Notes under the pieces: generated by a model
What the model saw: the letters and a program-made list of their open reading frames with translations, nothing else
Databases searched by the model: none
Told to the model about the DNA's origin: nothing
Made by a program: the position numbers and the translations under genes
Part shown: positions 1-64,000 of the stretch, in pieces
Layout: every line of letters begins with the position of its first letter
Numbering within the stretch: position 1 is the first letter of the stretch
DNA from: Bacteroidia bacterium
GTDB taxonomy: Bacteria > Bacteroidota > Bacteroidia > NS11-12g > UBA955
Assembly (NCBI GenBank): GCA_040403495.1
Contig: JBBAKM010000004.1
Span: forward strand, 23,456 to 87,455
Length of the DNA stretch: 64,000 nucleotides
Direction: 5' to 3'

Positions 1-237
1 TGTGCCCAGAACGACTGCTATAAATCCAAGAATAGTTGCGTAAATGTTGTCTGCTTGTCCCATAATAATAATGGCGCCTATAATGACTACTCCATGAATG
101 GCATTGGCACCACTCATTAATGGTGTGTGAAGTACACTAGGTACTTTTTCTATCAGTTCGATACCGACAAAAATCATCAACACGACCATGTAAATCATGA
201 GTTGATGTTCTGAAATGAATTTTAATATATCTTGCAT
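1..237 (-). CDS. pntA: NAD(P) transhydrogenase subunit alpha part 2 (PntAB-like small membrane subunit). Partial: the 3' end lies beyond the window edge.
   Basis: The reverse-strand ORF starts at ATG 235-237 and is open to the window edge. It translates MQDILKFISEHQLMIYMVVLMIFVGIELIEKVPSVLHTPLMSGANAIHGVVIIGAIIIMGQ..., a hydrophobic PntA alpha2-type sequence, and lies downstream of pntAA. Confidence 0.65.
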   Translation of the reverse strand, partial: MQDILKFISEHQLMIYMVVLMIFVGIELIEKVPSVLHTPLMSGANAIHGVVIIGAIIIMGQADNIYATILGFIAVVLGT

Positions 238-295
238 TTGGTTAATGGTTATTGGTTAAATTGTTATTGGTTAATAGTCCCGATAGCTATCGGGA

Positions 296-405
296 AATTG
301 TTATATTGTTATATTGTTGAATTGTTAAATTGTTGAATTGTTATAATTTTGAATTATTTTATTTTCAAATTGTTAAATTGTTGACACCTACTAGGCTGAT
401 TCTAG
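296..405. repeat. Array of degenerate tandem repeats of the unit TTGTTA(A/T)ATTGTT(G/A)AA.
   Basis: Direct reading: ttatattgttatattgttgaattgttaaattgttgaattgttataattttgaatt...caaattgttaaattgttgac. The same motif recurs in inverted orientation at 811-840. Confidence 0.7.
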
Positions 406-429
406 TTTCGTGAGGGGGTATCGAAGGGG

Positions 430-810
430 TTATATTGTTAAATTATCGTTTGTGTATTTGATAAGTGAATTAATAGATTTGGGTAATTTTTGAAGTGTTT
501 GTAATAGTTCGTTATATTCGCTTTCAGAAATTAAATTGCGGTGTTTAGATTTTTCGGTCCAATCGTATGATTCAAGTACAGAGCCTTTGCTGTATTGAAA
601 GAATTTGATTTTGTCTTTTTTATGAAATCGTCCAAAACCCTCTGCAATATTGGCGGAAATTGAATCAATGGCTCTAACAAATTGTTTTCCAACAGTATCT
701 CTAGCAAAAAAGTCCCATTTGATGACAATATCCCAAGTAAAGTTACTTAAGTCTTTTGAAATATTGTAAGCTTCTATTTGGCTTATTTTAAGATAATTTT
801 TTTCTGTCAT
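430..810 (-). CDS. Four-helix-bundle protein (23S rRNA intervening-sequence protein family, PF05635/TIGR02436-like).
   Basis: A 126-aa ORF with the characteristic ...ISANIAEGFGRFHKKDKIKFFQYSKGSVLE... core. It sits between pntAA and pntAB on the same strand. Confidence 0.7.
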   Translation of the reverse strand: MTEKNYLKISQIEAYNISKDLSNFTWDIVIKWDFFARDTVGKQFVRAIDSISANIAEGFGRFHKKDKIKFFQYSKGSVLESYDWTEKSKHRNLISESEYNELLQTLQKLPKSINSLIKYTNDNLTI

Positions 811-840
811 TTAAATAACAATTTAACAATTTAACAATCC
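811..840. repeat. Inverted copy of the TTGTTAAATTGTT repeat (aacaatttaacaatttaacaat).
   Basis: The reverse complement, attgttaaattgttaaattgtt, matches the repeat unit at 296-405. Together they flank the four-helix-bundle gene. Confidence 0.65.
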
Positions 841-846
841 AATAAT

Positions 847-1959
847 TTATTTCTTCAAAATTTCTCCGTCTTTACAAATCAATGTTCCTTTGGTGATTTC
901 TTCTTCCATTTCCCATTTAAATCCTTCGTTATTTGCTAGGTGTATAAGGAAAGTGTAAATGTTTTTGGCATAACTTTCACTGGCGTTTTGAGATAATAGT
1001 GACGGTAAATTAGTTTCGCCCACTATTTTAACACCATGTTTCACAACGACTTTGCCAGCTTCACTTATTTCGCAATTGCCTCCTTGTTCTACTGCCATGT
1101 CCACAATAACACTGCCTAGTTTCATGGTTTTTACCATGTCTTCGGTTACTAAAATTGGTGCTTTTTTGCCAGGAATTAAGGCCGTTGTAATCACAACATC
1201 AGCAGCAGCTATGTGTTTGCCAAGTATTTCTCTTTGCTTTTTTAAGGTGTCATCACTGGTTTCTTTCACATAGCCACCTTCTATTTTTACATCTCCAGTA
1301 TCAAAACTAATGAATTTCCCCCCTAATGATTCCACTTGTTCTTTTGTTTCAGGTCTTATGTCGGTTACCTCAACCACAGCACCCAATCTTTTGGCTGTTC
1401 CAATAGCTTGCAAACCAGCTACACCTGCGCCAAAAATCAATACTTTTGAAGGAGTAATCGTTCCGGCAGCTGTCATTAACATTGGGAAAATTCTAGCCGA
1501 ATGGTGAGCGCCAAGCATAACCGCCTTGTAACCAGCCAAATTGGCTTGTGAACTTAATGCATCCATACTTTGTGCCCTCGAAATTCTCGGAATAGCATCC
1601 ATACTAAAAACCGTAATTTTCTTGGCGTTTAACTTTTCTATGAGCTCAGGATTGGTGAGGTGGTAAACAAAAGAAATTAAAGTAGAACCTTCCTTTAATA
1701 AATTGATTTCATCCTGATTGGGAGCATTAACTTTTAGTAATACATCCGATTTTTGACAAACGTCAGCATTTGAATTTAAAATTTCTGCTCCCGCTTGTTG
1801 GTAGTTGTCGTCGGAAAAATTAGACAAAGTGCCTGAACCAGTCTCTATGACACATTTAAAACCTGCTTTCACTAGGTTTTTAACCACATCAGGACTCATG
1901 GCAACTCTATTTTCGCCTTGTTTCGATTCTTTAATAGTACCTATTATCATCATGGGCAA
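847..1959 (-). CDS. pntA: NAD(P) transhydrogenase subunit alpha part 1 (AlaDH/PNT N- and C-domains).
   Basis: The 370-aa product has ENRVAMSP, a GAGVAGLQAIGTAKRLGA Rossmann motif and overall PntAA architecture. Confidence 0.9.
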   Translation of the reverse strand: MPMMIIGTIKESKQGENRVAMSPDVVKNLVKAGFKCVIETGSGTLSNFSDDNYQQAGAEILNSNADVCQKSDVLLKVNAPNQDEINLLKEGSTLISFVYHLTNPELIEKLNAKKITVFSMDAIPRISRAQSMDALSSQANLAGYKAVMLGAHHSARIFPMLMTAAGTITPSKVLIFGAGVAGLQAIGTAKRLGAVVEVTDIRPETKEQVESLGGKFISFDTGDVKIEGGYVKETSDDTLKKQREILGKHIAAADVVITTALIPGKKAPILVTEDMVKTMKLGSVIVDMAVEQGGNCEISEAGKVVVKHGVKIVGETNLPSLLSQNASESYAKNIYTFLIHLANNEGFKWEMEEEITKGTLICKDGEILKK

Positions 1960-2084
1960 ATGTAGAAAAAAAACAAGAGAGTATCGATGTCACATGTTAT
2001 TTTTTTAGCAAAAAGCTTAAATCAATTGGTTTTTATTACATTGTAATGGTTAAGATAAATTATTTTTTAAATTTTTAGTCCTCT

Positions 2085-2160
2085 TTATTCATTTTCCTTT
2101 GGTAGGTATGCAGCCTTGGATTAAGCGATGAGTACCAACCAATTTTTGTGGTCGTTCTGA
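2085..2160 (+). repeat. Conserved ~75-nt noncoding element, copy 1 (tcctttggtaggtatgcagccttggattaagcgatgagtaccaaccaatttttgtggtcg).
   Basis: It is ~75% identical to 3086-3165 in direct orientation. It contains a potential hairpin, TTGGAT...AACCAA, which in copy 2 reads TTGGCT...AGCCAA, a compensatory change. Confidence 0.6.
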
Positions 2161-2233
2161 TAATTAGGAGGCAACCTCACAAGGCTATCATTCAGAATTA
2201 GTATAGCTAAAATCAATAATGAGGGAGTCGGTT

Positions 2234-2854
2234 TTATTTTTCAATATTGTGTCTTACAAGATCCCAAACACGTATATTTTTGTTAGTTGAAGTATCAACG
2301 ATTTTTTTTCTTATGTAACCAACATTCATTGAAAAATAATAGTCAAAATTATATTTAGATACTGACGATCTCCTTCGTATGTCTTTATATGTCTTTCCTT
2401 TAATTTTAAAAGAATCAACAATATAAGATTTGCGGTCATAATATTCAAATGCATATATTCTTAGTAATTTAAAATTATTGTTTTCAATGTCATTAACTAC
2501 AATTTCGTCTGTTGATGGATTTTCATATAGTTTATATTTTGTTAAAGAAATAGTATCTTTATAGAATGAAGAATACAAATACATGTTTGAAGTTCTTAAA
2601 TGGTATTCGTATGAGCAATCATAACTTTTTTCTAGATAATCACTATAATCACTATTTATAACATATACTGAATCTATTGCTTTTGAAATGGTATCTTCAT
2701 AAATCCAATAGGAGTTTTTGTTGAAATATAAGCATTGATAATCTATATTAAATCTCCTGTCAAAGTATGTTAAATTACAAGGGTGATCATTTGGCTTACT
2801 CATACAAGATATCAAAAGTATCACGCTTGTAAATATATAATTTTTGTTTTTCAT
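2234..2854 (-). CDS. Hypothetical lipoprotein.
   Basis: The 206-aa product has a signal peptide plus lipobox (VILLISCMS) and is otherwise unrecognisable, Tyr/Asn-rich. It is flanked by the two copies of the conserved 75-nt element. Confidence 0.5.
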   Translation of the reverse strand: MKNKNYIFTSVILLISCMSKPNDHPCNLTYFDRRFNIDYQCLYFNKNSYWIYEDTISKAIDSVYVINSDYSDYLEKSYDCSYEYHLRTSNMYLYSSFYKDTISLTKYKLYENPSTDEIVVNDIENNNFKLLRIYAFEYYDRKSYIVDSFKIKGKTYKDIRRRSSVSKYNFDYYFSMNVGYIRKKIVDTSTNKNIRVWDLVRHNIEK

Positions 2855-3085
2855 AGTATGGTTAATTTAATTGGAGCTGTTGCTTGAAAAATGAATTTAC
2901 TTTTTTTAGTAACTTTTTGTTTTAAGAGTTAATACGCAAATATATTATTTATTATTTTTTTATTTAGCTATGGGCAAAATAATATCAATAATAGTTTAAA
3001 TCCTCATTTCCGAGGTTTTAGATATCGAAAAAGTTTTTTAATACGGCTTGTCTATTATGTGTTGGTGGGCAAACATCGTTTCACG

Positions 3086-3165
3086 TAAAAAGAATTTCTC
3101 CTTTGCTTGGTATGCAGCCTTGGCTTAAGGGATGAGTAACAGCCAATTTTTGTGGTCGGTCGCAA
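3086..3165 (+). repeat. Conserved ~75-nt noncoding element, copy 2 (tctcctttgcttggtatgcagccttggcttaagggatgagtaacagccaatttttgtggtcg).
   Basis: See copy 1. This copy lies ~150 nt upstream of ald. Confidence 0.6.
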
Positions 3166-3310
3166 TAACATAAGACTAATCATCAATCCAACCACTGTAA
3201 AAAACTTTTTACTTCTAAAATTTGCCTTACTTTTTTCACGGAAAAAGAATTTTTTTTTGAGGGGATAAAAAATTACTTTTGCACCACCTTAACAAAAAAT
3301 AAATAATAAT

Positions 3311-4426
3311 ATGATTATCGGTGTTCCAAAAGAAATTAAAAATAACGAAAATAGAGTTGCTGTAACGCCAGCAGGTGTGAGTGATTTCGTTAGACATGGC
3401 CATACAGTTTATGTGCAACATACTGCTGGAAATGGAAGTGGTTTTAGTGATGAAGAATATACTGAAGCTGGAGCGACTATTTTGTCAACAATCGAAGAAG
3501 TATATGCCATTGCTGAAATGATTGTTAAAGTAAAAGAACCAATCGAAAGCGAATACAAACTGATTAAAAAAGGTCAATTGTTATTTACTTACTTTCACTT
3601 TGCTAGCTATGAGCCATTAACACATGCAATGATTGCAAGTGGTGCTACTTGTTTAGCTTATGAAACTGTTGAGAAAAACGACCGTTCATTGCCTTTGTTA
3701 GTGCCTATGAGCGAAGTAGCTGGTAGAATGTCTATTCAACAAGGGGCTAAATATTTAGAAAAACCAATGGGTGGAAGAGGTATTTTATTAGGTGGTGTTC
3801 CGGGTGTTAAACCAGCAGAAGTATTGGTATTAGGCGGTGGAATTGTGGGAACACAAGCTGCTAAAATGGCTGCAGGTATGGGCGCTCAGGTTACTATCAT
3901 GGATATTTCTATTCCACGTTTACGTCAGTTAGACGATATTATGCCTGCTAACGTTCAAACGATGTTCAGTAACTCATACAACATTAAAGCGGCTATCAAA
4001 ACTGCCGATTTAGTGATTGGTGGCGTTTTGATTCCAGGTGCAAAAGCGCCACACTTAATTACCAAAGATAATTTAAGTTCAATGAAAAAAGGTTCTGTAT
4101 TGGTGGACGTTGCTGTAGACCAAGGTGGATGCTTCGAAACAACTAAACCTACTACTCACGCTGACCCAATTTATGTAATAGATGATGTTATTCACTATTG
4201 CGTTGCCAATATGCCAGGAGCAGTTCCTTACACTTCAACTTTAGCTTTAACAAATGCAACTTTACCGTATGCTATTCAATTGGCAAATCAAGGTTGGAAA
4301 ACAGCTTGTTCAAGCAATAATGAATTGAAATTAGGTTTAAATGTGGTTGATGGAAAAGTGGTTTACAAAGCCGTTTCTGATGCTTTCAATTTACCTTACA
4401 CGCCAGTTGAAGAAGTGTTAAATTAA
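3311..4426 (+). CDS. ald: L-alanine dehydrogenase.
   Basis: The 371-aa product has MIIGVPKEIKNNENRVAVTP at the N-terminus, a GGGIVGTQAAKMAAGMGA NAD-binding loop and full-length AlaDH similarity. Confidence 0.9.
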   Translation: MIIGVPKEIKNNENRVAVTPAGVSDFVRHGHTVYVQHTAGNGSGFSDEEYTEAGATILSTIEEVYAIAEMIVKVKEPIESEYKLIKKGQLLFTYFHFASYEPLTHAMIASGATCLAYETVEKNDRSLPLLVPMSEVAGRMSIQQGAKYLEKPMGGRGILLGGVPGVKPAEVLVLGGGIVGTQAAKMAAGMGAQVTIMDISIPRLRQLDDIMPANVQTMFSNSYNIKAAIKTADLVIGGVLIPGAKAPHLITKDNLSSMKKGSVLVDVAVDQGGCFETTKPTTHADPIYVIDDVIHYCVANMPGAVPYTSTLALTNATLPYAIQLANQGWKTACSSNNELKLGLNVVDGKVVYKAVSDAFNLPYTPVEEVLN

Positions 4427-4450
4427 TTTTTATTTCACATAATTAAAAAA

Positions 4451-4477
4451 GGCGATACGTTTGTATCGCCTTTTTTT
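4451..4477. terminator. Rho-independent terminator, bidirectional between the convergent ald and cyt-b5-like genes.
   Basis: The hairpin GGCGATACgtttGTATCGCC is followed by TTTTTTT on the + strand and preceded by an A-run. Confidence 0.75.
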
Positions 4478-4494
4478 GTAAAAAAAATGTCATT

Positions 4495-4722
4495 TTATTC
4501 AAGTTCGCCAATTTTTGTAAACTTGTTAAATACTGATTCGGAATGTGGCGCATGTGCTAGTTCTTTTGTTAAATCCTGACCAGCCCAGTGCTCGTAATGC
4601 TTGCCATTGCGCCATAGTCGGCTCTCCGTAACATCATAAATATTTCCTTTATATGCCACCCAAATTTCGGGTTTGTCTTGCCCATTTCGCAGGGACAGCT
4701 GTTGTAGCGTGTATTTTTTCAA
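4495..4722 (-). CDS. Cytochrome b5-like heme/steroid-binding domain protein.
   Basis: The 75-aa product carries ...HYEHWAGQDLTKELAHAPHSESVF..., typical of small cyt-b5-like domain proteins. Confidence 0.55.
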   Translation of the reverse strand: MKKYTLQQLSLRNGQDKPEIWVAYKGNIYDVTESRLWRNGKHYEHWAGQDLTKELAHAPHSESVFNKFTKIGELE

Positions 4723-4776
4723 AGTGTTATTTCCTTTTTTTGTTTTAAATTTGAATTCTACAAAGATATTACAGAT

Positions 4777-5928
4777 TTGAAATACAGATTGTTTTTTAGT
4801 TTAATAATTGTTTACATGGCTTGTGTCTTTGGCTGGTGGTTGTATTCCTTTATTTCTTTGGTCCGTTCTGAATACACTTTAGAAAAAGAAAATTTAAACC
4901 TAAATGCTTTACTCATCAGAAAGCGATTGTCCCTCGACTTAGAATCAATGAATAATGACTCTAAACTTAGTCCATATCAATTTTATTTAAAAAATAAATC
5001 GATGGTTGATTCTACTATTCAAAAGTTGAATGAAGAATTGTCAACAGAAACTTATTTAATTGTCAAAGACACAAACGCATCATTTTCGGGACTTTATGAT
5101 GTAGTTGTTCATCCAAGGGAGTTTAAACAAAAAGAGAAAAGATACAACTCTAAAAAAAGAGCTTATTATTCTGAGGTCTTGTTTTTTGGCCTTTTAGTTA
5201 TAGCAGGTTCCGTTTGGATTTTCACCAAATTAGAATCTTTACTTAAGTTGAATAAACTGCAAAACAACTTCCTTTTGTCCATTACACATGAGCTAAAAAC
5301 CCCATTGGCTGCTATAAAATTAAGTAGTGAAACCTTGTTAAAGAGGAATTTAGACCCTGAAATGTCTAAACAAATTGTATCACAAACATTGAGTAATGCC
5401 GAGCGGTTGAATGATTTGATAGACAATGTTTTGTTAGCCACCAATATCGACAGTCAAACCTATCAGTTTAAAATGCAATCGCTCAATCTGTCCGATTTAA
5501 TACACGAAACGGCTGATGTTATTTTTGTAGAACCTCATTTTACAGGACAATTGAATATTGAAACCGACAGTCAACGAATTTATGGAGATGAATTGGCTAT
5601 TAAATTGGTTCTTAGTAACATATTCAACAATGCAATTAAGTATGGTGGTGAAAATGTAGTGGTTGATGTAAAAACAGAAACAGAACGCAATACAGAAAAG
5701 TTAATTATTTCTGACAATGGTATAGGGATTGATGTGAAAGAATCGAAACAGATATTTAAGAAATTTTACCGAGTAGGAGACGAAGAAACGCGTGAAACAA
5801 AAGGGACAGGTTTGGGGTTATACATTGTAAAAGAGATTCTTAAATACCACAAAGCGAAAATTGAAATAAAACCTAATGTGCCCAAAGGGACACAGTTTAT
5901 AATAACCTTTAAAAAATTAAAAATATGA
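4777..5928 (+). CDS. Sensor histidine kinase (HisKA + HATPase_c).
   Basis: The product has N-terminal TM segments, an H-box ITHELKTPLAAIKL, an N-box NAIKYGG and a G-box GTGLGLYIVK. Confidence 0.85.
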   Translation: MKYRLFFSLIIVYMACVFGWWLYSFISLVRSEYTLEKENLNLNALLIRKRLSLDLESMNNDSKLSPYQFYLKNKSMVDSTIQKLNEELSTETYLIVKDTNASFSGLYDVVVHPREFKQKEKRYNSKKRAYYSEVLFFGLLVIAGSVWIFTKLESLLKLNKLQNNFLLSITHELKTPLAAIKLSSETLLKRNLDPEMSKQIVSQTLSNAERLNDLIDNVLLATNIDSQTYQFKMQSLNLSDLIHETADVIFVEPHFTGQLNIETDSQRIYGDELAIKLVLSNIFNNAIKYGGENVVVDVKTETERNTEKLIISDNGIGIDVKESKQIFKKFYRVGDEETRETKGTGLGLYIVKEILKYHKAKIEIKPNVPKGTQFIITFKKLKI

Positions 5929-6629
5929 CCAAAAGAATAATGTTAGTGGAAGATGAATCAAGTTTGCACGACTTATTAAAGTTGAATCTAGAACTTGATG
6001 GCAACAAGGTAGTTGGCGTTAAAGACGGAGAAACAGCTATTAAAAAATTCAATGACCAGCAGTTTGATTTGGTTATTTTAGATGTGATGATACCTGGAAT
6101 TAATGGTTTAAATGTATGCGAAAGTATTCGTTTGAAAGATGGCAATGTGCCTATTTTGTTTTTATCAGCCAAAAGTAGACCGGAAGACAGAATAGCGGGT
6201 TTGAAAAAAGGTGCCGATGATTATTTAACCAAACCATTCAACTTGGAAGAATTGCAGTTAAGGGTTAATAATTTGCTTAATAGACGTCAAATGCAAGGCA
6301 CTACTATGGCGCAAAACCATGGTCTCAAAGAGTTTTCATTTGGTCCAAACTATATCAATTTTGACAATCACGAAGCCAAAGGAGTAAATGGCACATACAC
6401 TTTAACCAAAAAAGAAGTAATGTTACTTAAGCTATTAATAGAACACAAGGGCGAAATAGTAAGCAGAGAGAAAATATTACAAACAGTTTGGGGTTATTCG
6501 GTTTATCCATCTACCAGAACGATTGATAATTTCATACTTTCATTTAGAAAATATTTTGAATTAGACCCTAAAAATCCGCAATACATTATCTCAATCAGAG
6601 GTGTTGGCTATATGCTTGATTTTAAATAA
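5925..6629 (+). CDS. OmpR-family response regulator (REC + winged-helix trans_reg_C).
   Basis: The product has MLVEDESSL...DLVILDVMIPGINGL in the receiver domain and a C-terminal ...ISIRGVGYMLDF winged helix. The start overlaps the HK stop (ATGA). Confidence 0.9.
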   Translation: MTKRIMLVEDESSLHDLLKLNLELDGNKVVGVKDGETAIKKFNDQQFDLVILDVMIPGINGLNVCESIRLKDGNVPILFLSAKSRPEDRIAGLKKGADDYLTKPFNLEELQLRVNNLLNRRQMQGTTMAQNHGLKEFSFGPNYINFDNHEAKGVNGTYTLTKKEVMLLKLLIEHKGEIVSREKILQTVWGYSVYPSTRTIDNFILSFRKYFELDPKNPQYIISIRGVGYMLDFK

Positions 6630-6724
6630 GTTGCGCAATGTCATAATACTGTCATTTTTGAACTTGTTTTGAAATAAACAAGTAATAAAACGTAATTTTG
6701 TAACCACTTAAAATCTCTTTAAAA

Positions 6725-7987
6725 ATGAAAAAAATAGCAAGCATATTCTTCTCTCTCTTTGTTGCTTCTTTTGCAGCACAATCTCAATGTCCTGTAACTG
6801 ATAGTACTCTTATGGGTGCAGGCTCAATCAATGATGTTTATTACAGTTTAAAAAACGGGGTTGTCAAGACAGTTTCAAACAAAAATTGGCATTTGGCATT
6901 TTCGGTAATGCGTAGTCAGTTCCCAGGAAATCCATCTACAGGTGTAGCAGTTCGTTTAAATTCTGCAGGCAATAATATGAAGTTAGTAAGGTTACCCGCC
7001 ACACAAAATCCAGCAAATTGGAGAAGCATAGATACTACAGGCATGTATGCTTTGCCAGAACTAATTGATTCTGATAGTACTTGGTTTTCTACTGCATTCA
7101 CAAAGGGTTACTCATCTGCAGACCCATTTAATTTTATTTGGGGTGCTTACAACATGTCATCCAAACATGTTGATGGAACTAACGTGTATATTATGTTCAA
7201 CAAAGCAGATAATATCTACAAAAAAGTATTTATTAGGCAAGTCACTTTTGATTCTATGTGGAGTGTAGTGGTTTCAAACTTAGACAATACAGATTCTAAT
7301 TTTGTTCAAATTAGAAAAAACGCATATCCAAACAGAATGTTTGTTTATTACAATGCAGTAACCAATGAAGTTTTGGACAGAGAACCAGCGAATAACTCTT
7401 GGGATTTGGTTTGGACTAAATACACCACATTTGCAGTAAGTACCCAAGGCAGTGGATTGTTTCCTTTGGTTGGTGTGTTAAGTAATTTAGGCGTTCAGGT
7501 TGCAAAAAACATAGGTAAGAAATGCGATCAAGTATGGTTGTCAACCAAAACAGCACAAGTGAATCCAAAAATATCCTTGATAGGTGGTGATTGGAAATTG
7601 CACATGGGTGGTGGTGTTTTTTCAATAGCAGATACCTTTGTTTATTTTATCACAAGTGGAAATACTACTCATAAATTAACATTCAAAGGGTATATTGGAG
7701 GAGCAACGGGTAAATCAACATTCAATTTGTATGAGGCTACTTTGTCAAACAATGAATTGTCATCAACTCCACAAATTAAAGTAGTTCCAAATCCAATTAA
7801 TGGTTTAGGTGAAATTTTAACAGATTCAAAAGTTGAGAAAATCACAATTCAGAATTTGCAAGGTCAGGTTATTTTAGAAAATTCACTGTCAAATTCATTT
7901 GATATTTTAAATTATGCAAGTGGTATATATCTAATGACCATTCAAACAGATAAAGGATTAACTAAATTGAAACTGATAAAACAATAA
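6725..7987 (+). CDS. Secreted HmuY-like domain protein with a T9SS C-terminal sorting domain.
   Basis: The product has a signal peptide, a WDLVWTKY motif reminiscent of HmuY-family proteins and a C-terminal ~80-aa Por-secretion-type tail (ILNYASGIYLMTIQTDKGLTKLKLIKQ). It lies adjacent to a TonB-dependent receptor. Confidence 0.5.
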   Translation: MKKIASIFFSLFVASFAAQSQCPVTDSTLMGAGSINDVYYSLKNGVVKTVSNKNWHLAFSVMRSQFPGNPSTGVAVRLNSAGNNMKLVRLPATQNPANWRSIDTTGMYALPELIDSDSTWFSTAFTKGYSSADPFNFIWGAYNMSSKHVDGTNVYIMFNKADNIYKKVFIRQVTFDSMWSVVVSNLDNTDSNFVQIRKNAYPNRMFVYYNAVTNEVLDREPANNSWDLVWTKYTTFAVSTQGSGLFPLVGVLSNLGVQVAKNIGKKCDQVWLSTKTAQVNPKISLIGGDWKLHMGGGVFSIADTFVYFITSGNTTHKLTFKGYIGGATGKSTFNLYEATLSNNELSSTPQIKVVPNPINGLGEILTDSKVEKITIQNLQGQVILENSLSNSFDILNYASGIYLMTIQTDKGLTKLKLIKQ

Positions 7988-8006
7988 TAGCTTTTGTAAT
8001 TAATAT

Positions 8007-10007
8007 TTGAATTTTTTAAAATACATATCACTAATTGTTTTGTTTTTTTGCCTAGCTCACCTTAGAGCTCAGGTTGAAGACTCTACTATGTTTGATGGAT
8101 ATGTCGTTACAGCTGAAATTCAACCAACAAAATCTTCTGAATCGGTTCAGAATATCAGATTAATTTCCCAAAAAACAATTGAAAAACAAGGGGCAGTTAA
8201 CCTAAGCGACCTCCTTTCCAAAGAGATGAATATCAGAGTTGGAAATGATAATATTCTTGGTTCTTCATTGAGTTTACAAGGAATAAGTGGTCAAAATATT
8301 AAAATTTTGTTAGATGGGGTTCCTTTGATTGGAAGAGAAAATGGAAACATTGACCTGAGTCAGATCAACTTATCGAACATTGAAAAAATAGAAATCATTG
8401 AAGGGCCACTTTCAGTCATTTATGGAACAGATGCCTTAGGTGGAGTTATCAATTTAATCTCCAAAAGAATAGCATTAAACAAGAATTCTCTTGTTAATGC
8501 ACAATCTTATTATGAATCAATAGGGCATTACAATTTTGGAGGTGGTGCCATATTTAAGTTAAACAATGTAAATATTTCGGCTAACTTAAACCGTAACTTT
8601 TTTGCAGGTTACAGTCCCGATAATACCAGAGTGATGTTATGGAAACCCAAGCAACAAGTATTTGGTAGTTTTGGAATTCATTCCGACGTGAGCAAGAAAA
8701 TTAGGGTTCGATTTAAAACAGATATTTTTAGTGAAAAAATAGAGAACAGAGGAGCGCCCGTAATTAATCATCTTGAAGCTTATGCTTTTGACGAATACTA
8801 CCTAACCAACAGAAGTATAACCTCTTTGGATATTTCATACAAACAAGATGTTAGAACCAATTGGAATGTGCTGTCCTCTTTCGGTTTTTATCAACGAGAC
8901 AAAATTACTTACAGAAAAAATTTAGTTAATTTATTTTCTGATGTAATTCCAACACAAGAGGCCAATAGCTCAACTTCTTTTTTAAATTTTATGAGTCGTG
9001 GTACTTATAGTAAAATTACAAGTAAGGTTTTTAATTATCAGTTTGGGTATGACATAAATGTCAACAGTGCCTTCGGTACCAGAATAGTGAGTGAAAAAGG
9101 AAAGATGAATGATTTTGCGGTTTTCTCTAGCTTCGAATACAAACCTAATAAATACTTTACACTAAAGCCAGGAATTAGGGCAACATACAACAGTATTTAT
9201 CCCGCACCATTAGTGCCATCAATTCAATTTCAATACAGTCGTTTTAAAAATTTGACAATGAAATATTCTTACGGTAGAGGCTTTAGAGCACCATCACTTA
9301 AGGAGTTGTTTTTGGATTTTGTCGACTTTAATCACAATATTACTGGCAATGAAAATTTAAAGTCGGAAATGTCTGACAATCAAAATTTAACATTCAAGTA
9401 TAAATTGAAACATAAATCAAAAAAAGTCAGTTATATAGATTTGGCTTTTTTTCATAACAGTATTTATAATCAAATTGCAATTGTAGCAGTGAGCCCAATT
9501 GACCTAGCCTATACATACCAAAATATTGATAATTTTTACTCAAAAGGAGCATCATTAAATGTCTCTTCAAAAATCAAAGACTTAAGATACACCTTAGGAG
9601 CTTCTTACATTGGTGTTTACAACAATGCTTTTGATGTATTAAATAATAATAAGTTTTTATATTCCCCTGAATTAAGAGCGCAACTTAGCTATTCTCTCAA
9701 AATAAAGGACCAAGACCCTGTTTCATTGTCGCTGTTTTATAAATACAATGGTGTAATGAACGGTTTTGCTTTCAATGAAACCAGAGATATTGTAGCAACT
9801 AAAATAGCCGCTTTTAATATTTTAGACGTTACCGCTAACAGGACTTTTTGGGACAAAAAACTAAGTTTGACATTAGGCATAAAAAACCTACTCAATATCA
9901 CCAATGTGTTGGCAACAGGAAATACTTCTGTGCACAGTGGCGGGTCTAATTCAATGCCAATTTCTGTAGGTCGTTCACTGTTTGTTCAATTATTACTAAA
10001 AATCTAA
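8007..10007 (+). CDS. TonB-dependent outer-membrane receptor (HmuR-like).
   Basis: The product has a signal peptide and plug-domain motifs (ILLDGVPLIG, IEIIEGPLSVIYGTDALGGVINLISK), followed by a long beta-barrel region. Confidence 0.85.
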   Translation: MNFLKYISLIVLFFCLAHLRAQVEDSTMFDGYVVTAEIQPTKSSESVQNIRLISQKTIEKQGAVNLSDLLSKEMNIRVGNDNILGSSLSLQGISGQNIKILLDGVPLIGRENGNIDLSQINLSNIEKIEIIEGPLSVIYGTDALGGVINLISKRIALNKNSLVNAQSYYESIGHYNFGGGAIFKLNNVNISANLNRNFFAGYSPDNTRVMLWKPKQQVFGSFGIHSDVSKKIRVRFKTDIFSEKIENRGAPVINHLEAYAFDEYYLTNRSITSLDISYKQDVRTNWNVLSSFGFYQRDKITYRKNLVNLFSDVIPTQEANSSTSFLNFMSRGTYSKITSKVFNYQFGYDINVNSAFGTRIVSEKGKMNDFAVFSSFEYKPNKYFTLKPGIRATYNSIYPAPLVPSIQFQYSRFKNLTMKYSYGRGFRAPSLKELFLDFVDFNHNITGNENLKSEMSDNQNLTFKYKLKHKSKKVSYIDLAFFHNSIYNQIAIVAVSPIDLAYTYQNIDNFYSKGASLNVSSKIKDLRYTLGASYIGVYNNAFDVLNNNKFLYSPELRAQLSYSLKIKDQDPVSLSLFYKYNGVMNGFAFNETRDIVATKIAAFNILDVTANRTFWDKKLSLTLGIKNLLNITNVLATGNTSVHSGGSNSMPISVGRSLFVQLLLKI

Positions 10008-11026
10008 TGAGAATTCTGCTAATTATAAGTATTGTTTTTCTAAGTTCATGTTTCAAAAAGGAAAAGCCCTATGAATTGCCAATTGGGGAATCCAATATTA
10101 CTTCATTTTATTTAGGCGAAAATTACGAAAATCAAATCTTTTTTGATTTGGGCACTAATACTTACCAAACAAAGGATTTGTTCGATTGGGACTTAAGGTT
10201 TGAAACAGAAAAAAATCAATTTGGCGTTTTTATTAATAATGGTAAAGACATTAGAGTTAGAAAAACCAATTTGTTCAATTTAGACGAACCCTTGACTTTA
10301 GATACCAGTTATTTAAAATCTTTGCCAGTTTTGATAGATGAGCCCGAAGGAAAAGTAGACAAGTCTGCGATTGGAGATTGGCGAACGTTTTTAGCGCCAG
10401 GGTCTTCTAAGCCAGGAATTTATATTATTGAGTTGATTGATCAAGTGGGTTGGGATAGGTTTGTAAGAATGCAAATATTGGATGTGAATGACACGCAATA
10501 TGTTTGCAAATTTTCGCCAATGGTATCCAATAATAAATTGGTTACAGAATGGACTGAATTAACATACATACCGAAACAAAAAAATCAAAATTTTACTTAT
10601 TTCTCATTCAAGTCAGGAGGCTATGTTTTGAATAATGCCGAGCCAGACAAGCGTACTTGGGATTTAGAATTTACAAAATACAAGCATATCTTTTACAATT
10701 ATGGACCCAATCCATTTCCGTATTTAGTTACCGGTGTTTTGAGTAATCCTAACAATGTAACAGTTGCAATAGATTCTGTTAGTAATTTCAATGACATAAA
10801 CAGTGCTTCTATCAGTAAATACCAGTTTACAAGCAATCGCAATGGCGTAGGTTTTGAATGGAAATCTTTTGATTTTAATACAAGTTTTATATTTACAGTT
10901 AAGCCCAATTTAACATACATCATTAAGGATACTGACGATAAATTATACAAACTAAGATTTATCGATTTCTACAACGAACAACGTGTAAAGGGTTATCCTA
11001 AGTTTGAATTTATTTTAATAAAATAG
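10007..11026 (+). CDS. HmuY-like lipoprotein.
   Basis: The product has a lipobox LSSCFKK and motifs DLFDWDLRFE and WDLEFTKYKH, paralogous to the 6725-7987 product. Its start overlaps the receptor stop. Confidence 0.5.
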   Translation: MRILLIISIVFLSSCFKKEKPYELPIGESNITSFYLGENYENQIFFDLGTNTYQTKDLFDWDLRFETEKNQFGVFINNGKDIRVRKTNLFNLDEPLTLDTSYLKSLPVLIDEPEGKVDKSAIGDWRTFLAPGSSKPGIYIIELIDQVGWDRFVRMQILDVNDTQYVCKFSPMVSNNKLVTEWTELTYIPKQKNQNFTYFSFKSGGYVLNNAEPDKRTWDLEFTKYKHIFYNYGPNPFPYLVTGVLSNPNNVTVAIDSVSNFNDINSASISKYQFTSNRNGVGFEWKSFDFNTSFIFTVKPNLTYIIKDTDDKLYKLRFIDFYNEQRVKGYPKFEFILIK

Positions 11027-11109
11027 GTTAATATAAAAGGCATTTGAGTTTTTTATCCTTCATTTAGTCGATTATAAAGGACATTTGAAGAGAAAAAAAT
11101 CTGTTAAAG

Positions 11110-12162
11110 TTGCTAAATTTAAGCATCTTTGCAAGTCAAATCATGTCAGCAGGCACAGCACAGTCCATTTTAAGTTATTTAGGGAGTTTTACAAATCCTA
11201 AAATCATCATTACTACGCATCATAAACCGGATGCAGATGCAATGGGGTCTTCGCTAGGGTTGTATCATTTTTTGAAATATTTAGGTTTTCATCCAACTTT
11301 AATTTCTCCAACAGATTTTGCCCACAATTTACATTGGATGCCTCAATCTGAATTGGTAATAAACTACGAAGAACAGACAGAAAAATGCAAACAACTGGTT
11401 TCTGAAGCCGATTTGGTATTTTGTTTAGATTTTAATGATTTAAGTAGAATTAATGATTTGGGAATAGATGTAAAAGCTTCACGAGCTAAAACCGTTTTAA
11501 TCGACCATCATCAATATCCTTCCAATTTTGAAAATTTTACCTATTGGGATGATACAGCAAGTAGTACATGTGAATTGGTTTACAGGTTGATACAAGATTT
11601 AAATCAAACCCATTTGGTGGATGCATCAATAGCTACTTGTTTATACACGGGTATTATGGCTGATACAGGTTCATTTAAGTACAGCAATTGCTCGGGTTCT
11701 ACTCACCGTACTATTGCTGATTTAATTGACAAAGGGGCGAATCATGTGGAAATAAATGACCGTTTTTATGATAATTTTTCTGAACAAAGGGTCCGTTTTA
11801 TAGGCTATGCAATTAGTGAAAAAATGGAGGTTTTGAGAGAGTTTAACACGGTTTTAATTGTAATAAATAAAGAAGAGTTAGAACGTTTTCAGCTTACAAC
11901 CGGCGATACAGAAGGTTTGGTTAATTATGGTTTAAGTATCAAAGGGATTAAGTTTGCGGTTTTAATTATAGACAGAACAAAAATGGTTAAAATGAGCTTC
12001 AGAAGTAAAGGTAATTTTGGGGTCAATTTGTTTGCCAAAACATATTTTAATGGAGGCGGTCACTTTTACGCAGCAGGAGGAAGTAGCACTGATACATTGG
12101 AACAAACTGTTGTTAAATTTAAACAAGAATTAGTAAAATATAAAGATGAACTCAATGCCTAG
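11110..12162 (+). CDS. nrnA: DHH/DHHA1 phosphoesterase (NrnA-like bifunctional oligoribonuclease / pAp phosphatase).
   Basis: The product has the DHH motifs HHKPDADAMGS and IDHHQ and a C-terminal DHHA1 GGGH motif (FNGGGHFYAAGG). Confidence 0.8.
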   Translation: MLNLSIFASQIMSAGTAQSILSYLGSFTNPKIIITTHHKPDADAMGSSLGLYHFLKYLGFHPTLISPTDFAHNLHWMPQSELVINYEEQTEKCKQLVSEADLVFCLDFNDLSRINDLGIDVKASRAKTVLIDHHQYPSNFENFTYWDDTASSTCELVYRLIQDLNQTHLVDASIATCLYTGIMADTGSFKYSNCSGSTHRTIADLIDKGANHVEINDRFYDNFSEQRVRFIGYAISEKMEVLREFNTVLIVINKEELERFQLTTGDTEGLVNYGLSIKGIKFAVLIIDRTKMVKMSFRSKGNFGVNLFAKTYFNGGGHFYAAGGSSTDTLEQTVVKFKQELVKYKDELNA

Positions 12163-13018
12163 AATAATTTATTTTTCAATTTTATTTTCAATCTTTTTGG
12201 TAGGTTGTGACCGATATTCAAAAACAGAAAGTGGCTTGAATTACAAAATTCTATCAAGAGGCCCTAACAGTCAATTGCCTTCAGTAGGGGATTATGTGCA
12301 GTGTCATATTTCAATTGCCAATCAGGACGATTCAGTCTTTTACTCAACATTTGGAAAAACACCTGAAAGAATATTGATTTCTGAATTTACACACAAAGGC
12401 GGAGACATAATGGAAGCATTACAAATTTTGTCTGAAGGTGACAGTGCTAAAATTTTAATTAGTGCAGATTCTTTCTATTTTAAAACCAGAAGAGAAACCG
12501 CTTTGCCATCCTATATTAAAGAGGGAAGTATGCTTACATTCTTAATTAAAATGGACAGAAAATTAAACCAATACCAAGTAGATAGTTTAATTAATTCAGA
12601 GAAAATAGAACGTTGGAATAAAGAAATTAAAGACATTACAAAGTATTGCAACAAAAATAGTTTGGAAGTTAAGATTGACACATCTACAGGTTTGAGATAT
12701 CAGTTTCATCAAAAAGCAGTCGATACAGCACAAAGAATTGTAGAGGGTAAAATAGTTACTTTCCATTTTATTGGGAAATTGATGGATGGTACTGAATTTT
12801 TCAATTCTTACACAAGTGGTCAAAAACAAACGATTAGAGTTGTTAAAGGGAATTTAAATCCAATAGGATTATATGAGATTTTAGTCAAAATGAGAGAGGG
12901 CGAGAAAGCAACTTTCATTATGCCTTATGATTTAGCTTATGGTGCAAGAGGTGTTGAGGGTATTATTCCTCCATTTTCAACCTTAGTTTACGAGATTAAT
13001 ATTTTAAAAGTACAATAA
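12146..13018 (+). CDS. FKBP-type peptidyl-prolyl cis-trans isomerase lipoprotein with two FKBP domains.
   Basis: The product has a lipobox FLVGCD and tandem FKBP signatures (GDYVQCHISIANQDDSVFYSTF...; GKIVTFHFIGKLMDGTEFFNSY...YDLAYGARG). Confidence 0.85.
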   Translation: MNSMPRIIYFSILFSIFLVGCDRYSKTESGLNYKILSRGPNSQLPSVGDYVQCHISIANQDDSVFYSTFGKTPERILISEFTHKGGDIMEALQILSEGDSAKILISADSFYFKTRRETALPSYIKEGSMLTFLIKMDRKLNQYQVDSLINSEKIERWNKEIKDITKYCNKNSLEVKIDTSTGLRYQFHQKAVDTAQRIVEGKIVTFHFIGKLMDGTEFFNSYTSGQKQTIRVVKGNLNPIGLYEILVKMREGEKATFIMPYDLAYGARGVEGIIPPFSTLVYEINILKVQ

Positions 13019-13019
13019 A

Positions 13020-14078
13020 ATGAATAAAAAGACATTATTAATTACAGGAGGTGCAGGCTTTATTGGTTCTCACGTCGTACGTCGATTTGTAAACGAATAT
13101 CCCGATTATCTAATTGTTAATTTAGATAAATTGACCTATGCAGGTAATTTAGAAAATTTAAAAGATGTAGAAAATAGCCCAAACTACTTGTTTGTTAAAG
13201 GAGATATTACTGATGCTGCTTTTTTGGAAACTTTGTTCAATCAGTATCAATTTGATGGTGTTATTCATTTGGCTGCGGAGTCTCATGTGGATCGTTCTAT
13301 AAGCAATCCAATGGAATTTGTAATGACCAATGTGGTTGGCACTGTCAATTTATTGAACATGAGCAAAATGATTTGGAATGGACAGTATGAAAATAAACTT
13401 TTTTACCATGTAAGTACCGATGAAGTATATGGTGAACTAGGCGATGATGGAAAGTTTTTGGAAACGACTCCTTATGATCCCAATTCTCCCTATTCTGCAT
13501 CCAAAGCTTCGAGCGACCATTTTGTAAGAGCTTATCACCATACTTATGGACTCCCGGTAAAGATTTCCAACTGTAGTAACAATTACGGTTCACACCATTT
13601 CCCTGAAAAATTAATCCCTTTAATGATACACAATATCTTGAACATGAAACCATTGCCAGTTTATGGTAAAGGTGAAAATGTAAGAGATTGGTTGTTTGTA
13701 GTTGACCATGCCAGAGCTATTGATGTGATTTTTCATCAAGGTAAAATTGGAGATACTTACAATATTGGGGGCAACAATGAATGGAAAAATATTGATTTAG
13801 TAAAACTATTATGTCAATTAATGGATTCTAAATTAGGAAGAGAAGCAGGAACATCTGAAAACCTAATTCATTATGTAACCGACCGTGCAGGACATGATTT
13901 TAGATATGCCATAGACGCTGGAAAATTAATGAATGAACTTGGTTGGCAACCCTCTGTAACCTTTGAACAAGGGTTAGAAAAAACAGTAGAATGGTATTTG
14001 TCAAACCAAGAATGGTTGACCCATGTTACGAGTGGTGCTTATAAAAACTATTACCAACAAATGTATTCAAATAGATAA
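13020..14078 (+). CDS. rfbB: dTDP-glucose 4,6-dehydratase.
   Basis: The product has the LITGGAGFIGSH NAD-binding motif and a YSASKASSD catalytic triad region, with full-length RmlB similarity. Confidence 0.95.
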   Translation: MNKKTLLITGGAGFIGSHVVRRFVNEYPDYLIVNLDKLTYAGNLENLKDVENSPNYLFVKGDITDAAFLETLFNQYQFDGVIHLAAESHVDRSISNPMEFVMTNVVGTVNLLNMSKMIWNGQYENKLFYHVSTDEVYGELGDDGKFLETTPYDPNSPYSASKASSDHFVRAYHHTYGLPVKISNCSNNYGSHHFPEKLIPLMIHNILNMKPLPVYGKGENVRDWLFVVDHARAIDVIFHQGKIGDTYNIGGNNEWKNIDLVKLLCQLMDSKLGREAGTSENLIHYVTDRAGHDFRYAIDAGKLMNELGWQPSVTFEQGLEKTVEWYLSNQEWLTHVTSGAYKNYYQQMYSNR

Positions 14079-14081
14079 GAT

Positions 14082-14945
14082 ATGAAAGGAATAATATTAG
14101 CAGGAGGAAGTGGAACAAGATTGCATCCACTTACATTGGCAATGAGTAAACAAATGATGCCTGTTTATGATAAGCCAATGATTTATTATCCACTGTCCAC
14201 TTTAATGATGGCAGGAATTAGAGAAATATTAATCATTTCGACGCCTCACGATTTGCCTAATTTTCAAAAACTATTGGGAGACGGAAGTCAGTTGGGTTGT
14301 CGTTTTGAATACGCAGAACAAGCTGTGCCTAATGGGTTAGCGCAAGCATTTGTAATTGGTGAATCATTTATTGGTAACGATAAAGTCGCTTTAATTTTGG
14401 GAGATAATATCTTTTTTGGCGCATCTTTACAAAACGTGTTACAAGAAAACAATGACCCTGAGGGAGGTGTAATTTTTGCATACCATGTGAGTGACCCTGA
14501 ACGCTATGGAGTTGTGGAGTTTGATGAACATCTTAATGCAGTAAGTATTGAGGAAAAGCCATTGGTCCCTAAGTCTAATTTCGCTGTTCCGGGCTTGTAT
14601 TTTTACGATAATCAAGTGGTGGAAATAGCTAAAAATTTAAAGCCATCACCACGTGGGGAATATGAAATCACCGATGTTAACAAAGAATATTTAAACAGAG
14701 GTCAGTTAAAAGTTGGTTTGCTCAAAAGAGGAACCGCTTGGTTGGATACAGGAACTTTCAATAGTTTAATGCAAGCAGGTCAGTTTGTTCAAGTCATTGA
14801 AGAACGCCAAGGATTGAAAATTGGTAGTATCGAAGAAGTGGCTTGGAGAATGAAATACATCGATGACAGTCAGCTCGAAAAAATTGCTTCACCATTAGTA
14901 AAAAGTGGTTATGGTAGTTATTTAATAAACCTTATAAAAAAATGA
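14082..14945 (+). CDS. rfbA: Glucose-1-phosphate thymidylyltransferase.
   Basis: The product has [16 protein letters not shown]...[17 protein letters not shown], diagnostic of RmlA. Confidence 0.95.
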
Positions 14946-15730
14946 AAAAAGTAGGTCAAATTTTGTTTTTGGTAGTTGGATTGTTGTTTTTGAACTCATG
15001 CAAAATGTATAAGTCCAATATCATATTAAAAACAGAAAAAGAAACTTTGAATTGGAAGCAAACTTATCAGAAAGTGATAGTTGAATATCCTATTTCAATT
15101 GGGGATAAAATTCAGTTTTCTGTATTTACCAATTCAGGAGAAAACATCATTGAACCATCAGGAAAGTTAGTAAAAGTAGAAACGAGTTCTACTTCTACCT
15201 CTTCTTCTACAGAATCTACAGGGGGGATTAGTTACGAAGTTTTAGAAAATGGAACCTGTCATTTCCCACTCATTGGTAGAATCAATGTCGTAGGGTTAAA
15301 AATTTCACAAATTGACAGTATGTTGGCTCAAAAATACGAAACCTATTACAATGATGTTTATATTATATCGAAAGTCATCAATAGAAAAGTGGTAGTAATA
15401 AATGGCATTGCAGGTCAATTAATTCCCTTTAGACCAAACATGAATTTGTTCGAAGTAATTGCTTTAGGAGGAGGGTTAAGTAATACTGCTAAAGCTTATA
15501 ATATTAGAATAGTAAGAGGGGATTTAAATAAGCCTGAGATAACTGTAGTGAATTTAGCAACAGTTAAATCAATGAAAGAAACCATTGTAAACATAATGCC
15601 ATATGATATAATATACATAGAGCCTGTAAGAAAGCCTGTTACAGAAAGTATAAGTGACAATATTGTGTTTTTAAATATCACTCAATTGTTATTTACTTTT
15701 TATATAATCTTTAATAATACCAACAGATAA
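14942..15730 (+). CDS. wza: Polysaccharide export outer-membrane protein (Wza/Poly_export family).
   Basis: The product has a lipoprotein signal LNSCK, a GDKIQFSVF Poly_export motif and an SLBB-like C-terminal region. It lies immediately upstream of wzc. Confidence 0.7.
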
Positions 15731-15733
15731 AGG

Positions 15734-18118
15734 ATGAAATCATTTGATCTTAATCAGCCAGTTCTTAATCAAGGTAGTAGCGACTCTGGTTTTAATATTG
15801 AAAAATTATTTTTGCTACTCAAAAGGGTTTGGTATTGGATTCCTATCAGTGTTATTTTGTTTTTAGGGGTTGCTTATTATTATCTTAAATATACTAAACC
15901 TGTTTATCAAGCACAATCTCTTATTAAATTAGAACTACCTAAGGAACCTTCAGAATTAGGGTTGACTAATTTTAATTCGAAACAAAATGAAGATTTACTT
16001 GGTGAGGTTGAACTCATTAGATCGCCTTTAGTAGCCAATGATGTGCTGTCATTGCTCGACTTAAATGTTTCCTACTTTGCTATAGGGGAATTAATTACGA
16101 CTGAGATTTATAAGTCTTCCCCTTTTGAAATTGTTGTATTTTCCGATCCCAATACTGTTCTTTACGACCAGCTCTTTTACATTACATTTACTAGTCCCTA
16201 TGAGTTTAAATTGGCTAATGAAGAAAAAGCTATAGCAGAATCCAAAACCTATAGAATTGGAGAAACAATTCAATTTCAGGGATTTAAGTTTGCGATTAAA
16301 ACAGTTGAGAACAAGGGTATGATGCTTGATCAAATGACCTACTGCTTTAAAATCAACAGCAAAGGTTCATTAAGCAATTTTTTATTAAGCAATGTAGGTG
16401 TTGAAATAGCAAACAGTGATGCCCGAACTATTGTTATTTCTTTTAAAGACAATAACAGAAAGAAAGCGATAGATATAGTGGATGCTTATAACCAAGCTTA
16501 CTTAAAACAATCTACTCAGAAAGAACAAAAATCGCAAGAACAAACTTTAGCTTATATTGATAATCAAATTAGTGAAACATCTAACAAGTTGGAAGAGTAC
16601 GAAAAAGGGATAGAAAATTTCATGAAATTACATGGAACCACTTCCCCACTTTCTGAATATGCCGAAATAAGTACAGGTGTAAATGAATTGCAAAAGATAA
16701 AAGAGGAAGTTGATAAAACAAGCTCAAGCATTGACAAAATACAAGCATTTATCCAAAGAGATGAAAGTAAAGACAATGTTATTCCTTTAATTATAGGGTT
16801 AGAAAACAACCAAATAGCTCAAAGTTTGGATGAGTTAAATGGTCTTTACAAACAAAGAGAATTGCTGAAATTTTCTAACAAAGAGGTTTCCATGGCTTAC
16901 AGAAGAATTGAACTTGAAATTTCGCTTTTAAAATCAAGATTACTCTCTTATGTTCAAGAAACCAAGAAGTTTATAAACGAACAAAAAGCAGAAATCAACA
17001 GTAAAATAGGAGAGTTTAAAAATCAATACTCCAGCTTGCCAAATAAAGAAACTGAACTCAATAGATTGAAAAGGTTTAATGCATTGTACGAAAAGTTTTA
17101 TTTAAGTCTGATAGAGAAACAAATAGAATATCAAATTTCAAAAGCAGGGACAGTGCCTGAATTTACTATTTTGTCTAATGCTTATGCCGATGAAAATCCG
17201 ATTTCTCCTAATAAACAAAAAATTTATCTAGGCTTTATTATCATTTCTTTTTTGCCCACAGTTTTATATATACTTTATCAATATCTCTTTAATAATGTTA
17301 TCTTTTCTCGTAAAAACTTAGAGAAAAAATTATTGGCTCCAATTTTGGGAATAGTGCCTTCTTATAATGATAAAATGCCAGCCTCTACTATCGTGGTTGA
17401 TAAAAATCCAAAATCTGCCATCAGTGAATCCTTACGTTCTATAAGGACAAATTCTGAGTTTATGTTAACCAAAAAACAACATCAGATTTATGGGGTAACA
17501 TCCACCGTGAGTGGAGAGGGTAAAACATTTTTTGCTATCAACTACGCAGCCATTCTTGCGATGTCTGGAAAAAAAGTAATTGTATTGGACTTGGATATGA
17601 GAAAACCCAAAATCCATATAGGTTTTAATGTGCCAAATAATCTTGGAATTAGCTCTGTATTATCAGGTTCTGTAGATTATAAAGAAACTATCAAACAGTC
17701 CACAGTTAAAAATTTGGATTTTATTACTGCAGGTCCTATTCCTCCTAATCCTAATGAACTATTACTTAAAAAGGAATTTGATATTTTAGTAGATAGCTTG
17801 TTCGAAGATTATGATGTAATTATGGCAGACAATCCTCCGATAGGTTTGGTGTCTGATGCGAATGTGGTATTCAGACGTTGCGATTTGTCCATTTATGTAG
17901 TTAGAGCAGGTTATACCAAAGAATCGGTTGTCGATGGCATTAATCAACTTTACCAAAAAAGAATATATGACAACTTCTCAGTAGTTATGAATGATGTCAA
18001 TAACTCTAATACTTATGGTCAATATGGCTATGGAAATAGCTATGGCTACGGGTATTATCAAGACGATAAAGTTTCTAGTAAAACTGTGTTTTGGAAAAAA
18101 TGGTTTAAGAAAAACTAA
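15734..18118 (+). CDS. wzc: Polysaccharide co-polymerase / BY-tyrosine kinase (Wzc-like).
   Basis: The product has two TM segments flanking a coiled-coil periplasmic domain, a Walker A box GVTSTVSGEGKT with VIVLDLDMRKP, and a C-terminal Tyr cluster YGQYGYGNSYGYGYYQDD. Confidence 0.9.
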   Translation: MKSFDLNQPVLNQGSSDSGFNIEKLFLLLKRVWYWIPISVILFLGVAYYYLKYTKPVYQAQSLIKLELPKEPSELGLTNFNSKQNEDLLGEVELIRSPLVANDVLSLLDLNVSYFAIGELITTEIYKSSPFEIVVFSDPNTVLYDQLFYITFTSPYEFKLANEEKAIAESKTYRIGETIQFQGFKFAIKTVENKGMMLDQMTYCFKINSKGSLSNFLLSNVGVEIANSDARTIVISFKDNNRKKAIDIVDAYNQAYLKQSTQKEQKSQEQTLAYIDNQISETSNKLEEYEKGIENFMKLHGTTSPLSEYAEISTGVNELQKIKEEVDKTSSSIDKIQAFIQRDESKDNVIPLIIGLENNQIAQSLDELNGLYKQRELLKFSNKEVSMAYRRIELEISLLKSRLLSYVQETKKFINEQKAEINSKIGEFKNQYSSLPNKETELNRLKRFNALYEKFYLSLIEKQIEYQISKAGTVPEFTILSNAYADENPISPNKQKIYLGFIIISFLPTVLYILYQYLFNNVIFSRKNLEKKLLAPILGIVPSYNDKMPASTIVVDKNPKSAISESLRSIRTNSEFMLTKKQHQIYGVTSTVSGEGKTFFAINYAAILAMSGKKVIVLDLDMRKPKIHIGFNVPNNLGISSVLSGSVDYKETIKQSTVKNLDFITAGPIPPNPNELLLKKEFDILVDSLFEDYDVIMADNPPIGLVSDANVVFRRCDLSIYVVRAGYTKESVVDGINQLYQKRIYDNFSVVMNDVNNSNTYGQYGYGNSYGYGYYQDDKVSSKTVFWKKWFKKN

Positions 18119-18864
18119 TGTTTTTGCTGAATAATTTATTTAAGAAAAAAGCATCACCTAATACGCCTGTTTTATGTGATATGCACAATCACATATTGTT
18201 TGGTATAGATGATGGCTCTAAGACATTAGATTATTCAATAGAAATGATTCACCAAATGATGAATTTAGGGTTTAAAAAATTGATTTTTACACCGCATGTC
18301 ATCAGTGATTATTATCCCAATAACAAGGAAACTATTTCTACCCCCTTTTTGGCTCTTCAACAATATGTTCAAGAGAATCATTTAGACATCAAAATTGAAT
18401 ATGCTGCTGAACACTTAATTGATGATGTTTTTATTCAAGATTTAAAAAGTAATCCTGAAAATATATTAAGCTTCGGGAATAAGAACGTTTTAATCGAAAC
18501 GCCATTTATCAACCAACCAATACAACTCGAACAAGTCATTTTTGATTTAATTAACAAAGGATTTACTCCCATATTAGCTCATCCCGAACGTTATGTTTAT
18601 TTGCAAAGTGATTATGAATTGGTAAATAAAATATTTCAAACCGGCGTTAAATTTCAAATCAACTTATTGTCCCTTATCTCACATTATTCGCCTCAATCAA
18701 CGAAGTTGGCAAAGTATCTTATCGAAAACAAACTCTATCACTATGTGAGTTCCGATGCGCATAAATTGTCACACATTGAACAGTTAGAAGAAGTGTATTC
18801 AAGTAAGTTGTTTGGTAAAATAGAAGTTGAGCGATTGTTGAACAATCAATTAGTTGGCGAATAA
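18118..18864 (+). CDS. cpsB: PHP-family protein-tyrosine phosphatase (CpsB/YwqE type).
   Basis: The product has CDMHNHILFGIDDG...FTPHV...AHPERY metal-binding motifs. It is the cognate phosphatase for the BY-kinase. Confidence 0.85.
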   Translation: MFLLNNLFKKKASPNTPVLCDMHNHILFGIDDGSKTLDYSIEMIHQMMNLGFKKLIFTPHVISDYYPNNKETISTPFLALQQYVQENHLDIKIEYAAEHLIDDVFIQDLKSNPENILSFGNKNVLIETPFINQPIQLEQVIFDLINKGFTPILAHPERYVYLQSDYELVNKIFQTGVKFQINLLSLISHYSPQSTKLAKYLIENKLYHYVSSDAHKLSHIEQLEEVYSSKLFGKIEVERLLNNQLVGE

Positions 18865-20280
18865 ACCAGCAGACCAATTCAAACTGTAATTGGATTTGTT
18901 GAACTTATAGAATGCCTCTAATCTTTTTAAACGGCTTTCGTAAAGTTTTTGTTCTCTGGAGTTGATTAAGAAAATACTGCTTTCACCCAATTCAAATCTC
19001 GACTTTTCTGCATTTAATACACGGTTAAAGTTTTCGACCATTGAACTTGCCAAATTAACCTGACTTTGATATAAGTTAGTTTGTACTTTATAGTCTAATA
19101 TTTTATTTACAATACTGTTTTTAACCTGTTCAAAGGTGTAATTATTGTCAGAGATTTTTAGTTTAATAGATTGTAACTGACCTCTTTCTGCACGAAGAAA
19201 GATAGGGAACTGAACATCTACACCCCATTTGTAGTTCTGTGAAAAGTTGTTGTTGGCAATGCTAGGATTACGAGTGGCGTCATTTAATAGCACATTGTAG
19301 TTTACATCTATTTTGGGTAATAACTTATTAAACTTCAATTTTTCTTCCAATTCCAACTGTTCTATCTTTTGTTCAATACTCTTTACTTTTGGATGGTTTT
19401 GTGCCAGAAGGGTAGCTTCGTTTTTTAGTAAAGAATCATTTAAAATAAACTCTAATTCATCCACAACTGTTGGAATTATATTTTGTTCCAAAAATATAGG
19501 CTGATTGTTTTCGTTCCACAAAAAAGTATTGAGTTGAAATTTGATAGAGTTTAATTGGATAATCTCTTCTGCCAATAACATTTCAAAACTTTGTAGTTGT
19601 GATAGAGCTTCCACTGTATCTATGCTTGCAAGGTCACCAAACTCAACAGATTTTTTTAAGCCTACAATTCTCTCTCTGCCTATGTTTACAGCTTCTTTTA
19701 AAAGAGTTACTTTGGTGTATGAAAGCGACCATTCGTTGTAAGCATCATGGGCAGAAAATAATAAGTCGTTGACAGTATTTTGTCGGTCAAACTCACTTTG
19801 TTCAAGCATTGATTTTGCTTGTTTCAAAAATGTTCTTCTTTCATCAATCAATAATCCCGAACCTATACTAGCCTTAACTCCTGTATATAATAAGCCATTT
19901 GGAAGGTTTACGCGGTCACTTCCTATGTACTTGAATGAATTGTCACTCTCTCTTAATCCCTCATTAAACTCAAACCCTATTTTAGGTTGTAGGCCATACC
20001 AAGTAGGAATACTAACCTCGGTTAATAATTGTTGCCAGTAGTTTTTGTTATCAAATGTTTTTTGGTCAAACGAACCCCTAATTGTAGGGTCAAATTGTCC
20101 TCTAGCACTTAGTAAGTTAGCACGAGCTTGTTGTTTTAAAATCTCTGCTTGTTTTGCTACAGGGTGAAACTTCACAACAACCCCTACAAATTCTTTAAGA
20201 GAAAACACAAAAGTGGAATCAGCAGAAGCGCTGTATTGACAAAAAAGTAAAATAACGAGTGCTAAAATCTTACTTCTCAT
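18850..20280 (-). CDS. TolC-family outer-membrane efflux protein. The start is likely the internal Met at 20280; the ORF track's 20328 start would overlap the HlyD gene.
   Basis: The ~476-aa product has a signal peptide MRSKILALVILLFCQYSASA and repeated alpha-helical/beta-barrel OEP halves. It is the last gene of the ABC–HlyD–TolC operon. Confidence 0.85.
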   Translation of the reverse strand: MRSKILALVILLFCQYSASADSTFVFSLKEFVGVVVKFHPVAKQAEILKQQARANLLSARGQFDPTIRGSFDQKTFDNKNYWQQLLTEVSIPTWYGLQPKIGFEFNEGLRESDNSFKYIGSDRVNLPNGLLYTGVKASIGSGLLIDERRTFLKQAKSMLEQSEFDRQNTVNDLLFSAHDAYNEWSLSYTKVTLLKEAVNIGRERIVGLKKSVEFGDLASIDTVEALSQLQSFEMLLAEEIIQLNSIKFQLNTFLWNENNQPIFLEQNIIPTVVDELEFILNDSLLKNEATLLAQNHPKVKSIEQKIEQLELEEKLKFNKLLPKIDVNYNVLLNDATRNPSIANNNFSQNYKWGVDVQFPIFLRAERGQLQSIKLKISDNNYTFEQVKNSIVNKILDYKVQTNLYQSQVNLASSMVENFNRVLNAEKSRFELGESSIFLINSREQKLYESRLKRLEAFYKFNKSNYSLNWSAGLFAN

Positions 20281-21589
20281 TCTTTTTCTGGGTTTTGGTA
20301 GAATAATAAAAATCAGGAGGGAATCCATTCAAGTTACGCCAAATTTCGTACGCAACTCTAACATTTTTTAACAATCCTATTCCTCTGGCACCTCCGCCTA
20401 ATTGTATTTGTTTTGGCCAAGGATGTTCATTAGGGTCGGGGGACACTAATACACGGTATTTCCCATTTTCACTTATATCGCTGTCAATAACTGAAACTAC
20501 ACCGCCAAATGTACCATAACTTGCGCCGGGCCATCCCGAAAATACTATTGTTGGCCAACCATCAAACAGTATCCTAAACTGATTGCCTTTCTTTATTAAA
20601 GGCAAGTCCATTGGTTTTACATATAATTCTACCGCTAGGTTTGGTTGACTTGAGGTGATAGAAGCCACTTCTTCTCCTTGTTTGATGGTTTCTCCAATAC
20701 CCGATTTTCTGATTTTTACTATCTGACCTTTTCTTGGCGATAATAAAAAGTAATTCCCGTTTCTAATGGCGTAATTGCTGTATTGATTGTTTAGCTTAGA
20801 AAGTTCCTCGTCGGCTTTAAACATGTCTGAATTTGTGCTTTCTATTTCAGATTCTATTTTATATATCTTACTCAAAAATTCAGATTCAATGGTGTTTAAC
20901 TCAGTTATGGCATTAATATTTTCACTCAAACTAATAGAAAGTTTTTGTGAAGCTACAATTTCTTTTGAAGCAGCCTCTTGTTCTTTGTTTCTTCTTTGCT
21001 CTAATACTATTAAACTAATATTACCCTCCTTAAAAAGTTTCTCCCCACGTTCTAATTGCTCTTTTGAAATTTTATAATTCACAACAGCGGCTTTGAGTTC
21101 AGCACTGTCTTGCCTTACTTTGTCTCGACTTTGTTTTACTTTAACTTTGGCTTGCGCAAGTTTATTGAATAGGTTTTGTTTTTCTGCACCAACTTGTGAT
21201 TCTAGGAATTTTACCTTACTTTCATAGGAACCGATAGCACCTTCTTTTGCTACAATTTGCTCTTTCGTTCTGTTTAGTAATTTGGGGTCAAAATATTGGT
21301 CTTTTATCTCAGAAATAAAGATGATGGTATCACCTTCTTCTACCAAGTCACCTTCTTTGACATACCATTTTTCAATACGACCATCAATGATGCTTTGAAT
21401 GCCTTGTGGTCTGTCATAGGGGGTTAACGTGGTGACTTTTCCTTCTGAGCTAATATTCTGTGTCCAAGGGAAAAACATTAAAACGACAATAAAAACAAAA
21501 GTGCCAATAATGTATTTTTTTAATTTTCTGGCAGTTTTTGGAACCGTTATTAATCGTTCGCAAAGGCTATTTGATAATATATCTTCCAT
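20270..21589 (-). CDS. HlyD-family membrane fusion protein (type I secretion adaptor).
   Basis: The product has an N-terminal TM segment, a long coiled-coil region and a C-terminal beta domain GGVVSVIDSDISENGKYRVLV typical of HlyD. Confidence 0.85.
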   Translation of the reverse strand: MEDILSNSLCERLITVPKTARKLKKYIIGTFVFIVVLMFFPWTQNISSEGKVTTLTPYDRPQGIQSIIDGRIEKWYVKEGDLVEEGDTIIFISEIKDQYFDPKLLNRTKEQIVAKEGAIGSYESKVKFLESQVGAEKQNLFNKLAQAKVKVKQSRDKVRQDSAELKAAVVNYKISKEQLERGEKLFKEGNISLIVLEQRRNKEQEAASKEIVASQKLSISLSENINAITELNTIESEFLSKIYKIESEIESTNSDMFKADEELSKLNNQYSNYAIRNGNYFLLSPRKGQIVKIRKSGIGETIKQGEEVASITSSQPNLAVELYVKPMDLPLIKKGNQFRILFDGWPTIVFSGWPGASYGTFGGVVSVIDSDISENGKYRVLVSPDPNEHPWPKQIQLGGGARGIGLLKNVRVAYEIWRNLNGFPPDFYYSTKTQKKNEK

Positions 21590-21594
21590 TTATC

Positions 21595-23325
21595 TTAATT
21601 TAGTGTTTCTGTTATTTCAACTCTGTTTTTAATGTTTTCAAAATGGTCGTTTATTTTTATTTCTCCTTTTTCGAGATAAACAATTCTATCGCACATTGAG
21701 GCAAGTACACTGCTGTTGCTTACTATAATCAATGTCCATTTTGCTTCTTTTGAGGTTAGAAGACTGCATATTCTTGCTTCATCCTCACGGCCCATTGTGC
21801 CTATAAAATCTTCTACTAGCAATATTGATGGCTTCAATATTAAGTTTCGTGCAATTTCTATTTTTTTAACAATGGAATTAGAGAGTAACTCGTCGTTAGG
21901 ATACAATACCGTGTTCAATCCGTTTGGAAGATTGCCAATAAATTCAGTTAAATTAGTGTCTTCCAGCGCTTTGATAATTTGACTCATGTCTATGTCCTTT
22001 CGTCCCAAGGTTAAGTTTTCATACAAACTGCCATTGAATATACTTTGATTGCCAAAATCGCCTGATATATAGGTGTATAAATCTTCTAAATTGATGTTTT
22101 TAAGAGATATTTTATTGAATAAAATGTTTCCCTCATAATTTTGATTGATACCCGACAGTAAATTAGATAAAGTTGATTTTCCTGACCCTCCTTTTCCAAC
22201 TAAACAAACTTTTTCTCCCGGTTTGATAGTTAAGTTGACGTTTTTTAAAATTTTAGCGTCGTAAATCATTGAATTAACCGATAGATTGCTAATTTCAATT
22301 TCGATTTTATTGTCCTGTGATTCTAATTTATAGACCCCCTGTTCATCTATAGGAATGGTCAATACTTGGTCTAGTTTTTCTGCACTCGTTGCCACATCAT
22401 AAATGGCTTCTAAGCTTGTAATTAATTTTTCTACAGAACTAATTACCAAAATAATAATGATTTCTGAAGCAACGAATTGTCCAATATTGATTTGTTCAGC
22501 AAAGATTAAATTAGTTCCAATTATTAATAAACCTGAGGTTACTAATAATTTGAACCCTACCAAAAACCAATATTGTTGTATTAGTATTTTAAAGTGTCCT
22601 TTTCTCTCTTTCAACCAATGTGAAACCAATTTGTCAGTTTTGCGTAACGAGAAATCTTTGTGATTGTTCAGTTTGAAAATCTTTTGATTCCTTGCTACTT
22701 CTTCTAACCAAAACACAACCTTATACTTCATTTTAGATTCCTTTAAACTAGAGGCTATACCTCTTGGTAAAGTAAAACGGAGTAAAATAAACAATAAGAA
22801 TATTAAAAATAAACCAAAGAAAACAAAGAAAGGATGGTAAAATGAAAGCAATAACAATCCAAAAAGAACCTGAAAAATAGCGGATGTGAAATCAATCAAT
22901 ATTTTATTTAATCCCTTTTGTATGTTCGTAGCGTCAAAAAAACGATTCACCAATTCAGGTAAATAAACATTATTCAGAGATTCATTTTTAAATCGTGGTA
23001 TTTTGTGCGCAAACTCAAAAGCAGTAGTTGCAAATATTCTTTCTTGAATGCTTTCTGATATCCACATCTGCATAATTTGCAGAAACCCAGAGAATAAAAG
23101 ACCCAATAATACCAATGAAATCAACAAGTATAGCGAAAACGACATTTGCGCTCCCATAATAAATCCTATGATTGATTGAATTCCTAAGGGTAATGATAAT
23201 GCGATGATTCCCGAAAAAATTGCGTAACCATACATCAAATAAACATCCTTGGCGCTTGGTTTTAAAAGTTTAAAAAACTTACGGATTGGTATTAAATAAT
23301 TTATAAAGTGTGTATTTTGTTCCAA
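21595..23325 (-). CDS. ABC exporter (TMD + NBD fusion, no C39 peptidase domain) with a degenerate NBD.
   Basis: The product has six predicted TM helices and a Walker A box GKGGSGKST. Its signature is LSNSI instead of LSGGQ, its Walker B is ILLVED with D and E swapped, and the H-loop His is absent (IVSNSSV). Confidence 0.85.
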   Translation of the reverse strand: MEQNTHFINYLIPIRKFFKLLKPSAKDVYLMYGYAIFSGIIALSLPLGIQSIIGFIMGAQMSFSLYLLISLVLLGLLFSGFLQIMQMWISESIQERIFATTAFEFAHKIPRFKNESLNNVYLPELVNRFFDATNIQKGLNKILIDFTSAIFQVLFGLLLLSFYHPFFVFFGLFLIFLLFILLRFTLPRGIASSLKESKMKYKVVFWLEEVARNQKIFKLNNHKDFSLRKTDKLVSHWLKERKGHFKILIQQYWFLVGFKLLVTSGLLIIGTNLIFAEQINIGQFVASEIIIILVISSVEKLITSLEAIYDVATSAEKLDQVLTIPIDEQGVYKLESQDNKIEIEISNLSVNSMIYDAKILKNVNLTIKPGEKVCLVGKGGSGKSTLSNLLSGINQNYEGNILFNKISLKNINLEDLYTYISGDFGNQSIFNGSLYENLTLGRKDIDMSQIIKALEDTNLTEFIGNLPNGLNTVLYPNDELLSNSIVKKIEIARNLILKPSILLVEDFIGTMGREDEARICSLLTSKEAKWTLIIVSNSSVLASMCDRIVYLEKGEIKINDHFENIKNRVEITETLN

Positions 23326-23373
23326 TGTTATTTATTTTTTGTCAAATTTATTAATATTAAGAGAATATTTTGC

Positions 23374-23398
23374 ATACATTCGGATAAAAAGAATGTAT
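23374..23398. promoter_or_regulatory. Perfect 8-bp inverted repeat ATACATTC-N9-GAATGTAT in the divergent promoter region.
   Basis: Read directly between the T1SS operon (-) and the membrane-protein gene (+). A candidate operator. Confidence 0.3.
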
Positions 23399-23422
23399 AT
23401 TTCGATAATTTTTTAATTCTTT

Positions 23423-24559
23423 ATGCTCCATTACAACAAAGAAACAGTCAATAAGGTTTTGATAACAAGTGCTTTATTGTTTATAAATGCCTTATTTTGT
23501 GTTAAATATTTTGAACGTTATACCACATTGTATCCATTAGTCACTGTATTTTTACTTTCCCTACAAGTTGGTGTTTTGTATTTTTCTTTTTACGGCAAAT
23601 GCACCTTAAAGCAACAAAAAATAATCAAATACTTGTTGTTAATCCTAGCCGTTTTAGGTTCTCTCTTTGTTTTTCGTAAAATACACATTTCTTCTTTAAA
23701 TGTTGACAGATGGAGCGTTATATATTCTTTTTGGGAGGCTTTTTTTAATGGCGATTACCCCTATTTTGCTAAGTCACACATGAATAATCCGCCCGGACCA
23801 ATGCCCATTTATTTTGTAATCGCTTTGCCGTTTTATTTGATAAATGAAATTGGTTGGATGCCCCTTGTTGCCGTTTTTATAGGAGTCCTTTTTATTAATA
23901 AGCTAATCAAAAACCCCACTTCACAACTCGTTTTCATTCTTTTTATGTTCACTTTTATGGGGTTTTACTGGGAACTCCTGTCGCGAAGTACCATTTTGTT
24001 AAATTCATTTTTGGTATTAATTGTGCTCCTATACAGTGAAAAAAGTATTGCCCGACAAAATTATTCCTTTTATCTCAGCGCCCTCTTAACAGGTGTAATT
24101 TTATCAACCCGAATGGTCTTTGTTATGCCTTTTCTCTCCTTGGGAATTATGACCTTGCTTAGTAAAAAAGTTTCGTTTTCTAGGCTATTCAGCTGGACTG
24201 CATTAGCTCTCTTTGCCTTTGCTCTCACTTTCTTGCCATTTTATATCGGTTTCCAAGAATCGTTTTTCGTAATGAACCCATTCAAAGTACAATCAGGGTT
24301 TTTGTTGCCTTCCATTTACAATTACTTATTTATATTCATTTCAATAGTACTGAGTTTGTTTTTTTATAATCAATTAAGTCTTTTACTACTGTCGGGATAC
24401 TCATTGTTTATAAGTATATTTATTTATTTTGTTTACCATTTAATGCATTCAGGATTGCAAGGTGCTTATTTTCAAAGTGGTGCAGATATTTCTTATTTTT
24501 TATTTTGTGTTCCGTTTTTATTAATGCATTTTTTAATAGAAAAGAAAATAAAAATTTAA
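23423..24559 (+). CDS. Polytopic integral membrane protein of unknown function.
   Basis: The 378-aa product has ~10 hydrophobic helices and no recognisable catalytic motif. Confidence 0.45.
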   Translation: MLHYNKETVNKVLITSALLFINALFCVKYFERYTTLYPLVTVFLLSLQVGVLYFSFYGKCTLKQQKIIKYLLLILAVLGSLFVFRKIHISSLNVDRWSVIYSFWEAFFNGDYPYFAKSHMNNPPGPMPIYFVIALPFYLINEIGWMPLVAVFIGVLFINKLIKNPTSQLVFILFMFTFMGFYWELLSRSTILLNSFLVLIVLLYSEKSIARQNYSFYLSALLTGVILSTRMVFVMPFLSLGIMTLLSKKVSFSRLFSWTALALFAFALTFLPFYIGFQESFFVMNPFKVQSGFLLPSIYNYLFIFISIVLSLFFYNQLSLLLLSGYSLFISIFIYFVYHLMHSGLQGAYFQSGADISYFLFCVPFLLMHFLIEKKIKI

Positions 24560-24590
24560 TATATTCGCTTTTAAGAATTCATACTTAAAA

Positions 24591-27500
24591 ATGTCTGTAA
24601 ACACTCAACTTACCTATGATGAAAAATTTGAACAAATTTATCAATCCCTAAATTCAAATCAACAAGAAGCGGTCAACCATATAGATGGTCCTACTATGGT
24701 TATAGCAGGGCCCGGAACAGGAAAAACTCAAATATTAGCAGCTAGAATTGCCAATATATTAAAACAAACCGATACGGCGCCCTACCAAATATTATGTGTA
24801 ACTTTCACTGATGCCGGTGTTGTGGCAATGCGCAGTCGTTTGGAAAGTTTTATTGGTCCCATCGCCTATCAAGTTAATATTCATACATTTCACTCTCTTT
24901 GTAATCAAATCATATTAGAAAATACCGATTATTTTGGATACAAGTCTGTGCAAGCCGCCTCTGATTTGGAAATATTGCAAGTAATAAGTGAAATTATAGA
25001 CGAATTACCTGCACAACATCCAATAAAAAAACTAAAAGGGGATGTCTATCAAGAGGCTATCGATTTAAAAATTCTATTTTCAATTATGAAGAAAGAAGAT
25101 TTTTCAGTTGAATTTATCAAAACAAGAACAGACAAACACTTGGAAGACATGCTTGAAAGTGGTGATTTTTACTATAAAAGAGCTTACAAAGACAAAAAAG
25201 CAGGCGACTTAAAAGAAGATAGTTATAATCAAGAACTTCAAAAGCATGAACGACTGAAAGCCGCTGCCGAATTGTACTCTACTTTTACCCAAAAAATGAA
25301 GGAAAAAGGTTGGTATGATTTTGACGATATGATTCTTTGGGTTATCAATGCATTTAAAGATGATCCCTCTTTTTTGCTCAATTATCAAGAGCAGTTCTTA
25401 TACTATTTAGTTGATGAATTTCAAGACACCAATGGTTCTCAATTAGAGTTAATTAATTTGTTGGCAAGGTATGATGATAATCCCAATTTGTTTGTGGTAG
25501 GTGATGAAGATCAATCAATTTACCGTTTTCAAGGAGCAAATATTAATAATATAATAGATTTTGAGGAAGCCTATAAAAGTCATATTCATACCACTGTTTT
25601 AACCGATAATTACCGTTCATCACAGTCTATATTGGATGCTTCAAAAGCTTTGATTTCCTATAATACAGAACGCATTACAAGTGTAGATAAAGTGCTTTTG
25701 GCCAAAGGAGCAGTGAATGGCGCTTTCCCTAAATTGCCGCCAAGTTTGGAAGTGTATCAAAATAATCTCCAAGAAGTGGTCGGTATTGGAAACCAAATAA
25801 AAGCGCTGCATCAGCAAGGGGTAGCATACAAGGATATTGCAGTTTTGTACAGAAATCACAAACATGTAGATGACCTAATTGCTTACTTCAATATTCATAA
25901 AATGCCATACAGTTCATTTAAGAAAGTGAATGTGTTGGAGGAGCTTTTGATTAAAAAATTACTAACTATCCTAAAGTATATAGAAGCGGAAAATAAAAAG
26001 CCATTCTCGGGGGAATCCATGTTATTCCAAATTTTAAATTATGATTTTTATAACATTCATCCCTTAGATATTGCTAAAATTTCGGTTGAAATTTCCAAGT
26101 CAAGAAAAAAATGGCGAGAGTTTCTAGGTGAGAAAACCCAAGTTAATGCGTCCTTGTTTGACAATGTGAGTTCAAGTGAATCGAAAGCAGAACTTAATAG
26201 ATTGGTGTCCGATTTGGAATATTGGATTAAACAATCTAATAATTTAACACTCCCTCAATTGGTTGAGAAAATTATTGCCAAAGGTGGTGTTTTGAGCTAT
26301 GTAATGCATGCGCCTGATAAAAGATGGCAACTGCAAGTGTTAAGAACGTTTTTTGATTTTGTAAAAGCCCAAGCCGCCAAAAATCCTCAAATTTCAATTA
26401 ATGATTTGGTGCAATTGGTAGCAGAATACAACCGTTTTGGTATTTCATTGGATGCCATACAAATGACTTCCTCCCCTGACAGTGTCAATTTGATGACATT
26501 GCACAAAAGTAAAGGACTCGAATTTGCTTATGTTTTTATGATTAAAAGTACTGAATCTGATTGGTCCAAAAAAGGGGGAAATAAACGCGATTTTAATGTT
26601 GCTAAATATGTAAGTTCACGCGTTGATTCTGTTGCTGACCAAAGGGATATTGAGGAGTTAAGACGTTTGTTTTTTGTGGGAATGACAAGGGCAAAAAAAC
26701 AACTTACCATTTCATATTACAGTAAAACCATTAATGACAAAGAGGTTAGTAAATTGCAATTCGTGTCTGAATTAATTGAAAGTGCTGGATTGCAAGAAAA
26801 AAATGCACAAGTGGATGAAACAGATTTGTTTGATTTCGAAAGTGCCTTTTACCGCTTTGAGGAAACACCTGATTTTGACCTTATCGATCATGCTTTCATT
26901 GATGAAATTCTTAAAAATTACATGCTTTCAGTGACGCATCTCAACTCTTATTTAAAGTGTCCAATCACTTTTTATTTCAACAATGTATTGAGAGTGCCGA
27001 GTGCCAAAAATGAAAATCTAGCTTTCGGAACTGCCGTTCACGCTGCATTTGAGAATTTATTAAAAGAGAAAGCATCACAATCTGCATTGCCAGATGTTTC
27101 TTTATTCTTGTCAAGCTTTGTAAAGTCAATGCACCAAAATAGAGACAGTTTTACAGATAAATCTTTTGAAAGAATGATGATTCATGGGCAAGATGTTTTA
27201 ACAGCCTATTATCAAAATTATCAAAATGATTTAGCCACACTTACCACTTTTGATGTTGAGAAAAACTTAAACTCTGTTAATTTTAATGGCATTCCACTGA
27301 AAGGTAAGTTGGACTGTGTAATTACAGATGGTGCTAAAGCGTTTGTTGTTGATTTTAAGACTGGTAAATACGATAATGGCAAAAAGAAATGCAACCCACC
27401 TAAAGAGGGTGCTACCGAAGAAAGTAAGTTTGAAGAGCAATTTGGCGGTGATTATTGGAGACAAATGATGTTTTATGCCATATTGATAAAACACGATGAC

Positions 27501-27782
27501 CGATACAATAAACAAATGATTGGTGGTGAAATGGATTTTATAGAACCAAACGTGGTGGGAAATTCAACCAAATTCTTTAAAGAAAAATTCCAAGTATTGC
27601 CCAAAGAACTTGCCATTGTAGAACACCAAATCAAAGACACCTATTTTAAAATTAAAAACCATGAATTTGAAAATGGTTGTGGAAAAGAAGAATGTGATTG
27701 GTGTAATTTTGTAAAGTATTACCTAAAAAAAGAAGTTCATCTTAGTGAGCAATTGCCAGGTAGTCAGGTTGATGAAGATTAG
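24591..27782 (+). CDS. UvrD/REP-family helicase fused to a C-terminal PD-(D/E)xK (Cas4/AddB-like) nuclease with a Cys cluster.
   Basis: The product has a Walker A box AGPGTGKT, a DEFQDT DExx box, a helicase motif VI region VGMTRAKKQL, and a C-terminal nuclease with Cys residues (LKCP...CGKEECDWCNF). Confidence 0.85.
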   Translation: MSVNTQLTYDEKFEQIYQSLNSNQQEAVNHIDGPTMVIAGPGTGKTQILAARIANILKQTDTAPYQILCVTFTDAGVVAMRSRLESFIGPIAYQVNIHTFHSLCNQIILENTDYFGYKSVQAASDLEILQVISEIIDELPAQHPIKKLKGDVYQEAIDLKILFSIMKKEDFSVEFIKTRTDKHLEDMLESGDFYYKRAYKDKKAGDLKEDSYNQELQKHERLKAAAELYSTFTQKMKEKGWYDFDDMILWVINAFKDDPSFLLNYQEQFLYYLVDEFQDTNGSQLELINLLARYDDNPNLFVVGDEDQSIYRFQGANINNIIDFEEAYKSHIHTTVLTDNYRSSQSILDASKALISYNTERITSVDKVLLAKGAVNGAFPKLPPSLEVYQNNLQEVVGIGNQIKALHQQGVAYKDIAVLYRNHKHVDDLIAYFNIHKMPYSSFKKVNVLEELLIKKLLTILKYIEAENKKPFSGESMLFQILNYDFYNIHPLDIAKISVEISKSRKKWREFLGEKTQVNASLFDNVSSSESKAELNRLVSDLEYWIKQSNNLTLPQLVEKIIAKGGVLSYVMHAPDKRWQLQVLRTFFDFVKAQAAKNPQISINDLVQLVAEYNRFGISLDAIQMTSSPDSVNLMTLHKSKGLEFAYVFMIKSTESDWSKKGGNKRDFNVAKYVSSRVDSVADQRDIEELRRLFFVGMTRAKKQLTISYYSKTINDKEVSKLQFVSELIESAGLQEKNAQVDETDLFDFESAFYRFEETPDFDLIDHAFIDEILKNYMLSVTHLNSYLKCPITFYFNNVLRVPSAKNENLAFGTAVHAAFENLLKEKASQSALPDVSLFLSSFVKSMHQNRDSFTDKSFERMMIHGQDVLTAYYQNYQNDLATLTTFDVEKNLNSVNFNGIPLKGKLDCVITDGAKAFVVDFKTGKYDNGKKKCNPPKEGATEESKFEEQFGGDYWRQMMFYAILIKHDDRYNKQMIGGEMDFIEPNVVGNSTKFFKEKFQVLPKELAIVEHQIKDTYFKIKNHEFENGCGKEECDWCNFVKYYLKKEVHLSEQLPGSQVDED

Positions 27783-27839
27783 GATTGGTTTTTTGTTGAC
27801 TGAAACCGATATTTGATATTTTTTCTTTATTTTTGAAAA

Positions 27840-28307
27840 ATGAGAAATAAATCACTCCTTCTCTTGCTATTCTTTTGTGGATTGTCACCTCTTTATTCTC
27901 AAAATAATGATAATAAGAATTGCTTTTTTAAAGTGGATTCAGCAACGAAATTAATTGAACATGCCGGTGTTTTTGGAGGAAGTGGTTCCATTCAGTATGA
28001 CCTTTTTATAAAACTATCTCGTAAAAAAATTAAATCAATCGATTCTGCTTGGGCGCACAACCAAACGGCGATTGTTGTTTTTAAAGAACCTAAAAGTGAC
28101 AATGCTTTTGTGCTCAAAAAAAACAGAACTTACCATTTAATCATTACAATTCCCTTTAGACCTGACCCTGATCCGGAATTCCCAATTACAACTGTAAATC
28201 CCCCTCAACCATGTCAGGATTTATTAATCCGCCTGACTCATAAAAACAAACGTCACTTCGTTTGTGTTAAACAATTTAAAATTATCCCATCCATTAATTT
28301 ACCATAA
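27840..28307 (+). CDS. Hypothetical secreted protein.
   Basis: The 155-aa product has a signal peptide MRNKSLLLLLFFCGLSPLYSQ and no recognisable domain. Confidence 0.4.
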   Translation: MRNKSLLLLLFFCGLSPLYSQNNDNKNCFFKVDSATKLIEHAGVFGGSGSIQYDLFIKLSRKKIKSIDSAWAHNQTAIVVFKEPKSDNAFVLKKNRTYHLIITIPFRPDPDPEFPITTVNPPQPCQDLLIRLTHKNKRHFVCVKQFKIIPSINLP

Positions 28308-28310
28308 TTC

Positions 28311-31217
28311 ATGTTTTATAAATCTCTTTTTATTTTTACTTTCTTTGTTTTTACAAGTACACAAGCCCAATCTTGGCTTCAGTCTGCCGATTCAAGCGCT
28401 AGTTTTTTCGAAATTCAGAATAAATTTTACACCTACTGGAATCAACGCCCTATGGAAAAAGGGGCAGGATATACCGTTTTTAAAAGATGGGAATGGTTTT
28501 GGGAAACTAGGGTAGGTCAGTCGGGTCAATTCCCTAATCCTAATCATGACAGGTTGGAATGGAATAAATTCGACCAAAATAGTACCAAAAGAAACAGTAG
28601 CAAAAGCTGGAGAAGTATCGGTCCGTTTACCACTCCAAGTGGATACCATGGTTTGGGTAGAATTAATTGTGTGGCATTTCACCCAAGCGATAAATTTACA
28701 TTTTGGGTTGGTACACCCGGCGGTGGAATTTGGAAAACGGATGACATGGGTTTTACGTGGACTACCACATCGGATAAAAATCCTGTTCTTGGTGTTAGTA
28801 GTATCGCTATTCATCCTACTGTGCCTGACACCATGTATATAGCAACCGGCGATGGTGACCGAGGTAGTTTGTCGGGCATGACCGGTGGTGCAAGAGGAGA
28901 TAGTAAAAGTGTTGGTGTGTTAATGTCTGCTGATGGAGGTAAAACTTGGAAAACAACAGGACTGAATTGGCAAATAAACCAATCTTTCTTGATAAGAACG
29001 CTTATAATGAATCCAAAAAAACCATGGATTTTACATTGTGCAACTTCAGATGGAATCTACAGAACTCTTAATGCAGGAAAAACGTGGACAAGAGCAATTA
29101 CGGGTTACTACATGGATATTGAATTTAAACCAAACAATCCAAATGTTATTTTTGCAACTTCATTCGATTTGAATGGGAATGTCCGAATTTATAGGTCATT
29201 GAATGGTGGTGCGAATTATACATCGTTAAGAACTATTTCTAATGGGTCTAGAATAAAAATTGCTACAACAGCAGCAAACCCTAACAAAGTGCATTTTTTG
29301 GTGGCTCACAAAACGGGTGGAGGTTTAGAAGGGCTGTATGAAACCCTTGACAGTGGAAATACAATAGCAGTGAAGTTTAATACAAGTAACTTGCTGTCAA
29401 ATAAATATGACGGAAGTGGAACCACCGGACAAGGATGGTATGACTTGGCTTATGCTATTGCGCCTAACAATGAAAATATAGCCTTTTTGGGTGGTGTAAA
29501 TACATGGAAATCAACCAATGGTGGCAGCAATTGGACACTCAATAATTTTTGGACAGGTTATGAGCCATTTAATCCAGATCAAGTTAATGTTGTTCATGCA
29601 GATAAACATTTTTTAATGTATCACCCTTTAGATAATTCCTTGTTATTTGAATGTAATGATGGAGGCATTTACATGTCTTCTAATGCGGGTTCCTCTTGGA
29701 CCGATATAACAGGGAATATGGCCATTACTCAGTTTTACAGAATTGGTTATACCGAATCAGATTCTTCTTTGATAATAGGTGGAACCCAAGACAATGGTGC
29801 AAGGGTATTTAGAGACGAAGAATGGTATGAAGCAACAGGTGGTGATGGTATGGAATGTGCCATTGATTATAATAATTCTGACATCATATACTCTTCTTAT
29901 GCATACGGAAGATTGTACAGAAGCGATGATGGATTCCTTTCAGGAAATTATTCCACCATATCAGATAATATTCCCGAAGCAGGATCAGGTGCTTGGGTTA
30001 CGCCATTTTTAATCGACCCTAATGAGCCTTCAAAATTATATGCAGCCTATAAAACAGTATATATATCAAATGATTACGGTGATACTTGGGATGATATTTT
30101 TTCAAGTGTTACCAATAATTCTTTACTCAGAAATATAGCTGTTGCCAAAGGAGACAGTCGCTATATTTATGTAGGTGATTACTACAATATTTGGAAAACA
30201 GACAACGGCGGAACCACTTGGACCAAAATAGTATCTTCGTCCCCACAACCCATCACCATGATAAAAGCGCATCCAAGTAATCATAATATTATTTATTACA
30301 CACTTTCTTCATACAGTGCTGGTAATAAGGTGATTAAATTTAATAGTTCCATGCCAATTGGTTCTCAAAGAGAGAATATTTCTAGTAATTTACCCAATAT
30401 CAGTGTCAATTGTATCCAATTGTCCGCTGCCAAAAACGAAGCCATGTACATTGGGACTGACTTAGGGGTGTTTTATAGGGATTCTTCAAGTAACAGTTGG
30501 GAAGTTTTGAATGGTAATTTGCCTAATGTTGTCGTTACAGATATTGAGGTAAATATGACCCAAAATAAATTAGTGGCAGCTACCTACGGAAGAGGAATTT
30601 GGCAAACCAATTTGTTGGATGAGGAATTGGCAAAAGTGGTTAGTTTAAATCCAGCACAGTTAAGTATAAACAATTCGATTGCAAGCAAACCGGTAATTAA
30701 TTATAATAAACCGATAGTCAAAGGAATTGGAACCATTGTTATTAAAGAAAACGATGAAATTGTATCCATATTGAATGTAGATTCGAGCGCTGTAAGTATC
30801 AATGGAACTCAAGTTGAAATAAATCCGGGTGTTCAATTCAAGTTAAGTTCAACAGTGGATATAGAAATTCCTAATGGAACTTTTGTGGATTTGTTGGGAT
30901 ACAATGTGCTTGCAATGGCTAAAAATGCTTGGCAATTTAATATTGAAGCCTTTGTGTCAATTGAGGATTTAAAAAATGACCAATCTTTCAAGCTGTTTCC
31001 AAACCCTGTTCATCAATTGTTAAATGTGAGTATTAATAATGATTGGATTCATTCTGAATATGAAATTTTTGATTTTACAGGCAAACTGATTGAAAAAGGA
31101 GAATTTAATGCGTTGCAAAATGAAGTAGTTACATCTACTTATCAATCAGGGTTATACAGCTTGAAGATGAGTAAAGGGCAACAAGTGAAGACGCAATATT
31201 TTATCGTCAATCACTAA
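28311..31217 (+). CDS. BNR/sortilin(VPS10)-repeat protein with a T9SS C-terminal sorting domain.
   Basis: The product has many S-x-D-x-G-x-T-W-type repeats (TDDMGFTWT, SADGGKTWKT, NAGKTWT, TDNGGTTWT) and a C-terminal Por-secretion tail (KLFPNPVHQLLNV...YFIVNH). Confidence 0.75.
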   Translation: MFYKSLFIFTFFVFTSTQAQSWLQSADSSASFFEIQNKFYTYWNQRPMEKGAGYTVFKRWEWFWETRVGQSGQFPNPNHDRLEWNKFDQNSTKRNSSKSWRSIGPFTTPSGYHGLGRINCVAFHPSDKFTFWVGTPGGGIWKTDDMGFTWTTTSDKNPVLGVSSIAIHPTVPDTMYIATGDGDRGSLSGMTGGARGDSKSVGVLMSADGGKTWKTTGLNWQINQSFLIRTLIMNPKKPWILHCATSDGIYRTLNAGKTWTRAITGYYMDIEFKPNNPNVIFATSFDLNGNVRIYRSLNGGANYTSLRTISNGSRIKIATTAANPNKVHFLVAHKTGGGLEGLYETLDSGNTIAVKFNTSNLLSNKYDGSGTTGQGWYDLAYAIAPNNENIAFLGGVNTWKSTNGGSNWTLNNFWTGYEPFNPDQVNVVHADKHFLMYHPLDNSLLFECNDGGIYMSSNAGSSWTDITGNMAITQFYRIGYTESDSSLIIGGTQDNGARVFRDEEWYEATGGDGMECAIDYNNSDIIYSSYAYGRLYRSDDGFLSGNYSTISDNIPEAGSGAWVTPFLIDPNEPSKLYAAYKTVYISNDYGDTWDDIFSSVTNNSLLRNIAVAKGDSRYIYVGDYYNIWKTDNGGTTWTKIVSSSPQPITMIKAHPSNHNIIYYTLSSYSAGNKVIKFNSSMPIGSQRENISSNLPNISVNCIQLSAAKNEAMYIGTDLGVFYRDSSSNSWEVLNGNLPNVVVTDIEVNMTQNKLVAATYGRGIWQTNLLDEELAKVVSLNPAQLSINNSIASKPVINYNKPIVKGIGTIVIKENDEIVSILNVDSSAVSINGTQVEINPGVQFKLSSTVDIEIPNGTFVDLLGYNVLAMAKNAWQFNIEAFVSIEDLKNDQSFKLFPNPVHQLLNVSINNDWIHSEYEIFDFTGKLIEKGEFNALQNEVVTSTYQSGLYSLKMSKGQQVKTQYFIVNH

Positions 31218-31321
31218 AAATCCATTTAAGTAAACAGTATTAAGTTGCTGTGGATTTCATTCGTTATTCAAACTGACATAATTCAGTTACTTGGGTTAAT
31301 TTTGCCTTTTAACCCCTTTCC

Positions 31322-33871
31322 ATGGCATTTAAGAACAAAAACACATTTAGAAATGCTGCTGATGACTTTCAGCCAGAGGAGTCTGCTAAAAAAAGTCGTG
31401 TCAAAGGAAACTATTTTTCGTGGTTGAAAGACGAGAAAACCGCCAGAGTAATAGGTGCCTTTTTTGTGCTCTTTTCATTGTTTTTGTTCATGTCTTTTAT
31501 TTCTCATATTGTCAATTTATGGGGATTCGAAACCGATCAAGATTTATTGCTCTCTAATAGTTGGCAGTGGTACAAAACCAATAATCCCAAAGGTGCAGTT
31601 AACATGATGGGTTATTTGGGGGCATGGTTTAGCCACTTGTTTATTCACAAATGGTTTGGAGTTGCCTCTTTTGTGTGGCTATTAACTTTTTTTACATTGG
31701 GTACCAAAATGTTGTTCAATTGGCAATTGTATCCATTGTTAAAAACATTAAGATATTCCTTTTTCATCGTTATTTGGGTGTCAATGTTAATGGGTTTCTT
31801 GTTCTATAAACACAGCTTGTTTATGGGTGGTGGATTTGGTTATTACGGCGTGTCATGGTTGAGCTCATTGTTCGGTAAGTTAGGCGTTGTTCTGTTCTTG
31901 TTGTTGTATGCTTTTATGTTTGCAACTATTGTTTACAATTTAGATTTTAAATCAATTAAAAGAAGTAGTTTAATAGATGACAAGGAATCAAACACACCGG
32001 GTGTGCCGTTTTCTGAACATGAATTGGAAGCAGAGTCTATCAAAAATGAATTTTTAAATCAAGATTCCCCATTTGATGTAACGGCTAGTGAAATAGAAGA
32101 AGAGGATGAAGGTATAGAACTAATAACGATTAATCAAACACCTGAAATAAAAGAAGAAATAGAACTCGAGGAAATGATGAATCCTCAAGTTGTTAGTTTT
32201 GATGTAAACAATACCCCTAAACCAATTTCGAAAACTCAACCGAATTTTGAACTTAAAATAGAAGCACCGCAAGAGGAAGAATTAGTAATTGTTCAACCTG
32301 TAAGCGAACCTGTATTGGATACATCAAATTCTGTCGCTCCTATTACAGCTTCTTTTGGTGATGATTCTCAGTACGACCCACGTTTAGATTTGGCGGGTTA
32401 TCAAATGCCAACCATAGATTTATTGCAGGACTATGAAGTGGCCAAAACAGAGATAGACAGAACAGAACTTGAGCACAGTAAAAACCTAATCATTGAAACA
32501 CTCAAAAACTACAACATTGGTATTTCTGAGATTAAGGCAAACATAGGTCCTACGGTAACTTTATACGAAATAATTCCTGCACCGGGGGTTAAAATTTCGA
32601 GAATTAAAAATCTGGAAGACGATATAGCGCTCAGTTTGGCAGCTTTGGGAATTCGTATTATTGCCCCTATTCCCGGAAAAGGAACCATAGGGATAGAAGT
32701 GCCGAACAAAAAGCCCGAAATGGTCCCTATGAAATCCATGGTGGCAAGTAAAAAGTTTCAAGAGTGTGCTTATGAGTTGCCTGTAATATTAGGAAAAACA
32801 ATATCTAATGAAATTTATATAGCAGATTTAGCCAAAATGCCGCATTTGTTGTGTGCTGGAGCCACAGGTCAAGGTAAGTCTGTGGGTCTTAATACCATTA
32901 TTTGTTCGCTGTTGTACAAAAAACATCCTTCCGAATTAAAATTTGTATTAATCGATCCTAAAAAAGTTGAGTTAACACTTTATAACAAAATTGAAAGACA
33001 TTTCTTAGCCAAATTGCCTGGAGATGGAGATGCTATTATTACTGATACCAAATTGGTGACCAATACATTGAATTCATTGTGTATGGAAATGGATGAGCGT
33101 TACGATTTGTTGAAATCGGCGGGTAAGCGTAATATCATTGAGTACAATACGAAGTTCAAAGAAAGAAAATTATTACCAACAGAAGGGCATCGTTTTTTGC
33201 CATACATAGTGGTAGTGATAGACGAGGTTGCCGATTTAATGATGACCGCAGGTAGGGAAGTAGAAACGCCAATTGCTAGGTTAGCTCAGTTGGCTAGGGC
33301 AGTAGGTATTCACGTTATTTTGGCAACACAAAGGCCATCAGTAAATATTATTACAGGTACTATCAAAGCGAATTTCCCTGCGCGATTAGCTTTTAGAGTC
33401 ACCTCCAAAATAGATTCTCGTACGATTTTAGACAGCAATGGTGCCGACCAACTGATAGGAAAGGGAGATATGTTGTTTAGTACAGGCAACGATTTATTGC
33501 GATTGCAATGTCCATTTGTTGACACCCCTGAGGTGGAACGTATTACAGAATTTATAGGAAATCAAAGAGGATATAGTAGTGCCATGATATTGCCTGAGTT
33601 TAGGGGCGATGAAGACGGTGGTGCAAGAGATGATTTCGATCCTAATGACCGTGATGCTTTGTTTGAAGAAGCAGCCAGATTAATAGTTCAAACCCAACAA
33701 GGCAGTACCTCATTAATTCAAAGAAAATTGAAATTGGGCTACAACAGGGCAGGTCGTTTGATTGATCAATTAGAACAAGCAGGCATAGTGGGTCATTTTG
33801 AAGGGGCCAAAGCCAGAAAGGTATTAATACCAGACGAAGCCAGCTTAGATCAGTTTTTGGATAATATGTAG
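31322..33871 (+). CDS. ftsK: DNA translocase FtsK/SpoIIIE.
   Basis: The product has an N-terminal TM domain, a low-complexity linker, a motor domain (HLLCAGATGQGKSVGLNTII Walker A; VVVIDEVADLMM) and a C-terminal gamma winged helix. Confidence 0.95.
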   Translation: MAFKNKNTFRNAADDFQPEESAKKSRVKGNYFSWLKDEKTARVIGAFFVLFSLFLFMSFISHIVNLWGFETDQDLLLSNSWQWYKTNNPKGAVNMMGYLGAWFSHLFIHKWFGVASFVWLLTFFTLGTKMLFNWQLYPLLKTLRYSFFIVIWVSMLMGFLFYKHSLFMGGGFGYYGVSWLSSLFGKLGVVLFLLLYAFMFATIVYNLDFKSIKRSSLIDDKESNTPGVPFSEHELEAESIKNEFLNQDSPFDVTASEIEEEDEGIELITINQTPEIKEEIELEEMMNPQVVSFDVNNTPKPISKTQPNFELKIEAPQEEELVIVQPVSEPVLDTSNSVAPITASFGDDSQYDPRLDLAGYQMPTIDLLQDYEVAKTEIDRTELEHSKNLIIETLKNYNIGISEIKANIGPTVTLYEIIPAPGVKISRIKNLEDDIALSLAALGIRIIAPIPGKGTIGIEVPNKKPEMVPMKSMVASKKFQECAYELPVILGKTISNEIYIADLAKMPHLLCAGATGQGKSVGLNTIICSLLYKKHPSELKFVLIDPKKVELTLYNKIERHFLAKLPGDGDAIITDTKLVTNTLNSLCMEMDERYDLLKSAGKRNIIEYNTKFKERKLLPTEGHRFLPYIVVVIDEVADLMMTAGREVETPIARLAQLARAVGIHVILATQRPSVNIITGTIKANFPARLAFRVTSKIDSRTILDSNGADQLIGKGDMLFSTGNDLLRLQCPFVDTPEVERITEFIGNQRGYSSAMILPEFRGDEDGGARDDFDPNDRDALFEEAARLIVQTQQGSTSLIQRKLKLGYNRAGRLIDQLEQAGIVGHFEGAKARKVLIPDEASLDQFLDNM

Positions 33872-33998
33872 AACCGAATTAGTATTTAGTTCTAAATGCG
33901 ATAGAGGTTATTAAAATATAATACTTTTGGTGTTAAAATGGTGGAGCGATTAGTTTAAAATATTTACTTGTATTTATTCGTAAATACATAATAGCATT

Positions 33999-34385
33999 TT
34001 ATGCCCATTCTTGTCTAATCTTATATTTCTTAATTATATTATCTTTAGTAATTAGGGTCAAGTTTTCTGTTAGTGCTTGAGAAACAATTAGTCTATCAAA
34101 TGGGTCGCTGTGATGACTTGGTAATTTTGAAAGAGTTAGTAAATGGTCATTCGAAATTTGTATTATCTCGATTTGGTTACGTTCGGTATATTCAAACAAT
34201 TCTTCTAAAGAAATATCTAATGTCAATTTCCCAATTTGATGTTTAATTGTAATTTCCCAGAAACTTGCTATACTCAAGAAACAATGTTCATTAATGTCTT
34301 TTATTTTGGTTTTAATGCTTTCAGGAAGTTGCTTGTCGCCAGCAACAAACCATAGGAAAGTATGCGTATCAAGAAGATATGCCAT
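33999..34385 (-). CDS. vapC: PIN-domain toxin (VapC family).
   Basis: The 128-aa product has MAYLLDTHTFLWF... with conserved acidic residues. Its start overlaps the upstream antitoxin stop. Confidence 0.8.
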   Translation of the reverse strand: MAYLLDTHTFLWFVAGDKQLPESIKTKIKDINEHCFLSIASFWEITIKHQIGKLTLDISLEELFEYTERNQIEIIQISNDHLLTLSKLPSHHSDPFDRLIVSQALTENLTLITKDNIIKKYKIRQEWA

Positions 34386-34588
34386 TAAATATAGTCTTTA
34401 AAAATATCTAATGATTCATCAAAATCTTTGGCAAGCTTAATTTTGCCTTTAGCATATCCAAATTCCCTGAACTTTATTTTGTTCTTTTTCTTATTTTTCA
34501 TTTTAAGAAACGCAACAAAGTCGGCAACTTCTTTTCGAAGTGAGATTGGTAATGACTCAATTTCTATTTTAAGCGATGGGTTGGTCAT
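34385..34588 (-). CDS. vapB: VapB-type antitoxin (DUF2281-like). The start is likely the internal Met MTNPSLKIEI.
   Basis: A small protein encoded immediately upstream of vapC and overlapping it. The ORF track's longer start adds a hydrophobic leader. Confidence 0.55.
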   Translation of the reverse strand: MTNPSLKIEIESLPISLRKEVADFVAFLKMKNKKKNKIKFREFGYAKGKIKLAKDFDESLDIFKDYI

Positions 34589-34754
34589 ACCACAAATATA
34601 CAAAAATAATTTTAAAGTAAATAAGTATTTCCAAAATAATATCATCAAAAACTTTAAGATTATGCTTCCGATATTTCCTGTGTTTGCTTTGTTTCAAATA
34701 ACATATTTGGAAGAATAATTTGTATTCAATTGAAAATACATTAATTTTGAAACT

Positions 34755-34982
34755 ATGAAAACTTTGACAGTAAATATACCCGACAATTTAGATTTGACAA
34801 ATCGGGAATTGCTCATGCTAGTTGCTTCAAAATTGTACGAACAAGGTAAATTATCTCTTGGACAAGCAGCTGATCTTGTTGGATTATCTAAGCGAACTTT
34901 TGCTGAGTTATTACATCAATACAATGTTTCTGTTTTCAATTTTCCGACATCAGATTTAATAAGTGATGTAAAGAATGCGTAA
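34755..34982 (+). CDS. UPF0175-family antitoxin.
   Basis: The 75-aa product has ...LMLVASKLYEQGKLSLGQAADLVGLSKRTFAELL..., typical of UPF0175. It overlaps the downstream DUF3368 gene by 8 nt. Confidence 0.75.
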   Translation: MKTLTVNIPDNLDLTNRELLMLVASKLYEQGKLSLGQAADLVGLSKRTFAELLHQYNVSVFNFPTSDLISDVKNA

Positions 34983-35430
34983 GACCATTATCTCAGACAC
35001 AAGTTGTTTAAATGTTTTGTCAAATATTGGTGAACTTGAATTGTTAAAAAAAGTATATGATCAAATTATAACAACCTCAGACATTGAAAATGAATTTGGA
35101 GAGGAATTGCCTGATTGGATAGTTGTTGAAAATGTAAAAGACCTATCCACTCAAAAAGTATTAGAACTTCAGATAGATAAGGGAGAATCTAGTGCCATTT
35201 CATTGGCCTTGGAGTTGCCAGACAGCACTTTAATTTTAGATGATTATAAAGCTAGAAAAATTGCTCAATAATTAGGTCTTAAAATTACAGGAACAATTGG
35301 AGTAATTGTAAAAGCTAAATTAAATGGGATTATCCCTTCAATAAAACCTTACATTGAGAAAATAAAAGAAACAAATTTTAGAGTTTCTGATGAAATAGAA
35401 ATTGAAGCTTTAAAACAGGCTGATGAGTAA
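34975..35430 (+). pseudogene. DUF3368-family (PIN-like) toxin gene interrupted by an in-frame TAA at 35269-35271.
   Basis: The N-terminal 98 codons end ...DDYKARKIAQ*. The same frame continues directly as LGLKITGTIGVIVKAKLNGIIPSIKPYIEKIKETNFRVSDEIEIEALKQADE*, the conserved DUF3368 C-terminus. That makes this a single nonsense change in a full-length toxin. Confidence 0.7.
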
Positions 35431-35570
35431 GATTTAAAAATGACAGCTAAGTAGTTTGGCTGTTCAAATATAGCTTTTTTTGGATTTTCAAGTGTCTTAT
35501 AATTACACTTAACATAATCTTATAAAAGGAATAAGATTGTATTTTAAAAATTACTTATTCTTGTAGTACA

Positions 35571-35831
35571 ATGAAAATTGATAAAACGGTTTTTGGTATG
35601 TATAAAAAAGTCGAAAAACCGAATGTCTTTAAATATTGGCAAACTAAAACGGTTAAAGAAAGACTTCTTGCAGTAGCCTATTTAAATAGTGTGGCATTTA
35701 ATTACGATATCAATAATCCACCTAAAGTTGATAGAACGGTATTTTCTATTGAAAAAAGAGAGAAAAGAATAATTAATGATTTAAAATGGCAAAACAATCT
35801 TCAGCAAGACCTCTTGATATCAATGATTTAG
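35571..35831 (+). CDS. Hypothetical small protein.
   Basis: The 86-aa ORF has no recognisable domain and lies inside the TA island. Confidence 0.3.
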   Translation: MKIDKTVFGMYKKVEKPNVFKYWQTKTVKERLLAVAYLNSVAFNYDINNPPKVDRTVFSIEKREKRIINDLKWQNNLQQDLLISMI

Positions 35832-35894
35832 AAAATTTGAATTAAAATTTTTAATTAAAATTACATATTTTATTAGCTCTTTTTTAAATGTTAG

Positions 35895-35992
35895 CATCAA
35901 GTTAACCCTCCAAAAGTTAAGCTTTTTGGAGAGTTGATTATCCAAAAAGACAGATATTCGGAGAGTTGACTCTCCAAAAGTAGGGAATTTTG
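35895..35992. repeat. Cluster of three related hairpins sharing a TCCAAAAG core.
   Basis: The hairpins are CTCCAAAAgttaagctTTTTGGAG, GGAGAGttgaCTCTCC and TCCAAAAgtagggaaTTTTGGA. They lie between two convergent genes and none has a U-tract. Confidence 0.4.
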
Positions 35993-36025
35993 GATATTTG
36001 TTTTATTTTAATATTGTAACTTGTA

Positions 36026-36373
36026 TTACTTTATTTTATTGATAAGCTTTTGATTTTGATCTCTCAAGTATTTATTTTCTTCTTTCAATAGCTTAATTTC
36101 GTTTTCTTGAATCATTAATTGATGGATATATCCATAATTGTAATTAACTGAGTTTTCTGAATTATTGAAATTGTTAGTTACGTTATTGCTGAGAAGTTCA
36201 TTAAAATCGATTTCATAAATTTTAGCAAATTTAATCAACTTAGAAATATCTGGTTTAATTTTGCCAGTTTCAATTTTACTGTAATCTGATTGTTCAATTC
36301 CAAGCTCTGATGCAATTTTTTGCTGATCCCAACCTTTTTCTAGTCTTAATTTTTTTAGATTTTTGTGTATCAT
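36026..36373 (-). CDS. XRE-family helix-turn-helix transcriptional regulator with a C-terminal coiled-coil.
   Basis: The product has LKKLRLEKGWDQQKIASELGIEQSDYSKIETGK (HTH_3). It is divergent from the first lipoprotein/OMP module. Confidence 0.8.
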   Translation of the reverse strand: MIHKNLKKLRLEKGWDQQKIASELGIEQSDYSKIETGKIKPDISKLIKFAKIYEIDFNELLSNNVTNNFNNSENSVNYNYGYIHQLMIQENEIKLLKEENKYLRDQNQKLINKIK

Positions 36374-36486
36374 TATTAATATATTTGTTTTATTTTTTTA
36401 GGAAATTATGAAGACTCAATAAATTTAATTATTTTCGATTCGTTATTTTAAATATTGATTCAAACACTAATGAAAAAAACTCGCAT
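36347..36486 (+). promoter_or_regulatory. Leader/promoter block, copy 1, shared by both lipoprotein-OMP modules.
   Basis: Bases 36391-36486 (tatatttgttttatttttttaggaaattatgaagactcaataaatttaattattttcgattcgttattttaaatattgattcaaacactaatgaaaaaaactcgc) are near-identical to 39936-40034. Confidence 0.6.
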
Positions 36487-37713
36487 TTGAAAGGTAATAA
36501 AATTTTATACATTTTAATTGTTTTTCTATCAATGTCATGTTACAAAGAATACAAGATAGAAAATAAAAGTTATTATGTAATGACTGGAGGGATAGTTAAT
36601 GGCTATCCCCCTTTTTTTATCCTATATAAATGTGATTTGTTTTCTACTACAAAACTTCCATATTCTGAATTTGATATAGTAGTTTCAGATGATTTCGGGA
36701 ATGTAGATTCAATGGTTAACGGATTGTTCAATAAAATAATTGGTATACCTGGACGTTCATATTTAGTTAAATGGAAGCTTAAGTTTGATGATACATGGAA
36801 TCAGTTTAGTAAGCAAATGCCGGCTTTTAATATAGATGCTTATAGTGGGTATGTTGAAAATTCAAAGTATAAAGTAAATTCTCCAGATAATTATGAATAT
36901 TTTTTGGCTTACAAATCAAACAATTCAGATTATTTCAATTTGTTTATAGATGGGTTATTCAACCCAATTGATATAGGTAGTGCATTTTTTAAATTAGATA
37001 AATCAAACAATACACTAAACATCTGGCCACCTGCAAATATAGAGATTTCAAATTCAGATAGAAAGGGTATAGAATTTACAAATTATAATTGTTACAAACC
37101 ATTTATTTGGGAAAAAAAGTATTTTAAGTTTGGAAATAAAACAGATGAATTTTTTTTAAAAGACATTTTGTCATTATACTCTGTAAATCAAAATGATATG
37201 CAGAATATAGTGAATGGGAGTTTTAATTTTGCTTATCAAGATCAGCCGTTGTTTATAGGCGAATCGGTAAAATATGATACAAAAAGGAATAATCAATATA
37301 CTATAACTTATTTCATTACAAGTTATAAGGATTTTAATTTTGATAAAGTTGTTGACACCTCTGGTTCAGTTGATTTTGAAATAAAACTAAATAATCAACC
37401 ACTAGATTTAACTAAATATGAAATTGGAAATGTTGGATTTAACATATTGGATAATGATAATTTTAAATTTAATAATATTTACAAATTCTTCGATTCAAAT
37501 AAAACAATCGGCAAATTGTTTAATAAAGATTTTGTAGATTATGTTTTTAATAAAGAAAGTAAAAATAATCAATGTGTTGTTAAGTCAAGTTATAATATTA
37601 GAGTAGTAGTTTATTTTTATGAAAGGTCAAATCCTAATATTAGAAAAACACATTTTGAATTATTAAATTATGATAAAAGCGTTAATAAAATCCAAATAAA
37701 TTTGATTGATTGA
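36487..37713 (+). CDS. Lipoprotein of unknown function (module 1, partner A).
   Basis: The 408-aa product has a lipobox FLSMSCYKEYK and is a ~25-30% identical paralog of the 40035-41210 product, with shared motifs KWKL, NIWPP and CYKPFIW. Its stop overlaps the downstream OMP start (ATGA). Confidence 0.6.
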   Translation: MKGNKILYILIVFLSMSCYKEYKIENKSYYVMTGGIVNGYPPFFILYKCDLFSTTKLPYSEFDIVVSDDFGNVDSMVNGLFNKIIGIPGRSYLVKWKLKFDDTWNQFSKQMPAFNIDAYSGYVENSKYKVNSPDNYEYFLAYKSNNSDYFNLFIDGLFNPIDIGSAFFKLDKSNNTLNIWPPANIEISNSDRKGIEFTNYNCYKPFIWEKKYFKFGNKTDEFFLKDILSLYSVNQNDMQNIVNGSFNFAYQDQPLFIGESVKYDTKRNNQYTITYFITSYKDFNFDKVVDTSGSVDFEIKLNNQPLDLTKYEIGNVGFNILDNDNFKFNNIYKFFDSNKTIGKLFNKDFVDYVFNKESKNNQCVVKSSYNIRVVVYFYERSNPNIRKTHFELLNYDKSVNKIQINLID

Positions 37714-39866
37714 TGTTTGATGTCAAATTTATATTATTTTTTGTTTTTCTGCTGGGTTGTCAGTTATTAAAAGGGCAAAGAGATAATATAGTAGTTGTGA
37801 AGGTTGTTAGTTTTAATAGTCAAGAACCAATATTTGGAATTAAACTAAATATTGAAGATAAAGATTATCAAACAAATTCAGATGGCATTGCAAATGTTTA
37901 TCTCAAAAATAGTATTGGGTTTTTGAAAATATACAAAGGGGATAGTTTAATTAAAACCAGTCGATTGTTTGTTTATAGAGATACATCTATAACAATCGTT
38001 ATTGATGAACAGTATTTTGAAATTGAAAAATTTAAGTTAGTTGGTAATAAGAGCTTTAAAGAATTAGATAACAAAATTTCAATACCTATGAATTTGATAA
38101 AGACTTCGGTTTTGCCTTTATCAACAAATGATCCAATTCATCTTTTAAAAATGCTTCCCGGTGTTTCTACAGCTCAAGAAATGAATTCAAATATAAATGT
38201 AAGAGGCGCATCTTCATATAATACATGTATTTATCTTGATAATGTTCCTGTTCCAAATTTATCTCATAGCTTTGGATTAATTAGTTTTTATGATAATAAC
38301 ATTATAAGGCATATTGATTATTTTAACAATCAAATTTCTTCAGCTTTTGGTACAAGGGGGTCAAGTTATTTCAAGTTTTTTTTAAAAGACCCATTACTTA
38401 ATAAAAATAAAGGTGAATTTATAATTAATCCATTTTTTGTGACTGGTAACGCCAATTTAAAAATGCTAGAAAATAAATTTGGTTTATTTGTTAATTATAG
38501 AAAATCGATATTGTCTGAGCAATATAATGCATCTTTTCCGCTTTTTTCAAATTTTCAAGATGTGTTAGTGAAATCAAAATTTAAAATTAAAGAGAACTCA
38601 CATTTGTCAATATTTTATATGGATAGTTATGACAAAAGTTATAACTCATATGGTTTTGGATTAAATGTAAAAGATAGTGTTTTATCAAGGTTTAAAACAT
38701 TTTCAGTTGTGTTTAATAAAATGAATAAAAGGGGCTTTTCTCAAACAATTAGTGGGTTTATAAAATCTCAATTTCTGTCTAGAACAAACAATAACTTCCT
38801 TGATGTCACATTGAATAATAAACTAGATGAATATAATGTATCGTATTTGAATAGCAAATCCTTAAATAAGTATTTTAAATTTCTTTTTGGATTTGAAAAT
38901 CAATTTCATAAAAGTGAAAATAAAATTGATTCTTTTAATTTTAATAATCAAAAAAACAACATAAGTTCTTTGTTTTTTGATATTGAATATAAAAAAAATA
39001 ATTACAAGGTGTTTGCTAATGTTAGACCAAATTACTTTGTTTCCCTCAATGAAATATATTTTGAAGCAAGATCTGGAATATTGAGAAAATTTAATAATCT
39101 GGGATTATATACAGAGGTAAATAGGTATGTAAACTCAATTCATTCGTTATCAAATAATCTTTTTGCAATTCCTGAAGATTATAGATTTTTACCTACAAAA
39201 GTGTTTAAGCCGCAAACAACAAATGAGATACTTATTGGTTTGAAATATTCAAACCTTAGAATAAACTTCTCATCAAATTTTTACTATAGGGTTTACGATA
39301 ATAGCTATGATTACAAAAAACTTTATTTATCTCCAATTAACAAACTTTCGAATATATCAAAAGTGGATTTTAATAGTTATGGTATAGAAAATTTTGTTAG
39401 CATTAAGATAAGTAAGTCAAATTCAATGAATTTGTCATATACATATTCAAAATCAACAATGTATAATGATTCAATTAATTTAGGAATAAAATATGTTTCA
39501 AATTTTGATAGGCCTCACATTTTAAATGCATTTTATATGTTTAAATATAAAAGAATTACATTTACAACTTCTTTTATATTTAAAAGTGGTAGGCCATATA
39601 CAGCGCCATTGTATGTTTTGAATAATATCCCCTTTTATTCAAACAGGAATGAGTTTAGGTTGCCTGTTTTTCATAAACTAGACATCGGAGTTCTCTATGA
39701 ATTTAAATCAAAGGTTTCTCAAACTCTACAGTTTCACCTGTATAATGTCTATTCACGTAATAATATTTATGCTGTTGTTTTTAATTCTTCTTTTTCTAAT
39801 CCTGAATTTAAGTATTTTTCAGCTTTCCCATTTCTACCATCCTTCTCTTACAGTATTAAATTTTAG
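37710..39866 (+). CDS. Outer-membrane beta-barrel protein with an N-terminal CarbopepD_reg-like domain and a TonB-dependent-receptor plug-like domain (SusC-like, short form; module 1, partner B).
   Basis: The product has a signal peptide and the plug-like region SVLPLSTNDPIHLLKMLPGVSTAQEMNSNINVRGASSYNTCIYLDNVPV. The C-terminus ...AFPFLPSFSYSIKF ends in Phe. The last ~50 nt are identical to the 41207-43366 gene. Confidence 0.7.
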   Translation: MMFDVKFILFFVFLLGCQLLKGQRDNIVVVKVVSFNSQEPIFGIKLNIEDKDYQTNSDGIANVYLKNSIGFLKIYKGDSLIKTSRLFVYRDTSITIVIDEQYFEIEKFKLVGNKSFKELDNKISIPMNLIKTSVLPLSTNDPIHLLKMLPGVSTAQEMNSNINVRGASSYNTCIYLDNVPVPNLSHSFGLISFYDNNIIRHIDYFNNQISSAFGTRGSSYFKFFLKDPLLNKNKGEFIINPFFVTGNANLKMLENKFGLFVNYRKSILSEQYNASFPLFSNFQDVLVKSKFKIKENSHLSIFYMDSYDKSYNSYGFGLNVKDSVLSRFKTFSVVFNKMNKRGFSQTISGFIKSQFLSRTNNNFLDVTLNNKLDEYNVSYLNSKSLNKYFKFLFGFENQFHKSENKIDSFNFNNQKNNISSLFFDIEYKKNNYKVFANVRPNYFVSLNEIYFEARSGILRKFNNLGLYTEVNRYVNSIHSLSNNLFAIPEDYRFLPTKVFKPQTTNEILIGLKYSNLRINFSSNFYYRVYDNSYDYKKLYLSPINKLSNISKVDFNSYGIENFVSIKISKSNSMNLSYTYSKSTMYNDSINLGIKYVSNFDRPHILNAFYMFKYKRITFTTSFIFKSGRPYTAPLYVLNNIPFYSNRNEFRLPVFHKLDIGVLYEFKSKVSQTLQFHLYNVYSRNNIYAVVFNSSFSNPEFKYFSAFPFLPSFSYSIKF

Positions 39867-40034
39867 ATTTTTGTGTATCATTATTAAAAAATAGAATATA
39901 TTCATCAAAAATTGAATTTTTTGATGAATATATTTGTTTTATTTTTTTGGGAAATTATGAAGACTCAATAAATTTAATTATTTTCGATTCGTTATTTTAA
40001 ATATTGATTCAAACACTAATAAAAAAACTCGCCT
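39862..40034 (+). promoter_or_regulatory. Leader/promoter block, copy 2, with a palindrome-containing insertion.
   Basis: This copy matches copy 1 but inserts aaaatagaatatattcatcaaaaattgaattttttgatgaatatatt, which contains the perfect inverted repeat TTCATCAAAAAttgaaTTTTTTGATGAA. It also retains the first ~7 codons of the XRE gene in reverse complement (gtgtatcat). Confidence 0.6.
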
Positions 40035-41210
40035 ATGAAATTTAAAATCATTCTTTTTTTTATCGTTTTAACTCAAATAAGTTGTTACAAAGATTACGAC
40101 TTAATAAAGCAGGAATATTATTTTTTAAGGGGTTTGTTCGTCAATGGACAATCCCCTTCCTTTCAATTGTATTTTCAAAACACACAAGGCGATTATAAAG
40201 TAAATTATACTGACTATCAACTAGAGGTCATTAATGAAAATAATTCTGTTTTTAAAATGAATTCAAATGGTAACTTTTCTTTTTTATCTATAAAGCCTAA
40301 TTCTAAATACAAAGTGAGATGGAAATTAAATAGCGAGAAAGAATGGCACGAGCTTACCAAAGAGTCTATTAACTATGAAACAACGTTAAATGACAAATCA
40401 TTTGTTAAAGTCGAAAATGAATTGTTTGTTAATAGAGATAGAAATGATTCTTTTGTTTATTTTTTATACAATCCATATGATAGAAAGACTTTTGAAGAAC
40501 AGTTTTTAAAATCTTTTTTGATTGAATATCCCGATGCATTTCTTGAATTAAATCAAACAGACAATGCATTGATTTTATGGCCACCTTCCAATAAATATTA
40601 TTTAGATAGATTTAAAAATTCAACTAACTTTTGCTTCAAACCATTCACTTGGAAAATGTTAAGTGGGCCTGTATATAGTAATTTTCAACTTTATAGTATG
40701 TCTAAATCGGATTTTCAATTTTATTATAATTTACATAAAAATGATGTAGGAAAAAATACGCCTTTGGCGGTTGGTGAAGGCATATTGTGGGATTACAGTA
40801 AAGACAATGTAAAAGCCAAAATAGTCAATATTAACAATTATAATAATATTAAAATCTTTGATTATGTTAACAGAGATGAAAGGTTGTATGTTGATTTTTT
40901 AATAAATGGCAACTCAATAGATACATTAAGTCATAGAATAATTAGCGTTAATATGAGATTTGAAAAATCCGAAAATTCTTTTCCAGTTATGGGATGGCAA
41001 AATAAAACTGTTTATGCTGGTACTAAAGAATATTTTGCGCATCACTTCAACGAGAATTTCAATAAACCATGTGGTTATTTTAACAATATTTATAAATTGA
41101 GGTTTTTTGTATATCTTCATGATTTAAAAACAAACATAAGAACAAGTATTGAAATGCCAACATTCAACTACACAAAAGGCGAAAGTGTAGTTTTAGATAT
41201 TAAACCATGA
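40035..41210 (+). CDS. Lipoprotein of unknown function (module 2, partner A).
   Basis: The 391-aa product has a lipobox LTQISCYKDYD and is paralogous to the 36487-37713 product. Its stop overlaps the downstream OMP start (ATGA). Confidence 0.6.
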   Translation: MKFKIILFFIVLTQISCYKDYDLIKQEYYFLRGLFVNGQSPSFQLYFQNTQGDYKVNYTDYQLEVINENNSVFKMNSNGNFSFLSIKPNSKYKVRWKLNSEKEWHELTKESINYETTLNDKSFVKVENELFVNRDRNDSFVYFLYNPYDRKTFEEQFLKSFLIEYPDAFLELNQTDNALILWPPSNKYYLDRFKNSTNFCFKPFTWKMLSGPVYSNFQLYSMSKSDFQFYYNLHKNDVGKNTPLAVGEGILWDYSKDNVKAKIVNINNYNNIKIFDYVNRDERLYVDFLINGNSIDTLSHRIISVNMRFEKSENSFPVMGWQNKTVYAGTKEYFAHHFNENFNKPCGYFNNIYKLRFFVYLHDLKTNIRTSIEMPTFNYTKGESVVLDIKP

Positions 41211-43366
41211 AAAAAATATTTGTATTTTCTCTTTTATTTCTGTGTTTAGTATTAAAAAGCCAAACATTACATCAAATAAATTTTAAGTTTTTAGACCAAG
41301 CAAACAATCAACCGATTTCTAATTTACTAGTCAAATGCCAAAATACTGCAGCGTATAGTAATTCAGATGGTTTTGTTTCTGTGTTCTTACATTCAGATAC
41401 CTGTACGTTTCGTTTTTATGAATCAGATATATATTTACAAGAGTACAAATTAAAAGCATATAATGACACTTTTATAGTATTGAAAATAGAACGCATTTAT
41501 GAAATAAGTAAGTTTAAGCTAAGGGTAAATCACCAGCCCATAACTGCTAAAAATAACAGAATTTCTATAGGTCAAAATACACTTCAGTCTATTTCATTGC
41601 CACTAAGTACCAACGACCCAATTCATTTATTAAAAACATTGCCCGGGGTTAATACCAGTCAAGAAATGAATGCTAATTTAAATATTAGAGGTGGAAGTGC
41701 TTACAATACAGTCTTTTATTTAGATAATATTCCTGTGCCTAATTTAACTCATAGTTTTGGTTTATACAGTTTTTTTGATTTGAATACTATCAGACAAATT
41801 GATTATTTCAATAATAATGTAAGTAGTGAGTATGGCTCTAGGGGTTCAAGTTATATAAAATTTTATCTTAAAGACCCAATTGCTAATAAATCAACATCAG
41901 AGCTGAATATTAATCCTTTTTTTGTTAGTGGTAATGTTAATTTGAAGTTAAAAAAAGAAAAATTGGGTGTTTTTGTTAATTACAGAAAATCAATTTTCAA
42001 CACTGAATATAATGTTCTTTTCCCTCTTTTTTCGGAGTTTTCAGATTTATTGATTAAAACAAAATATAACTTTAACAAAAGGTCGTCATTAAGTTTAATA
42101 TACACCGATAATCAAGACAGGGTTACTGATTTTAATGCAACGGGAATTAACTCAAGAGATAGCTTACAATGGCAGTTTAAAGCCTTTTCATCACAATTTG
42201 ATTTAATCTCTAAAACTGGCGTAAAACATGAAGCAATTTTTTTCATTAAGAATCAAGTATTGTCAAGGCAATCTTTGAATAATCAGTTTAATTACAATAA
42301 CGAATTTAATGAAATGAACTTTAAATATTCGTTAAAGAAAAGTTTTAGCCAGAATTTTAAATCATCATTAGGCTTAGAACATCAAATTCATCAAAATAAT
42401 AATTCAATAGCTTTTAACAATAAAACCATCAATAATTTGAATGTTTTATCACTTTATACGGATAACTCATACCAATTTAAAAACTTGATTTTTAATGCTA
42501 ATTTAAGGTTGAGTAATTTTATAGAATTAAAGAAAACCTATTTGGAAAAAAGGTTAAGTGTAAATTATAAGCTCAATAAGTCGAATTTTATTGCGGAATA
42601 TAATTCTTTTGTTAATTCTACACATAGTTTGGTCAACAATGTTTTTCCCGTGCCTGATGATTTTAAGTTTTTGGCGAATAAAGATTTTTTGCCTCAGGTA
42701 ACTAATGAGTGGTTGATTGGCTATAATGTTCAACTAAAAAAATCAAATCTACAATTAAATGCTTATCATAGAAATTATCTAAATAGCTATGATTACAGAA
42801 GATTGAATATTGATAATTATGCCTCATTTAGCAACGTTTTTAAGATGAATCATATCAGCTATGGGGTTGAAGCTTTGTCAAATATAAACATTAACGAAAA
42901 GCATAGTTTTGTTTTGTCCTATACTTATTCAAAATCTACGATGCAAAATGATTCAGTCAATTTAGGTTTATTATATCCAACTAGTTACGACAGGCCACAT
43001 AATTTTAATTTATTGTATAGTTTTAAATATAAAAGATTTACGTTTACTAGTACTTTTACTTGGCAAAGTGGTAGGGTTGCTACGGTACCTTTATTTGTAG
43101 CTTACGCTAATGCTACCCCAATTTATTCTCTAAGAAATGAGTATCGTTTAAAACCTTTTCATAAAATGGATATTGGTTTTCAATACAGTTTTAGAAATAA
43201 AGGTAAAATTAAACAGTTTTTAAATGTTAATTTGTACAATGTATATTTTCGTCAAAATACTTATGCTGTTGTATGGGAAAGTAACAACAATACTAGATCT
43301 GCTGAACTAAAATATCTAACAGCTTTCCCATTTCTACCATCCTTCTCTTACAGTATTAAATTTTAG
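41207..43366 (+). CDS. Outer-membrane CarbopepD/plug/beta-barrel protein (module 2, partner B).
   Basis: The 719-aa product is ~65% identical to the module-1 protein in the plug region (ISLPLSTNDPIHLLKTLPGVNTSQEMNANLNIRGGSAYNTVFYLDNIPV). It has the identical C-terminal TAFPFLPSFSYSIKF. Confidence 0.7.
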   Translation: MKKIFVFSLLFLCLVLKSQTLHQINFKFLDQANNQPISNLLVKCQNTAAYSNSDGFVSVFLHSDTCTFRFYESDIYLQEYKLKAYNDTFIVLKIERIYEISKFKLRVNHQPITAKNNRISIGQNTLQSISLPLSTNDPIHLLKTLPGVNTSQEMNANLNIRGGSAYNTVFYLDNIPVPNLTHSFGLYSFFDLNTIRQIDYFNNNVSSEYGSRGSSYIKFYLKDPIANKSTSELNINPFFVSGNVNLKLKKEKLGVFVNYRKSIFNTEYNVLFPLFSEFSDLLIKTKYNFNKRSSLSLIYTDNQDRVTDFNATGINSRDSLQWQFKAFSSQFDLISKTGVKHEAIFFIKNQVLSRQSLNNQFNYNNEFNEMNFKYSLKKSFSQNFKSSLGLEHQIHQNNNSIAFNNKTINNLNVLSLYTDNSYQFKNLIFNANLRLSNFIELKKTYLEKRLSVNYKLNKSNFIAEYNSFVNSTHSLVNNVFPVPDDFKFLANKDFLPQVTNEWLIGYNVQLKKSNLQLNAYHRNYLNSYDYRRLNIDNYASFSNVFKMNHISYGVEALSNININEKHSFVLSYTYSKSTMQNDSVNLGLLYPTSYDRPHNFNLLYSFKYKRFTFTSTFTWQSGRVATVPLFVAYANATPIYSLRNEYRLKPFHKMDIGFQYSFRNKGKIKQFLNVNLYNVYFRQNTYAVVWESNNNTRSAELKYLTAFPFLPSFSYSIKF

Positions 43367-43399
43367 ATTTATTCATTGTAGGTAGGGGCTTTAAGTTAT

Positions 43400-43720
43400 A
43401 TGTTTAAACAAGCCAAGTTGCTAACACAAAAAATATTGCAAATGAAAAAAAATAGTATCTTTGAGTATTATTTTTTTCAAATGAAAGCTGAGCACAATGT
43501 AAATAGTCAAAAATTAGAACTTATTCAATGGCTTTCTACTATAGAAGATCAATCTACCATTGAAAAGCTGATTGAATTTAAAAATAAAGAAAATAAAGAT
43601 TGGTGGGATTCACTCTCTAAAAAAGAAGAACAATCAATAAATAAAGGAATTTTAGATGCAGAAAAAGGAAATCTAAAATCCCATTCAATTGTAAGAAACA
43701 GGTATGAAAAGTGGTTATAA
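43400..43720 (+). CDS. Putative antitoxin-like small protein (addiction-module-component-like C-terminus).
   Basis: The 106-aa product has ...DWWDSLSKKEEQSINKGILDAEKGNLKSHSIVRNRYEKWL. It sits immediately upstream of a decayed ParE/RelE-like ORF. The true start may be the internal Met MKAEHN. Confidence 0.35.
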   Translation: MFKQAKLLTQKILQMKKNSIFEYYFFQMKAEHNVNSQKLELIQWLSTIEDQSTIEKLIEFKNKENKDWWDSLSKKEEQSINKGILDAEKGNLKSHSIVRNRYEKWL

Positions 43721-43730
43721 CGTATTCTAG

Positions 43731-44002
43731 ACTGAAAATGCCCTAATAGAATTAGAAGAAACTATTAAATACTTAGAAACCAATTGGACAAATATTGAAA
43801 TCCAAAATTTATTTGAAAATTTAGATAGAACGATAACCCTACTTTCTAAAAATCCATTAATTTTCCCATTAAGTCATAGAAAAAAGGTTAGAAGAGTGGT
43901 TTTCTCTCTTTAAATACTTTGTATTACAGAGTTGTAGATGGTAGGGTAGAAATATTATCGTTTTTTTCAAATAGGCAAAACCCTGATAAAATCAACATTT
44001 AG
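43731..44002 (+). pseudogene. RelE/ParE-family toxin remnant with no start codon and a -1 frameshift near 43905.
   Basis: Frame 1 reads ENALIELEETIKYLETNWTNIEIQNLFENLDRTITLLSKNPLIFPLSHRKKVRRVVFSL*. The shifted frame reads LYYRVVDGRVEILSFFSNRQNPDKINI*. The second half matches the conserved RelE/ParE C-terminus (Y-R-V-x-D-x-V-E-I-L-x-I-x-H-x-R-Q-x-P). Confidence 0.5.
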
Positions 44003-44022
44003 TAATAGTAATAGCTTGTTAC

Positions 44023-44100
44023 TCTTTTTCTAATCCTGAATTTAGGCACTTTACAGCTTCCACATTTCTACCATCCTTCTCTTACAGTATTAAATTTTAG
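44023..44100 (+). pseudogene. Orphan 3'-terminal fragment of a third lipoprotein-partner OMP paralog.
   Basis: The sequence ctttttctaatcctgaatttaggcactttacagcttccacatttctaccatccttctcttacagtattaaattttag aligns to 39788-39866 and 43289-43366. It translates in frame to SFSNPEFRHFTASTFLPSFSYSIKF*. Confidence 0.65.
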
Positions 44101-44223
44101 ATTTAATTGTCTTTTTGTCCTGCTATTCACAGTAATAGTGTTATTTAATAGAAGTGTTCCTTTAAACAAACTCATTTTGGAACACTATTTGGATAGCTTG
44201 AATAATAAATAATAGTATTAAAT

Positions 44224-44907
44224 TTGCGCCCAATGAAAATTAAAGTCCTTTTTTCTTTTTTGATTCTCGTGTTAATGTCCTTTGTAGCTACACCACCCAA
44301 AGTGGAAAAAGACAAAGATGCCAACAAGTTATTGAAAGATATTTCTAAAAAATACAAAGCTTATACCTCTCTTAAAGCCGATTTTACAATGTTGAACGAA
44401 CCTGCCGATGGTAAAAAAAGTACCACCGAAAAGGGCTCTTTGTGGTCGAAAGGGAATAACTTTAAACTGAATTTTGGAGGTCAACAGATTTTTTGTAACG
44501 GTAAGTTTATATGGACTTATACCGCCGAAACCAATGAGTGTGTTAAGGATAATTACAATCCCAATAGCTCAAAAGGAATTAACCCTACCAAATTATTTAC
44601 TATTTGGGAAAAAGGGTTTTTATACATCAGTGAAGGAACATACAAAAAAGGCACTTCTATTATTTCTAAAATAAAACTAACCCCAACCGACAAATCTGTT
44701 CCTTATTTCTTAATGAACTTAGAGGTTGACAATACCCTTAAAACATTGCAAAGTATGAAAGTATCATACAAAGCAGGCAACAAACAAACCTACACTATCA
44801 CTCAACAAAAAGCCAATGAGGCTATTTTGGACAAGGAGTTTGTGTTTGATGCAAGCAAATACAGCGGTGTAGAAATCATCGATTTAACCAGTAAGTCAAA
44901 AAAATAA
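44224..44907 (+). CDS. lolA: LolA-like outer-membrane lipoprotein carrier protein. The start is probably the Met at 44233 (MKIKVLF).
   Basis: The product has a signal peptide and ...LKADFTMLNEPADGKKSTTEKGSLWSKGNNFKLNFGGQQIFCNGKFIWTY..., typical of LolA/LppX-fold proteins. lolA normally neighbours ftsK. Confidence 0.75.
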   Translation: MRPMKIKVLFSFLILVLMSFVATPPKVEKDKDANKLLKDISKKYKAYTSLKADFTMLNEPADGKKSTTEKGSLWSKGNNFKLNFGGQQIFCNGKFIWTYTAETNECVKDNYNPNSSKGINPTKLFTIWEKGFLYISEGTYKKGTSIISKIKLTPTDKSVPYFLMNLEVDNTLKTLQSMKVSYKAGNKQTYTITQQKANEAILDKEFVFDASKYSGVEIIDLTSKSKK

Positions 44908-44969
44908 ACAAGTCTTTTTAAATGATTTACGTCATTTATTGAAATTGTTTTTTTTTATAATTTTGCAAA

Positions 44970-45989
44970 GTGTTGTTACATAATAGAATTAGTAATAAAG
45001 AGTTAAAGGAAAAAATTAAGTTTAGCAACGAAGCTAGAACTACTATTTCTTTTTATAAATACCACCATCTGCAAAACCCCAAGGCTTTCAGAGATGAATT
45101 GTACTTGGCTTGGAATCAATTAGGTGTAATGGGTAGAATCTATGTGGCAGACGAAGGAATTAATGCCCAATTGTCTGTGCCTTCAGAAAATTTTGAGGCT
45201 TTTAAGTCCCATTTATACAGCTATGATTTTTTGAATGGTGTGCGCTTAAATACTGCTGTTGAAGATGATGGTAAATCATTTTTTAAATTGGCTATCAAAG
45301 TCAGAAAGAAAATTGTTGCTGATGGAATAGAAGATCCTAATTTTGATGTCACTAAAATAGGTACTCACTTAAAAGCGGAAGATTTTAATGCACTCATCGA
45401 TAATCCAGATACCATAGTTGTGGATATGCGCAACCACTACGAAAGTGAAATTGGTCATTTTGAAAAAGCTATTTTGCCAGATGTGCTTAGTTTTAGAGAG
45501 CAATTGCCCAAAGTGGCCGAAATGTTGGAAAATCAAAAGGATAAACCAGTTTTGATGTATTGTACCGGAGGTATCCGTTGCGAAAAAGCCAGTGCTTATA
45601 TGCTTTACAGAGGGTTTAAGGAAGTGTATCAGTTGGAAGGCGGTATTATTAAATATGCCAACGATATCAAAGAAAAAGGATTGCCCAATAAATTTCATGG
45701 TAAAAACTTTGTATTTGATGAACGTTTAGGCGAGCACATTTCAACCGAAATAATATCCAAGTGTCACCAATGTGGCAATCCGAGTGATACCCATACCAAT
45801 TGTGCCAATGTAGCATGTAATTTACTGTTTATTCAATGTTCAGCTTGTAAAGAAAAGTACAGCAACTGCTGTGACGAAGAATGCCAACACATTGCTTCAC
45901 TACCCGAAGAGGAGCAAAAGGTACTAAGAAAAGGCACCAACAAAGGTCGTTTGGTTTTTAACAAAGGCAAGAAGTTGAAAACGCAATAG
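44970..45989 (+). CDS. trhO: Rhodanese-domain tRNA uridine(34) hydroxylase (TrhO/YceA, UPF0176).
   Basis: The product has the rhodanese active-site region YCTGGIRCEKASAYM and a Cys-rich C-terminal tail, with full-length YceA-like organisation. Confidence 0.8.
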   Translation: MLLHNRISNKELKEKIKFSNEARTTISFYKYHHLQNPKAFRDELYLAWNQLGVMGRIYVADEGINAQLSVPSENFEAFKSHLYSYDFLNGVRLNTAVEDDGKSFFKLAIKVRKKIVADGIEDPNFDVTKIGTHLKAEDFNALIDNPDTIVVDMRNHYESEIGHFEKAILPDVLSFREQLPKVAEMLENQKDKPVLMYCTGGIRCEKASAYMLYRGFKEVYQLEGGIIKYANDIKEKGLPNKFHGKNFVFDERLGEHISTEIISKCHQCGNPSDTHTNCANVACNLLFIQCSACKEKYSNCCDEECQHIASLPEEEQKVLRKGTNKGRLVFNKGKKLKTQ

Positions 45990-46277
45990 ATAAAGTGTTA
46001 TTTCTTCTTCTTCTTTGTATATTTTACACCCTAGTAAACTCTATTAATGTGGAAAATAGATAGGTGTATTTATAGGCTGACTTATCGCTATTTTATTACG
46101 AGATAATTCAGTTATATGGTTCTTAACATATTAGGAAAATGTTACCTTGTGTTTTAATGTTAAATTTACTTAATGTGCTATAGGGTAATTTACATGTCAA
46201 AGATTTAGTGTTTTAGTCATATAAATGGTAGCAAATTTTTTATTATCTTTGTAAAATAGAAGTTTTTAAATATAGTT

Positions 46278-46451
46278 ATGGAAGAGAAGCAAATAAAACT
46301 ACTTAAAGCATTAGCTAAAAAGATTGAGTCCAAAAAGAGAGAAAGGGCTGTTGTTATGTTTTCTCTTAAATCTGCTAAAATTCTCACCAAGGAGGAAAAT
46401 TTTACAGGGCATTTGAAAAATCTTGATAAAGTCTTTGCCACTGCCGAATAA
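46278..46451 (+). CDS. Small ORF of 57 aa, below the ORF-track cutoff, translationally coupled to the next gene.
   Basis: The ORF reads MEEKQIKLLKALAKKIESKKRERAVVMFSLKSAKILTKEENFTGHLKNLDKVFATAE. Its stop overlaps the downstream ATG (TAATG), and a purine-rich stretch lies upstream. Confidence 0.35.
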   Translation: MEEKQIKLLKALAKKIESKKRERAVVMFSLKSAKILTKEENFTGHLKNLDKVFATAE

Positions 46452-47086
46452 TGTATCGTAATCGTCCAAATTTATCAATTGGATTTCACGGATGTGACCT
46501 TGCTGTAATGCAAGAATTAGTATCTAATCCAGACAAAGTGAAAAAGAGTCAAGAAAAATTTGATTGGCTGGGTAATGGGTTTTATGTTTGGGAAAATAAT
46601 CAAGCAAGAGCTTTGAAATGGGCGGTTGATAAAAAGCAAAGAGGAGGACAACTGAAATATCCAGCTGTCGTAGGTGTTGTATATCAACTTGATTATTGTT
46701 TAGATTTAACAGATTCAGAATCGATTGAATTACTTCCTACCTACTACAAATTGATGAAGGATGATTTATCCATAATGGGCAAGAATATTCCAGAAAATAG
46801 AAATGTAAATGGAGATAAACATCATGACCTTGTTATTAGGGAATTAGATTGCGCTGTTATAGAATATATGCATCAAAAGATTGATGAGGAAATTAAATCT
46901 GATTTAGAAACAAAAGGGTATTCTGAATATAGGCATTTTGATACAGTAAGGGGGATATTTACCGAAGGAGGTCCAATTTTTGATGGTGCAGGAATTCAAT
47001 CTAAAAACCACATTCAAGTTTGTATTAGGAACTTAAATTGTATCAAAGGCTTCTTTATGCCAAGAAAAGAAAGTAAATTTCCTTAA
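46451..47086 (+). CDS. Hypothetical protein with a conserved GFY-type motif (possibly DUF3990-like).
   Basis: The 211-aa product carries ...IGFHGCDLAV...GNGFYVWENNQARALKWA.... It lies in an AT-rich gap after trhO. The family assignment is from memory only. Confidence 0.4.
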   Translation: MYRNRPNLSIGFHGCDLAVMQELVSNPDKVKKSQEKFDWLGNGFYVWENNQARALKWAVDKKQRGGQLKYPAVVGVVYQLDYCLDLTDSESIELLPTYYKLMKDDLSIMGKNIPENRNVNGDKHHDLVIRELDCAVIEYMHQKIDEEIKSDLETKGYSEYRHFDTVRGIFTEGGPIFDGAGIQSKNHIQVCIRNLNCIKGFFMPRKESKFP

Positions 47087-47148
47087 AAGCAATTTGCTTT
47101 TAAATTTGAATTTCTAACAATTGTAAAATTCCCTAAAAAAACAATAAT

Positions 47149-47607
47149 CTAGTTATAAATGACGATATAGGCATTCAGTGAAATGGCAGTAAAAAGCCAA
47201 ATCAGATAAGGTAATAACAGTAAGTTGTAATAATGCTGTACTCTGAAATATCTTAAAAAGGTAATTATCAATACCACTTGTAATGCACTTATTACTAAAA
47301 GTGCCAATATATCATATTGGAAATAAAAGAAAATTGGATTCCATATAATATTGAGAACCCATTGTATGCCATATAAAATATAAATGGTTTTAGATTGAGA
47401 TTTTACATTTTCTATCAATGATTTTAGATAAAAGGCATAGCAAATCATAATCGTGGTCCAAGCAGCCCCAAAAACCCAACCCGGTGGTGTCCAAGGGGCT
47501 TTGTTAATGGTTTGATACCATTCGCTAGCAACGCCGTTTCCGGTAAACTGCCCACCAATTGCTAGGGCTAGAAAATTTAAAGCTAAGAATATTATAAAGT
47601 TACGCAT
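47149..47607 (-). CDS. tspO: TspO/MBR family tryptophan-rich sensory protein. The start is at the MRNFIIF Met, directly after the glnN terminator.
   Basis: The product has five TM helices and the Trp-rich motif WYQTINKAPWTPPGWVFGAAWTTIM. Confidence 0.8.
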   Translation of the reverse strand: MRNFIIFLALNFLALAIGGQFTGNGVASEWYQTINKAPWTPPGWVFGAAWTTIMICYAFYLKSLIENVKSQSKTIYILYGIQWVLNIIWNPIFFYFQYDILALLVISALQVVLIITFLRYFRVQHYYNLLLLPYLIWLFTAISLNAYIVIYN

Positions 47608-47642
47608 AAAAAAAGGGTTGTTGCAAATGTACAACAACCCTT
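47608..47642 (-). terminator. Rho-independent terminator downstream of glnN.
   Basis: On the minus strand the hairpin AAGGGTTGTTGtacatttgCAACAACCCTT is followed by TTTTTTT and then immediately by the tspO ATG. Confidence 0.7.
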
Positions 47643-47664
47643 CTCTTTAAGTTTGGTTTATTTT

Positions 47665-49839
47665 TTATTTTAAAAATAACAAGTCACGGTATTTAGGAAG
47701 TTTCCACATGTCATTGTCGATTAACTCTTCCAATTTGTCTGCACTTTCTCTAATCTCGTCAAAGTACGGTTTTACTTTGTCGCAATATGCTTTTGCTTTC
47801 TTGTCAGCATGTTCAATCAAGTTGGCTTTACGACGCTCTTCGGTCATTTTAGCATTATTACTCCAAATAGAATTGATATGCTTAGAAATTTCCTTGGTGA
47901 GTTCAAGCAATGTTTTGGTTTCTTGTTTTGTTTGACCAATTTTTGTTAAACCTTCAATCGTGTCAATCAATTGTTTTTGATATTTAACCGCTGATGGAAT
48001 TACATAGTTTTTTGCCAATTCACCCAAAATTCTACCTTCAATTTGGATTTTTAACACGTAATCCTCAAATTTTATTTCAGTACGTGCTTCCAATTCTTTT
48101 TTGGTGTATATGCCATTGTCAACAAAGATAGATTGACTTTCTTTTTTATTGTAAGCATCCAAAGCGTAAGGCGTAGTTTTAATATTGCTCAAACCTCTTT
48201 TTGCAGCTTCTTTCACCCATTCTTCGCCATAACCATTGCCTTCGAAAATGATTTTTTTAGAAGTTTTAATATAGCCAATTAATGTTTTTTCAATAGCAGC
48301 CTGTTTGCTTACTTTTTTCTTTAACAATGCATCTACTTCTTTTTTAAACGCCATTAATTGATTGGCAACTATGGTGTTTAAGACAATAACTGCATTTGCG
48401 CAATGGTCACTAGAACCTACCGCTCTAAATTCAAATTTATTTCCAGTAAAGGCAAATGGAGAAGTTCTGTTTCTATCAGTATTGTCTAACAATATTTCAG
48501 GAATACGGTAAATATTAATGGTTTTTTCACTTACTCTGCCCGGTTTTTGTTCAGTTTTAGAATTTTCAAAACGGTTTAAAACTTCTGACAAGGTACTGCC
48601 AATAAATACCGACATGATAGCGGGAGGTGCCTCGTTTGCGCCCAATCTGTGGTCGTTGCCCGCAGTTGCTATACTTGCTCTTAACAAGTCTGCATGGTCG
48701 TGAACTGCTTTAATGGTATTAATAAAGAACGTTAAAAACTGTAAATTGTCTTGAGGGCTTTGTCCCGGTGACAATAAATTAACCCCTGTGTCAGTAATGA
48801 TTGACCAATTGTTGTGTTTGCCAGAACCGTTTACCCCTTTAAAAGGTTTTTCGTGCCACAAAACTTTTAATTTGTGCTTACTTGCCACAGCTTGCATAAC
48901 ATCCATTAGCAATGAATTATGGTCGATTGCAATATCGGCTTCTTCAAACATAGGCGCACATTCATATTGCCCTGGAGCAACTTCATTGTGACGGGTTTTT
49001 AAAGGAATGCCAAGTTTAAAGGCTTCTTTTTCAAAATCAGTCATGTAGTTGTAGATGCGCTCAGGAATACTTCCAAAATAGTGGTCTTCCAACTGTTGCC
49101 CTTTTGCAGGCATGTTACCAACCAAAGTTCTTCCTGCAAATACTAGGTCAGGACGTTGGTGGTATAATTCTTCGTCTATTAGAAAATATTCTTGCTCAAT
49201 ACCCAAAGAGATTTTAGTGTTTTTTACGTTGGTATCAAATAATTGGCAAACTTCTGTTGAAGCTTTTGATAAAATATTAGTTGATTTAATTAATGGCGCT
49301 TTATAGTCTAATGCCTCACCTGTGTAAGAAACGAAAATAGTAGGAATACACAAAGTTTTTCCACTTGCTTTTTCCATAATAAATGCTGGAGAGGAAGGGT
49401 CCCAAGCACTGTAACCACGGGCTTCAAAAGTGTTTCTTATACCACCGTTAGGGAAACTTGATGCGTCAGGTTCTTGTTGAACGAGTGCTTTGCCTGGAAA
49501 TTTTTCTACACCAGAGTCAATCCCTGTAGGTTCAAAAAATGAATCGTGCTTTTCAGCAGTAGAACCTCTTAGCGGTTGAAACCAATGCGTGTAATGTGTA
49601 GCGCCTCTTTCAATGGCCCAATTTTTCATACCTTCGGCAATTAAATTAGCCATTTTCATGTCCAAAGGATGGCCTGTGGTTCTTGACTCGTTAACAGCTT
49701 TGATGGCTTCTTTACTTACATACTCTGCCATGGCTTTTGGTCCAAAAACATTTTTACCGAAGTACTCGGAAATTTGTTTGGTGGTTTTCGACTTACTTTT
49801 TCCAGCGGATTGTATCATTTTATTATTATTTGACTGCAA
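47665..49839 (-). CDS. glnN: Glutamine synthetase type III.
   Basis: The 724-aa product has GSIII-specific length and motifs (...NGSGKHNNWSI..., ...FEFRAVGSS...). Confidence 0.9.
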   Translation of the reverse strand: MQSNNNKMIQSAGKSKSKTTKQISEYFGKNVFGPKAMAEYVSKEAIKAVNESRTTGHPLDMKMANLIAEGMKNWAIERGATHYTHWFQPLRGSTAEKHDSFFEPTGIDSGVEKFPGKALVQQEPDASSFPNGGIRNTFEARGYSAWDPSSPAFIMEKASGKTLCIPTIFVSYTGEALDYKAPLIKSTNILSKASTEVCQLFDTNVKNTKISLGIEQEYFLIDEELYHQRPDLVFAGRTLVGNMPAKGQQLEDHYFGSIPERIYNYMTDFEKEAFKLGIPLKTRHNEVAPGQYECAPMFEEADIAIDHNSLLMDVMQAVASKHKLKVLWHEKPFKGVNGSGKHNNWSIITDTGVNLLSPGQSPQDNLQFLTFFINTIKAVHDHADLLRASIATAGNDHRLGANEAPPAIMSVFIGSTLSEVLNRFENSKTEQKPGRVSEKTINIYRIPEILLDNTDRNRTSPFAFTGNKFEFRAVGSSDHCANAVIVLNTIVANQLMAFKKEVDALLKKKVSKQAAIEKTLIGYIKTSKKIIFEGNGYGEEWVKEAAKRGLSNIKTTPYALDAYNKKESQSIFVDNGIYTKKELEARTEIKFEDYVLKIQIEGRILGELAKNYVIPSAVKYQKQLIDTIEGLTKIGQTKQETKTLLELTKEISKHINSIWSNNAKMTEERRKANLIEHADKKAKAYCDKVKPYFDEIRESADKLEELIDNDMWKLPKYRDLLFLK

Positions 49840-49946
49840 AATTAGGGTTTAAGGGGGCAATAAAGATGGTTTTAAGGGTAAAAAAATTAACAAAATTTCA
49901 ATATTTGTTAAAATATGTCGAAAAAAATTAATAATTTCGACACGAA

Positions 49947-51020
49947 TTGTTAAATAGTCAAATTCCATACAATCAATTGCCTTTATTAACTGAGATTCAG
50001 TTTAAACCAAGTGATAGATTATTGGCTGTTAGTCGGCAATGTCAAATGTCTATCTCTTATTTAAAGGGTTATTTGGATGCTCTACCACAAAATGATTTGT
50101 TTTATATTTCTAAATGGTTTCAGTTGTTAGAACTTAAGTATTCGTTCGACTTGGAAAATAATTCAATCTCCATCCAAAGATTGTTTGAATCCTCTGTTTC
50201 AAAACAAAAAAACAACGACAAAACAACGCAACTTATTTTAGAACAGTTTGTTGCAGAAAGTAAAATAATAGGTAAGGATTTAAGTGATTTTAATAGGTTT
50301 TATATTGCCAAAGTAGGTAAAAAGAGGTCGGAATTAAGTTTTTACAGAGATAAGACCAAAGCCGTGATTAAAAGTTATTTTACCAATTTGGTGTTATATA
50401 CTGCTCCCGATCAAGCCAATGTGCTTAGTCGGTTAAAAAAAGATTTGAATAAAGCGTTATTGACTAAGCCTTTTGAGGATGATTTAATCAATTTGTGTTT
50501 AATGCACCTTCAATTAAGGGCAGTTGCGCCATTCACACAATACAACGATGCGTCAGCTAGATTTTATTCGCAATTTGTTGTCCAAACTTTGTTAGAACGG
50601 TTTATTCCTATCCCTTTTTCACAACAATTGATGTTAGTGAAAGAAGATTATAATGTGATGCTGAAAAATGCGTTGTTTAATGAGAATTATGATTCTTGGT
50701 GTTTGCTAATAATCAATGCAATACAAGAGTCAATTGAAAAAATGATTATGAAACTGAAACAAATTTTTCAATTGAAAGAAAAGCAATCATTGATAATAAT
50801 GAAATATACCAATTATAAATTGCCTGACGAATTACTATTGGTTTTGATGAAACATCCCTTTGTTAAAACTTCAGACATCATGTTGTTGTTAAACTGTCAC
50901 AGACAAACAGCCTATACGTATCTCAAGCAAATGGTAAATGCAGGTCTTTTGATTTCGAAAAAATCGGGAAGGGAACAAGTTTATTATAACAAGGAATTGA
51001 TGGATGTATTGATTTATTGA
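49947..51020 (+). CDS. Fic-family-like protein with a degenerate Fic motif and a C-terminal winged HTH.
   Basis: The region ...LRAVAPFTQYNDASARF... aligns to HPFx[D/E]GNGRxxR, with H, G and R replaced. The C-terminus LLLNCHRQTAYTYLKQMVNAGLLISKKSGREQVYY is a wHTH typical of Bacteroidota Fic proteins. Confidence 0.5.
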   Translation: MLNSQIPYNQLPLLTEIQFKPSDRLLAVSRQCQMSISYLKGYLDALPQNDLFYISKWFQLLELKYSFDLENNSISIQRLFESSVSKQKNNDKTTQLILEQFVAESKIIGKDLSDFNRFYIAKVGKKRSELSFYRDKTKAVIKSYFTNLVLYTAPDQANVLSRLKKDLNKALLTKPFEDDLINLCLMHLQLRAVAPFTQYNDASARFYSQFVVQTLLERFIPIPFSQQLMLVKEDYNVMLKNALFNENYDSWCLLIINAIQESIEKMIMKLKQIFQLKEKQSLIIMKYTNYKLPDELLLVLMKHPFVKTSDIMLLLNCHRQTAYTYLKQMVNAGLLISKKSGREQVYYNKELMDVLIY

Positions 51021-51216
51021 TAGAGCTCCGCAATCTTGAAGATTCCGTATGATTTCCCTTTAAACAAGACCCATCCACAGCACTTTACGGAATGACTTAA
51101 GGGGAAGTATTCATTATCTCACTGACTTATTATTCTTGAATTAGTACTCTCATTTTGCCTCTTTTCATTGATATAATAAAATATCAACAATAAAGTTGTT
51201 ATTTTTGCCATCGTAA

Positions 51217-53034
51217 ATGAATGCCATGTTACGCATATTGAAAATGATAGTGCCTTTTAAGGGCTTAGCATTTCTCAATATGCTTTTTAATTTAATTCAA
51301 ATTGTAGCCGGTTTGTTCTCTTTAGCGCTTATTATGCCTTTGCTCGATTTTATGTTTAATAACAACAAAGACTTGTTGGAAAGTAATTTGAATAAAAAGC
51401 AAGGTGGATTTAATGAATTTTATACCGATTTTATTAGTTGGATGACTCAATTGGTTCAGGATGACAAACGACAAGCCTTACTCTACATTAGTATTGCCCT
51501 AATTGTGGCAACGGTTATAAAAAATATAGCCCGTTATCTTGCTCTTTTTTATTTAGTTATTCTTAGAAACAAAGTTATTCAGGATATACGAAAAAGGGTA
51601 TTTAATAAAATGCTTGATTTGCCTATTTCATACTTCAGTAATGAACGCAAGGGCGACCTAATATCACGAATGAGTAACGATGTTAAGGAGGTTGAGTGGA
51701 GTTTAATGGCCTCTTTGGAAGCAATCTTTAAAGAACCTGTTACCATATTGGTTTACATTGCAACTTTGGTTTTTATGAGTCCTAAGTTAACCTTATTTGT
51801 AGTGGTTTTGTTACCCGTAGCGGGTGGTTCTATCGCTTTATTGGGCAAATCGTTAAGGCGAAAATCAAAAAGAAATCAGGAACAACAAAGTTTGGTGCTT
51901 TCTTTCTTAGAAGAGTCAATAGGTGGTGTAAGAATTATCAAGGCTTTTGTTGTAGAATCTATTTTTAAGAAAAAGTTTGCAGACATCAATCAGTCCGCAA
52001 CTACAGCCAATATTAAAGTCAATCACAGAGGGGATATGGCTTCACCTATCTCCGAAACATTGGGAATTATTGTTGCTGCTGTTATTTTGTGGTTTGGTGG
52101 TAATATGGTTTTTGACGAACAACTTACAGGGTCGGCTTTTTTAGCCTATTTTGCTATTTTTAGTCAAGTTATTCCGCCTTTCAAACAATTGTCTAATGCT
52201 TTTCCAATGGTGCAAAGAGGGGCAGTTAGTATGGACAGGTACGAAGAGATTTTAAATGCGGACATTAAAATACCTGAACCTGAAAATCCTGTGATTGTTG
52301 AACAATTTAGTAACTCTATTGAATTTAACAATGTGAGTTTTTCATACGGTAAAGAAGAGGTTGTTAAACAAGTTAGTTTTTCAATCCCAAAGAATAAAAA
52401 AATTGCATTGGTTGGTTCAAGTGGGAGTGGTAAAAGTACTTTAGCCGATTTGCTGCCCCGTTTTTATGATGTTACTAAGGGTGAAATTACGATTGATGGG
52501 GTCAATGTCAAAGATATTTCTACACAACAATTACGCTCTTTAATGGGTATAGTGACCCAAGAGGCTATATTGTTTAATGATACCATTGCCAATAATATTA
52601 AATTTGGTTTAGATAATGTCAGTCAAGCGCAATTGGAAGCAGCCTGTAAAATGGCAAATGCCTTAGATTTTATCAATGAAACTGAACATCAATTTGAAAC
52701 TGTAATAGGAGAGAGGGGTAGTAAATTGAGTGGCGGTCAAAGACAAAGAATAGCCATTGCCCGTGCTTTGCTTAGAAATCCTCAAATCTTAATTTTAGAT
52801 GAAGCAACAAGTGCATTGGATAATGAAAGTGAAAGATTGGTCCAAGAAGCGCTCGAACATTTAAAAGAGGGACGAACCAGTTTGGTTATTGCCCATAGAT
52901 TAAGTACTATCAAAGATGCAGATGAGATTATCGTTTTAAAACATGGTAAAATAATAGAACGAGGAAATCATTACGATTTAATGACTCGCGAAGGGGTTTA
53001 TTATAATTTGTCTAGAATGACAGAAGGTTTTTAA
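51217..53034 (+). CDS. msbA: ABC lipid/LPS exporter (MsbA-like TMD-NBD).
   Basis: The product has six TM helices and a canonical NBD (GSSGSGKST, LSGGQRQRIAIARAL, ILILDEATSALD, IAHRLST). It lies upstream of waaA. Confidence 0.85.
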   Translation: MNAMLRILKMIVPFKGLAFLNMLFNLIQIVAGLFSLALIMPLLDFMFNNNKDLLESNLNKKQGGFNEFYTDFISWMTQLVQDDKRQALLYISIALIVATVIKNIARYLALFYLVILRNKVIQDIRKRVFNKMLDLPISYFSNERKGDLISRMSNDVKEVEWSLMASLEAIFKEPVTILVYIATLVFMSPKLTLFVVVLLPVAGGSIALLGKSLRRKSKRNQEQQSLVLSFLEESIGGVRIIKAFVVESIFKKKFADINQSATTANIKVNHRGDMASPISETLGIIVAAVILWFGGNMVFDEQLTGSAFLAYFAIFSQVIPPFKQLSNAFPMVQRGAVSMDRYEEILNADIKIPEPENPVIVEQFSNSIEFNNVSFSYGKEEVVKQVSFSIPKNKKIALVGSSGSGKSTLADLLPRFYDVTKGEITIDGVNVKDISTQQLRSLMGIVTQEAILFNDTIANNIKFGLDNVSQAQLEAACKMANALDFINETEHQFETVIGERGSKLSGGQRQRIAIARALLRNPQILILDEATSALDNESERLVQEALEHLKEGRTSLVIAHRLSTIKDADEIIVLKHGKIIERGNHYDLMTREGVYYNLSRMTEGF

Positions 53035-53092
53035 GTCCATAGCGATAGTTTTGAAAGTGAATTTTATTTGAAAGAATTCTTATATTTGTTGA

Positions 53093-53866
53093 ATGTTACT
53101 CAGGTTTTTTATATTAATTAATTGTTTTATAAGTGTTGTATTGTCAGCACAAACGATGGCTGAACAAAAAGACTATCGAAATACGTTGTTGATGGGAATT
53201 ACATATGGCCGTCAACAATCCATAGGTGTTTTAAATGAAAGGTTTGGCGGTAGTAACACTGTTGGACTTAATACTAGTTACAAATTTGGTAAAAACTGGC
53301 AGGCTAGTTTTCAACTTAATACTTTGTTTGGTTCTGTAGTTAAAGAAAATGGAATGTTTGATTCTATTAGTAAAAATGGAACCGACTTGTTGGATGTCAA
53401 TGGAAATTTTGCTGAAATTAGGTTGTATCAACGTGGCTATATGTGGCATTTTGATTTTGGGAAAGTTATTCCATTGTCGCCTCTAAACAAAAATTCGGGT
53501 TTATTAATGACCGCTGGTTTGGGTTTTATGGAACACAAAATCAAGTTTTTCTATCAAAGAGATGTGTTGCCACAATTGGAAAACGGTTATTTTAAAGGAT
53601 ACGATAGGTTGACTAATGGTTTTATGTGGAGAGGATTTGTTGGTTATCAAAGGATAGATGATGAACAAATGTTGAATTTTATTGCAGGTCTTGAATGGAT
53701 GCATGGTTTAACTCAAAGTAGACGCTCTTTTGATTTTGATACAAGAAAAGCAGATTTGCGCCAAAGGAATGATTTGTTAATTGGTCTGAAAATTGGGGTA
53801 ATGATTGCCATTCAAGGGAGAAAAGCAGGTGCCAAAAAAGGACAAGAAGAAAGGTACTTTGATTGA
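53093..53866 (+). CDS. Hypothetical outer-membrane protein.
   Basis: The product has a signal peptide, an alternating beta-strand-like pattern and a C-terminal aromatic-rich region. It sits between msbA and waaA. Confidence 0.4.
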   Translation: MLLRFFILINCFISVVLSAQTMAEQKDYRNTLLMGITYGRQQSIGVLNERFGGSNTVGLNTSYKFGKNWQASFQLNTLFGSVVKENGMFDSISKNGTDLLDVNGNFAEIRLYQRGYMWHFDFGKVIPLSPLNKNSGLLMTAGLGFMEHKIKFFYQRDVLPQLENGYFKGYDRLTNGFMWRGFVGYQRIDDEQMLNFIAGLEWMHGLTQSRRSFDFDTRKADLRQRNDLLIGLKIGVMIAIQGRKAGAKKGQEERYFD

Positions 53867-55089
53867 TGCGTTATTTGTACACTTTTCTGTTAACTATAGC
53901 CGATGCTTGTTTGCCTTTGGCCGCTTTATTGTTAAGGAAAGGAAAGACACACGCATTTGTTGCAGGTAGATTAGCCCAAAGGGAAATAAGTTTGCCCGAA
54001 AAAATAGGACAACGAATATGGATTCATTGCGCCAGTTTAGGTGAATTTGAACAAGTAAAACCAATCATAGAAAGCATAAAACACCAACAAAACTGTCAAA
54101 TAGTAGTTAGTTTTTTCTCTCCGTCAGGGTATCAATATTCTAAAAATTATCCATTTGTTAATGCAGTGCTTTATTTGCCATTAGATACTCCACGAAATGC
54201 CAAAAGATTTATCAAAGCAGTGAATCCCGATAAGGTCATCTTTGTAAAATACGAATTTTGGTTTCATTTTTTAACAGAATTGTTTGCCAAAGACATTCCG
54301 GTTTATTTGGTTTCTGCGGTTTTCAGGCCTAATCAGTTTCTTTTTTCTAAATTTGGAAAATGGTTGTTTAAATTATTGCCAAAGTACAAAACCATCTTTG
54401 TGCAAGATAAAAATTCGTTAGATTGTTTGATTTCTCATGGGATTAATAATGCAATATTGTCGGGAGATACCAGATATGACAAGGTTTATTCTACATCGTT
54501 GAATGTAAAAACAAATCCAATTATTGAAGCCTTTAAAGGCGAATCTAATTTATTGATTTTGGGAAGCAGTTGGTTTGCTGAGGAAGATTTGTTGCTGCAT
54601 TATTTGTCAAAGAGAAATGAAATTGAGTTAAAAATTCTTATTGCCCCACATGACATATCGCAAGGACATGTCAATGAAGTTTTACAAAAGTTTAAAGACT
54701 TTACGCCATTACTTTATTCAAAATTAAAACCATCAGATTCCATGTCTCAAGTTATGGTTTTAGACACTATTGGACATTTAGCAAGTGCTTATTATTACGG
54801 GAATGTGGCCTTAGTTGGTGGGGCATTTGGAAAGGGATTGCATAATATTTTGGAGCCTATTGCCTTTGGCGTTCCTGTGATTTTTGGCCCTCATACACAA
54901 AAGTATCCTGAGGCACAATTAGCGATTAACAATCAAATTGCTATTCAGGTAAATACCGCAGAGGAGTTTGTAAATGCATTAGAGGGGTTAATGAAAAATC
55001 CACCTCAACAAGCGTGTTTGGAATTTATAAAATCCAATAAAGGGGCGAGTGAAATTGTGGTAAAGGAATTGTTGATTTTAAAACAATGA
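53863..55089 (+). CDS. waaA: 3-deoxy-D-manno-octulosonic acid (Kdo) transferase.
   Basis: The 408-aa product has ...[19 protein letters not shown]... and C-terminal ...[15 protein letters not shown]... KdtA motifs. Confidence 0.85.
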
Positions 55090-56103
55090 GTTCCCTTTGC
55101 TGTAATGAACTCTTCCAAGGTGTTTAAAGGCCAATTCTGTCGCTTCACGCCCTCTAGCAGTTCGCATTAAATAGCCTTCTTGAATTAAGAATGGTTCATA
55201 AACCTCTTCAATCGTTCCCGGTTCTTCACCTACAGCGGTGGCTATAGTATTTAATCCAACAGGTCCACCTTTAAATTTGTCAATTATTGTGCTTAAAATG
55301 CGGTTGTCCATTTCATCCAAACCATTGTAATCCACATTCAGGGCATCAAGTGCAATTTTAGCAATAGTCATATCAATATTACCACTTCCTTTTATTTGAG
55401 CAAAATCTCTAGTTCTTCTTAATAAAGCATTAGCAATACGAGGGGTTCCACGACTTCTTCTAGCAATTTCGTAAGCTGCGTCATTAACGATTGGAATATT
55501 GATGATTCCCGAGGAACGGGTTATGATTTTTGCTAACAAATCGGTGTTGTAATATTCCAAACGGTTGGTAATACCAAAACGGGCTCTCAAAGGTGAGGTT
55601 AAAAGGCCAGAGCGGGTGGTTGCCCCAACTAAAGTGAAAGGTGCCAAACTGATTTGCACACTTCGCGCACTTGGACCACTGTCCAGCATAATGTCTATTT
55701 TGTAATCCTCCATTGCAGAGTATAAATATTCTTCAACAACAGGACTCAAACGGTGTATTTCATCAATGAATAAAACATCGCCCTCTTCAAGGTTCGTTAA
55801 CAATCCAGCCAAATCGCCCGGTTTTTCTAAGACGGGTCCACTTGTAATTTTAATATTACTGTTTAATTCATTTGCAATGATATTGGCTAAGGTTGTTTTA
55901 CCTAAACCAGGAGGGCCATGTAATAAAACATGGTCCAAAGCTTCGCCCCTTTGAACGGCCGCTTTTACAAATATTTTTAGGTTTTCTAAAATTTTATCTT
56001 GTCCAGCAAAATCATCAAAATTTGCCGGTCTCAATACCTTCTCAATGTCTTTGTCAGTTGAACTTAATTGTTCAGAGTCTGGATTTAAATGCTCGTTTTT
56101 CAT
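55078..56103 (-). CDS. ruvB: Holliday junction branch-migration ATPase RuvB.
   Basis: The product has the AAA+ motifs [13 protein letters not shown] and [10 protein letters not shown] and a C-terminal winged helix. Confidence 0.95.
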
Positions 56104-56264
56104 CCTTTACACAAAGGTAGGGCATTGTTTAATCAATCCAAAAATTGATATTCACATTTCATGTGGTTTTCTGTCTTTGTGTTGTGACATATTTTCACTC
56201 TTTCAAAGAGATAAAGCAACTTTTTGTCAATTTTTTGCTACTTAATAAATAATTTGTACGAAAT

Positions 56265-57371
56265 TTGTTATCCTTTATAAACATGAAATTTTTAATTACT
56301 GCTACCTTTTTAATCCTATCTCAACTTGCTTTTGCTCAGGTTAACAACGCTATTATTTTTGATAAAATGATACATGATTTTGGAGATGTAAATGAAGAAA
56401 GCAATGAAGTGAGTTGCGTTTTTACTTTTAAAAATATATCTGACCAGCCTATTAAAATATTAAGAGTTGAAACCAGTTGTGGATGTACTACTCCTCAATA
56501 TTCTAAAGAGGAAATTAAGCCGGGTGACAGTGGTATTATCAAAGCTGTGTATGGAACAAGAGGCAGACCCAACAGTTTTAACAAGAATTTATATGTCCAT
56601 TTTTCTAATTCTGCTACATTCCAAACCTTGGTTATCAAGGGAAATGTAATTCCTGCCGTAAATATTGCAAAAAAACCACAAGAATATACAACCAATTATT
56701 CTAATTTGTCATTCAATTATTCTATTGCTTCTTTTCCCAAAATTACAAAATATCAAGTTCTCAATACAACCATAAAAATATACAACTACAATGGTTATCC
56801 AATTAAGTTTTTAGGGGTAAAATCTATGCCTGATTATGTGACATTAGATTTACAAGACAGTCTTTTGGATGTAGATGATTCTTTGATAGTTACAGTTACT
56901 TGTGACGGAAGTAAGGTTCAGAAAATTGGAGATAATTATGAGCAAATTTCTTTGTTGACTGATGATGAAGGAAGTGAAGTGAAAAACATCTACGTTCATA
57001 CCAATTTAAGACAAGATTTTTCAAAGCTTTCTGCAAAAGAATTAGCAAAGGCACCTGTTCTTCACATTGATAAAACCTTGCCTTTGGATTATGGTCGCAA
57101 AACTGCAGGTGCAAGATTTAAAGATGCAATTGTCATCTCAAATAATGGCAAATCAGATCTTAATTTAATGAAAATTATTCCTAGTTGTTCTTGTATTACC
57201 TACTCAATTGCGAAACAGATTTTAAAACCAGGAGAGTCAGTAAAGATGTTTATAAATATCGATACAGTGAACCAATCTATCGCTTTGCACAACAAATATT
57301 TGACTATCATAAGTAATGACCCAATAAAGCCAGAAATGAGTATTAAAATGGTAATGGATATAACCCGATAA
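56265..57371 (+). CDS. Secreted DUF1573-domain protein with two repeats.
   Basis: The product has a signal peptide and the characteristic FDFG...SCGCTTP...KPGDSG pattern (IHDFGDVNEE...VETSCGCTTPQYSKEEIKPGDSG) twice. Confidence 0.7.
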   Translation: MLSFINMKFLITATFLILSQLAFAQVNNAIIFDKMIHDFGDVNEESNEVSCVFTFKNISDQPIKILRVETSCGCTTPQYSKEEIKPGDSGIIKAVYGTRGRPNSFNKNLYVHFSNSATFQTLVIKGNVIPAVNIAKKPQEYTTNYSNLSFNYSIASFPKITKYQVLNTTIKIYNYNGYPIKFLGVKSMPDYVTLDLQDSLLDVDDSLIVTVTCDGSKVQKIGDNYEQISLLTDDEGSEVKNIYVHTNLRQDFSKLSAKELAKAPVLHIDKTLPLDYGRKTAGARFKDAIVISNNGKSDLNLMKIIPSCSCITYSIAKQILKPGESVKMFINIDTVNQSIALHNKYLTIISNDPIKPEMSIKMVMDITR

Positions 57372-57376
57372 AATAT

Positions 57377-58804
57377 ATGATTAAAAAAATAGTATTGAAT
57401 AGTTTATTGTCCCTTTTTTTCGGCGTTTTAGGAGCGGTATTTTTTCAACAATTCAGTTCTAAAACCAATGAAAATGCAATCCCATTAGAGGACTTAAGAG
57501 CAACGTTAGTTAACTACAATGGCAATGCAACCGAGCAAAGCTTAAATTTTGTATTAGCATCCAAAGTAAGCACACCAAGTGTTGTCTTTATTAAAACGAC
57601 GGCAATGGTAAGGCAACGTAATCCGTTTGGTTTTTTCTTTGATGGATGGGATCCATTTGGAAGTATAGGTCAGGTTAGCAGTACAGGAAGTGGTGTTATC
57701 GTGAGAAAAGATGGATATATAGTAACAAATTTACATGTTATAAAAGACGCTGAAACCATTGAGGTAGTTCTCAATAATAAGAAAAAAACATACAAAGCAA
57801 CTTTAATCGGTACCGACCCTTCTACAGATTTGGCTTTGCTAAAAATAGATGCTGAATCACTGCCCGCTATTGCTATTGCCGATTCTGATGTATTAGAAAT
57901 AGGGGAATGGGTGGTTGCAGTAGGTAATCCATTTAATCTTACATCTACTGTTACTGCAGGAATTGTAAGTGCCAAAGGAAGAAATATTAATGTAGTTAAC
58001 AATCAATTTCCAATAGAATCTTTTATTCAAACAGATGCTGCCATTAATCCGGGAAATAGCGGTGGTGCACTTGTTAATTTGAATGGAGAGTTGGTTGGAA
58101 TAAATACAGCGATTTTTAGTAAAACAGGAAGTTATACAGGTTATGGTTTTGCAATTCCTGCCAACATTGTGTCTAAATCTGTCAAAGATTTAATCGATTT
58201 TGGTGAAATACAACGAGGATACCATGGAATGGAAATTGACGAAATTACAGAGAGTAGCGAAAGGATTAACAAAACAACAAATGGGGCGCTTGTTGTAAAA
58301 GTCTACCCTGATGGTCCTGCAAGTAAAGCGGGTTTACTAAAAGATGATATTATCGTCAAAATTCAGAATAAAACCATTTCAGGAAAGTCTTCTTTTGATG
58401 AGAATATGTCCTATTACAGGCCGGGCGATAAGCTCAAAATTAATGTAATAAGAAATGGTTCTGAAAAAGAGTTAACCTTAATTTTAACCAATTTAGATGG
58501 AGAAACTTCTGTTAGAAAACGTCATGTAGTAAGTTCAAGTAAATTAGGGGCAAGTTTCGAAGCTTTGTCAAAAGTTGAACTTCAGAAATACAGAATCCAA
58601 AATGGGGTAAAAGTAACCCAAGTAAAAGGAGGATTGATAGGAAGTATGAACATTGAGGATGGTTTTATTTTCGTAAAATACAATGGTCAGCCCTGCGTTA
58701 ACCCAGAAGATTTAGTTAAGCAATTGGAAAATGCTGGTGGTAGAATGCAAATAGAAGGGGTGGGTTCTGACGGTGGAAGTCGAATCTATAACTTTTATTA
58801 CTAA
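57377..58804 (+). CDS. htrA: Periplasmic serine endoprotease of the Do/HtrA family (trypsin domain + PDZ domains).
   Basis: The product has the catalytic triad context TNLHVI, DLALLKID and GNSGGALVNLNGELVGINTAI, followed by two PDZ-like regions. Confidence 0.9.
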   Translation: MIKKIVLNSLLSLFFGVLGAVFFQQFSSKTNENAIPLEDLRATLVNYNGNATEQSLNFVLASKVSTPSVVFIKTTAMVRQRNPFGFFFDGWDPFGSIGQVSSTGSGVIVRKDGYIVTNLHVIKDAETIEVVLNNKKKTYKATLIGTDPSTDLALLKIDAESLPAIAIADSDVLEIGEWVVAVGNPFNLTSTVTAGIVSAKGRNINVVNNQFPIESFIQTDAAINPGNSGGALVNLNGELVGINTAIFSKTGSYTGYGFAIPANIVSKSVKDLIDFGEIQRGYHGMEIDEITESSERINKTTNGALVVKVYPDGPASKAGLLKDDIIVKIQNKTISGKSSFDENMSYYRPGDKLKINVIRNGSEKELTLILTNLDGETSVRKRHVVSSSKLGASFEALSKVELQKYRIQNGVKVTQVKGGLIGSMNIEDGFIFVKYNGQPCVNPEDLVKQLENAGGRMQIEGVGSDGGSRIYNFYY

Positions 58805-58858
58805 ACAGTTAATCCCTAAAACGTACAACTTGGCTCAATTGCAAGGCTTAGGTTTTGC

Positions 58859-59224
58859 TTAGAATTTAGGAAAAAAAGCATCAATAATATGATGTACTTC
58901 TTCTTGTTTTTTATTGCTAATGATACTAATTATGTCATACCGAATCTCAACATCTCTTAGTTTTTTTACATAACAATAGTAATCTGCAATTTTGGCTAGA
59001 CTTTTTTGTTGAGTTGGACTTACAAATTTTTCTGGATACCCAAAAAAACTACTCGTCCTTGTTTTGACTTCAATGAAAACCAATAGAGAGTCTATTTTAG
59101 CGATTATATCAACCTCGTTTTTGCCCGAACGCCAATTGCGCTCAAGAATAGCATAGCCATTTTTAATTAAAAAAGCACAAGCAATATCTTCCCCATTTTT
59201 GCCCGTAATATTGTGTTGGGCCAT
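58859..59224 (-). CDS. yraN: YraN-family (UPF0102) endonuclease-like protein.
   Basis: The 121-aa product has ...GEDIACAFLIKNGYAILERNWRSGKNEVDIIAK...LVFIEVKTR.... Confidence 0.8.
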   Translation of the reverse strand: MAQHNITGKNGEDIACAFLIKNGYAILERNWRSGKNEVDIIAKIDSLLVFIEVKTRTSSFFGYPEKFVSPTQQKSLAKIADYYCYVKKLRDVEIRYDIISIISNKKQEEVHHIIDAFFPKF

Positions 59225-59231
59225 AGTCCTA

Positions 59232-60581
59232 CTAGTCTACGTTATTATGAAGATATTTGTTGCCACCTTCTTTAAATCTAGGGGCTTTGTTGTCTTTTTC
59301 TTCCTCAAGAAACACGTTTGATATGTCCCCGTCTTTCGGAAGCTCCTCAAAAATAACTTGATGACGTAAATAAGCAGGTGTATTTAAATCGTTGTTGTTA
59401 ATAGGTTTGTGCTCAGTTGGAAATCCTCTTTCAAACGTTGGATTTGTGTTGGTTCTAAAATCGAATTCAAACGGTTTGGGCACCTCTTTTTGAACTGGTT
59501 TTTCTAAATTAGTAAAGTCAATTTCTATTACACCCGATTCTTCTTCGTCGATGATTTCCTCAATTTTAGTCTCAGTTTTAAAAACATTTAAGTTTTCTAA
59601 ATGAACAATGTTTCTGTTTTTTTCAAACCCTGTAGCAACTACAGTAACAGACAATTCATCACCTAAGCCTTCGCTTTGTGTTAAGCCATATTTTAAGTTA
59701 GCATTTTTACCGGCCTCTTGTTGTAAGAATTCGCAAATAGCCGAAATTTCATTGGTATATGGTTCTTCATTGCCGAAACAGATATTCAATAAAATGTGTT
59801 CTGCCCCTTCTATGCTATTATCGTCGAGAAGTGGTGAGTCTAAAGCCATTTGTGCAGCGTTTAATGCGCGATTATCTCCTGTAGACAAACCTGTTCCCAT
59901 AATTGCTCTACCGCTATTCTCTAAAGCTGTTTTAACATCTCTGAAATCCACATTCATATAGCCTTCAACTGTTATAATTTCTGCAATACCTTTTACTGCA
60001 GTACATAAAATATCGTCAGCTTTGCTTAATGATTCTCTGATTCTTAGGTTAGAATACATTTGAATTATTCTCTCGTTATTAATAACCAAAAGAGCATCCA
60101 CATGTGGTTTTAATTCTTCAATCCCTTTTTCGGCTTTGTCTGATTTTGCTGGACCTTCATTTTTGAATGGTTTGGTCACAATTCCGACAGTAAGAATGCC
60201 CATTTGTTTTGCTTTTTGAGCAATAACGGGAGCTGCACCTGTTCCAGTTCCACCACCCATTCCTGCTGTTATAAACAACATTTTAGTGTTGTGTTTAAGC
60301 GCCTCTTCTATGTGATTAATGCTTTCTAAAGCACATCTTTTGCCAAATTCAGGGTCTCCACCTGCACCTAAGCCCTCTGTTAAGCTACTGCCTAACTGGA
60401 TTTTGTTTTTTATTGGGCTTTTTTCAAGATGCTGAGCATCTGTATTGCATAAAAAGAAATCTACCCCTATAATGCCTCTGTCATGCATGTAGTTTACAGC
60501 ATTACTGCCACCACCGCCAACTCCCATTACTTTTATAATAGAGGATTGTTCTTTTGGTAATTCTACTTTAAAATAACTCAT
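59232..60581 (-). CDS. ftsZ: Cell division GTPase FtsZ.
   Basis: The product has the GTP-binding signature GGGTGTGAAPVIA and a T7 loop, plus the long C-terminal linker typical of Bacteroidota. Confidence 0.95.
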   Translation of the reverse strand: MSYFKVELPKEQSSIIKVMGVGGGGSNAVNYMHDRGIIGVDFFLCNTDAQHLEKSPIKNKIQLGSSLTEGLGAGGDPEFGKRCALESINHIEEALKHNTKMLFITAGMGGGTGTGAAPVIAQKAKQMGILTVGIVTKPFKNEGPAKSDKAEKGIEELKPHVDALLVINNERIIQMYSNLRIRESLSKADDILCTAVKGIAEIITVEGYMNVDFRDVKTALENSGRAIMGTGLSTGDNRALNAAQMALDSPLLDDNSIEGAEHILLNICFGNEEPYTNEISAICEFLQQEAGKNANLKYGLTQSEGLGDELSVTVVATGFEKNRNIVHLENLNVFKTETKIEEIIDEEESGVIEIDFTNLEKPVQKEVPKPFEFDFRTNTNPTFERGFPTEHKPINNNDLNTPAYLRHQVIFEELPKDGDISNVFLEEEKDNKAPRFKEGGNKYLHNNVD

Positions 60582-60590
60582 AATTTTTTA

Positions 60591-61898
60591 TTATTTACTG
60601 TAATCGTCCGTGTCACTGTCATCTTTTATCCACTGTTTAAAACTTCCTATAAATCCAAAAAGTTTATTTTTGCCTTCTATGCTCGTTACTTTTACAGGTT
60701 TTGTCTTGTTTTCTGGTTTTATAAGGTTTATGTCCAAGTCTTTGAATCCTTTTAATACTAGGCCAATACAAGTGGCATACATCGGGCTTTTAACTTCTTC
60801 TACTAAGCCTTTTCCCAAGTGTGGGTCAGGTAAGCCAATTTTTACTTCACAACCTAAAATATAAGAAGCCAAATTGCTCAAATCTTTCAATTGTGCACCA
60901 CCACCTGTTAAAACAACCCCTAAGTTAAGCTTGTTTTGATAGCCAGATAGTTTAATCTCCTCGTTAACCATTTCCAATATCTCTTTCATTCTTGCGTGGA
61001 TAACATGAGCTAAGTTGCGTTCAACTATTTCCTTCGGTTTTCTATCGCCAATGCCCTTTACCGAAATAACAGTATTGGTTCTAGCACCTTGTGGTGTAGC
61101 ATGTCCGTGTTTTACTTTAACCAATTCCGCTTGTTTTTCAATGATTTTGAAAGCATCAACTATGTCTGCGGTAATAATTTCACCTCCATAAGGAATAACT
61201 GCGGTATGTCTAATTTTGCCATCGTGAAAAATAGCTATATCGGTAGTACCACCACCAATGTCAATAATGGCAATTCCGCTGTTGATTTCTTCTTCAGATA
61301 AAACAGCATGTGCAGAGGCAATAGGTTCAACAATAACGTCATTTGCTATTAATCCAGCATTTTCTACACATTTTACTATGGTTTTAGCTGCACTTACTCT
61401 CCCTGTTACAATATGGTATTTACATTCAAGTTTTGTGCCCTGCATTCCAATAGGTTCCTTGGTCGGAAAACGATCGTCTATGTTGTATTCCTGAGGAAGT
61501 GCATGTAATATTTTTGATCCTGCATCTACCACAATTCTAAATTGTTCTTTATTCATGTCTTCCAATTCCTTGGCAGTAATTTCAGATTCTGAATTTTCTC
61601 TGATTTTGACCCCATTTTGTTGGAAACTTCTGATATGTTCTCCAGCTATACCAACATGAACAGCATTGATCTGAACATTGGAAATGCTTGAAGCTTTGGC
61701 TACCGCATGTCTTATTGCTTCTACTGTTTTGGTGATGTTCGTAACTTCACCTCTCATAACTCCGCCTAATGAAGGATGTGAACCAACACCCAATATGTTG
61801 ATTTTGCCATATTCATTCATTTGACCCACTATAGCACACACTTTTGTTGTGCCAATATCTAATCCTACTATTAAACTATTTAAATTATTTTCTGACAT
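60591..61898 (-). CDS. ftsA: Cell division protein FtsA.
   Basis: The product has the actin-fold motifs LIVGLDIGTTKV and IDIGGGTTDIAIF. Confidence 0.95.
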   Translation of the reverse strand: MSENNLNSLIVGLDIGTTKVCAIVGQMNEYGKINILGVGSHPSLGGVMRGEVTNITKTVEAIRHAVAKASSISNVQINAVHVGIAGEHIRSFQQNGVKIRENSESEITAKELEDMNKEQFRIVVDAGSKILHALPQEYNIDDRFPTKEPIGMQGTKLECKYHIVTGRVSAAKTIVKCVENAGLIANDVIVEPIASAHAVLSEEEINSGIAIIDIGGGTTDIAIFHDGKIRHTAVIPYGGEIITADIVDAFKIIEKQAELVKVKHGHATPQGARTNTVISVKGIGDRKPKEIVERNLAHVIHARMKEILEMVNEEIKLSGYQNKLNLGVVLTGGGAQLKDLSNLASYILGCEVKIGLPDPHLGKGLVEEVKSPMYATCIGLVLKGFKDLDINLIKPENKTKPVKVTSIEGKNKLFGFIGSFKQWIKDDSDTDDYSK

Positions 61899-61906
61899 GT
61901 TTTTCT

Positions 61907-62701
61907 TTAATTTCTTTTTTCTGCTACGATTTGACCTTTGTACTTTAAATTTATTCGATTGTATTTATCCCACCCAACTGTATTTAATCCTTTACTGTAT
62001 AGTGCTTTTAAGTTGTTGAATTTTTCTTCTATAAATAATCCCGAACCAAATACAATACTATGATTTCCTACCTTAGGAATCAATATTATGTCCATATAAT
62101 TATCTACATACAATTGTTCAATTTGTGATTTCCAAAAGGGATGTTCATTGCAATAGTTCACAATTGATGTTATATCTTGTAGTACTTGACTGCTTGTAAA
62201 GTTAGAATCTGTAAGGCTTTCAGCTATATTTCCATTGGCAATTATTACCCTTGGTGTGAAGTCGGAACCAGCAGGAAACTTGTATCCATTTTTTGATACA
62301 TAATACGTTTGTCCTGTGCTTGAATACACTCTTAAAATAGCTTCTCTCTGTTTTATTTTGATGAATAGCTGTCCCGATTGGTCAAGTAAAATGTCTGCAT
62401 TTTCAATAAATGGATTTTTTTCTAACTGTTTTTCCATTTCAGAAATATTTAATTCTTTGACATTTAATCCGTTTGTTAATGGATTGGCAAGTCGCTCATT
62501 GATTATAGAAATAATTTTACTGCTGTCAATAAAGTTGATTTCATCCGATTTTTTAATATCAATCTTTATGGCTTTTACTTTTAACTCATTTTCATTTTTG
62601 TTTATGAATATAGCAAATAAAATCAAACACACACCCATGCCTATCCACACCCCTGTGTTCCAAATCTTATTGCTCTTTATGTATTCAAAAAACTTAAGCA
62701 T
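61907..62701 (-). CDS. ftsQ: Cell division protein FtsQ (TM + POTRA).
   Basis: The product has an N-terminal TM helix and a POTRA-like region. It is positioned between murC and ftsA. Confidence 0.75.
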   Translation of the reverse strand: MLKFFEYIKSNKIWNTGVWIGMGVCLILFAIFINKNENELKVKAIKIDIKKSDEINFIDSSKIISIINERLANPLTNGLNVKELNISEMEKQLEKNPFIENADILLDQSGQLFIKIKQREAILRVYSSTGQTYYVSKNGYKFPAGSDFTPRVIIANGNIAESLTDSNFTSSQVLQDITSIVNYCNEHPFWKSQIEQLYVDNYMDIILIPKVGNHSIVFGSGLFIEEKFNNLKALYSKGLNTVGWDKYNRINLKYKGQIVAEKRN

Positions 62702-64000
62702 TTTGGTATATTTCTGTAATTGGTTTTATCAATTGGTCTATATTCCCAGCACCCATTATCAATAACAACGGAACCTGTTTTTCTTTGAGCTGTTTTAGTA
62801 TGTTGTCATGTGATATTAAGACCACAGGTTTTTTCATTTTTAAAGCTAAAAACTCGCTGTTGATTCCCGGAATGGGTAGTTCTCTCGCTGGGTAAATATC
62901 CATTAACCAACATTCGTCTAATAAATCAAGGGATTCTGCAAATTCATCTGCAAAATCTCTGGTTCTTGTATACAAGTGTGGTTGAAAGATGCCTACAATT
63001 TTTTGATAGGGATACAATTCTTTAACCGAAAGTATAAATGAACTAAGCTCTGTAGGATGATGGGCATAGTCATCAATAACAATATAGTTTTCCTGCTTTA
63101 CAATGTACTCAAATCTTCTTTTTACACCCAAGAACTTTGCACAGGATGCAACTATTGATTCTATTGGGAGCCCCATTTGTAAACAAGCTGTTATTGCTGC
63201 TGTGGTATTTTCTACATTGTGAAAACCGGGAATGCCATTGCAAACTTCAACTGTTGTTTCTGCATAATGATACTGAAAGTGAAATTGTCCTTCTTTGATG
63301 TTTATATCACGAATAACTACTTTGCAATTTTCATCTTTACCATATATAATGTTGTCAGTGTCTTCTTTAATATCTGCTTTTTCGCAAATAATTTTCCTTC
63401 CATTTGTTTTTGTGTTTTTCAAAAACTCATGAAATGATTCTATTACATCGGCATGCTGACCGTAAATGTCCAAATGGTCGGCATCGGTAGATGTTACTAT
63501 GGCAATATTGGGTTTTAAATGAAGAAAACTGCGGTCGTACTCATCAGCCTCCACAACAATAATGTCTTCTTTTAATAACTTTATACCGTCCGTTTTATGA
63601 ATGTAATTTGAGTTTAAATTGGTGCTTATGCCTCCAAGGAATGCGGTAAAATTTATGTTATTGTCGTTTAAAATATGCGCAATTAAACAACTGGTTGTGG
63701 TTTTGCCATGGGTGCCTGCAATAGCAATAGTATATTGATTTTCGGAAATTAATCCCAGAATTTCGGCTCTTTTGTAAAGCTTAATTCCAAGCGACAAAAG
63801 ATGTAGTTTTTCTTTGTGTTCATTAGGGATTGCTGGCGTGTAAATCACAATCCCTTTGTTTTGTAATATTTCTTCAGGGATTGCTTTAATGTCTTCGTTG
63901 TAATGAATGTCAAATCCCTCTTTTTCTAGTTGGATTGTAAAGTCATTTCTGGTTTTATCGTATCCACTTACCTGAATGCCGATTGAATTAAAATATCGAG
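62694..64000 (-). CDS. murC: UDP-N-acetylmuramate--L-alanine ligase. Partial at the 5' end: the reading frame stays open to the window edge upstream of the GTG listed in the ORF track.
   Basis: The product has ...TIAIAGTHGKTTTS... (ATP-binding) and the Mur ligase middle and C-terminal domains. The frame upstream of 63848 reads FNSIGIQVSGYDKTRNDFTIQLEKEGFDIHYNEDIKAIPEE with no stop. Confidence 0.9.
   Translation of the reverse strand, partial: RYFNSIGIQVSGYDKTRNDFTIQLEKEGFDIHYNEDIKAIPEEILQNKGIVIYTPAIPNEHKEKLHLLSLGIKLYKRAEILGLISENQYTIAIAGTHGKTTTSCLIAHILNDNNINFTAFLGGISTNLNSNYIHKTDGIKLLKEDIIVVEADEYDRSFLHLKPNIAIVTSTDADHLDIYGQHADVIESFHEFLKNTKTNGRKIICEKADIKEDTDNIIYGKDENCKVVIRDINIKEGQFHFQYHYAETTVEVCNGIPGFHNVENTTAAITACLQMGLPIESIVASCAKFLGVKRRFEYIVKQENYIVIDDYAHHPTELSSFILSVKELYPYQKIVGIFQPHLYTRTRDFADEFAESLDLLDECWLMDIYPARELPIPGINSEFLALKMKKPVVLISHDNILKQLKEKQVPLLLIMGAGNIDQLIKPITEIYQNA

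Follow-up and report, generated by a model that had tools for sequence, protein, structure and literature searches.

A four-helix-bundle gene between inverted arrays of an 8-nucleotide repeat at a pntAA-pntAB junction: a candidate selfish cassette related to 23S rRNA intervening sequences

What is a gene of the family first met inside 23S rRNA intervening sequences (IVSs) doing between two subunit genes of a transhydrogenase, and what are the repeats on either side of it? In the window, by which we mean the whole 64-kb stretch of DNA analyzed, pntAA, a four-helix-bundle ORF and pntAB follow one another on the minus strand throughout (Table 1). A first-pass annotation had placed such a gene here and described inverted repeat arrays bracketing it. 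The gene was borne out by matches to PF05635 and TIGR02436, and the inverted arrays by Tandem Repeats Finder (TRF) and an inverted-pair search, while their extents had to be redrawn: the cassette measures 609 nt (238-846, minus strand) and occupies the entire pntAA/pntAB intergenic space, its 5' array takes up the full spacer from pntAA to the ORF, and its 3' side comprises two sub-arrays split by a palindrome. The surrounding ~3 kb holds AlaDh, pntAA, pntAB, pntB and unannotated small ORFs; in a related locus (L001), pntAB is complete and is followed by pntB.

Table 1. Coordinates of the cassette and of the host genes that flank it in the window.
Feature	Position	Strand	Details
pntAA (NAD(P) transhydrogenase alpha subunit, part 1)	847..1959	-	upstream host gene; stop codon 849..847; PF05222 E 1e-46, PF01262 E 3.6e-69
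5' array	811..846	-	minus-strand read: ATTATTGG ATTGTTAA ATTGTTAA ATTGTTAT TTAA; TRF 816-849, period 8
four-helix-bundle ORF, 126 aa (23S rRNA intervening-sequence protein / S23p / Avd-like family)	430..810	-	PF05635 E 1.4e-21; TIGR02436 E 6.8e-24
3' spacer, non-repetitive, ORF stop codon to proximal array	386..429	-	strain comparison
proximal 3' array, ~11 units, reverse complement of 5' units (NTAACAAT on transcript)	295..385	-	TRF 295-382 x11
GC-clamped palindrome CCCGATAGCTATCGGG between the two 3' sub-arrays	279..294		strain-variable; window and L005 only
distal 3' array (complement of TTGGTTAA/TGGTTATT variants)	238..278	-	TRF 238-274; directly abuts pntAB start codon
pntAB (small 4-TM transhydrogenase subunit)	1..237	-	downstream host gene, cut by window end; start codon 237..235; PF12769 E 8.2e-21

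The unit of the 5' array is ATTGTTNA, a G/T-rich sequence of 8 nt, and the 3' arrays consist of its reverse complement. TRF reported the proximal 3' array as 11 copies of AAATTGTT, the additional array beside pntAB, and a reverse-complement array of 4.2 copies of TAACAATT on the other side of the gene. The longest inverted pair joins 310-344 to 815-849 (35 nt, 89% complementary). With up to one mismatch, TTGTTAAATTGTT matches nine times, always within 253-837, against an expectation of 1.4, and none of 100 shuffles reached nine. The cassette holds the single ATTGTT/AACAAT cluster of the 64 kb as well as the single copy of the four-helix-bundle gene, and positions 200-900 contain no repeats other than the 8-mer arrays. 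The arrays are unequal in length, with 4 units on the 5' side and ~15 on the 3' side, and strong inequality is common at other loci. Among strains whose proteins are at least 98% identical (L001-L005 and L092), the 5' array varies from 2 to 5 ATTGTT (ATTGTTNA) units; the non-repetitive 3' spacer is kept among strains of the window lineage and is missing in L006, a more distant relative. The unit is AT-rich and mirror-symmetric (TTGTT).

Several familiar identities for the repeats were considered and rejected. CRISPR arrays have repeats of 23-50 nt with unique spacers, whereas the 8-nt units here run head to tail without spacers; the mention of a CRISPR association for '23S rRNA IVP' concerns adaptation modules, not cassette arrays. 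A reading of the array as a Bacteroidota promoter fails because the same pattern occurs in six other phyla. An IS or MITE-type element was set aside on the grounds that there is no transposase domain, no boundary duplication and a single copy in the 64 kb.

The 126-aa protein itself is a secure member of its family, with 77.1 bits against PF05635 (cut-off 33.8) and 84.2 bits against TIGR02436 (cut-off 24). An AlphaFold2 model (pLDDT 88.6) places helices at residues 13-32, 40-59, 64-90 and 96-123, and the best Foldseek matches are 2GSC (E 3e-5, TM 0.80-0.87) and 2RLD, followed by Avd (4DWL/8UB7). The structures of the homologues 2GSC and 2RLD contain five chains each, and S23p is cited as a homopentamer in work on the Coxiella IVS (PMC4990558); by analogy, the protein, which has a pI of 9.0, is probably pentameric. 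Because strain comparison of the ORF yields 10 synonymous and no non-synonymous codon differences, we conclude that it is under purifying selection. Profile and Foldseek searches recognized no catalytic or transposase domain in the helical bundle. A HEPN-like Rx4-6H site was considered and discarded, the His after GR being unconserved.

If the cassette is an insertion, then relatives should offer the junction without it, and the first-pass annotation had proposed looking for such empty sites. They are common: in 52 of 74 metagenome pntAA|pntAB junctions the gap is at most 60 nt (median 13.5), and relatives whose PntAA is 82-86% identical have 1-46 nt there. One relative (L006) carries the same gene at the junction, with a protein 74% identical, and it too has arrays; a relative with the gene and no repeats, which would have counted against the proposed link, did not appear. 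In total, eight pntAA|pntAB junctions have PF05635 ORFs of at least five subfamilies, each with its own arrays; those in other Bacteroidota belong to different subfamilies, and the repeat unit is peculiar to each. Presence is patchy among close relatives, and one copy (L092) has decayed through a frameshift. The PntAA tree is a polytomy in which the window lineage and L006 form a clade in 54 of 200 bootstraps, and it is compatible with one shared insertion or with two. Other ORFs also sit at this junction: Pfam gave no credible match for the 166-aa ORF of L128, nor for the 120-aa ORFs of L168 and L120, for which IDO appeared below threshold only. Together with the array-flanked copies described below, the empty sites largely support the annotation's view of the locus as an insertion cassette, and we regard it as very probable that the ORF and the arrays form one discrete inserted unit.

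To what extent does the association of gene and arrays hold elsewhere? In a sample of ~70 loci from seven phyla, period-8 arrays lie upstream of the PF05635 ORF and their complement lies downstream. At 52 of 65 loci the upstream flank has two or more copies of some 5-mer and the downstream flank two or more of its reverse complement, and arrays of period 8 are 54-fold enriched beside the ORF (1.19 per kb, against 0.022 per kb elsewhere in the same loci), as had been anticipated if the repeats belonged to the gene. The upstream flank scores a median of 31 against the reverse-complemented downstream flank, compared with 16 for shuffled flanks, 16 for the direct orientation and 19 for the flank of another locus (p 1e-6 to 1e-10). 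The best lag is 8 in 41 of 66 upstream and 42 of 66 downstream flanks, and about a fifth of the loci have weak or absent arrays. The arrays keep one fixed polarity with respect to the ORF: their core, A[TC][TG]G[TC]T, is found 182 times in sense and 19 in antisense upstream of the ORF, and 212 times in antisense and 31 in sense downstream. Hosts at L036, L057 and L083 have G+C-rich units in the same architecture, and the units of another PF05635 subfamily are TCATTGGG and AATTGGCA.

The repeats also follow the protein. Similarity of repeat 6-mers correlates with protein identity (Spearman 0.54, reached by none of 999 permutations). Pairs from different phyla with proteins at least 55% identical share repeats (mean cosine 0.176), whereas pairs from the same phylum with proteins less than 45% identical do not (mean cosine 0.024; p 2e-100). 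As far as sequence comparison goes, the unit tracks the protein lineage and not the host phylum, which lends indirect support to the suggested role of the repeat as a recognition sequence. The ORF, the 5' array and the 3' arrays travel together across phyla as a heritable unit. With housekeeping genes on either side of it in at least seven phyla, this combination of gene and repeats is a travelling unit rather than a local oddity. Its fit into the host is close: the arms begin a median of 4 nt past the upstream stop codon and finish a median of 11 nt ahead of the downstream start codon, and the neighbors on both sides are co-directional at 48 of 57 loci. The host operons are core ones (atpG|atpD, sdhA|sdhB, thyA|folA, infB|trxA), and none of 20 sampled related loci lies in rRNA. 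Among culturable carriers are Flavobacterium columnare (gene between gmk and nadD), Mucilaginibacter flavidus and M. rigui (between thyA and folA), Pedobacter sp. MR2016-19, Solitalea longa and Hymenobacter gummosus. Array hairpins and remnants without an ORF occur as well (L074, L035, L016, L173, L135 and L138). Full-text literature searches gave no description of repeat arrays beside non-rRNA copies.

The family had been called a 'wandering' one, and on short timescales such movement is not apparent. No identical proteins were found in more than one genomic context; each has one. A search of viral contigs returned one weak match only, and PF05635 is thus not a phage-borne family. There is no sign of recent transposition, and active mobility is not borne out by these single contexts and the near-absence from viral contigs.

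Complementary arrays on one transcript could pair. With RNAduplex, the best partner of the 5' array lies in the proximal 3' array (847..814 with 345..312, 31 bp, -28.4 kcal/mol); the distal 3' array is a weaker alternative partner (-16.7 kcal/mol). The minimum free energy fold of the whole cassette likewise pairs the 5' and 3' arrays (z -3.05). Across 74 loci, the 5' and 3' flanks form a median of 27.5 bp, compared with 11 for a shuffled 3' flank (p 2e-5); shuffling served as the control because the mirror-symmetric TTGTT stays complementary when the 3' flank is reversed, which makes the reversed flank invalid. Strand asymmetry was not significant in either of two tests: duplex energy was better on the sense strand at 36 loci and on the antisense strand at 32 (p 0.25), and G·U-compatible transition mismatches numbered 75 for the sense and 58 for the antisense transcript (p 0.17). 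A stem at the RNA level is thus not proven by any strand asymmetry. The unequal array lengths are more than a simple stem requires, and the tandem period of 8 and the conserved core are not explained by a stem alone.

These features invite comparison with IVSs in 23S rRNA (Coxiella burnetii helix 45; also Leptospira, Brucella and Haemophilus), which have S23p / PF05635 in common with the cassette. In Coxiella burnetii, the terminal repeats of the helix 45 IVS form a 28-bp stem that is cut by RNase III, and two to four tandem heptamers GACAGAT, variable among strains, lie just 5' of the S23p ATG (PMC4990558). The cassette resembles this in its terminal inverted repeats, predicted to form a stem of ~28-30 bp around the ORF, and in its strain-variable short tandem repeats (2-5 units) immediately before the ATG. 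It differs in lying at a junction within a protein-coding operon and not in 23S helix 25 or 45, in having a period of 8 rather than 7, and in having arms that are wholly tandem units. Furthermore, purifying selection acts on its ORF, which is intact; the Coxiella ORF appears to be decaying and untranslated (PMC4990558). ORF-bearing rRNA IVSs are considered selfish and tolerated through loop-out (PMC4990558).

Based upon these likenesses, the reading that we find on balance probable is a selfish cassette of the IVS type that sits at pntAA|pntAB and loops out of the host transcript. The cassette would be co-transcribed with the pnt operon, and its arrays would pair in the transcript into a stem of ~30 bp, looping out the ORF. 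Such a loop-out would restore a near-native distance between the pntAA stop codon and the pntAB start codon, and the host operon would therefore tolerate the insertion, as rRNA tolerates IVSs. By analogy with the Coxiella IVS, the stem would be a likely substrate of RNase III, its length of more than 20 bp being compatible; that an RNA stem forms and is processed seems to us plausible, with slightly more room for doubt than for belief. The operon had been described as interrupted. It is indeed lengthened, but there is no obvious break: the gene reads in the direction of its neighbors, and a scan for sigma-70 promoters and intrinsic terminators gave nothing exceeding shuffles. The sole terminator-like site is the palindrome at 278-295, on the antisense strand, and an Rfam scan of window positions 1-3000 (E <= 1) gave no match.

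The core is conserved in sequence, not in complementarity alone, so that a sequence-specific factor must read the unit. The most economical candidate would be the co-inherited, basic protein, probably a pentamer, in which the footprint of one protomer would match one 8-nt unit, and we see about as much reason to accept as to doubt that the protein reads the repeats. Reading of the arrays could serve autoregulation, protection of the stem or mobilization. TRAP offers a precedent as an oligomeric ring protein that reads tandem short RNA repeats, 11 (G/U)AG. The analogy is mechanistic only, as there is no homology and TRAP sites have no complementary array; one repeat per protomer would nonetheless account for a period that stays fixed and for a core that is conserved while the spacer bases vary. 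REP/REPIN-RAYT systems provide a second parallel: a single-copy gene with cognate inverted flanking repeats, covariation of repeats with protein lineage, and vertical stability with little recent movement. However, RAYT is an HUH tyrosine transposase of known chemistry, whereas the cassette protein has no known catalytic motif, and REPs are dispersed single palindromes in hundreds of copies, whereas the 8-mers here are tandem and confined to the flanks.

Could the arrays instead act on DNA? They might be inverted subterminal iterons to which the four-helix-bundle protein or a host recombinase binds on DNA that is double-stranded or folded into hairpins, so that the cassette moves or exchanges as DNA and the RNA stem is a by-product. 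The ends of Tn7, Mu and Ac/Ds have multiple subterminal binding sites, direct sub-repeats with the two ends mutually inverted, and the arrays share this arrangement of direct sub-repeats inverted between ends. The sequence-specific core and the covariation of unit and protein would suit binding sites, the lack of a significant sense/antisense asymmetry fits, and so do the presence of several subfamilies at one junction and the hairpins and remnants that lack an ORF. Yet the cassette differs from those elements in having no transposase, target-site duplication or copy-number amplification: the bundle has no recognizable catalytic domain, the window junction shows no duplication, and identical multi-copy elements are absent. 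A DNA transposon, moreover, would need neither co-orientation nor a snug fit between stop and start codons. We therefore consider a DNA-level mobile element unlikely, though the most serious alternative to the looping-out cassette.

A domesticated regulatory module is less probable again. Here a regulator or RNA chaperone serving the host would bind the arrays and adjust expression of the flanking operon, such as the ratio of pntAA to pntAB-pntB, with array slippage as a source of heritable variation in output. Purifying selection on the protein, a stable single context for each copy, location within core metabolic operons and array copy numbers that differ among near-identical strains would all suit such a role. 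But the operons concerned are unrelated (ATP synthase, succinate dehydrogenase, thymidylate/folate, IF2/thioredoxin and transhydrogenase), the module is patchy among close relatives and decays, as in the frameshifted L092, and the rRNA-borne relatives are considered selfish (PMC4990558).

The resemblance to Avd raises the prospect of a retro-mobile cassette, whose mobile intermediate would be the transcript bracketed by its stem: the Avd-like protein would recruit a reverse transcriptase whose gene lies elsewhere, and the cDNA would integrate at cistron junctions. In diversity-generating retroelements, the accessory variability determinant Avd serves the reverse transcriptase as an obligate cofactor; it forms a pentameric, basic barrel, binds a specific RNA stem-loop and shares the four-helix-bundle fold with the cassette protein (PDB 4DWL, 8UB7; Foldseek probability 1.0, TM ~0.7) at just 6-8% identity. 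The strict co-directionality with the transcript agrees with this idea, and other surveys link the family to reverse-transcriptase and adaptation modules. On the other hand, the ~3 kb around the loci with listed genes contains no reverse transcriptase, a template/variable repeat pair is absent, recent copies are not in evidence, and the cassette gene, unlike that of Avd, stands alone between housekeeping genes with its own repeat arrays. We rate this explanation as a shade more improbable than the regulatory one. Finally, although the genome (32.7% G+C) and the mirror-symmetric unit are both AT-rich, chance low-complexity sequence unlinked to the gene can be dismissed, given the excess of unit matches over shuffles, the lack of a second such cluster in 64 kb, the G+C-rich units of the same architecture elsewhere and the cross-locus statistics, which refute it.

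We return to the looping-out selfish cassette. Its generalization, which we put forward tentatively, is that PF05635 genes with inverted 8-nt arrays constitute an unrecognized, cross-phylum class of minimal selfish cassettes, whose protein reads its own arrays, which lodge at the cistron junctions of core operons and loop out of host RNA, and of which the ORF-bearing 23S rRNA IVSs are one special case. What S23p does, and how rRNA IVSs arose and spread, have been questions since the early 1990s (PMC4990558); if correct, the generalization would at last give the S23p/IVS protein a role and offer a way into how IVSs spread. The conserved, polar and lineage-specific arrays beside the gene, found in at least seven phyla and for the most part outside rRNA, already make of a 'wandering gene' a defined element whose protein and repeat form a testable cis-trans pair. 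The association also suggests how insertions may occupy essential operons (ATP synthase, succinate dehydrogenase, thyA-folA and pnt) without breaking them. Should binding be confirmed, compact orthogonal protein/8-mer pairs could be used as parts. Arrays of this kind can also mislead repeat and CRISPR finders and operon predictions. The family numbers 4,529 representatives of 50%-identity clusters (E <= 1e-3), and its annotation reads merely 'four helix bundle protein'.

The cassette that separates pntAA from pntAB at the left end of the window, with all three genes on the minus strand, takes up the intergenic space entirely (table). The longest inverted pair in its two arms spans 35 nt at 89% complementarity, and the 13-mer form of the repeat occurs 9 times against 1.4 expected, a count reached by no shuffle. 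Both the repeat cluster and the four-helix-bundle (FHB) gene occur once in the 64 kb. The first-pass annotation had described such a gene between inverted repeat arrays, and the Pfam and NCBIfam matches together with the repeat and shuffle evidence confirm that the arrangement is real. The 3' repeats are divided into two sub-arrays by a perfect, GC-clamped palindrome (CCCGATAGCTATCGGG), which is terminator-like on the antisense strand only, and which is shared with the window-lineage strain L005, whereas L001-L004, nearly identical in other respects, lack it. In two other loci, L105 (cccgtcattgctttacaatgcggg) and L020, the arrays likewise contain small GC hairpins. Some 1.3 kb upstream of pntAA, on the opposite strand, lies another AlaDh/PNT-family gene, which L001 and L005 have as well; it has no connection with the cassette but could pass for a pntAA duplicate.

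Features at the left end of the window, in window positions
Feature	Position	Strand	Basis or remark
pntAB, 5' part	237..1	minus	Pfam PNTB_4TM
Cassette (intergenic space)	238-846		609 nt
Related array	238-274		Tandem Repeats Finder
Palindrome	279-294		
Array AAATTGTT x11	295-382		Tandem Repeats Finder
FHB ORF, 126 aa	810..430	minus	PF05635 23S_rRNA_IVP, E 1.4e-21; NCBIfam TIGR02436 'four helix bundle protein', E 6.8e-24
Reverse complement of AAATTGTT, x4.2	816-849		Tandem Repeats Finder
pntAA	1959..847	minus	Pfam AlaDh_PNT_N/C
Second AlaDh/PNT-family gene	3311-4426	plus	371 aa, alanine-dehydrogenase-like

Scanning metagenomes with PntAA, we recovered 74 pntAA|pntAB junctions, at 52 of which the gap is at most 60 nt (median 13.5). 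Because the gap is short both in relatives with 82-86% identical PntAA (1, 5, 40 and 46 nt) and in more distant outgroups (12-13 nt), the ancestral state was contiguous pntAA and pntAB, and the earlier suggestion of an insertion, with an empty site in relatives, holds. An FHB protein identical to the window's is encoded on 21 metagenomic contigs, at this junction in every one, and in a second lineage (L006; PntAA 85% identical) the same junction is occupied by a 74%-identical homologue, which lies between ATGGTTAAATTGTTAT units on its upstream side and AACAAT units on its downstream side. In the PntAA tree, the window lineage, L006 and the empty-site lineages form a polytomy, which fits one gain with losses or two gains alike. 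PF05635 ORFs are present at 8 of the 74 junctions, including L092, which belongs to the same species as the window, and represent at least five subfamilies (the window type, L105/L108/L119, L131/L134, L144 and L153; Pfam E 1e-15 to 1e-38), each bracketed by its own repeat (AATTGGCA/TGCCAATT, GATTTNNN, AGATGNNN and others). Some of the remaining junctions hold nucleotidyltransferase genes, and some hold ORF-less array remnants.

The small genes inserted here in other Bacteroidota include a Pol-beta-type nucleotidyltransferase (L096), a second nucleotidyltransferase-like ORF with a small helical ORF interpreted by eye as a HEPN-like partner (L130), and, with no family assigned, a 166-aa ORF (L128) and 120-aa helical ORFs (L168, L120). 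The pntAA|pntAB junction may generally receive or tolerate small selfish genes. The ORF-less remnants, in gaps of 93-113 nt (L135, with eight GAGATGG-type heptamers; L138, with G-rich units and then their complement; L123; L160), resemble either scars left by lost cassettes or empty array hairpins.

The layout is not confined to this operon. The window FHB protein has 3,854 word-index relatives, including proteins 60-68% identical in Ignavibacteria, Patescibacteria and others, and a full library scan returned 4,529 cluster representatives of the family. From one-genome-per-species contigs we took 80 loci, the best matches to one subfamily, which by their record titles span Bacteroidota, Ignavibacteriota, Chlorobiota, Patescibacteria, Omnitrophota, Planctomycetota and Gammaproteobacteria; ORF starts were set at the first ATG and neighbouring genes called by ORF length. 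Nearly all carry tandem units of about 8 nt upstream of the ORF and their reverse complement downstream. The unit varies among loci, but complementarity within a locus is kept (CATGGTTA / TAACCATG in L036, GGATGGTT / AACCATCC in L057, TCATTGGG / CCCAATGA in L086-L089, ATCCTGTT / AACAGGAT in L083). Local alignment of the upstream flank with the reverse-complemented downstream flank gave a median score of 31, versus 16 in direct orientation, 16 after shuffling and 19 with another locus's flank (p 1e-6 to 1e-10). A 5-mer is repeated on both sides, inverted, in 52 of 65 loci, so that other FHB copies, too, are flanked by inverted arrays. The best self-match lag is 8 in 41/66 upstream and 42/66 downstream flanks, and strict period-8 arrays occur at 1.19/kb within 200-250 nt of the ORF versus 0.022/kb elsewhere in the same loci. 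In four loci (L074, L035, L016, L173), a complete cassette has directly beside it, downstream of the FHB ORF, an ORF-less hairpin made of a second array with its inverted copy, which suggests arm duplication or miniature ORF-less derivatives.

Repeat k-mer similarity grows with protein identity (Spearman 0.54, reached by 0 of 999 permutations, over pairs of loci that are phylogenetically non-independent). Repeats are shared between phyla when the proteins are at least 55% identical (mean cosine 0.176) and are not shared within a phylum when they are less than 45% identical (0.024); repeat and protein thus co-vary independently of the host. Since neutral flanks should be randomised at 55-68% amino acid identity, where repeats are still shared, the ATTGYT/ATGGYT core is under selection for its sequence. 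The polarity of the arrays relative to the ORF is fixed: the core is found 182 times in sense and 19 in antisense upstream of the ORF, versus 212 in antisense and 31 in sense downstream. GC skew is positive upstream (+0.33) and negative downstream (-0.17), distant subfamilies show a like trend, and the period of 8 is kept across subfamilies with unrelated units. Polarity, period and protein-linked unit identity go beyond mere complementarity. Copy number, as judged from strain comparisons, changes quickly: among strains with at least 98% identical protein, upstream units number 2-5 and 3' spacers run from about 123 to 192 nt, while the FHB codon differences are 10 synonymous and 0 non-synonymous.

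Both neighbours are co-directional with the ORF in 48 of 57 loci, at short spacings (medians about 45-50 nt). In 39 of these 48, the complementary arms (median 27 nt) open a median of 4 nt past the stop codon of the upstream gene and close a median of 11 nt ahead of the downstream start codon. The host operons are core ones: atpG|atpD in Patescibacteria, sdhA|sdhB in Chitinophagaceae, thyA|folA in Mucilaginibacter, and infB|trxA; a published gene table gives the order gmk|FHB|nadD in Flavobacterium columnare. An rRNA location was found for 0 of 20 sampled loci. In seven Chitinophagaceae-type loci (L014, L027, L030, L031, L048, L049, L058), the cassette is directly upstream of a protein starting MEHYNMNLTLKVW, which is sdhB (confirmed for L014), making sdhA|sdhB a second recurrently occupied junction.

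The nearest precedent is the ORF-bearing intervening sequence (IVS) of 23S rRNA. In Coxiella, RNase III cuts a 28-bp stem formed by the terminal repeats, and the S23p ATG is immediately preceded by tandem heptamers, 2-4 of them depending on the strain (PMC4990558). The window element shares this anatomy, a stem and upstream tandem repeats, but in an mRNA. Based upon this likeness, we propose an IVS-type cassette co-transcribed with the pnt operon, in which the array stem would loop the cassette out, bring the pntAA stop codon and pntAB start codon near again, and probably be processed by RNase III. In the predicted fold of the window transcript, the 5' array pairs with the proximal 3' array (MFE -96.9 kcal/mol, z -3.05), and the best duplex joins 847..814 to 345..312 (31 bp, -28.4 kcal/mol). 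Across 74 loci, the MFE structure, a noisy prediction on RNAs of about 580 nt, joins the flanks by a median of 27.5 bp versus 11 with the 3' flank shuffled (p 2e-5). The array core TTGTT is mirror-symmetric (e.g. 295-385), so a reversed, uncomplemented array still pairs with its partner; this invalidates the reversed-array control and means that the arrays can pair in many registers.

Alternatively, the arrays could act in DNA, as iteron-like ends. We consider this unlikely, yet keep it alongside the RNA stem because a preference for sense-strand pairing is non-significant, the chief weak point of the RNA model: duplex energy favours the sense strand in 36 loci and the antisense in 32 (p 0.25), and G·U-compatible mismatches number 75 in the sense transcript versus 58 in the antisense (p 0.17). 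A stem alone, for its part, fails to account for the tandem period, the conserved core and the unequal array lengths. The proposed IVS-type mechanism would also need a sequence-specific factor that recognises the 8-nt units, for which the cassette's own, probably oligomeric protein is the most economical candidate. The AlphaFold2 model of this protein (pI 9.0) is a four-helix bundle (pLDDT 88.6). Its top Foldseek matches are the S23-family structures 2GSC and 2RLD (five chains deposited for each), which sequence profiles likewise reach, followed by the Bordetella phage retroelement protein Avd (accessory variability determinant), free and in its RT-RNA complex. Avd, a basic barrel of five subunits, binds a defined RNA stem-loop. 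Across 20 homologues drawn from several phyla, forty columns are invariant, NIAEGFGR and KKDK(I/V)KF among them.

Earlier work already covered the FHB family and its occurrence in rRNA IVSs, the Coxiella heptamers and the Avd homology, and a 1993 proposal held that the IVS ORF might serve mobility. In the full-text literature, where subscription journals are thinly covered, we found no description of inverted tandem-octamer arrays beside non-rRNA FHB genes, of array-protein co-variation or of the cistron-junction habit; we rate the element as an IVS-like cassette of protein-coding operons, generalised across phyla. Reading of the repeats may play a role in its spread. No sign of active mobility was seen: identical FHB proteins have one genomic context each, the family was all but absent from the viral contigs searched, and decayed copies exist (L092). 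In L092 (3642-3990; PntAA 99% identical), the ORF is shortened to 115 aa with an altered C-terminus, in what looks like a frameshift; decay happens within the window species, though other strains differ only synonymously. The truncated protein (P0025) is found on 3 contigs.

Follow-up and report, generated by a model that had tools for sequence, protein, structure and literature searches.

Arrangement of the pntA-ald spacer

We analysed a 64-kb stretch of DNA from an uncultured Bacteroidota lineage, which is called the window here and in whose coordinates all positions are given unless another contig is named. The region of interest is the spacer between two divergent paralogous genes, pntA on the minus strand and ald on the plus strand. 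The features of the spacer and of its two anchors are as follows, where E1 and E2 are the two copies of a repeated element E, and the names beginning with L followed by digits denote the contigs used for comparison.

847..1953, minus strand: pntA, transhydrogenase alpha-1 (open reading frame and Pfam AlaDh_PNT_N/C), the conserved left anchor of the spacer
1954..2006, no strand assigned: pntA-proximal block, kept in all haplotypes (alignment to L004 and L001)
2007..2091, no strand assigned: LV1, left variable filler, which aligns poorly with the LV2 filler of L002, L004 and L099
2092..2157, plus strand: E1, 66-nt element (covariance-model score 100.3 bits)
2158..3078, minus strand: cassette C, consisting of the lipoprotein gene, its 3' flank and a 224-nt upstream region
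2234-2854, minus strand: ORFan lipoprotein gene, with lipobox LISC and no Pfam match
3079..3097, plus strand: first copy of a 19-nt repeat, TTTCACGTAAAAAGAATTT, the end of the L002-type allele
3096..3161, plus strand: E2, 66-nt element (covariance-model score 90.1 bits)
3162..3233, plus strand: segment R, the filler that comes after the lone E of L099, the allele with no lipoprotein gene
3234..3252, plus strand: second copy of the 19-nt repeat, TTTCACGGAAAAAGAATTT (window self-alignment)
3241..3310, plus strand: ald upstream block of about 70 nt, 97-100% conserved in every haplotype, starting with AAAAAGAATTT at 3241
3311..4426, plus strand: ald, alanine dehydrogenase (open reading frame), the conserved right anchor

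The gene context that had been given in the initial annotation, i.e. a pntA-type gene at 847-1953 (-), an ORFan lipoprotein gene at 2234-2854 (-) and ald at 3311-4426 (+), is right. The genes called within about 5 kb of the element are those of the PNT subunits, 23S_rRNA_IVP, HepT/MNT, Cyt-b5, a two-component system, Por_Secre_tail and a TonB receptor, and no recombinase, transposase or integrase gene is called within that distance.

The spacer is bounded on each side by a conserved block. On the pntA side the block of about 55-65 nt is conserved across haplotypes, with the sequence 1941-2006/2021 being 89% identical to L004 and 79% identical to L001, and it carries on the minus strand TACATTTG, a -7 box of the TAnnTTTG type. 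The ald upstream block carries TACTTTTG, also a TAnnTTTG -7 box, at 3274-3281. TAnnTTTG is the -7 promoter consensus of Bacteroidetes (PMC2483708). Based on these boxes, TACATTTG is taken as a putative pntA promoter, and the block 3241..3310 is likely to be the ald promoter. With the promoter box TACTTTTG at 3274-3281, E2 therefore lies outside, and upstream of, the putative ald promoter.

The repeated element

E1 (2092-2157) and E2 (3096-3161) form a direct repeat of 66 nt, with 58 of the 66 positions identical (88%) and with a start-to-start distance of 1004 nt. E1 is located 138 nt from the pntA start and 76 nt past the stop codon of the lipoprotein gene, which is on the opposite strand, and E2 is located 149 nt upstream of the ald ATG. 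On both sides the sequence beside E1 is unrelated to that beside E2, and the homology ends abruptly. It is noted that two direct copies with about 75% identity had been described before; the copies are real, their true limits are 66 nt and their identity is 88%, the lower figure being a product of counting the unrelated flanks of E.

Together with the single copies in L002 and L099, there are four distinct sequences of E. E1 differs from the L002 copy at 3 positions and from the L099 copy at 5, and E2 differs from each of the other copies at 8-9 positions and has 6 private substitutions. The further copies, for which BLASTN and covariance-model searches had been suggested, did not appear: a third E is found neither in the window nor in the sequence collections, nor in 632 kb of related loci. 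The covariance model built from the four copies (R1), run with filters off on the whole 64-kb window, gave only E1 and E2, with the next match having 14 bits and an E-value of 0.4, and R1 together with an nhmmer profile gave only the known copies in the 632 kb of related loci. The 30-nt core pattern of E, with at most 3 mismatches allowed, has two sites in the 64 kb, which are E1 and E2 (0.00 expected from 100 shuffles). As an exact pattern with 20-22 specified bases the core has 0 matches in the genome and viral collections and 0 in the metagenome collection, from which the samples of L002 and L099 are evidently absent. BLASTN of 2080-3260 against the plasmid and phage collections matched nothing.

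Two readings can be set aside here. A dispersed repeat of the REP/MITE kind is not supported: E has internal inverted repeats, as the MITE/REP elements have, but it is not multi-copy, having two copies in the 64 kb, none in the collections and, outside the pntA-ald locus, none in the 632 kb. A coding reading is rejected for both strands, where on the minus strand a frame through E is open, yet each of the 8 substitutions that separate the copies is non-synonymous, and on the plus strand a 7-codon mini-ORF in E (MQPWIKR) has solely non-synonymous changes between the copies.

Haplotypes of the close relatives

The allelic series consists of 11 distinct contigs from close relatives, i.e. 10 with the identical Ald protein plus L101. 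The space between pntA and ald is filled in at least five different ways among the contigs whose Ald protein is identical. In L001, L003, L005 and L098 the filler is of 154 nt and contains no E. In L004, L095 and L100 there is another filler, consisting of LV2 plus 46 nt, again with no E. In L099 LV2 is followed by a single E and then by R, which is of 88 nt there, with no lipoprotein gene, and in L002 LV2 is followed by a single E and then by the lipoprotein cassette C. L006, the only other two-copy contig, has the arrangement of the window and is 100% identical to it over 8158 nt; it may come from the same sample as the window and is not a clearly independent confirmation of the tandem arrangement. 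A look-up with the exact PntA sequence returned solely a contig identical to the window. Finally, L101, the closest relative, with ald DNA 98-99% identical to that of the window, has no E, and its islet contains a different lipoprotein gene, which lies on the plus strand and whose 241-aa product has 28% identity to the window protein (E-value 1e-7).

The conservation in relatives that had been suggested as a check on E is therefore not seen. E is missing from most of the contigs with the identical Ald protein (it is absent from 8 of the 11 distinct close-relative contigs) and, in searches with the nhmmer profile and the covariance model, from all 80 ald loci of other Bacteroidota, a set in which the best Ald identity is 85% and the source species has no close representative. 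When E or E plus R was compared with the other fillers (L001-type, Z-type and L101), the local alignment scores were within the shuffle range, and therefore the weak MAFFT alignment of the fillers is no evidence of homology.

In every haplotype the variation stops at the same two conserved blocks, one on the pntA side and the other on the ald side. At the DNA level, the window has a background divergence of 6-7% for ald and 17-19% for pntA when set against the L002 and L099 lineages. The components of the islet are conserved to similar degrees, with 86-95% for E, 89% for R (64 of 72 positions aligned to L099 identical, plus an 8-nt indel) and 91% for C (aligned positions, against L002), and E is not above its neighbours R or C. 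Moreover, the slot occupied by cassette C in the window is the slot occupied by R in the L099 allele.

Origin of the duplication

The relation among the three arrangements is given by two double alignments. Positions 386-1695 of L099 correspond to 845-2154 of the window and positions 1632-5466 of L099 correspond to 3095-6921 of the window, both collinear and with a 64-nt overlap in L099, and therefore the single E of L099 is the end of the left block (E1) and also the start of the right block (E2). L002 aligns to the window through 3097 and resumes at 3233, with the two blocks overlapping by 19 nt in L002. This overlap is the direct repeat TTTCACGTAAAAAGAATTT / TTTCACGGAAAAAGAATTT at 3079-3097 / 3234-3252, with 18 of the 19 positions identical. 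From these double alignments it follows that the window corresponds to L099 with 1004 bp added and the 66-nt repeat at the borders of the addition, and equally to L002 with 155 bp added and the 19-nt repeat at the borders. The order in the window, E1-C-19mer and then E2-R-19mer-ald, is thus the sum of the E-C allele (L002) and the E-R allele (L099). The sole new junction is AAAAAGAATTT|CTCCTTTGC at window 3095-3099 (GAATTT|CTCC). It is within the T-runs of both parental alleles, which read GAATTTTTTTTTGAG in L002 and GCTTTTTTTCCTTTGG in L099, and this new junction to E2 falls within the terminal T-run of TTTCACGTAAAAAGAATTT.

We propose that alternative alleles of a hypervariable islet most likely gave rise to the duplication, through unequal or illegitimate recombination between them or through Campbell-type integration, and we consider this explanation as a whole to be probable. 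In the explanation, E would be non-essential filler in a hypervariable islet, located where pntA and ald diverge in an uncultured lineage of Bacteroidota, and an L002-type allele and an L099-type allele would have been joined out of register to give the tandem E1-C-19mer, E2-R-19mer. Three routes to this join can be envisaged. The first is a crossover, unequal or illegitimate, at the T-run (AAAAAGAATTT | CTCCTTTG). The second is that the E-C allele would supply a circle or fragment of 1004 bp, which would integrate via the homology of E, in the manner of a Campbell-type event. The third is homology-facilitated illegitimate recombination, with integration by the homology of E at one end and an illegitimate join at the other end, which is an established route (PMC3240628). 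All three routes would lead to the same product, and deletion between either pair of direct repeats, the 66-nt or the 19-nt one, would convert the three arrangements into one another. In this explanation the duplication of E would be incidental.

Both the order of events and the route of recombination are inferred from the arrangements themselves, and the window may be either the sum of the two alleles or an ancestor from which each of them derived by deletion. Note also that, if the window type came first and L099 and L002 were deletions between the 66-nt and the 19-nt repeats, an out-of-register join would still be needed at its origin. The case resembles the recombination-made duplications described before (PMC3240628) in that direct repeats of parental single-copy sequence flank the inserted DNA, that the parental alleles are collinear with both sides and that the junction is at a microhomology, here the T-run, and it differs from them in that the event is deduced from three natural arrangements.

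It had also been suggested that the repeat might be a duplicated target left by insertion of the lipoprotein gene, and this suggestion holds in part. The second copy of E occurs only alongside the cassette, and the lipoprotein-free L099 allele has one E, which favours a link with an insertion. A duplication of the transposase type is not what is found, with the repeat being of 66 nt at 88% identity, with L002 having the gene and a single E, and with an extra 19-nt repeat being present. Known transposon target duplications are of a few bp to about 14 bp and are identical. Thus, although direct repeats flank an inserted gene in both cases, those in the window are of 66 nt at 88% or of 19 nt with 18 of 19 positions identical, and no transposase or terminal inverted repeats are present in the insert between the two E copies. 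A transposon target-site duplication, for which 66 nt at 88% is too long and too diverged, is accordingly rejected.

The borders of E are sharp and match three breakpoints, i.e. LV1/LV2, C/R and 19mer/E2, a pattern that a site-specific process, or selection acting on E, could also produce. The minus-strand folds predicted for the L002 and L099 copies, with z of -2.7 and -3.3, leave some room for a structural role of E. With four distinct E sequences, the tests of constraint and covariation have little power.

Folding of the element

The initial annotation had pointed to a 6-bp hairpin followed by a T-run (TTTTTG) in E, with a change between the two copies that was called compensatory. The hairpin and the T-run are present in the sequence; the compensatory change was overstated, as E1, L002 and L099 all have an A.A mismatch at that place and E2 only has a C-G pair, i.e. 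the change is from a mismatch to a pair. Moreover, the substitutions in E2 that complete the 6-bp hairpin break two pairs of an outer stem of 10-11 bp, and it is this outer stem that dominates the fold of E in the relatives. RNAalifold on the alignment of the four copies gave an extended hairpin of 17 pairs with 0 compensatory pairs, and in the consensus fold, the 6-bp hairpin and the outer stem the number of pairs with changes on both sides is 0, with low power from four sequences. In comparison with dinucleotide shuffles, the folds of the two window copies on both strands have z of -0.31, +0.46, -1.00 and +0.70, no better than the shuffles. The L002 and L099 copies form a hairpin with an 11-bp stem followed by GUUUUUG, of -17.0 and -18.6 kcal/mol, with z of -1.2 and -1.4 on the plus strand and of -2.7 and -3.3 on the minus strand. 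Thus the hairpin exists in the better-preserved copies of L002 and L099 but decays in the window.

In the Rfam search, which had been suggested as a check, no model matched E: the 64 kb gave no match at the gathering score, and at E-value <=10 on 1900-3400 nothing overlapped E. In these searches a few chance matches below threshold were seen, i.e. two snoRNA models, FopS with 18.5 bits (cutoff 56 bits) and RAGATH-25.

Alternative explanations

Among the other explanations, the one that survives best, though we consider it unlikely, is that E is a functional hairpin, either an intrinsic terminator or insulator on the plus strand that would protect the ald promoter against transcription coming from upstream, or a 3' stabiliser on the minus strand for the lipoprotein mRNA, and that the duplication copied a working element. 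The 11-bp-stem hairpin with GUUUUUG in L002 and L099 and the minus-strand z of their folds would fit it, as would the 17 pairs kept in the consensus fold and the location of E1 at 76 nt beyond the lipoprotein stop codon. Against the plus-strand version, there is no plus-strand gene that would be transcribed into E on the strand of the T-tract, and against the minus-strand version, the hairpin there is followed by an A-rich run and by no U-run. A scan with the terminator consensus gave no call at E, the window copies have 1-2 stem mismatches with z of -0.3 and +0.5, no better than shuffles, and there is no covariation. Moreover, most of the strains with the identical Ald lack E, L099 has E without the lipoprotein gene, and homologues of the lipoprotein gene occur elsewhere without E. 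Compared with a Rho-independent terminator, the L002 and L099 versions share the hairpin followed by a T-run, whereas the stem of E is AT-rich, its interior is of 22-24 nt, no gene lies upstream on the T-tract strand and the hairpin is degenerate in both window copies. A terminator-like role for E is thus possible but unsupported.

A site-specific process would be another way to account for the sharp borders of E. It would take E as an attC-like recombination site for cassette exchange, with the two copies bounding an integrated cassette of 1004 bp, and we regard it as very improbable. E is indeed an imperfect palindrome of 60-66 nt on the 3' side of a strain-variable ORF, the ORF is bracketed by direct copies of E, the apparent crossover is at the extreme end of E with each copy keeping its own body (E1 being donor-like and E2 distinct), and different lipoprotein genes are present in the islet across strains. 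By contrast, no RYYYAAC (R'') or GTTRRRY (R') motif is present on either strand of the four copies with their 10-nt flanks, and the genes called within about 5 kb include no integrase or other recombinase. The lipoprotein homologues occur in four other contexts without E, the cassette of L101 is in the same islet without E, L099 has E but no cassette, and no collection contains further copies of E. In addition, ordinary recombination explains the 19-nt repeat and the T-run junction more simply. Relative to the attC of integrons, E is therefore alike in its palindrome 3' of a variable ORF and in the direct copies bounding that ORF, and unlike in having no R''/R' cores, no nearby integrase and no linkage to the ORF elsewhere, and in being present at one locus only. 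The more specific form, in which E would be a hairpin site of about 63 nt, cut at one end, of an undescribed, integron-independent system for the capture and exchange of small surface-lipoprotein cassettes at a fixed pntA-ald hot spot in uncultured Bacteroidota, has a slightly lower probability still. An att site derived from a fragment of a tRNA or tmRNA was also considered, and the 64-kb window contains no tRNA or tmRNA gene.

It is scarcely credible that the two-copy arrangement is a chimera made in metagenome assembly from co-existing strains of the L002 type and the L099 type. Both single-copy alleles occur in nature, and the only other two-copy contig, L006, being 100% identical over 8158 nt, may be from the same data. 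Nevertheless, neither single-copy allele contains the new junction AAAAAGAATTT-CT-CCTTTGC, and an assembly graph cannot make such a sequence. There are 8 differences between E1 and E2 and one between the two 19-mers, and both flanks are of one lineage, with pntA and ald each being continuous with the rest of the contig.

Equally hard to credit is the main idea of the initial annotation, that E is a cis-regulatory RNA or an operator common to the paralogous pntA and ald. One copy of E is upstream of each of the two genes, with distances of 138 nt to the start of pntA and of 149 nt to that of ald, and the core of E contains a small inverted repeat. Against the idea, the two copies, which are direct copies between divergent genes, have opposite orientations relative to their own genes. 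Moreover, E2 is upstream of the putative ald promoter block, which all haplotypes keep, most of the strains whose Ald is identical and all 80 other species lack E, there is no Rfam match and no covariation, and the 7-codon mini-ORF varies solely non-synonymously. E is thus most probably not an RNA regulator of ald or pntA, and a regulatory RNA or protein site common to the AlaDH/PNT loci is unsupported.

The pntA-ald islet

We return to the explanation by recombination between alleles. In flexible genomic islets of the replacement type, cassettes that vary from strain to strain are located between conserved anchor genes. The pntA-ald locus resembles them in that the pntA block and the ald promoter block flank at least five mutually unalignable fillers in close relatives, and in that two distantly related lipoprotein genes in opposite orientations are found here. 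It differs in that it is very small, 0.15-1.3 kb, with at most one gene. As judged from sequence, the present case behaves like a recombination-generated duplication within a small variable islet of the replacement type and is ordinary, and no long-standing question is opened by the pntA-ald repeat.

The case gives a caution, which is that a conserved pair of intergenic repeats with a plausible hairpin between paralogous genes mimics a shared riboregulator. Here the comparison of natural alleles points instead to a recombination scar in dispensable filler DNA, in a locus that is a compact hypervariable islet anchored by two conserved putative promoters. The ORFan lipoprotein genes would be exchanged in it among closely related Bacteroidota of freshwater type, which may interest work on surface variation at the strain level.

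Finally, we note that the family of the window lipoprotein is tiny, with 6 clusters, all at least 72% identical. Its homologues are found in four other contexts (L007-L010), where E was searched for beside the gene and is absent in all four, and one of them adjoins an IS110-family transposase. About 110 nt of upstream sequence is common to the window lipoprotein gene and the homologues in L007-L009.

Variable genes in the pntA-ald spacer and the pnt operon

The spacer between pntA and ald in L101, the contig that is the closest relative of the window and whose ald DNA is 98-99% identical to that of the window, is also occupied by a lipoprotein gene, which is only distantly related to the window's and lies in the opposite orientation. 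The 66-nt element present as two direct copies in the window is absent from the pntA-ald spacer of L101. It is noted that in another contig, L010, where a closer homologue is found in a different context, the gene for an IS110-family transposase lies directly downstream of the homologue. The features are as follows.

L101 258-983 (+): lipoprotein gene, 241 aa, with 28% identity (E = 1e-7) to the protein of the window
L010 658-1290: lipoprotein homologue, 72% identical
L010 1586-2947: IS110-family transposase gene (DEDD_Tnp_IS110 and Transposase_20)

For this family of ORFan lipoprotein genes the pntA-ald spacer serves as a hot spot, and the IS110 neighbour in L010 hints at one possible route by which the lipoprotein gene moves. 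The lipoprotein alleles of the window and of L002, one of the related contigs with alternative haplotypes, differ in length, and the in-frame tandem expansion of a 9-nt unit, ATAATCACT, accounts for part of this difference, with the unit being repeated in about 9 copies at L002 3420-3500 and about two copies at window 2640-2660.

In the pnt operon itself, the interval between the pntA-alpha1 gene and the PNTB_4TM gene is occupied by a 23S_rRNA_IVP-family gene. In some haplotypes the PNTB_4TM gene and pntB are in turn separated by an inserted toxin-antitoxin pair, at a site a short way to the left of where the window starts.

Window 289-384, 430-810 (-), 815-862: 23S_rRNA_IVP-family gene (Pfam E = 1.4e-21) with its bracketing repeat arrays
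L001 1162-1777, L002 251-866, L004 1649-2264: HepT/MNT-type toxin-antitoxin pair

The IVP-family gene, flanked by an array of an 8-nt tandem repeat (ATTGTTRA) and an inverted partner array, is patchy among the haplotypes, being present in L001, L006, L095 and L098 and absent from L003 and L005, and it looks like one more small mobile or variable insertion. Since the HepT/MNT pair, which L003 and L005 are also without, is patchy as well, the pnt operon is thus broken at two places by strain-variable genes.

Further observations

The homology between the window and L101 ends at about window 4641 (L101 2485), just downstream of ald and inside the Cyt-b5 gene region, which suggests another strain-variable junction.

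Elsewhere in the window, a stretch of about 3.5 kb is duplicated in tandem.

Window 36350-44110: gene pair present twice

One member of the doubled pair encodes an unknown protein that is about 400 aa long, and the other a Plug-domain TonB-dependent receptor of about 718 aa; the region has three copies of a conserved 82-nt block (at 39789, 43289 and 44023).

FopS, a Bacteroidetes sRNA family, is weakly matched at window 2844-2909 (+), antisense to the start codon region of the lipoprotein gene; the match scores 18.5 bits (E = 7.1), below the Rfam gathering score of 56, and is probably due to chance.

Finally, we note that window 1901-1950 and 3311-3360 form a 50-nt inverted repeat (72% complementary), because the N-termini of PntA and Ald are paralogous and encoded divergently.

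Follow-up and report, generated by a model that had tools for sequence, protein, structure and literature searches.

A Bacteroidota family of HlyD/TolC-linked ABC exporters with a degenerate nucleotide-binding domain

The stretch of Bacteroidia DNA analyzed here (64,000 nt, hereafter the window) carries on its reverse strand an operon for a half-transporter with an ABC exporter fold, an HlyD-family periplasmic adaptor, and a TolC-like outer-membrane factor (Table 1). The ABC gene is bordered by 97 nt of intergenic space upstream and by none downstream, with the ATG of the adaptor gene 5 nt past its stop codon. Gene callers start the TolC-like gene at an ATG at position 20280, which gives a product of 476 aa. 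We take the TTG at 23325 as the start of the ABC gene because an in-frame TAA lies three codons 5' of it and because P13, F17, and L21, which are conserved in the family, all precede the first ATG-encoded residue, M31. The same 576-aa product was called identically on three metagenome contigs. A possible promoter for the operon, TAAATTTG, matches TAnnTTTG, the -7 promoter consensus of Bacteroidota; scans of the operon for sigma-70 promoters and terminators returned sites no more often than chance.

Table 1 Features of the exporter operon, in window coordinates
Feature	Position	Strand	Basis or remark
Possible operon promoter, TAAATTTG	23343..23350	-	Pattern match to TAnnTTTG, 17 nt before TTG
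ABC-exporter-fold half-transporter, TMD + degenerate NBD	21595..23325	-	576 aa, TTG start, first gene of the operon
TMD, aa 1-330, six long helices	22336..23325	-	Alignments of relatives; family-defining core
Q50	23176-23178	-	Candidate residue
E91	23053-23055	-	Near-invariant candidate residue
D145 (D/E145 in the family), TM3	22891-22893	-	Near-invariant candidate residue
Y163-H164	22834-22839	-	Candidate residues
K259, TM5	22549-22551	-	Near-invariant candidate residue
E288, TM6	22462..22464	-	Near-invariant (145/146), lacking in the MsbA-like protein; alignment
Degenerate NBD, aa 345-576	21598..22293	-	Pfam ABC_tran score and motif analysis
Walker A/P-loop GKGGSGKST, aa 377-385	22171..22197	-	Canonical; alignments and translation
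Q-loop equivalent GDFGNQSIF	22036..22062	-	Gln position is G425; alignments and translation
Signature equivalent LSNSI, aa 481-485	21871..21885	-	Opposite LSGGQ; HMMER, BLASTP, MAFFT
Walker B equivalent ILLVED, aa 501-506	21808..21825	-	Opposite ILLLDE; Glu-Asp replaces Asp-Glu
D-loop equivalent GTMG	21790-21801	-	Aligned with SALD; alignments and translation
H-loop equivalent IVSNS, aa 534-538	21712..21726	-	Opposite IAHRL, no histidine; alignments
HlyD-family periplasmic adaptor, 439 aa	20270..21589	-	Pfam HlyD_3 and Biotin_lipoyl_2
TolC-like outer-membrane factor (OEP), 492 aa	18850..20328	-	Overlaps the end of the adaptor gene

The adaptor matches the NCBIfam type_I_hlyD model below its cut-off, and EmrA is its only sequence match in the PDB. 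A search of the window with an NBD probe found two NBD-bearing ORFs only, ORF 21595-23325 and an MsbA-like gene (51217-53034). Other large ORFs considered as partner ABC or PCAT genes were discarded: 37710-39866 and 41207-43366 match only the Plug domain of TonB-dependent receptors, and 47665-49839 was identified as a type III glutamine synthetase.

The product of ORF 21595-23325 has the type IV ABC exporter fold. Both of its Pfam matches clear the cut-off, PF00664 (ABC_membrane) with 38.5 bits and PF00005 (ABC_tran) with 63.9 bits, the latter compared with 117 bits for the MsbA-like protein. In a Foldseek search with the AF2 model (pLDDT 78), the PCAT1 core was the best match (TM 0.88), and PCAT1, TM287/288, and MsbA all matched with TM scores of 0.84-0.90. 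The N-terminus starts about 25 residues ahead of TM1, and the Pfam profile search found no Peptidase_C39 domain, which agrees with the original prediction and sets the protein apart from the PCATs.

The catalytic motifs of the NBD were placed by HMMER against ABCB1, by BLASTP against the MsbA-like protein of the window, and by MAFFT with 120 and 145 relatives. All three methods located the Walker A at the same canonical sequence and put LSNSI at the signature. The inverted Glu-Asp pair lies opposite the Walker B of the MsbA-like protein, and the position of the H-loop histidine is occupied by S536 according to HMMER and BLASTP or by N537 according to MAFFT. These are the substitutions that had been read from the sequence by hand; the three methods agree on where the motifs lie, and translation confirmed the coordinates. 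An error of hand alignment was thus ruled out, as the one-residue ambiguity at the H-loop brings no histidine into register. The MsbA-like protein was scored as canonical at six of six features, as had also been claimed, and ORF 21595-23325 at one of six: of the elements of a competent ATPase it has the Walker A and lacks the signature, Walker B, H-loop, Q-loop, and D-loop. In a homodimer, both ATP sites would therefore be degenerate, as originally noted, with five of the six motifs deviating. The losses of the Q-loop glutamine and of the D-loop are two changes beyond those first described.

Relatives of the ABC gene were identified in 598 or more species genomes, almost all of which are labeled Bacteroidota, and the family comprises about 1,100-1,650 clusters at 50% identity. 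With the TMD as sole query, a search of 1.84 billion representatives matched no more than 2,040 proteins, and the family is therefore a discrete one. No LSGGQ, D-E pair, or H-loop histidine was found at the aligned positions among the 120 nearest relatives (MAFFT). At the top 80 genome loci, each from a different assembly, no aligned Walker B pair reads D-E, the H-loop histidine is found in 0/80, and the Q-loop glutamine in 1/80. An alignment-free regular expression for hhhhDE found a single occurrence among the 81 sequences of the genome-locus set. Among 145 diverse 50%-identity representatives, the number of canonical motifs out of six was zero in 34 sequences, one in 45, two in 42, three in 23, and four in 1, and no sequence had five or six. 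Alignment-free checks of the same 145 found no SGG[QE] signature (0/145) and showed that the Walker A is wholly absent in 58 (40%). The replacements vary from clade to clade, with LPDSI, LPSGE, or LSSSI at the signature and ED, ND, TD, or DN at the Walker B, a pattern that indicates relaxed constraint on catalysis and not a new fixed catalytic set. The degeneracy is thus a trait of a large, sharply bounded Bacteroidota family and not a case of local decay; it is not general to the genome, as the MsbA-like protein had already suggested, but neither is it peculiar to this one gene. Cluster members carry only generic COG2274-type product names. The literature and the curated families that we searched contain no description of this group, and the full-text searches turned up no experimental work on any of its members.

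The operon is conserved with the family. The HlyD adaptor lies directly downstream of the ABC gene in 78 of the 80 loci, and the order ABC, HlyD, TolC is kept in essentially all of them. Together with the Pfam matches, this bears out the proposal of an ABC exporter with a degenerate NBD in a tripartite HlyD/TolC operon. When the ORFs of 60 aa or more lying within 10 kb of the 80 loci were clustered, only one kind of conserved neighbor emerged, a regulator immediately upstream of the ABC gene (TetR in 50/80 and an ECF sigma factor in 11/80), no homolog of which was found within the 64-kb window. The same ORFs include no conserved substrate gene, whether for an RTX/C-terminal-signal protein or for a GG-leader peptide, in line with what had been noted for the window. 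The hydrophobic protein of 378 aa encoded divergently at 23423-24559 has no family match; it is indeed the membrane neighbor described in the original prediction, but it is absent at the 80 loci and was ruled out as a component of the system. With TetR upstream, inducible efflux fits at least as well as protein secretion, and this context suggests the inducible efflux of small molecules or envelope components.

The two domains of the ABC protein are conserved to different extents. Purifying selection acts on the TMD and the NBD alike, with dN/dS values of 0.02-0.08 and 0.04-0.29, respectively; these are rough values, since many pairs approach saturation in dS. A conservation of 95% or more is reached at 43 positions, 41 of them in the TMD; the two in the NBD, N437 and R493, are shared with the MsbA-like protein. 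Median identities to the window proteins across the 80 loci are 51% for the TMD, 35% for the NBD, 46% for HlyD, and 33% for TolC, whereas the canonical exporters at these loci show 20-23% in the TMD and 45-46% in the NBD. The greater conservation of the TMD is therefore the reverse of what is seen in normal ABC exporters.

The conserved core of the TMD consists of the segments LPLGIQ, PELVNRFFD, QKG..K, SFYHPFF, ESKxKY, and GQFVA.E. Family-specific polar residues (Q50, D/E145, Q152, K259, and E288) lie within TM helices, as placed by hydropathy and the secondary structure of the model. From this pattern we infer that E288, with K259, D145, Q50, Y163-H164, and E91, are candidate residues for proton coupling or substrate binding; the near-invariant polar TM residues could equally serve the latter.

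Among known systems, the best, though weak, NCBIfam matches of ORF 21595-23325 fall in the group of PCAT1/HlyB-type type I secretion and bacteriocin exporters (COG2274; TIGR01846, TIGR03375, and TIGR03796), with which it shares the type IV exporter fold and the HlyD and TolC operon partners. The scores are far below the curated cut-offs for all six models: 123 bits vs 726 for HlyB (TIGR01846), 126 vs 510 for PrtD (TIGR01842), 174 vs 693 (or 694) for LssB (TIGR03375), 181 vs 853 and 122 vs 709 for the NHLP models TIGR03796 and TIGR03797, and 131.5 vs 524 for TIGR01193. The original assignment to type I secretion holds for the ABC/HlyD/TolC architecture; as protein secretion it gains no support from these models. 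Unlike the members of this group, ORF 21595-23325 has no C39 or CLD domain, is degenerate at the signature, the Walker B glutamate, and the H-, Q-, and D-loops, and has no gene for a leader-peptide or RTX-type substrate nearby; in its family, TetR is usually encoded upstream and the TMD carries its own near-invariant polar residues. Long-form relatives possess, at the position of C39/CLD, an N-terminal domain of about 150 aa that has no conserved cysteine or histidine. These relatives align structurally with full-length PCAT1 and HlyB through this domain, and a sequence-profile search with it against the PDB gave nothing significant (best E = 0.33). On structural alignment, then, the domain appears to be an inactive C39-like one and points to a PCAT/HlyB ancestry.

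The closest functional analogy for a pump with a non-catalytic NBD is offered by the SLiPT secondary transporters SbmA/BacA, whose ABC exporter-like TMD draws on the proton gradient, not on ATP, by way of conserved carboxylates, glutamates among them (PMC8442886, PMC13316013), together with the NBD-less MsbA-MD, a precedent for a proton-driven ABC-type TMD (PMC4979069), and LmrA-MD, likewise NBD-less and proton-driven as cited in PMC8442886. SbmA/BacA are stand-alone importers with neither an NBD nor coupling helices, whereas the present family has retained a folded NBD and a first intracellular loop that is conserved (PELVNRFFD). It also works with an adaptor and an outer-membrane channel and for that reason is presumably an exporter. 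The Pfam model SbmA_BacA does not match ORF 21595-23325, and SbmA is not among the ORF's top 50 structural matches. In CFTR/SUR, nucleotide binding at degenerate sites gates or regulates the protein (see also PMC7756269), a possible role for the P-loop of the window protein; these are eukaryotic full-length ABCC proteins that keep one hydrolytic site and stand outside tripartite envelope systems.

Taken together, the system is probably a tripartite exporter in which the NBD has become a pseudo-ATPase and transport relies on the TMD, with the proton gradient as the likeliest energy source. The ABC-fold inner-membrane subunit, the HlyD-type adaptor, and the TolC-like channel would form an envelope-spanning exporter derived from type I secretion transporters of the PCAT/HlyB type. 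Both catalytic appendages would have been inactivated in the process: the C39 domain is apparently inactive in the long forms and absent in short forms like ORF 21595-23325, and the NBD would persist as a folded unit that docks onto the TMD. We infer that the protein forms a homodimer, and since its P-loop is intact it probably still binds ATP. A canonical site for ATP hydrolysis could be formed neither with itself nor with any partner, and nucleotide binding would serve at most as a gate or a regulator. Translocation would then rest on the unusually conserved membrane domain and possibly be coupled to protons through E288 (TM6), K259 (TM5), and D/E145 (TM3), as the conserved polar residues and the SbmA/BacA and MsbA-MD/LmrA-MD analogies suggest. 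The non-hydrolytic role originally put forward for this protein thus stands as the best reading, now extended by the family-wide loss of the motifs. More tentatively, and with clearly less confidence, one may picture an ABC exporter in shape alone, a tripartite PCAT/HlyB-derived pump that switched from ATP hydrolysis to proton-motive-force coupling or to facilitated export gated purely by ATP binding, its vestigial NBD kept as a dimerization or regulatory module.

ABC exporters are the textbook case of ATP-driven transport. To our knowledge, a degenerate ATP site is known only from heterodimers and full-length transporters, where it is one site of a pair. If the pseudo-ATPase reading is true, nature has adapted the ABC exporter architecture to a transport cycle independent of hydrolysis, and the family would be a natural test case for the debated intrinsic proton coupling of ABC membrane domains (reports on LmrA, MsbA, and SbmA). 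It would also point to a widespread, uncharacterized envelope export system in Bacteroidota. Should the switch to proton coupling or gating have taken place, the family would stand as an extant link from primary-active ABC exporters to secondary transporters that have no NBD, such as SbmA/BacA; it would also be the first example of this type that is coupled to HlyD/TolC.

The strongest competing explanation, which we regard as rather unlikely, is that the protein is still an ATP-driven homodimer, with slow but sufficient hydrolysis by way of E505/D506, N537, and S482/S484. Among 119 near relatives, 117 have kept the Walker A, as have 71 of the 81 sequences of the genome-locus set; acidic pairs (ED, DD, or EE) are common at the Walker B, with E-D persisting in the window's own subfamily, and 'SN' is the majority state at the H-loop (42/80), where Asn537 could replace the histidine. 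Such a replacement has a precedent in MRP1, in which His-to-Asn and His-to-Gln mutants of NBS2 retained transport (PMC7756269). The purifying selection on the NBD also favors this reading. However, five of six catalytic elements deviate simultaneously, the replacements differ by clade, no SGG[QE] signature occurs among the 145 representatives, and the 58 of these without a P-loop have the same TMD; in the near subfamily examined, P-loop-less members also keep the same operon.

It seems improbable that the system performs no transport at all and that the ABC fold is a scaffold in an envelope-spanning structural or signaling assembly, such as a tether or a sensor. The loss of the catalytic motifs alongside strong conservation of the TMD and the adaptor would fit, as would the lack of a conserved substrate gene near the loci. 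But inducible efflux systems are typically built from just such a full set of exporter, adaptor, and outer-membrane factor together with a TetR-type regulator, and the conserved polar residues lie in the TM helices, the part of ABC exporters that makes up the translocation cavity.

A heterodimer, whose active ATP site would come from a canonical ABC half-transporter with its gene at another place in the genome, is a still more doubtful proposition. Degenerate motifs are typical of heterodimers: TM287/288, TmrAB, BmrCD, and TAP1/2 show like substitutions, with aspartate or another residue for the catalytic glutamate, no H-loop histidine, and a non-canonical signature (PMC7756269), and TM287/288 and TmrAB, very similar in fold, are among the best structural matches of the AF2 model. 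The genome also encodes at least one canonical exporter (51217-53034). In the known heterodimers, however, one consensus site is always kept and the genes form adjacent pairs, whereas a single gene is found here: there is no consistent second ABC exporter gene within 10 kb at the 80 loci, near which MsbA-like matches occur sporadically, with no constant position or strand. Moreover, the subunit that lacks the catalytic glutamate and histidine keeps a canonical signature for its partner's site (PMC7756269). ORF 21595-23325 combines a degenerate Walker B/H-loop side and a degenerate signature side in a single polypeptide, which, given this site composition, leaves it without a consensus site even with a partner, and many family members have no P-loop. 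The one-to-one distribution of the top 80 loci over 80 assemblies gives no sign of a paralogous partner, and the lack of cross-matches between the TMD and generic ABC TMDs speaks against a generic one. The heterodimeric partner with complementary motifs that was originally suggested is thus unlikely, given the degenerate signature and the lack of an adjacent ABC gene at the 80 loci.

The idea of a non-functional gene in decay, on its way to becoming a pseudogene, deserves next to no credence and is already refuted by the conservation data: the loss of catalytic motifs and the low ABC profile scores would suit it, but the frame is open both in this window and across hundreds of species, the TMD and the NBD both have dN/dS values well under 1, conservation is 95% or higher at 41 positions of the TMD, and the operon is strictly conserved.

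The ABC exporter gene is a real ORF; its start codon is TTG, preceded three codons earlier by an in-frame TAA. P13, F17, and L21, all N-terminal to the first ATG, are conserved in the family, and an identical 576-aa gene call was found on three metagenome contigs. An upstream sequence, TAAATTTG, matches the Bacteroidota -7 promoter consensus TAnnTTTG; if it is a promoter, it would imply a very short leader.

Coordinates of the features identified in the window
Feature	Coordinates	Strand	Remarks
ABC exporter gene	21595-23325	-	576 aa; TTG at 23325
TAAATTTG	23343-23350	-	17 nt upstream of TTG start
HlyD-family adaptor	21589-20270	-	begins 5 nt after ABC gene
TolC/OEP-family gene	20328 or 20280 to 18850	-	overlaps HlyD gene
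Divergent hydrophobic polytopic protein	23423-24559	+	378 aa; 97 nt from ABC gene
Capsule/EPS export genes	14942-18864	+	Wza-like Poly_export, Wzc-like tyrosine kinase (794 aa), CpsB/PHP phosphatase
Overlap of phosphatase ORF with TolC-like 3' end	18850-18864		15 nt
MsbA-like gene	51217-53034		canonical comparison exporter
Alanine dehydrogenase/PNT-family gene	847-1959	-	
Alanine dehydrogenase/PNT-family gene	3311-4426	+	
UvrD-helicase/PDDEXK nuclease fusion	24591-27782	+	1063 aa
Por_Secre_tail protein	28311-31217	+	968 aa
Low-GC region	36000-44000		GC 24-27% vs about 33% elsewhere
Gene pair, first copy	36487-37713 and 37710-39866		408 + 718 aa
Gene pair, second copy	40035-41210 and 41207-43366		391 + 719 aa

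Motifs were placed by HMMER against ABCB1, BLASTP against the MsbA-like protein, and MAFFT with relatives, and the nucleotide coordinates of every motif were confirmed by translation. All three methods agreed, so the motif observation of the original prediction stands and a misplaced hand alignment is ruled out. Walker A (GKGGSGKST) is canonical; LSNSI aligns with the LSGGQ signature and ILLVED with the Walker B ILLLDE, and the H-loop His position is occupied by S536 (HMMER, BLASTP) or N537 (MAFFT). In addition, the Q-loop Gln is replaced by G425 and the D-loop SALD by GTMG. The protein thus retains one of six canonical features of the nucleotide-binding domain (NBD), whereas the MsbA-like protein has all six, as had been predicted. 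It also scores much more weakly than the latter against both Pfam models (ABC_membrane, 38.5 versus 156.8 bits; ABC_tran, 63.9 versus 117.3 bits).

This degeneracy is characteristic of the family and not confined to this locus. In a word-indexed search, nearly 8,000 proteins were retrieved at E <= 1e-10, in forms of about 573 aa and about 725 aa; among the 120 best matches (down to 44% identity), Walker A is retained, and none carries the canonical signature, D-E pair, or H-loop His at the aligned positions. A set of 145 diverse representatives retained zero (34), one (45), two (42), three (23), or four (1) of the six features, and never five or six. The losses were mosaic (D-E in some, His in a few, SGG in three, never together). 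By alignment-free regex, SGG[QE] was found in none of the 145, and Walker A was absent from the last 270 residues in 58, while the P-loop is kept in 117/119 members of the window protein's own subfamily. The representatives with no recognisable Walker A (e.g., SSDFDKLEG, TNDERYGIC), about 40% of the diverse family set P0121-P0268, include long and short forms alike; the NBD fold is retained even where nucleotide binding seems impossible.

With each species represented by a single genome, at least 598 genomes were found to carry relatives, almost all of them labelled Bacteroidota; the matches listed include Pontibacter, Adhaeribacter, Polaribacter, Tenacibaculum, Salegentibacter, Roseivirga, Fulvivirga, Saprospiraceae, Cyclobacteriaceae, and Crocinitomicaceae. 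Two MAGs labelled 'Candidatus Competibacteraceae' (L003) and 'Akkermansia' (L029) carry a Bacteroidota-type operon at 44-48% identity, which suggests mis-binning or horizontal transfer. When the transmembrane domain (TMD, aa 1-330) alone was searched, only 2,040 proteins among 1.84 billion cluster representatives matched at E <= 1e-3 (1,122 at E <= 1e-30), so the family is sharply bounded, with no merging into generic ABC exporters.

In 80 loci fetched from 80 different assemblies, the gene order ABC, HlyD, TolC is kept on every contig that is long enough to show it. Apart from these genes, conservation extends only to a regulator gene directly upstream on the same strand (TetR in 50/80, ECF sigma factor in 11/80). 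No TetR or ECF-sigma homologue is present in the window; this locus and its near-identical metagenome contigs (L081-L083) lost or never had the regulator. The HlyD/TolC operon fits the type I secretion component originally predicted, but the TetR context hints less at classical protein secretion than at an inducible efflux system for a small molecule or envelope component. The divergent 378-aa protein, which has no Pfam or NCBIfam match, adjoins the ABC gene only in L081-L083 and is probably unrelated to the exporter, because it is not found beside it in the 80 genome loci. The capsule/EPS cluster is convergent with the exporter operon.

Constraint has shifted away from the motor domain and onto the membrane domain. 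Across the 80 loci, identity to the window proteins had a median of 51% for the TMD, 35% for the NBD, 46% for HlyD, and 33% for TolC; canonical exporters of the same loci showed the normal pattern (TMD 20-23%, NBD 45-46%). Of 43 positions conserved at >=95%, 41 lie in the TMD, and the two in the NBD (N437, R493) also occur in the MsbA-like protein. Between related genomes, dN/dS was 0.02-0.08 for the TMD and 0.04-0.29 for the NBD, with dS near saturation; both domains are maintained by selection, although in most pairs the NBD changes 2-3 times faster than the TMD. Polar TM-helix residues specific to the family, all absent from the MsbA-like protein, are Q50 (144/146), E91 (146/146), D/E145 (141/146), Q152, Y163-H164 (periplasmic turn), K259 (140 K and 4 R), Q283, and E288 (145/146).

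The mosaic, clade-variable replacements and the fact that 40% of representatives have lost the P-loop argue that the family's conserved function does not depend on hydrolysis, in line with the non-hydrolytic or regulatory role proposed originally. Since the window protein has neither its own catalytic residues nor a canonical signature, no consensus ATP site is possible in a homodimer or with a canonical partner. The NBD would be a pseudo-ATPase, probably still binding ATP, that serves in gating or as a dimerisation module. Export by a putative homodimer would follow a TMD-centred, probably proton-coupled cycle, out through the HlyD/TolC duct. Proton-driven transport by ABC-type membrane domains has experimental precedent: NBD-less MsbA-MD shows delta-pH-dependent transport reliant on TM carboxylates (PMC4979069), and SbmA/BacA, proton-driven and ABC-TMD-like with a conserved glutamate ladder, has been described as an evolutionary link between both transporter classes (PMC8442886, PMC13316013).

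Residual, non-canonical hydrolysis may nevertheless persist in the window protein's subfamily, which has an intact P-loop, a remaining E-D acidic pair, and an Asn beside the His position; His-to-Asn is tolerated in MRP1 NBS2 (PMC7756269). A non-transport scaffold role is also possible. The heterodimeric partner encoded elsewhere that was originally suggested is unlikely, as even a canonical partner would complete no consensus site and no adjacent partner gene was seen in the loci examined; the window has no NBD-containing ORF besides the ABC and MsbA-like genes, and MsbA-like genes occur in few of the 80 loci, at variable position and strand. That the gene is decaying into a pseudogene is incompatible with the conservation data.

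AlphaFold models the window protein as a type IV ABC exporter (pLDDT 78), and its best structural matches are the PCAT1 core (TM 0.88), TM287/288, MsbA, and TmrAB. The model of a long-form relative (pLDDT 69 overall; N-terminal domain 72-87 across residues 41-140) has as its top matches full-length PCAT1, over 690-700 aligned columns, and HlyB of the HlyB/D complex, over 728 columns; the C39 or C39-like domain is thus covered by the alignment. Neither Cys nor His is conserved in this N-terminal domain, and its sequence profile found no match in the PDB. The family thus looks like a PCAT/HlyB derivative with both enzymatic modules inactivated, the N-terminal one apparently lost wholly in short forms such as the window protein; as predicted, no C39 domain was found in the window. 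The protein falls far below every cut-off of curated T1SS and bacteriocin-exporter models, and its relatives carry only generic source names. A full-text literature search returned no description of a doubly degenerate, HlyD/TolC-coupled ABC exporter family and no study of a member; the transporters treated in a review of degenerate sites all retain one active site (PMC7756269).

Elsewhere in the window, the Por_Secre_tail protein, with a type IX secretion C-terminal domain, is consistent with a Bacteroidota origin, and a UvrD-helicase/PDDEXK fusion is encoded. The two alanine dehydrogenase/PNT-family genes are paralogous, sit on opposite strands, and are separated by about 1.3 kb. In the low-GC region, a gene pair occurs twice in tandem; its large ORFs have the TonB-dependent receptor Plug domain as their only match, and its small ORFs have none.

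Follow-up and report, generated by a model that had tools for sequence, protein, structure and literature searches.

The spacer between ftsK and lolA in the DNA analyzed here (the window, a 64-kb stretch from a freshwater Bacteroidota bacterium) is filled by 10.3 kb that we interpret, with a probability of roughly 70%, as one version of a recombination hotspot or flexible genomic island; this version would be a composite, and its cargo a TonB-dependent transporter with a lid lipoprotein. Comparison of the alleles at this site shows both that the insertion is polymorphic and that its ancestry is mosaic.

Insertion polymorphism and mosaic ancestry of the ftsK-lolA spacer

The left core flank, ftsK (31322-33871, + strand), carries the Pfam FtsK_4TM, alpha, motor, and gamma domains (motor E = 1.9e-57), and the right core flank comprises the conserved lolA upstream region and lolA itself (44176-44907, +), with homology to all alleles resuming at TTTGGAACAC. 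The open reading frame at 44224-44907 was assigned to LolA by domain search (E = 1.3e-08); its true start probably lies at 44233 (ATG), and other annotations call a product of 224 aa. The insertion thus lies between the end of ftsK at 33871 and a lolA start at 44224 or 44233. The original prediction had proposed a 10.3-kb accessory insertion between two normally adjacent genes and had named base composition, codon usage, and the state of the site in relatives as checks; GC content, GC3, and empty sites bear it out. The GC content of the island (33872-44175) is 26.4%, compared to 33.9% in the rest of the window, and GC3 of the island genes is 0.186-0.248 (19-25%), compared to 30-37% in the flanking sortilin, ftsK, lolA, and rhodanese genes.

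Among the relatives, whose ftsK-lolA loci were labeled L001, L002, L003, and so on, ftsK is followed directly by lolA in 26 of the 28 genome loci carrying lolA. The closest relative, L001, is empty although its flanks are 96-98% (about 97%) identical to the window at the nucleotide level; in L001 and L002, 64 and 25 nt, respectively, replace the 10.3 kb, and in 24 further, more distant relatives the gap between the two genes is 25-110 nt. The empty loci extend to lineages with FtsK as low as 51-58% identical. An ancestral interval, deleted in those relatives with adjacent ftsK and lolA, would agree with the decayed genes and relics described below, which speak for a long history of the locus, but it is scarcely credible given the prevalence of the empty site even in such divergent lineages, the deviant composition, and a cargo younger than its flanks.

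Seven configurations are known at this site: the empty one, that of the window, and five other fillings in sister genomes. The latter consist of an ATPase with a type-2 cassette (L003); an ATPase with a cassette containing a type-3 lipoprotein (L029); PIN/DUF2281 genes, an ATPase, and a type-2 cassette (L035-L037); UPF0175/DUF3368 genes, an XRE regulator, lipoA, and a type-1 cassette (L033 and L034); and XRE, a type-2 cassette, an intact ParDE pair, and a relic (L038 and L039). The ATPase of the sister alleles is a PDC-S01 match, and the two-module island is found in the window alone. One and the same locus therefore differs in its cassettes between strains whose cores are near-identical. Common to all configurations are two breakpoints, the ftsK stop codon and a position ~50 nt upstream of lolA in the conserved lolA promoter region; junction alignment places the left divergence point of every allele directly after the first two bases of the ftsK stop codon, which is abutted by four different left-end sequences.

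Segments of the island differ in their closest relatives. Compared to L033, the window is 85.8%/93.1% identical in the core, 97.6-98.1% in module 1, 97.8% in the UPF0175-DUF3368 segment (34700-35430, with 86-93% in its flanks), and 80.5% in the XRE gene; compared to L038, the XRE gene (100%), module 2, and ParDE are 99-100% identical. Synonymous divergence (dS) of the type-1 barrel gene from L033 is 0.072, and that of the type-2 barrel gene and of the type-2 lipoB genes of L003 and L035 is 0.22-0.32, while the flanks range from 0.21 to 0.98. The exception is L029, whose swapped lipoB has a dS of 0.745 to the window; between L003 and L029 this gene alone is exchanged, with a dS of 0.67 against 0.07-0.14 around it. 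These comparisons show that the cargo, L029 lipoB excepted, is younger than the flanks and that its phylogeny is decoupled from that of the core. With dN/dS of 0.10-0.31, 5-15 times the flank values (0.25-0.31 for type-2 lipoB against other lineages), the cargo is also shown to be under purifying selection.

No integrase, transposase, relaxase, or phage gene was found in any of the seven configurations with Pfam, NCBIfam, and PHROGs; no tRNA was found in the 64-kb window; and neither the repeat search nor the junction alignment revealed direct, inverted, or att-like repeats at the island ends. The original prediction had read the interval as an integrated or mobile-derived element, with direct repeats or att-like sequences to be looked for at its boundaries; this part is not sustained, as every configuration has the identical two breakpoints and the island is a patchwork of segments that postdate the flanks. 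A classical mobile element (an integrative island, a prophage or ICE remnant, or a transposon) inserted site-specifically downstream of ftsK, with toxin-antitoxin pairs as stabilization genes, would explain the low GC content, the toxin-antitoxin modules at both island ends, the presence/absence polymorphism, and the finding of the cassette elsewhere in the chromosomes of other lineages. It is improbable, however, in view of the missing mobility genes, tRNA, and boundary repeats, the four different left ends at one stop codon, and the differing ancestries among island segments. The shared breakpoints, the mosaic young segments, and the lack of mobility features argue instead for a hotspot of homologous and short-homology recombination, i.e., a flexible genomic island, and from the identical breakpoints together with the dS contrasts we infer recombination in the flanks.

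Replacement and additive flexible genomic islands have been defined by Rodriguez-Valera and López-Pérez (as summarized in PMC6060240). Like those of aquatic bacteria (PMC6060240), the ftsK-lolA island occupies one chromosomal site in all strains, differs in its cassettes between near-identical cores, carries cell-envelope cargo in cassettes whose number and kind differ, and bears evidence for recombinational exchange. Unlike typical additive islands, it has no flanking tRNA, integrase, or IS, and unlike replacement islands of the O-antigen type, it is much smaller and has empty alleles. The locus combines both behaviors, i.e., allelic replacement (lipoB and the barrel gene) and addition (toxin-antitoxin modules and a second cassette).

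Lipoprotein-transporter modules and their probable regulator

The window contains two pairs of genes for a lipoprotein and a Plug-domain barrel (36487-39866 and 40035-43366). LipoB type 1 (36487-37713, +; 408 aa) has several β-sandwich domains and a signal peptide ending in a conserved SC, and LipoB type 2 (40035-41210, +; 391 aa) is 26-28% identical to it. The stop codon of lipoB overlaps the start of the barrel gene downstream on the same strand by 4 nt. The type-1 barrel (37710-39866, +; 718 aa) is TonB-dependent transporter-like, matching PF07715 with 26.6 bits against a cut-off of 23.9, and is laid out as an N-terminal β-sandwich region, Plug domain, putative barrel, and C-terminal ...SYSIKF signal; the type-2 barrel (41207-43366, +; 719 aa) matches PF07715 with an E value of 2.4e-08 (34.9 bits, same cut-off). 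The two barrels are 47% identical, with the plug 62-68% conserved. The cargo was originally taken as duplicated, which is contradicted by this deep divergence and by the presence of each module as a single copy in sister genomes: type 1 in L033 (98% nucleotide identity; lipoB, 97.6%) and type 2 in L038 (99%; lipoB, 99.3%).

The barrel family profile matches the plugs and barrels of BtuB, PhuR, and Cir, with E values of 3e-05 for the BtuB and Cir plugs and 3.3e-05 for the PhuR barrel region. The ~480 aa after the plug, which include the ...SYSIKF end and would form the 22-strand C-terminal β-barrel of a TonB-dependent transporter, have no Pfam barrel match, and ~20 aa before the plug there is a weak V-x-V-like stretch (FEIEKFKLVG or YEISKFKLRV) and no clear TonB box. 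No match to SusC (TIGR04056-type)/RagA or SusD models was obtained in Pfam or NCBIfam. As in SusC/SusD (RagA/RagB) systems, the modules pair a Bacteroidota outer-membrane barrel that has an N-terminal β-sandwich extension with a partner lipoprotein, and such systems are likewise often strain variable; the barrel here is, however, smaller by ~300 aa, the two genes stand in the opposite order, and the glycoside hydrolases and hybrid two-component or ECF regulators of polysaccharide utilization loci are absent. The nearest outgroup transporters are paired with a DUF4249 lipoprotein.

LipoB belongs to a very small family (22 representative clusters among 1.84 billion) that matches no described one, as no Pfam, NCBIfam, or PDB match was found. 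The structure model of type 1 (pLDDT 78) gave fold matches to single domains only, and neither sequence nor whole-fold similarity to any known lid was detected. None of 21 family members matched PF14054 (DUF4249) at E ≤ 1, and hhalign of LipoB against a DUF4249 protein returned a probability of 0.1%, a comparison of low power with a single-sequence template. By our own reading, the residues after the lipid-modified cysteine (YKEYK and YKDYD) bear only a partial likeness to the acidic export signal. As judged from these matches, the cargo can be taken as a TonB-dependent transporter that has a Plug domain and is paired with a lipoprotein of a new family; the function initially left blank is thereby narrowed to a transporter and its accessory lipoprotein.

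In Bacteroides, non-SusD lipoproteins encoded beside non-SusC transporters act as lids, and these alternative lid systems include BtuB/BtuG, XusA/XusB, and HmuR/HmuY as well as DUF4249, DUF4876, and DUF4625 lids (Price, Deutschbauer, and Arkin, bioRxiv 10.1101/2023.03.17.533168). By gene adjacency and analogy, LipoB most likely covers the barrel at its outer face as a ligand-capturing lid, and the cargo most likely serves ligand uptake by means of this surface lid lipoprotein. LipoB differs from the lids of those Bacteroides TonB-dependent transporters in having no sequence relation to any of their families; its gene lies upstream of the transporter gene, like hmuY, rather than downstream; and the full cassette additionally encodes an XRE regulator, on a divergent gene, and a second, Cys-rich lipoprotein of ~440 aa (LipoA).

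The pairing of lipoB with a transporter gene recurs at four unrelated loci. The full cassette of XRE/HTH, lipoA, lipoB, and transporter genes is present at unrelated sites in L043 (regulator HTH_3), and L041 has a partial one at an unrelated site, with a 54%-identical XRE gene, a lipoA remnant, lipoB, and the transporter gene; in L045, the position of XRE is taken by an unclassified divergent ORF of 92 aa. LipoB is thus part of a rare XRE-lipoA-lipoB-transporter cassette that is present at other sites in other lineages, and by its recurrence the XRE gene is a conserved cassette member. In the window, this gene (36026-36373, −) encodes an HTH_19/HTH_3 regulator with a C-terminal coiled-coil-like tail and is divergent from the cargo operon. 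Two copies of an intergenic control region precede the operons: copy a (36374-36486, +) is 97% identical to 39924-40027, and copy b (39924-40034, +) is 97% identical to 36375-36478. Copy a would hold a Bacteroidota-type −7 box, TATATTTG, at 36382-36389 and, when aligned with the sister alleles and the L033 lipoA start, appears to retain degraded pieces of the 5′ and 3′ parts of lipoA. Since the same control region has been retained in the two operons, one XRE repressor probably acts on both.

Ligand or surface specificity is probably what distinguishes the two cassettes. They might be not nutrient importers but variable surface structures targeted by phages, bacteriocins, or grazers, with the locus serving receptor diversification under negative frequency-dependent selection and protein function being secondary. 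This reading, which we judge unlikely, draws on the extreme differences between alleles at one locus in both lipoB and the barrel gene beside a conserved plug, the swap of lipoB alone between near-identical islands, the elevated dN/dS relative to the flanks, defense-type neighbors (the toxin-antitoxin pairs and, in sister alleles, the PDC-S01 ATPase), and a polymorphism that includes empty alleles, by which the module must be dispensable. The overall dN/dS below 0.31, however, indicates that purifying selection dominates, and surface diversification is compatible with transporter function rather than exclusive of it. With low probability, the XRE-lipoA-lipoB-transporter cassette could be a previously unrecognized outer-membrane specificity module that freshwater Bacteroidota exchange horizontally, with the ftsK-lolA spacer as its dedicated docking site in the genus. 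If true, recombination would use the conserved ends of the cassette as handles, namely its control region and the final ~50 nt of the barrel gene, and populations pressed by phages or bacteriocins could reshuffle, stack, or lose receptor/lid alleles.

Toxin-antitoxin genes and small elements

Each element that the original prediction listed for the interval is present, including its mixture of intact and decayed addiction modules. The PIN/DUF2281 pair is intact: a VapC-like PIN-domain toxin of 128 aa (33999-34385, −; PF01850, E = 7.3e-16) and its 67-aa DUF2281 antitoxin (34385-34588, −; PF10047, E = 2.1e-16), whose stop overlaps the toxin start. The toxin gene has 92% nucleotide identity with L035, where a shorter product (92 aa) is called. 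A 75-aa UPF0175 antitoxin-like protein (34755-34982, +; PF03683, E = 2.5e-18) is followed by a DUF3368 toxin-like gene (34975-35430, +) that matches PF11848 (E = 1.5e-14) only when a TAA nonsense codon at 35269-35271 is read through; the L033 homologue has CAA at this position. At the right end, a ParD/RelB-like antitoxin gene (43400-43720, +), with a weak match to NCBIfam RelB_ParD (E = 0.031) and a homologue in L038, overlaps the start of a ParE toxin pseudogene (43704-44002, +) that is broken at two positions, 43729 (TGG>TAG) and 43901 (a 1-nt deletion). The likely start of the ParD-like protein is M15, in agreement with the 92-aa L038 product. When repaired, the ParE sequence matches PF05016 (27.7 bits; cut-off, 23), and L038 has an intact 99-aa ParE within DNA that is 99% identical.

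These pairs resemble type II toxin-antitoxin modules (VapBC-like PIN/DUF2281, UPF0175/DUF3368, and ParDE) in having two overlapping small ORFs with the expected domains and in clustering in accessory DNA; they differ in that two of the three toxins are inactivated with their antitoxins intact and that none is tied to a recognizable mobile element. Toxin-antitoxin pairs would have accumulated in the island and decayed toxin first.

Between the UPF0175/DUF3368 pair and the XRE gene lie an orphan ORF of 86 aa (orf86; 35571-35831, +), for which no Pfam, NCBIfam, PHROG, or PADLOC match was found, and three palindromic units at 32-nt spacing (35900-36003; repeat family D6). orf86 is 95% conserved in L038, with only its tail in L003 and L029. 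The palindromic units (fold z = −2.4; two terminator-like matches) are unique within the window and 82-86% conserved in L003, L029, and L035, and they are probably convergent terminators for orf86 and XRE. At 44023-44104 (+; 82 nt), the 3′ end of a type-1 barrel gene stands as an orphan that is 93% identical to 39789-39870, to which its L038 copy is 97.6% identical; in L033, the type-1 barrel gene runs directly into the relic sequence and then lolA. By this alignment, the segment is what remains of an older cassette that reached up to lolA, where the complete gene still ends in L033.

Proposed assembly of the two-module island

DNA between the essential genes ftsK and lolA would be gained, lost, and swapped without a dedicated mobility enzyme, through homologous recombination in the conserved flanks and cassette ends and through crossovers at very short shared stretches. 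In this scheme, the window island is a composite on an L038-like backbone that would have supplied PIN/DUF2281, orf86, the hairpins, XRE, the type-2 cassette, ParDE, and the older type-1 barrel relic. An L033-like donor would have given two patches, the UPF0175/DUF3368 pair and the type-1 lipoB-transporter cassette. For the latter, the left crossover may lie in AAAACTCGC; the right one would fall within the final, conserved ~45 nt of the barrel gene, since the type-1 3′ end in the window resembles the backbone and not L033.

Alignment with L033 and L038 indicates that the modules are joined through shared stretches of 9-10 nt that leave an XRE gene stub. At this recombination junction (39861-39923; repeats D11 and I8), the first XRE codons persist as a stub that shares TTTTAGATTT with the end of the barrel gene, so that the two overlap at the barrel stop codon; the type-1 barrel stop codon would have been fused to the XRE 5′ stub through this stretch, and a palindrome with 26-nt arms at 39886-39943, absent from copy a, follows. 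The duplication of the 104-nt control region on either side would be expected from a single crossover with a circularized or misaligned cassette. Since the two-module arrangement occurs in the window only, the order of events that we infer is a reconstruction from one genome.

Tandem modules could also arise as an assembly chimera of coexisting L033-like and L038-like strains: both parental types exist in metagenomes, most relatives are MAGs, and a search of JGI metagenome contigs did not recover the two-module junction. We hold this to be very improbable. Only 10 nt (TTTTAGATTT) are shared at the junction, which is less than a k-mer graph join needs, and the next 55 nt (XRE stub and palindrome) are absent from L038 and only ~87% like L033, so they could not have been stitched from these two strains. 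Furthermore, a 100%-identical barrel protein is encoded on an NCBI contig of 200,789 bp.

Insertion between ftsK and lolA

The ftsK-lolA interval of the window is a real, well-delimited accessory island, an insertion (33872-44175). On its left, the ORF at 31322-33871 contains all four FtsK domains, and on its right the ORF at 44224-44907 is LolA, with the start placed at the ATG at 44233 in other annotations. The 10.3 kb between them have a GC content of 26.4% compared to 33.9% in the remaining window, and GC3 is 19-25% in island genes compared to 30-37% in flanking genes, so that the interval stands out in composition. Every element listed in the original prediction was found there. An intact pair of PIN toxin and DUF2281 antitoxin genes is followed by UPF0175 and a DUF3368 gene with a TAA stop at 35269, where the homologue in L033, a single-module relative, has CAA. 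An orphan ORF of 86 aa, three palindromic units with 32-nt spacing (35900-36003), and an XRE regulator gene (36026-36373, minus strand) precede two pairs of lipoprotein and Plug-domain barrel genes, module 1 (36487-39866) and module 2 (40035-43366). The interval closes with a ParD-like ORF, a ParE toxin gene carrying TGG>TAG at 43729 and a 1-nt deletion at 43901, both defined against an intact copy lying in 99%-identical DNA, and an orphan 82-nt copy of a barrel-gene 3' end (44023-44104).

A LolA scan with one genome per species yielded 28 loci, all from freshwater or environmental Bacteroidota metagenome-assembled genomes. That the interval is an accessory insertion, as first proposed, is borne out by the direct succession of ftsK and lolA, 25-110 nt apart, in 26 of these, including L001, which shares 96-98% identity with the window in the flanks, and lineages whose FtsK is merely 51-58% identical; related loci differ in content. 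L003 has a different filling of 5.3 kb, and every further same-genus contig retrieved via lipoprotein homologues carries the family in the same spacer. With the window's own two-module island, seven configurations are known: empty (L001, L002); hairpins, an AAA_14/DUF4143 ATPase, and a type-2 cassette (L003); the same arrangement with a third lipoprotein type (L029); PIN/DUF2281, the ATPase, and a type-2 cassette (L035-L037); UPF0175/DUF3368, XRE, lipoA, i.e., the second lipoprotein of the full cassette, and a type-1 cassette (L033, L034); and DUF2281, the 86-aa ORF, hairpins, XRE, a type-2 cassette, intact ParDE, and the relic (L038, L039). All share a left breakpoint just after GATAATATGTA, inside the ftsK stop codon, and all rejoin at TTTGGAACACTATTTGG, approximately 50 nt ahead of lolA.

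The ATPase (L003:4962-6161; also in L029 and L035-L037) matches the PADLOC phage-defence candidate PDC-S01 with an E value of 1.5e-159; thus, the spacer also collects defence-type genes. Several metagenome-assembled genome records appear to be mislabelled, among them L001, which bears the title Chitinophaga pinensis although it is a freshwater lineage of about 34% GC, and L020, which bears the title Sphingomonadales yet shows the same ftsK-lolA adjacency as others in the 28-locus scan.

Segment ancestry and the two-module junctions

Judged by nucleotide identity and dS, which agree, the island segments have separate ancestries. Compared to L033, the core flanks are 85.8% (left) and 93.1% (right) identical at the nucleotide level, module 1 is 97.6-98.1% identical, and UPF0175/DUF3368 97.8%, with the XRE gene between these two patches at 80.5%; compared to L038, XRE, module 2, and ParDE are 99-100% identical. 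The dS against L033 is 0.072 for the type-1 barrel and 0.21-0.63 for flanking genes. Against the window, the type-2 barrels and type-2 lipoB (the lipoprotein gene just upstream of the barrel) of L003 and L035 have dS values of 0.22-0.32, with flanks at 0.67-0.98; the exception is the swapped lipoB of L029 (dS 0.745). Between L003 and L029, dS is 0.07-0.14 throughout except in lipoB (dS 0.67, 69% amino-acid identity), and by this measure the lipoprotein gene alone is replaced. The L029 lipoB protein, P0003 (L029:10001-11176), is visibly mosaic, its first ~100 residues being nearly identical to type 2 and the rest divergent, a pattern that indicates recombination within the lipoprotein gene. By dN/dS (barrels 0.10-0.19, the upper value from L029 versus L035; lipoB 0.13-0.31; flanks 0.02-0.05), the cargo genes are under purifying selection, yet evolve faster than the core.

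The two modules had been described as duplicated cargo. A recent tandem duplication was rejected, as the coding regions are merely 26-47% identical in amino acids (26-28% between the lipoproteins, 47% between the barrels); the modules are instead divergent alleles joined by short-homology crossovers, and tandem pairs of this kind should not be labelled "duplications". The 104-nt stretches preceding the two modules match each other at 97% identity, and the final 51 nt of the two barrel genes are 100% identical. The junctions were resolved by comparison with single-module parents, the L038 type and the L033/L040 donor type. At the left junction, the L038-type control region terminates in AAAAAAACTCGC, and in the donor GTAAAACTCGC represents the last lipoA codons, with lipoB starting immediately afterwards; at this point the window changes over from the AAAAAAACTCGC to the GTAAAACTCGC type and hence is without lipoA. 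Over its last ~45 nt, the type-1 barrel gene of the window resembles L038 rather than L033, so the donor tract ends within the conserved 3' end. At the right junction, reversed XRE codons 1-8 (TTTTAGATTTTTGTGTATCAT) are joined onto the barrel stop (…AAATTTTAGATTT), and the XRE stub, a palindrome with 26-nt arms, and the second control-region copy (39924-40034, plus strand) follow in that order. Exactly such a structure would be expected if the resident type-2 cassette underwent a single crossover with a type-1 cassette that was circularised or misaligned.

The fragment at 44023-44104 is what is left, at the 3' end, of an older type-1 barrel gene; L033 retains a complete type-1 barrel gene that continues into the sequence downstream of this fragment and then into lolA. 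The site has thus been overwritten repeatedly. When the tandem junction was sought in JGI metagenome contigs, there were 0 matches, and the two-module state is therefore known from this genome alone. It is unlikely that the arrangement is a k-mer assembly artefact, given that the junction overlap is merely 10 nt and that the 55 nt after the junction are present as such in neither parent.

An integrated or mobile-derived origin, also put forward in the original prediction, did not hold up: the segments are of separate ancestry, none of the seven configurations contains an integrase, transposase, relaxase, or phage structural gene, a tRNA scan of the whole 64-kb window found none, and no direct, inverted, or att-like repeat was found at the island boundaries. 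The motif "TTTTGG" near both ends was considered as an att-type target duplication and rejected, being too short and missing from other alleles. In flexible genomic islands of aquatic bacteria, envelope-related cassettes are exchanged by recombination (PMC6060240), and the window locus behaves alike, with envelope-type cassettes swapped by recombination. We assign a probability of roughly 90% to the reading of the locus as an island shaped by recombination. By type, the locus is a flexible genomic island with a transporter-plus-lipoprotein cassette as its cargo, both categories being already known, and variable loci without an integrase should not be labelled "integrated elements". Its recombination history is unusually legible, with seven states in one intergenic spacer and donors and crossover points traceable to 9-10 nt; it offers a clean, small natural case of a streamlined freshwater bacterium varying its outer surface without mobile-element machinery.

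The lipoprotein-barrel cassette and its possible function

The cassette genes also occur at unrelated chromosomal sites in other lineages, where GC of each cassette lies 3-6 points under its flanks. The full set is found between sodA and mrp in L043, where a divergently oriented HTH regulator accompanies lipoA (Cys-rich, about 440 aa), lipoB, and the barrel. L045, beside a mur/ftsW cluster, has lipoA, lipoB, and the barrel, with an unclassified divergent ORF of 92 aa in the regulator position. In L041, the cassette is located between the cox operon and a gene for a CDP-alcohol phosphatidyltransferase, and it comprises an XRE with 54% identity, a 105-aa lipoA remnant, lipoB, and the barrel. The lipoA-less control regions of the window (36374-36486 and 39924-40034) begin with ATGAAGACTCAATAA… and end with …AAACTCGC, and these ends resemble the first and last lipoA codons of L033 (L033:8650-9966). 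The control region therefore looks like fused 5' and 3' remnants of lipoA, which was apparently lost by internal deletion.

Neither the lipoprotein families nor the four-gene cassette have been described before. The lipoB signal peptide ends in a conserved Ser-Cys; the lipoB profile matched five clusters in a 5.8-billion-protein index, and an exhaustive scan of 1.84 billion representatives brought the family to 22 clusters. By sequence, lipoB had no match in Pfam, NCBIfam, PHROGs, PADLOC, or, with the profile, PDB, and the window's exact lipoB and LolA sequences are absent from the protein collection. A lipoB model built from 21 sequences (pLDDT 78, pTM 0.73) predicts a string of β-sandwich domains; an earlier one from 7 sequences was unusable (pLDDT 49). 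lipoA forms 9 unannotated clusters among the 5.8 billion proteins and matched nothing in Pfam, PHROGs, or PADLOC.

Both barrels score above the Pfam Plug threshold, their only Pfam match, and neither matched PHROGs or PADLOC; a PDB search with a single barrel sequence gave no match. The family profile matches the BtuB and Cir plugs and the PhuR barrel, and the C-terminus carries a typical …SYSIKF signal. Between types 1 and 2, conservation is 62-68% in the plug, 22-35% in the N-terminal domain, and 32-55% in the barrel part. About a dozen relatives share 32-47% identity, and the next nearest are ordinary CarbopepD_reg_2 + Plug transporters (22-25%), one of which has a DUF4249 lipoprotein gene after it. 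When the lipoB profile was compared by hhalign with a DUF4249 lipoprotein and with another transporter-adjacent lipoprotein, no relation was detected.

Several lid lipoproteins of Bacteroides non-SusC transporters are genetically required (bioRxiv 10.1101/2023.03.17.533168). By analogy, lipoB would most likely act as a surface lid or ligand-capture partner of its own barrel, which TonB probably energises for ligand import, and the divergent XRE probably represses the lipoB-barrel pair; to this combined functional reading we give slightly better than even odds. Selection by phages or bacteriocins using lipoB or the barrel as receptors fits as well and is complementary to the transporter reading: it is in keeping with the extreme allelic diversity, the dispensability of the cassette, swapping below cassette level, and defence-type neighbours, namely TA pairs plus the PDC-S01-like ATPase in sister alleles. 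The two tiny, unannotated lipoprotein families are flagged here as regular companions of an XRE regulator and a divergent TonB-dependent transporter; they may make up a further "lid" family and could offer a way into a substrate or phage-receptor system.

Palindromes and other features of the window

The palindrome at 39886-39943 separates the XRE stub from the second control region, and its 26-nt arms are 85% complementary. It stands beside the full XRE gene in L033 and is precisely absent (41 nt) from the first control region of the window (36374-36486, plus strand) and from L038. The palindrome is a candidate operator, in which case the resident XRE has lost this type of palindrome beside its own gene. 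An Rfam search of 33500-44500 (E ≤ 1) gave no match, and a sigma-70 promoter scan returned 81 sites versus 73 expected, with a consensus that is the wrong one for Bacteroidota.

The cluster at 35900-36003, with units CTCCAAAAG…CTTTTTGGAG, occurs once in the window, and a search there for the motif as a dispersed repeat found no other copy. The units may form two convergent terminators, but alleles without a neighbouring XRE gene retain the cluster at 82-86% conservation, independently of the genes beside it.

A second small variable spot (45990-47113), between a rhodanese-like gene and TspO, encodes ORFs of 57 and 211 aa with no family match; it is empty in L001, has window-like content in L029, and holds a KilA-N gene instead in L033, L035, and L038. 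Upstream of ftsK, 28311-31217 encodes a Sortilin/BNR-repeat protein of 968 aa that carries a type IX secretion C-terminal sorting domain, on account of which the organism was placed in Bacteroidota; all close relatives have this gene conserved and in synteny.
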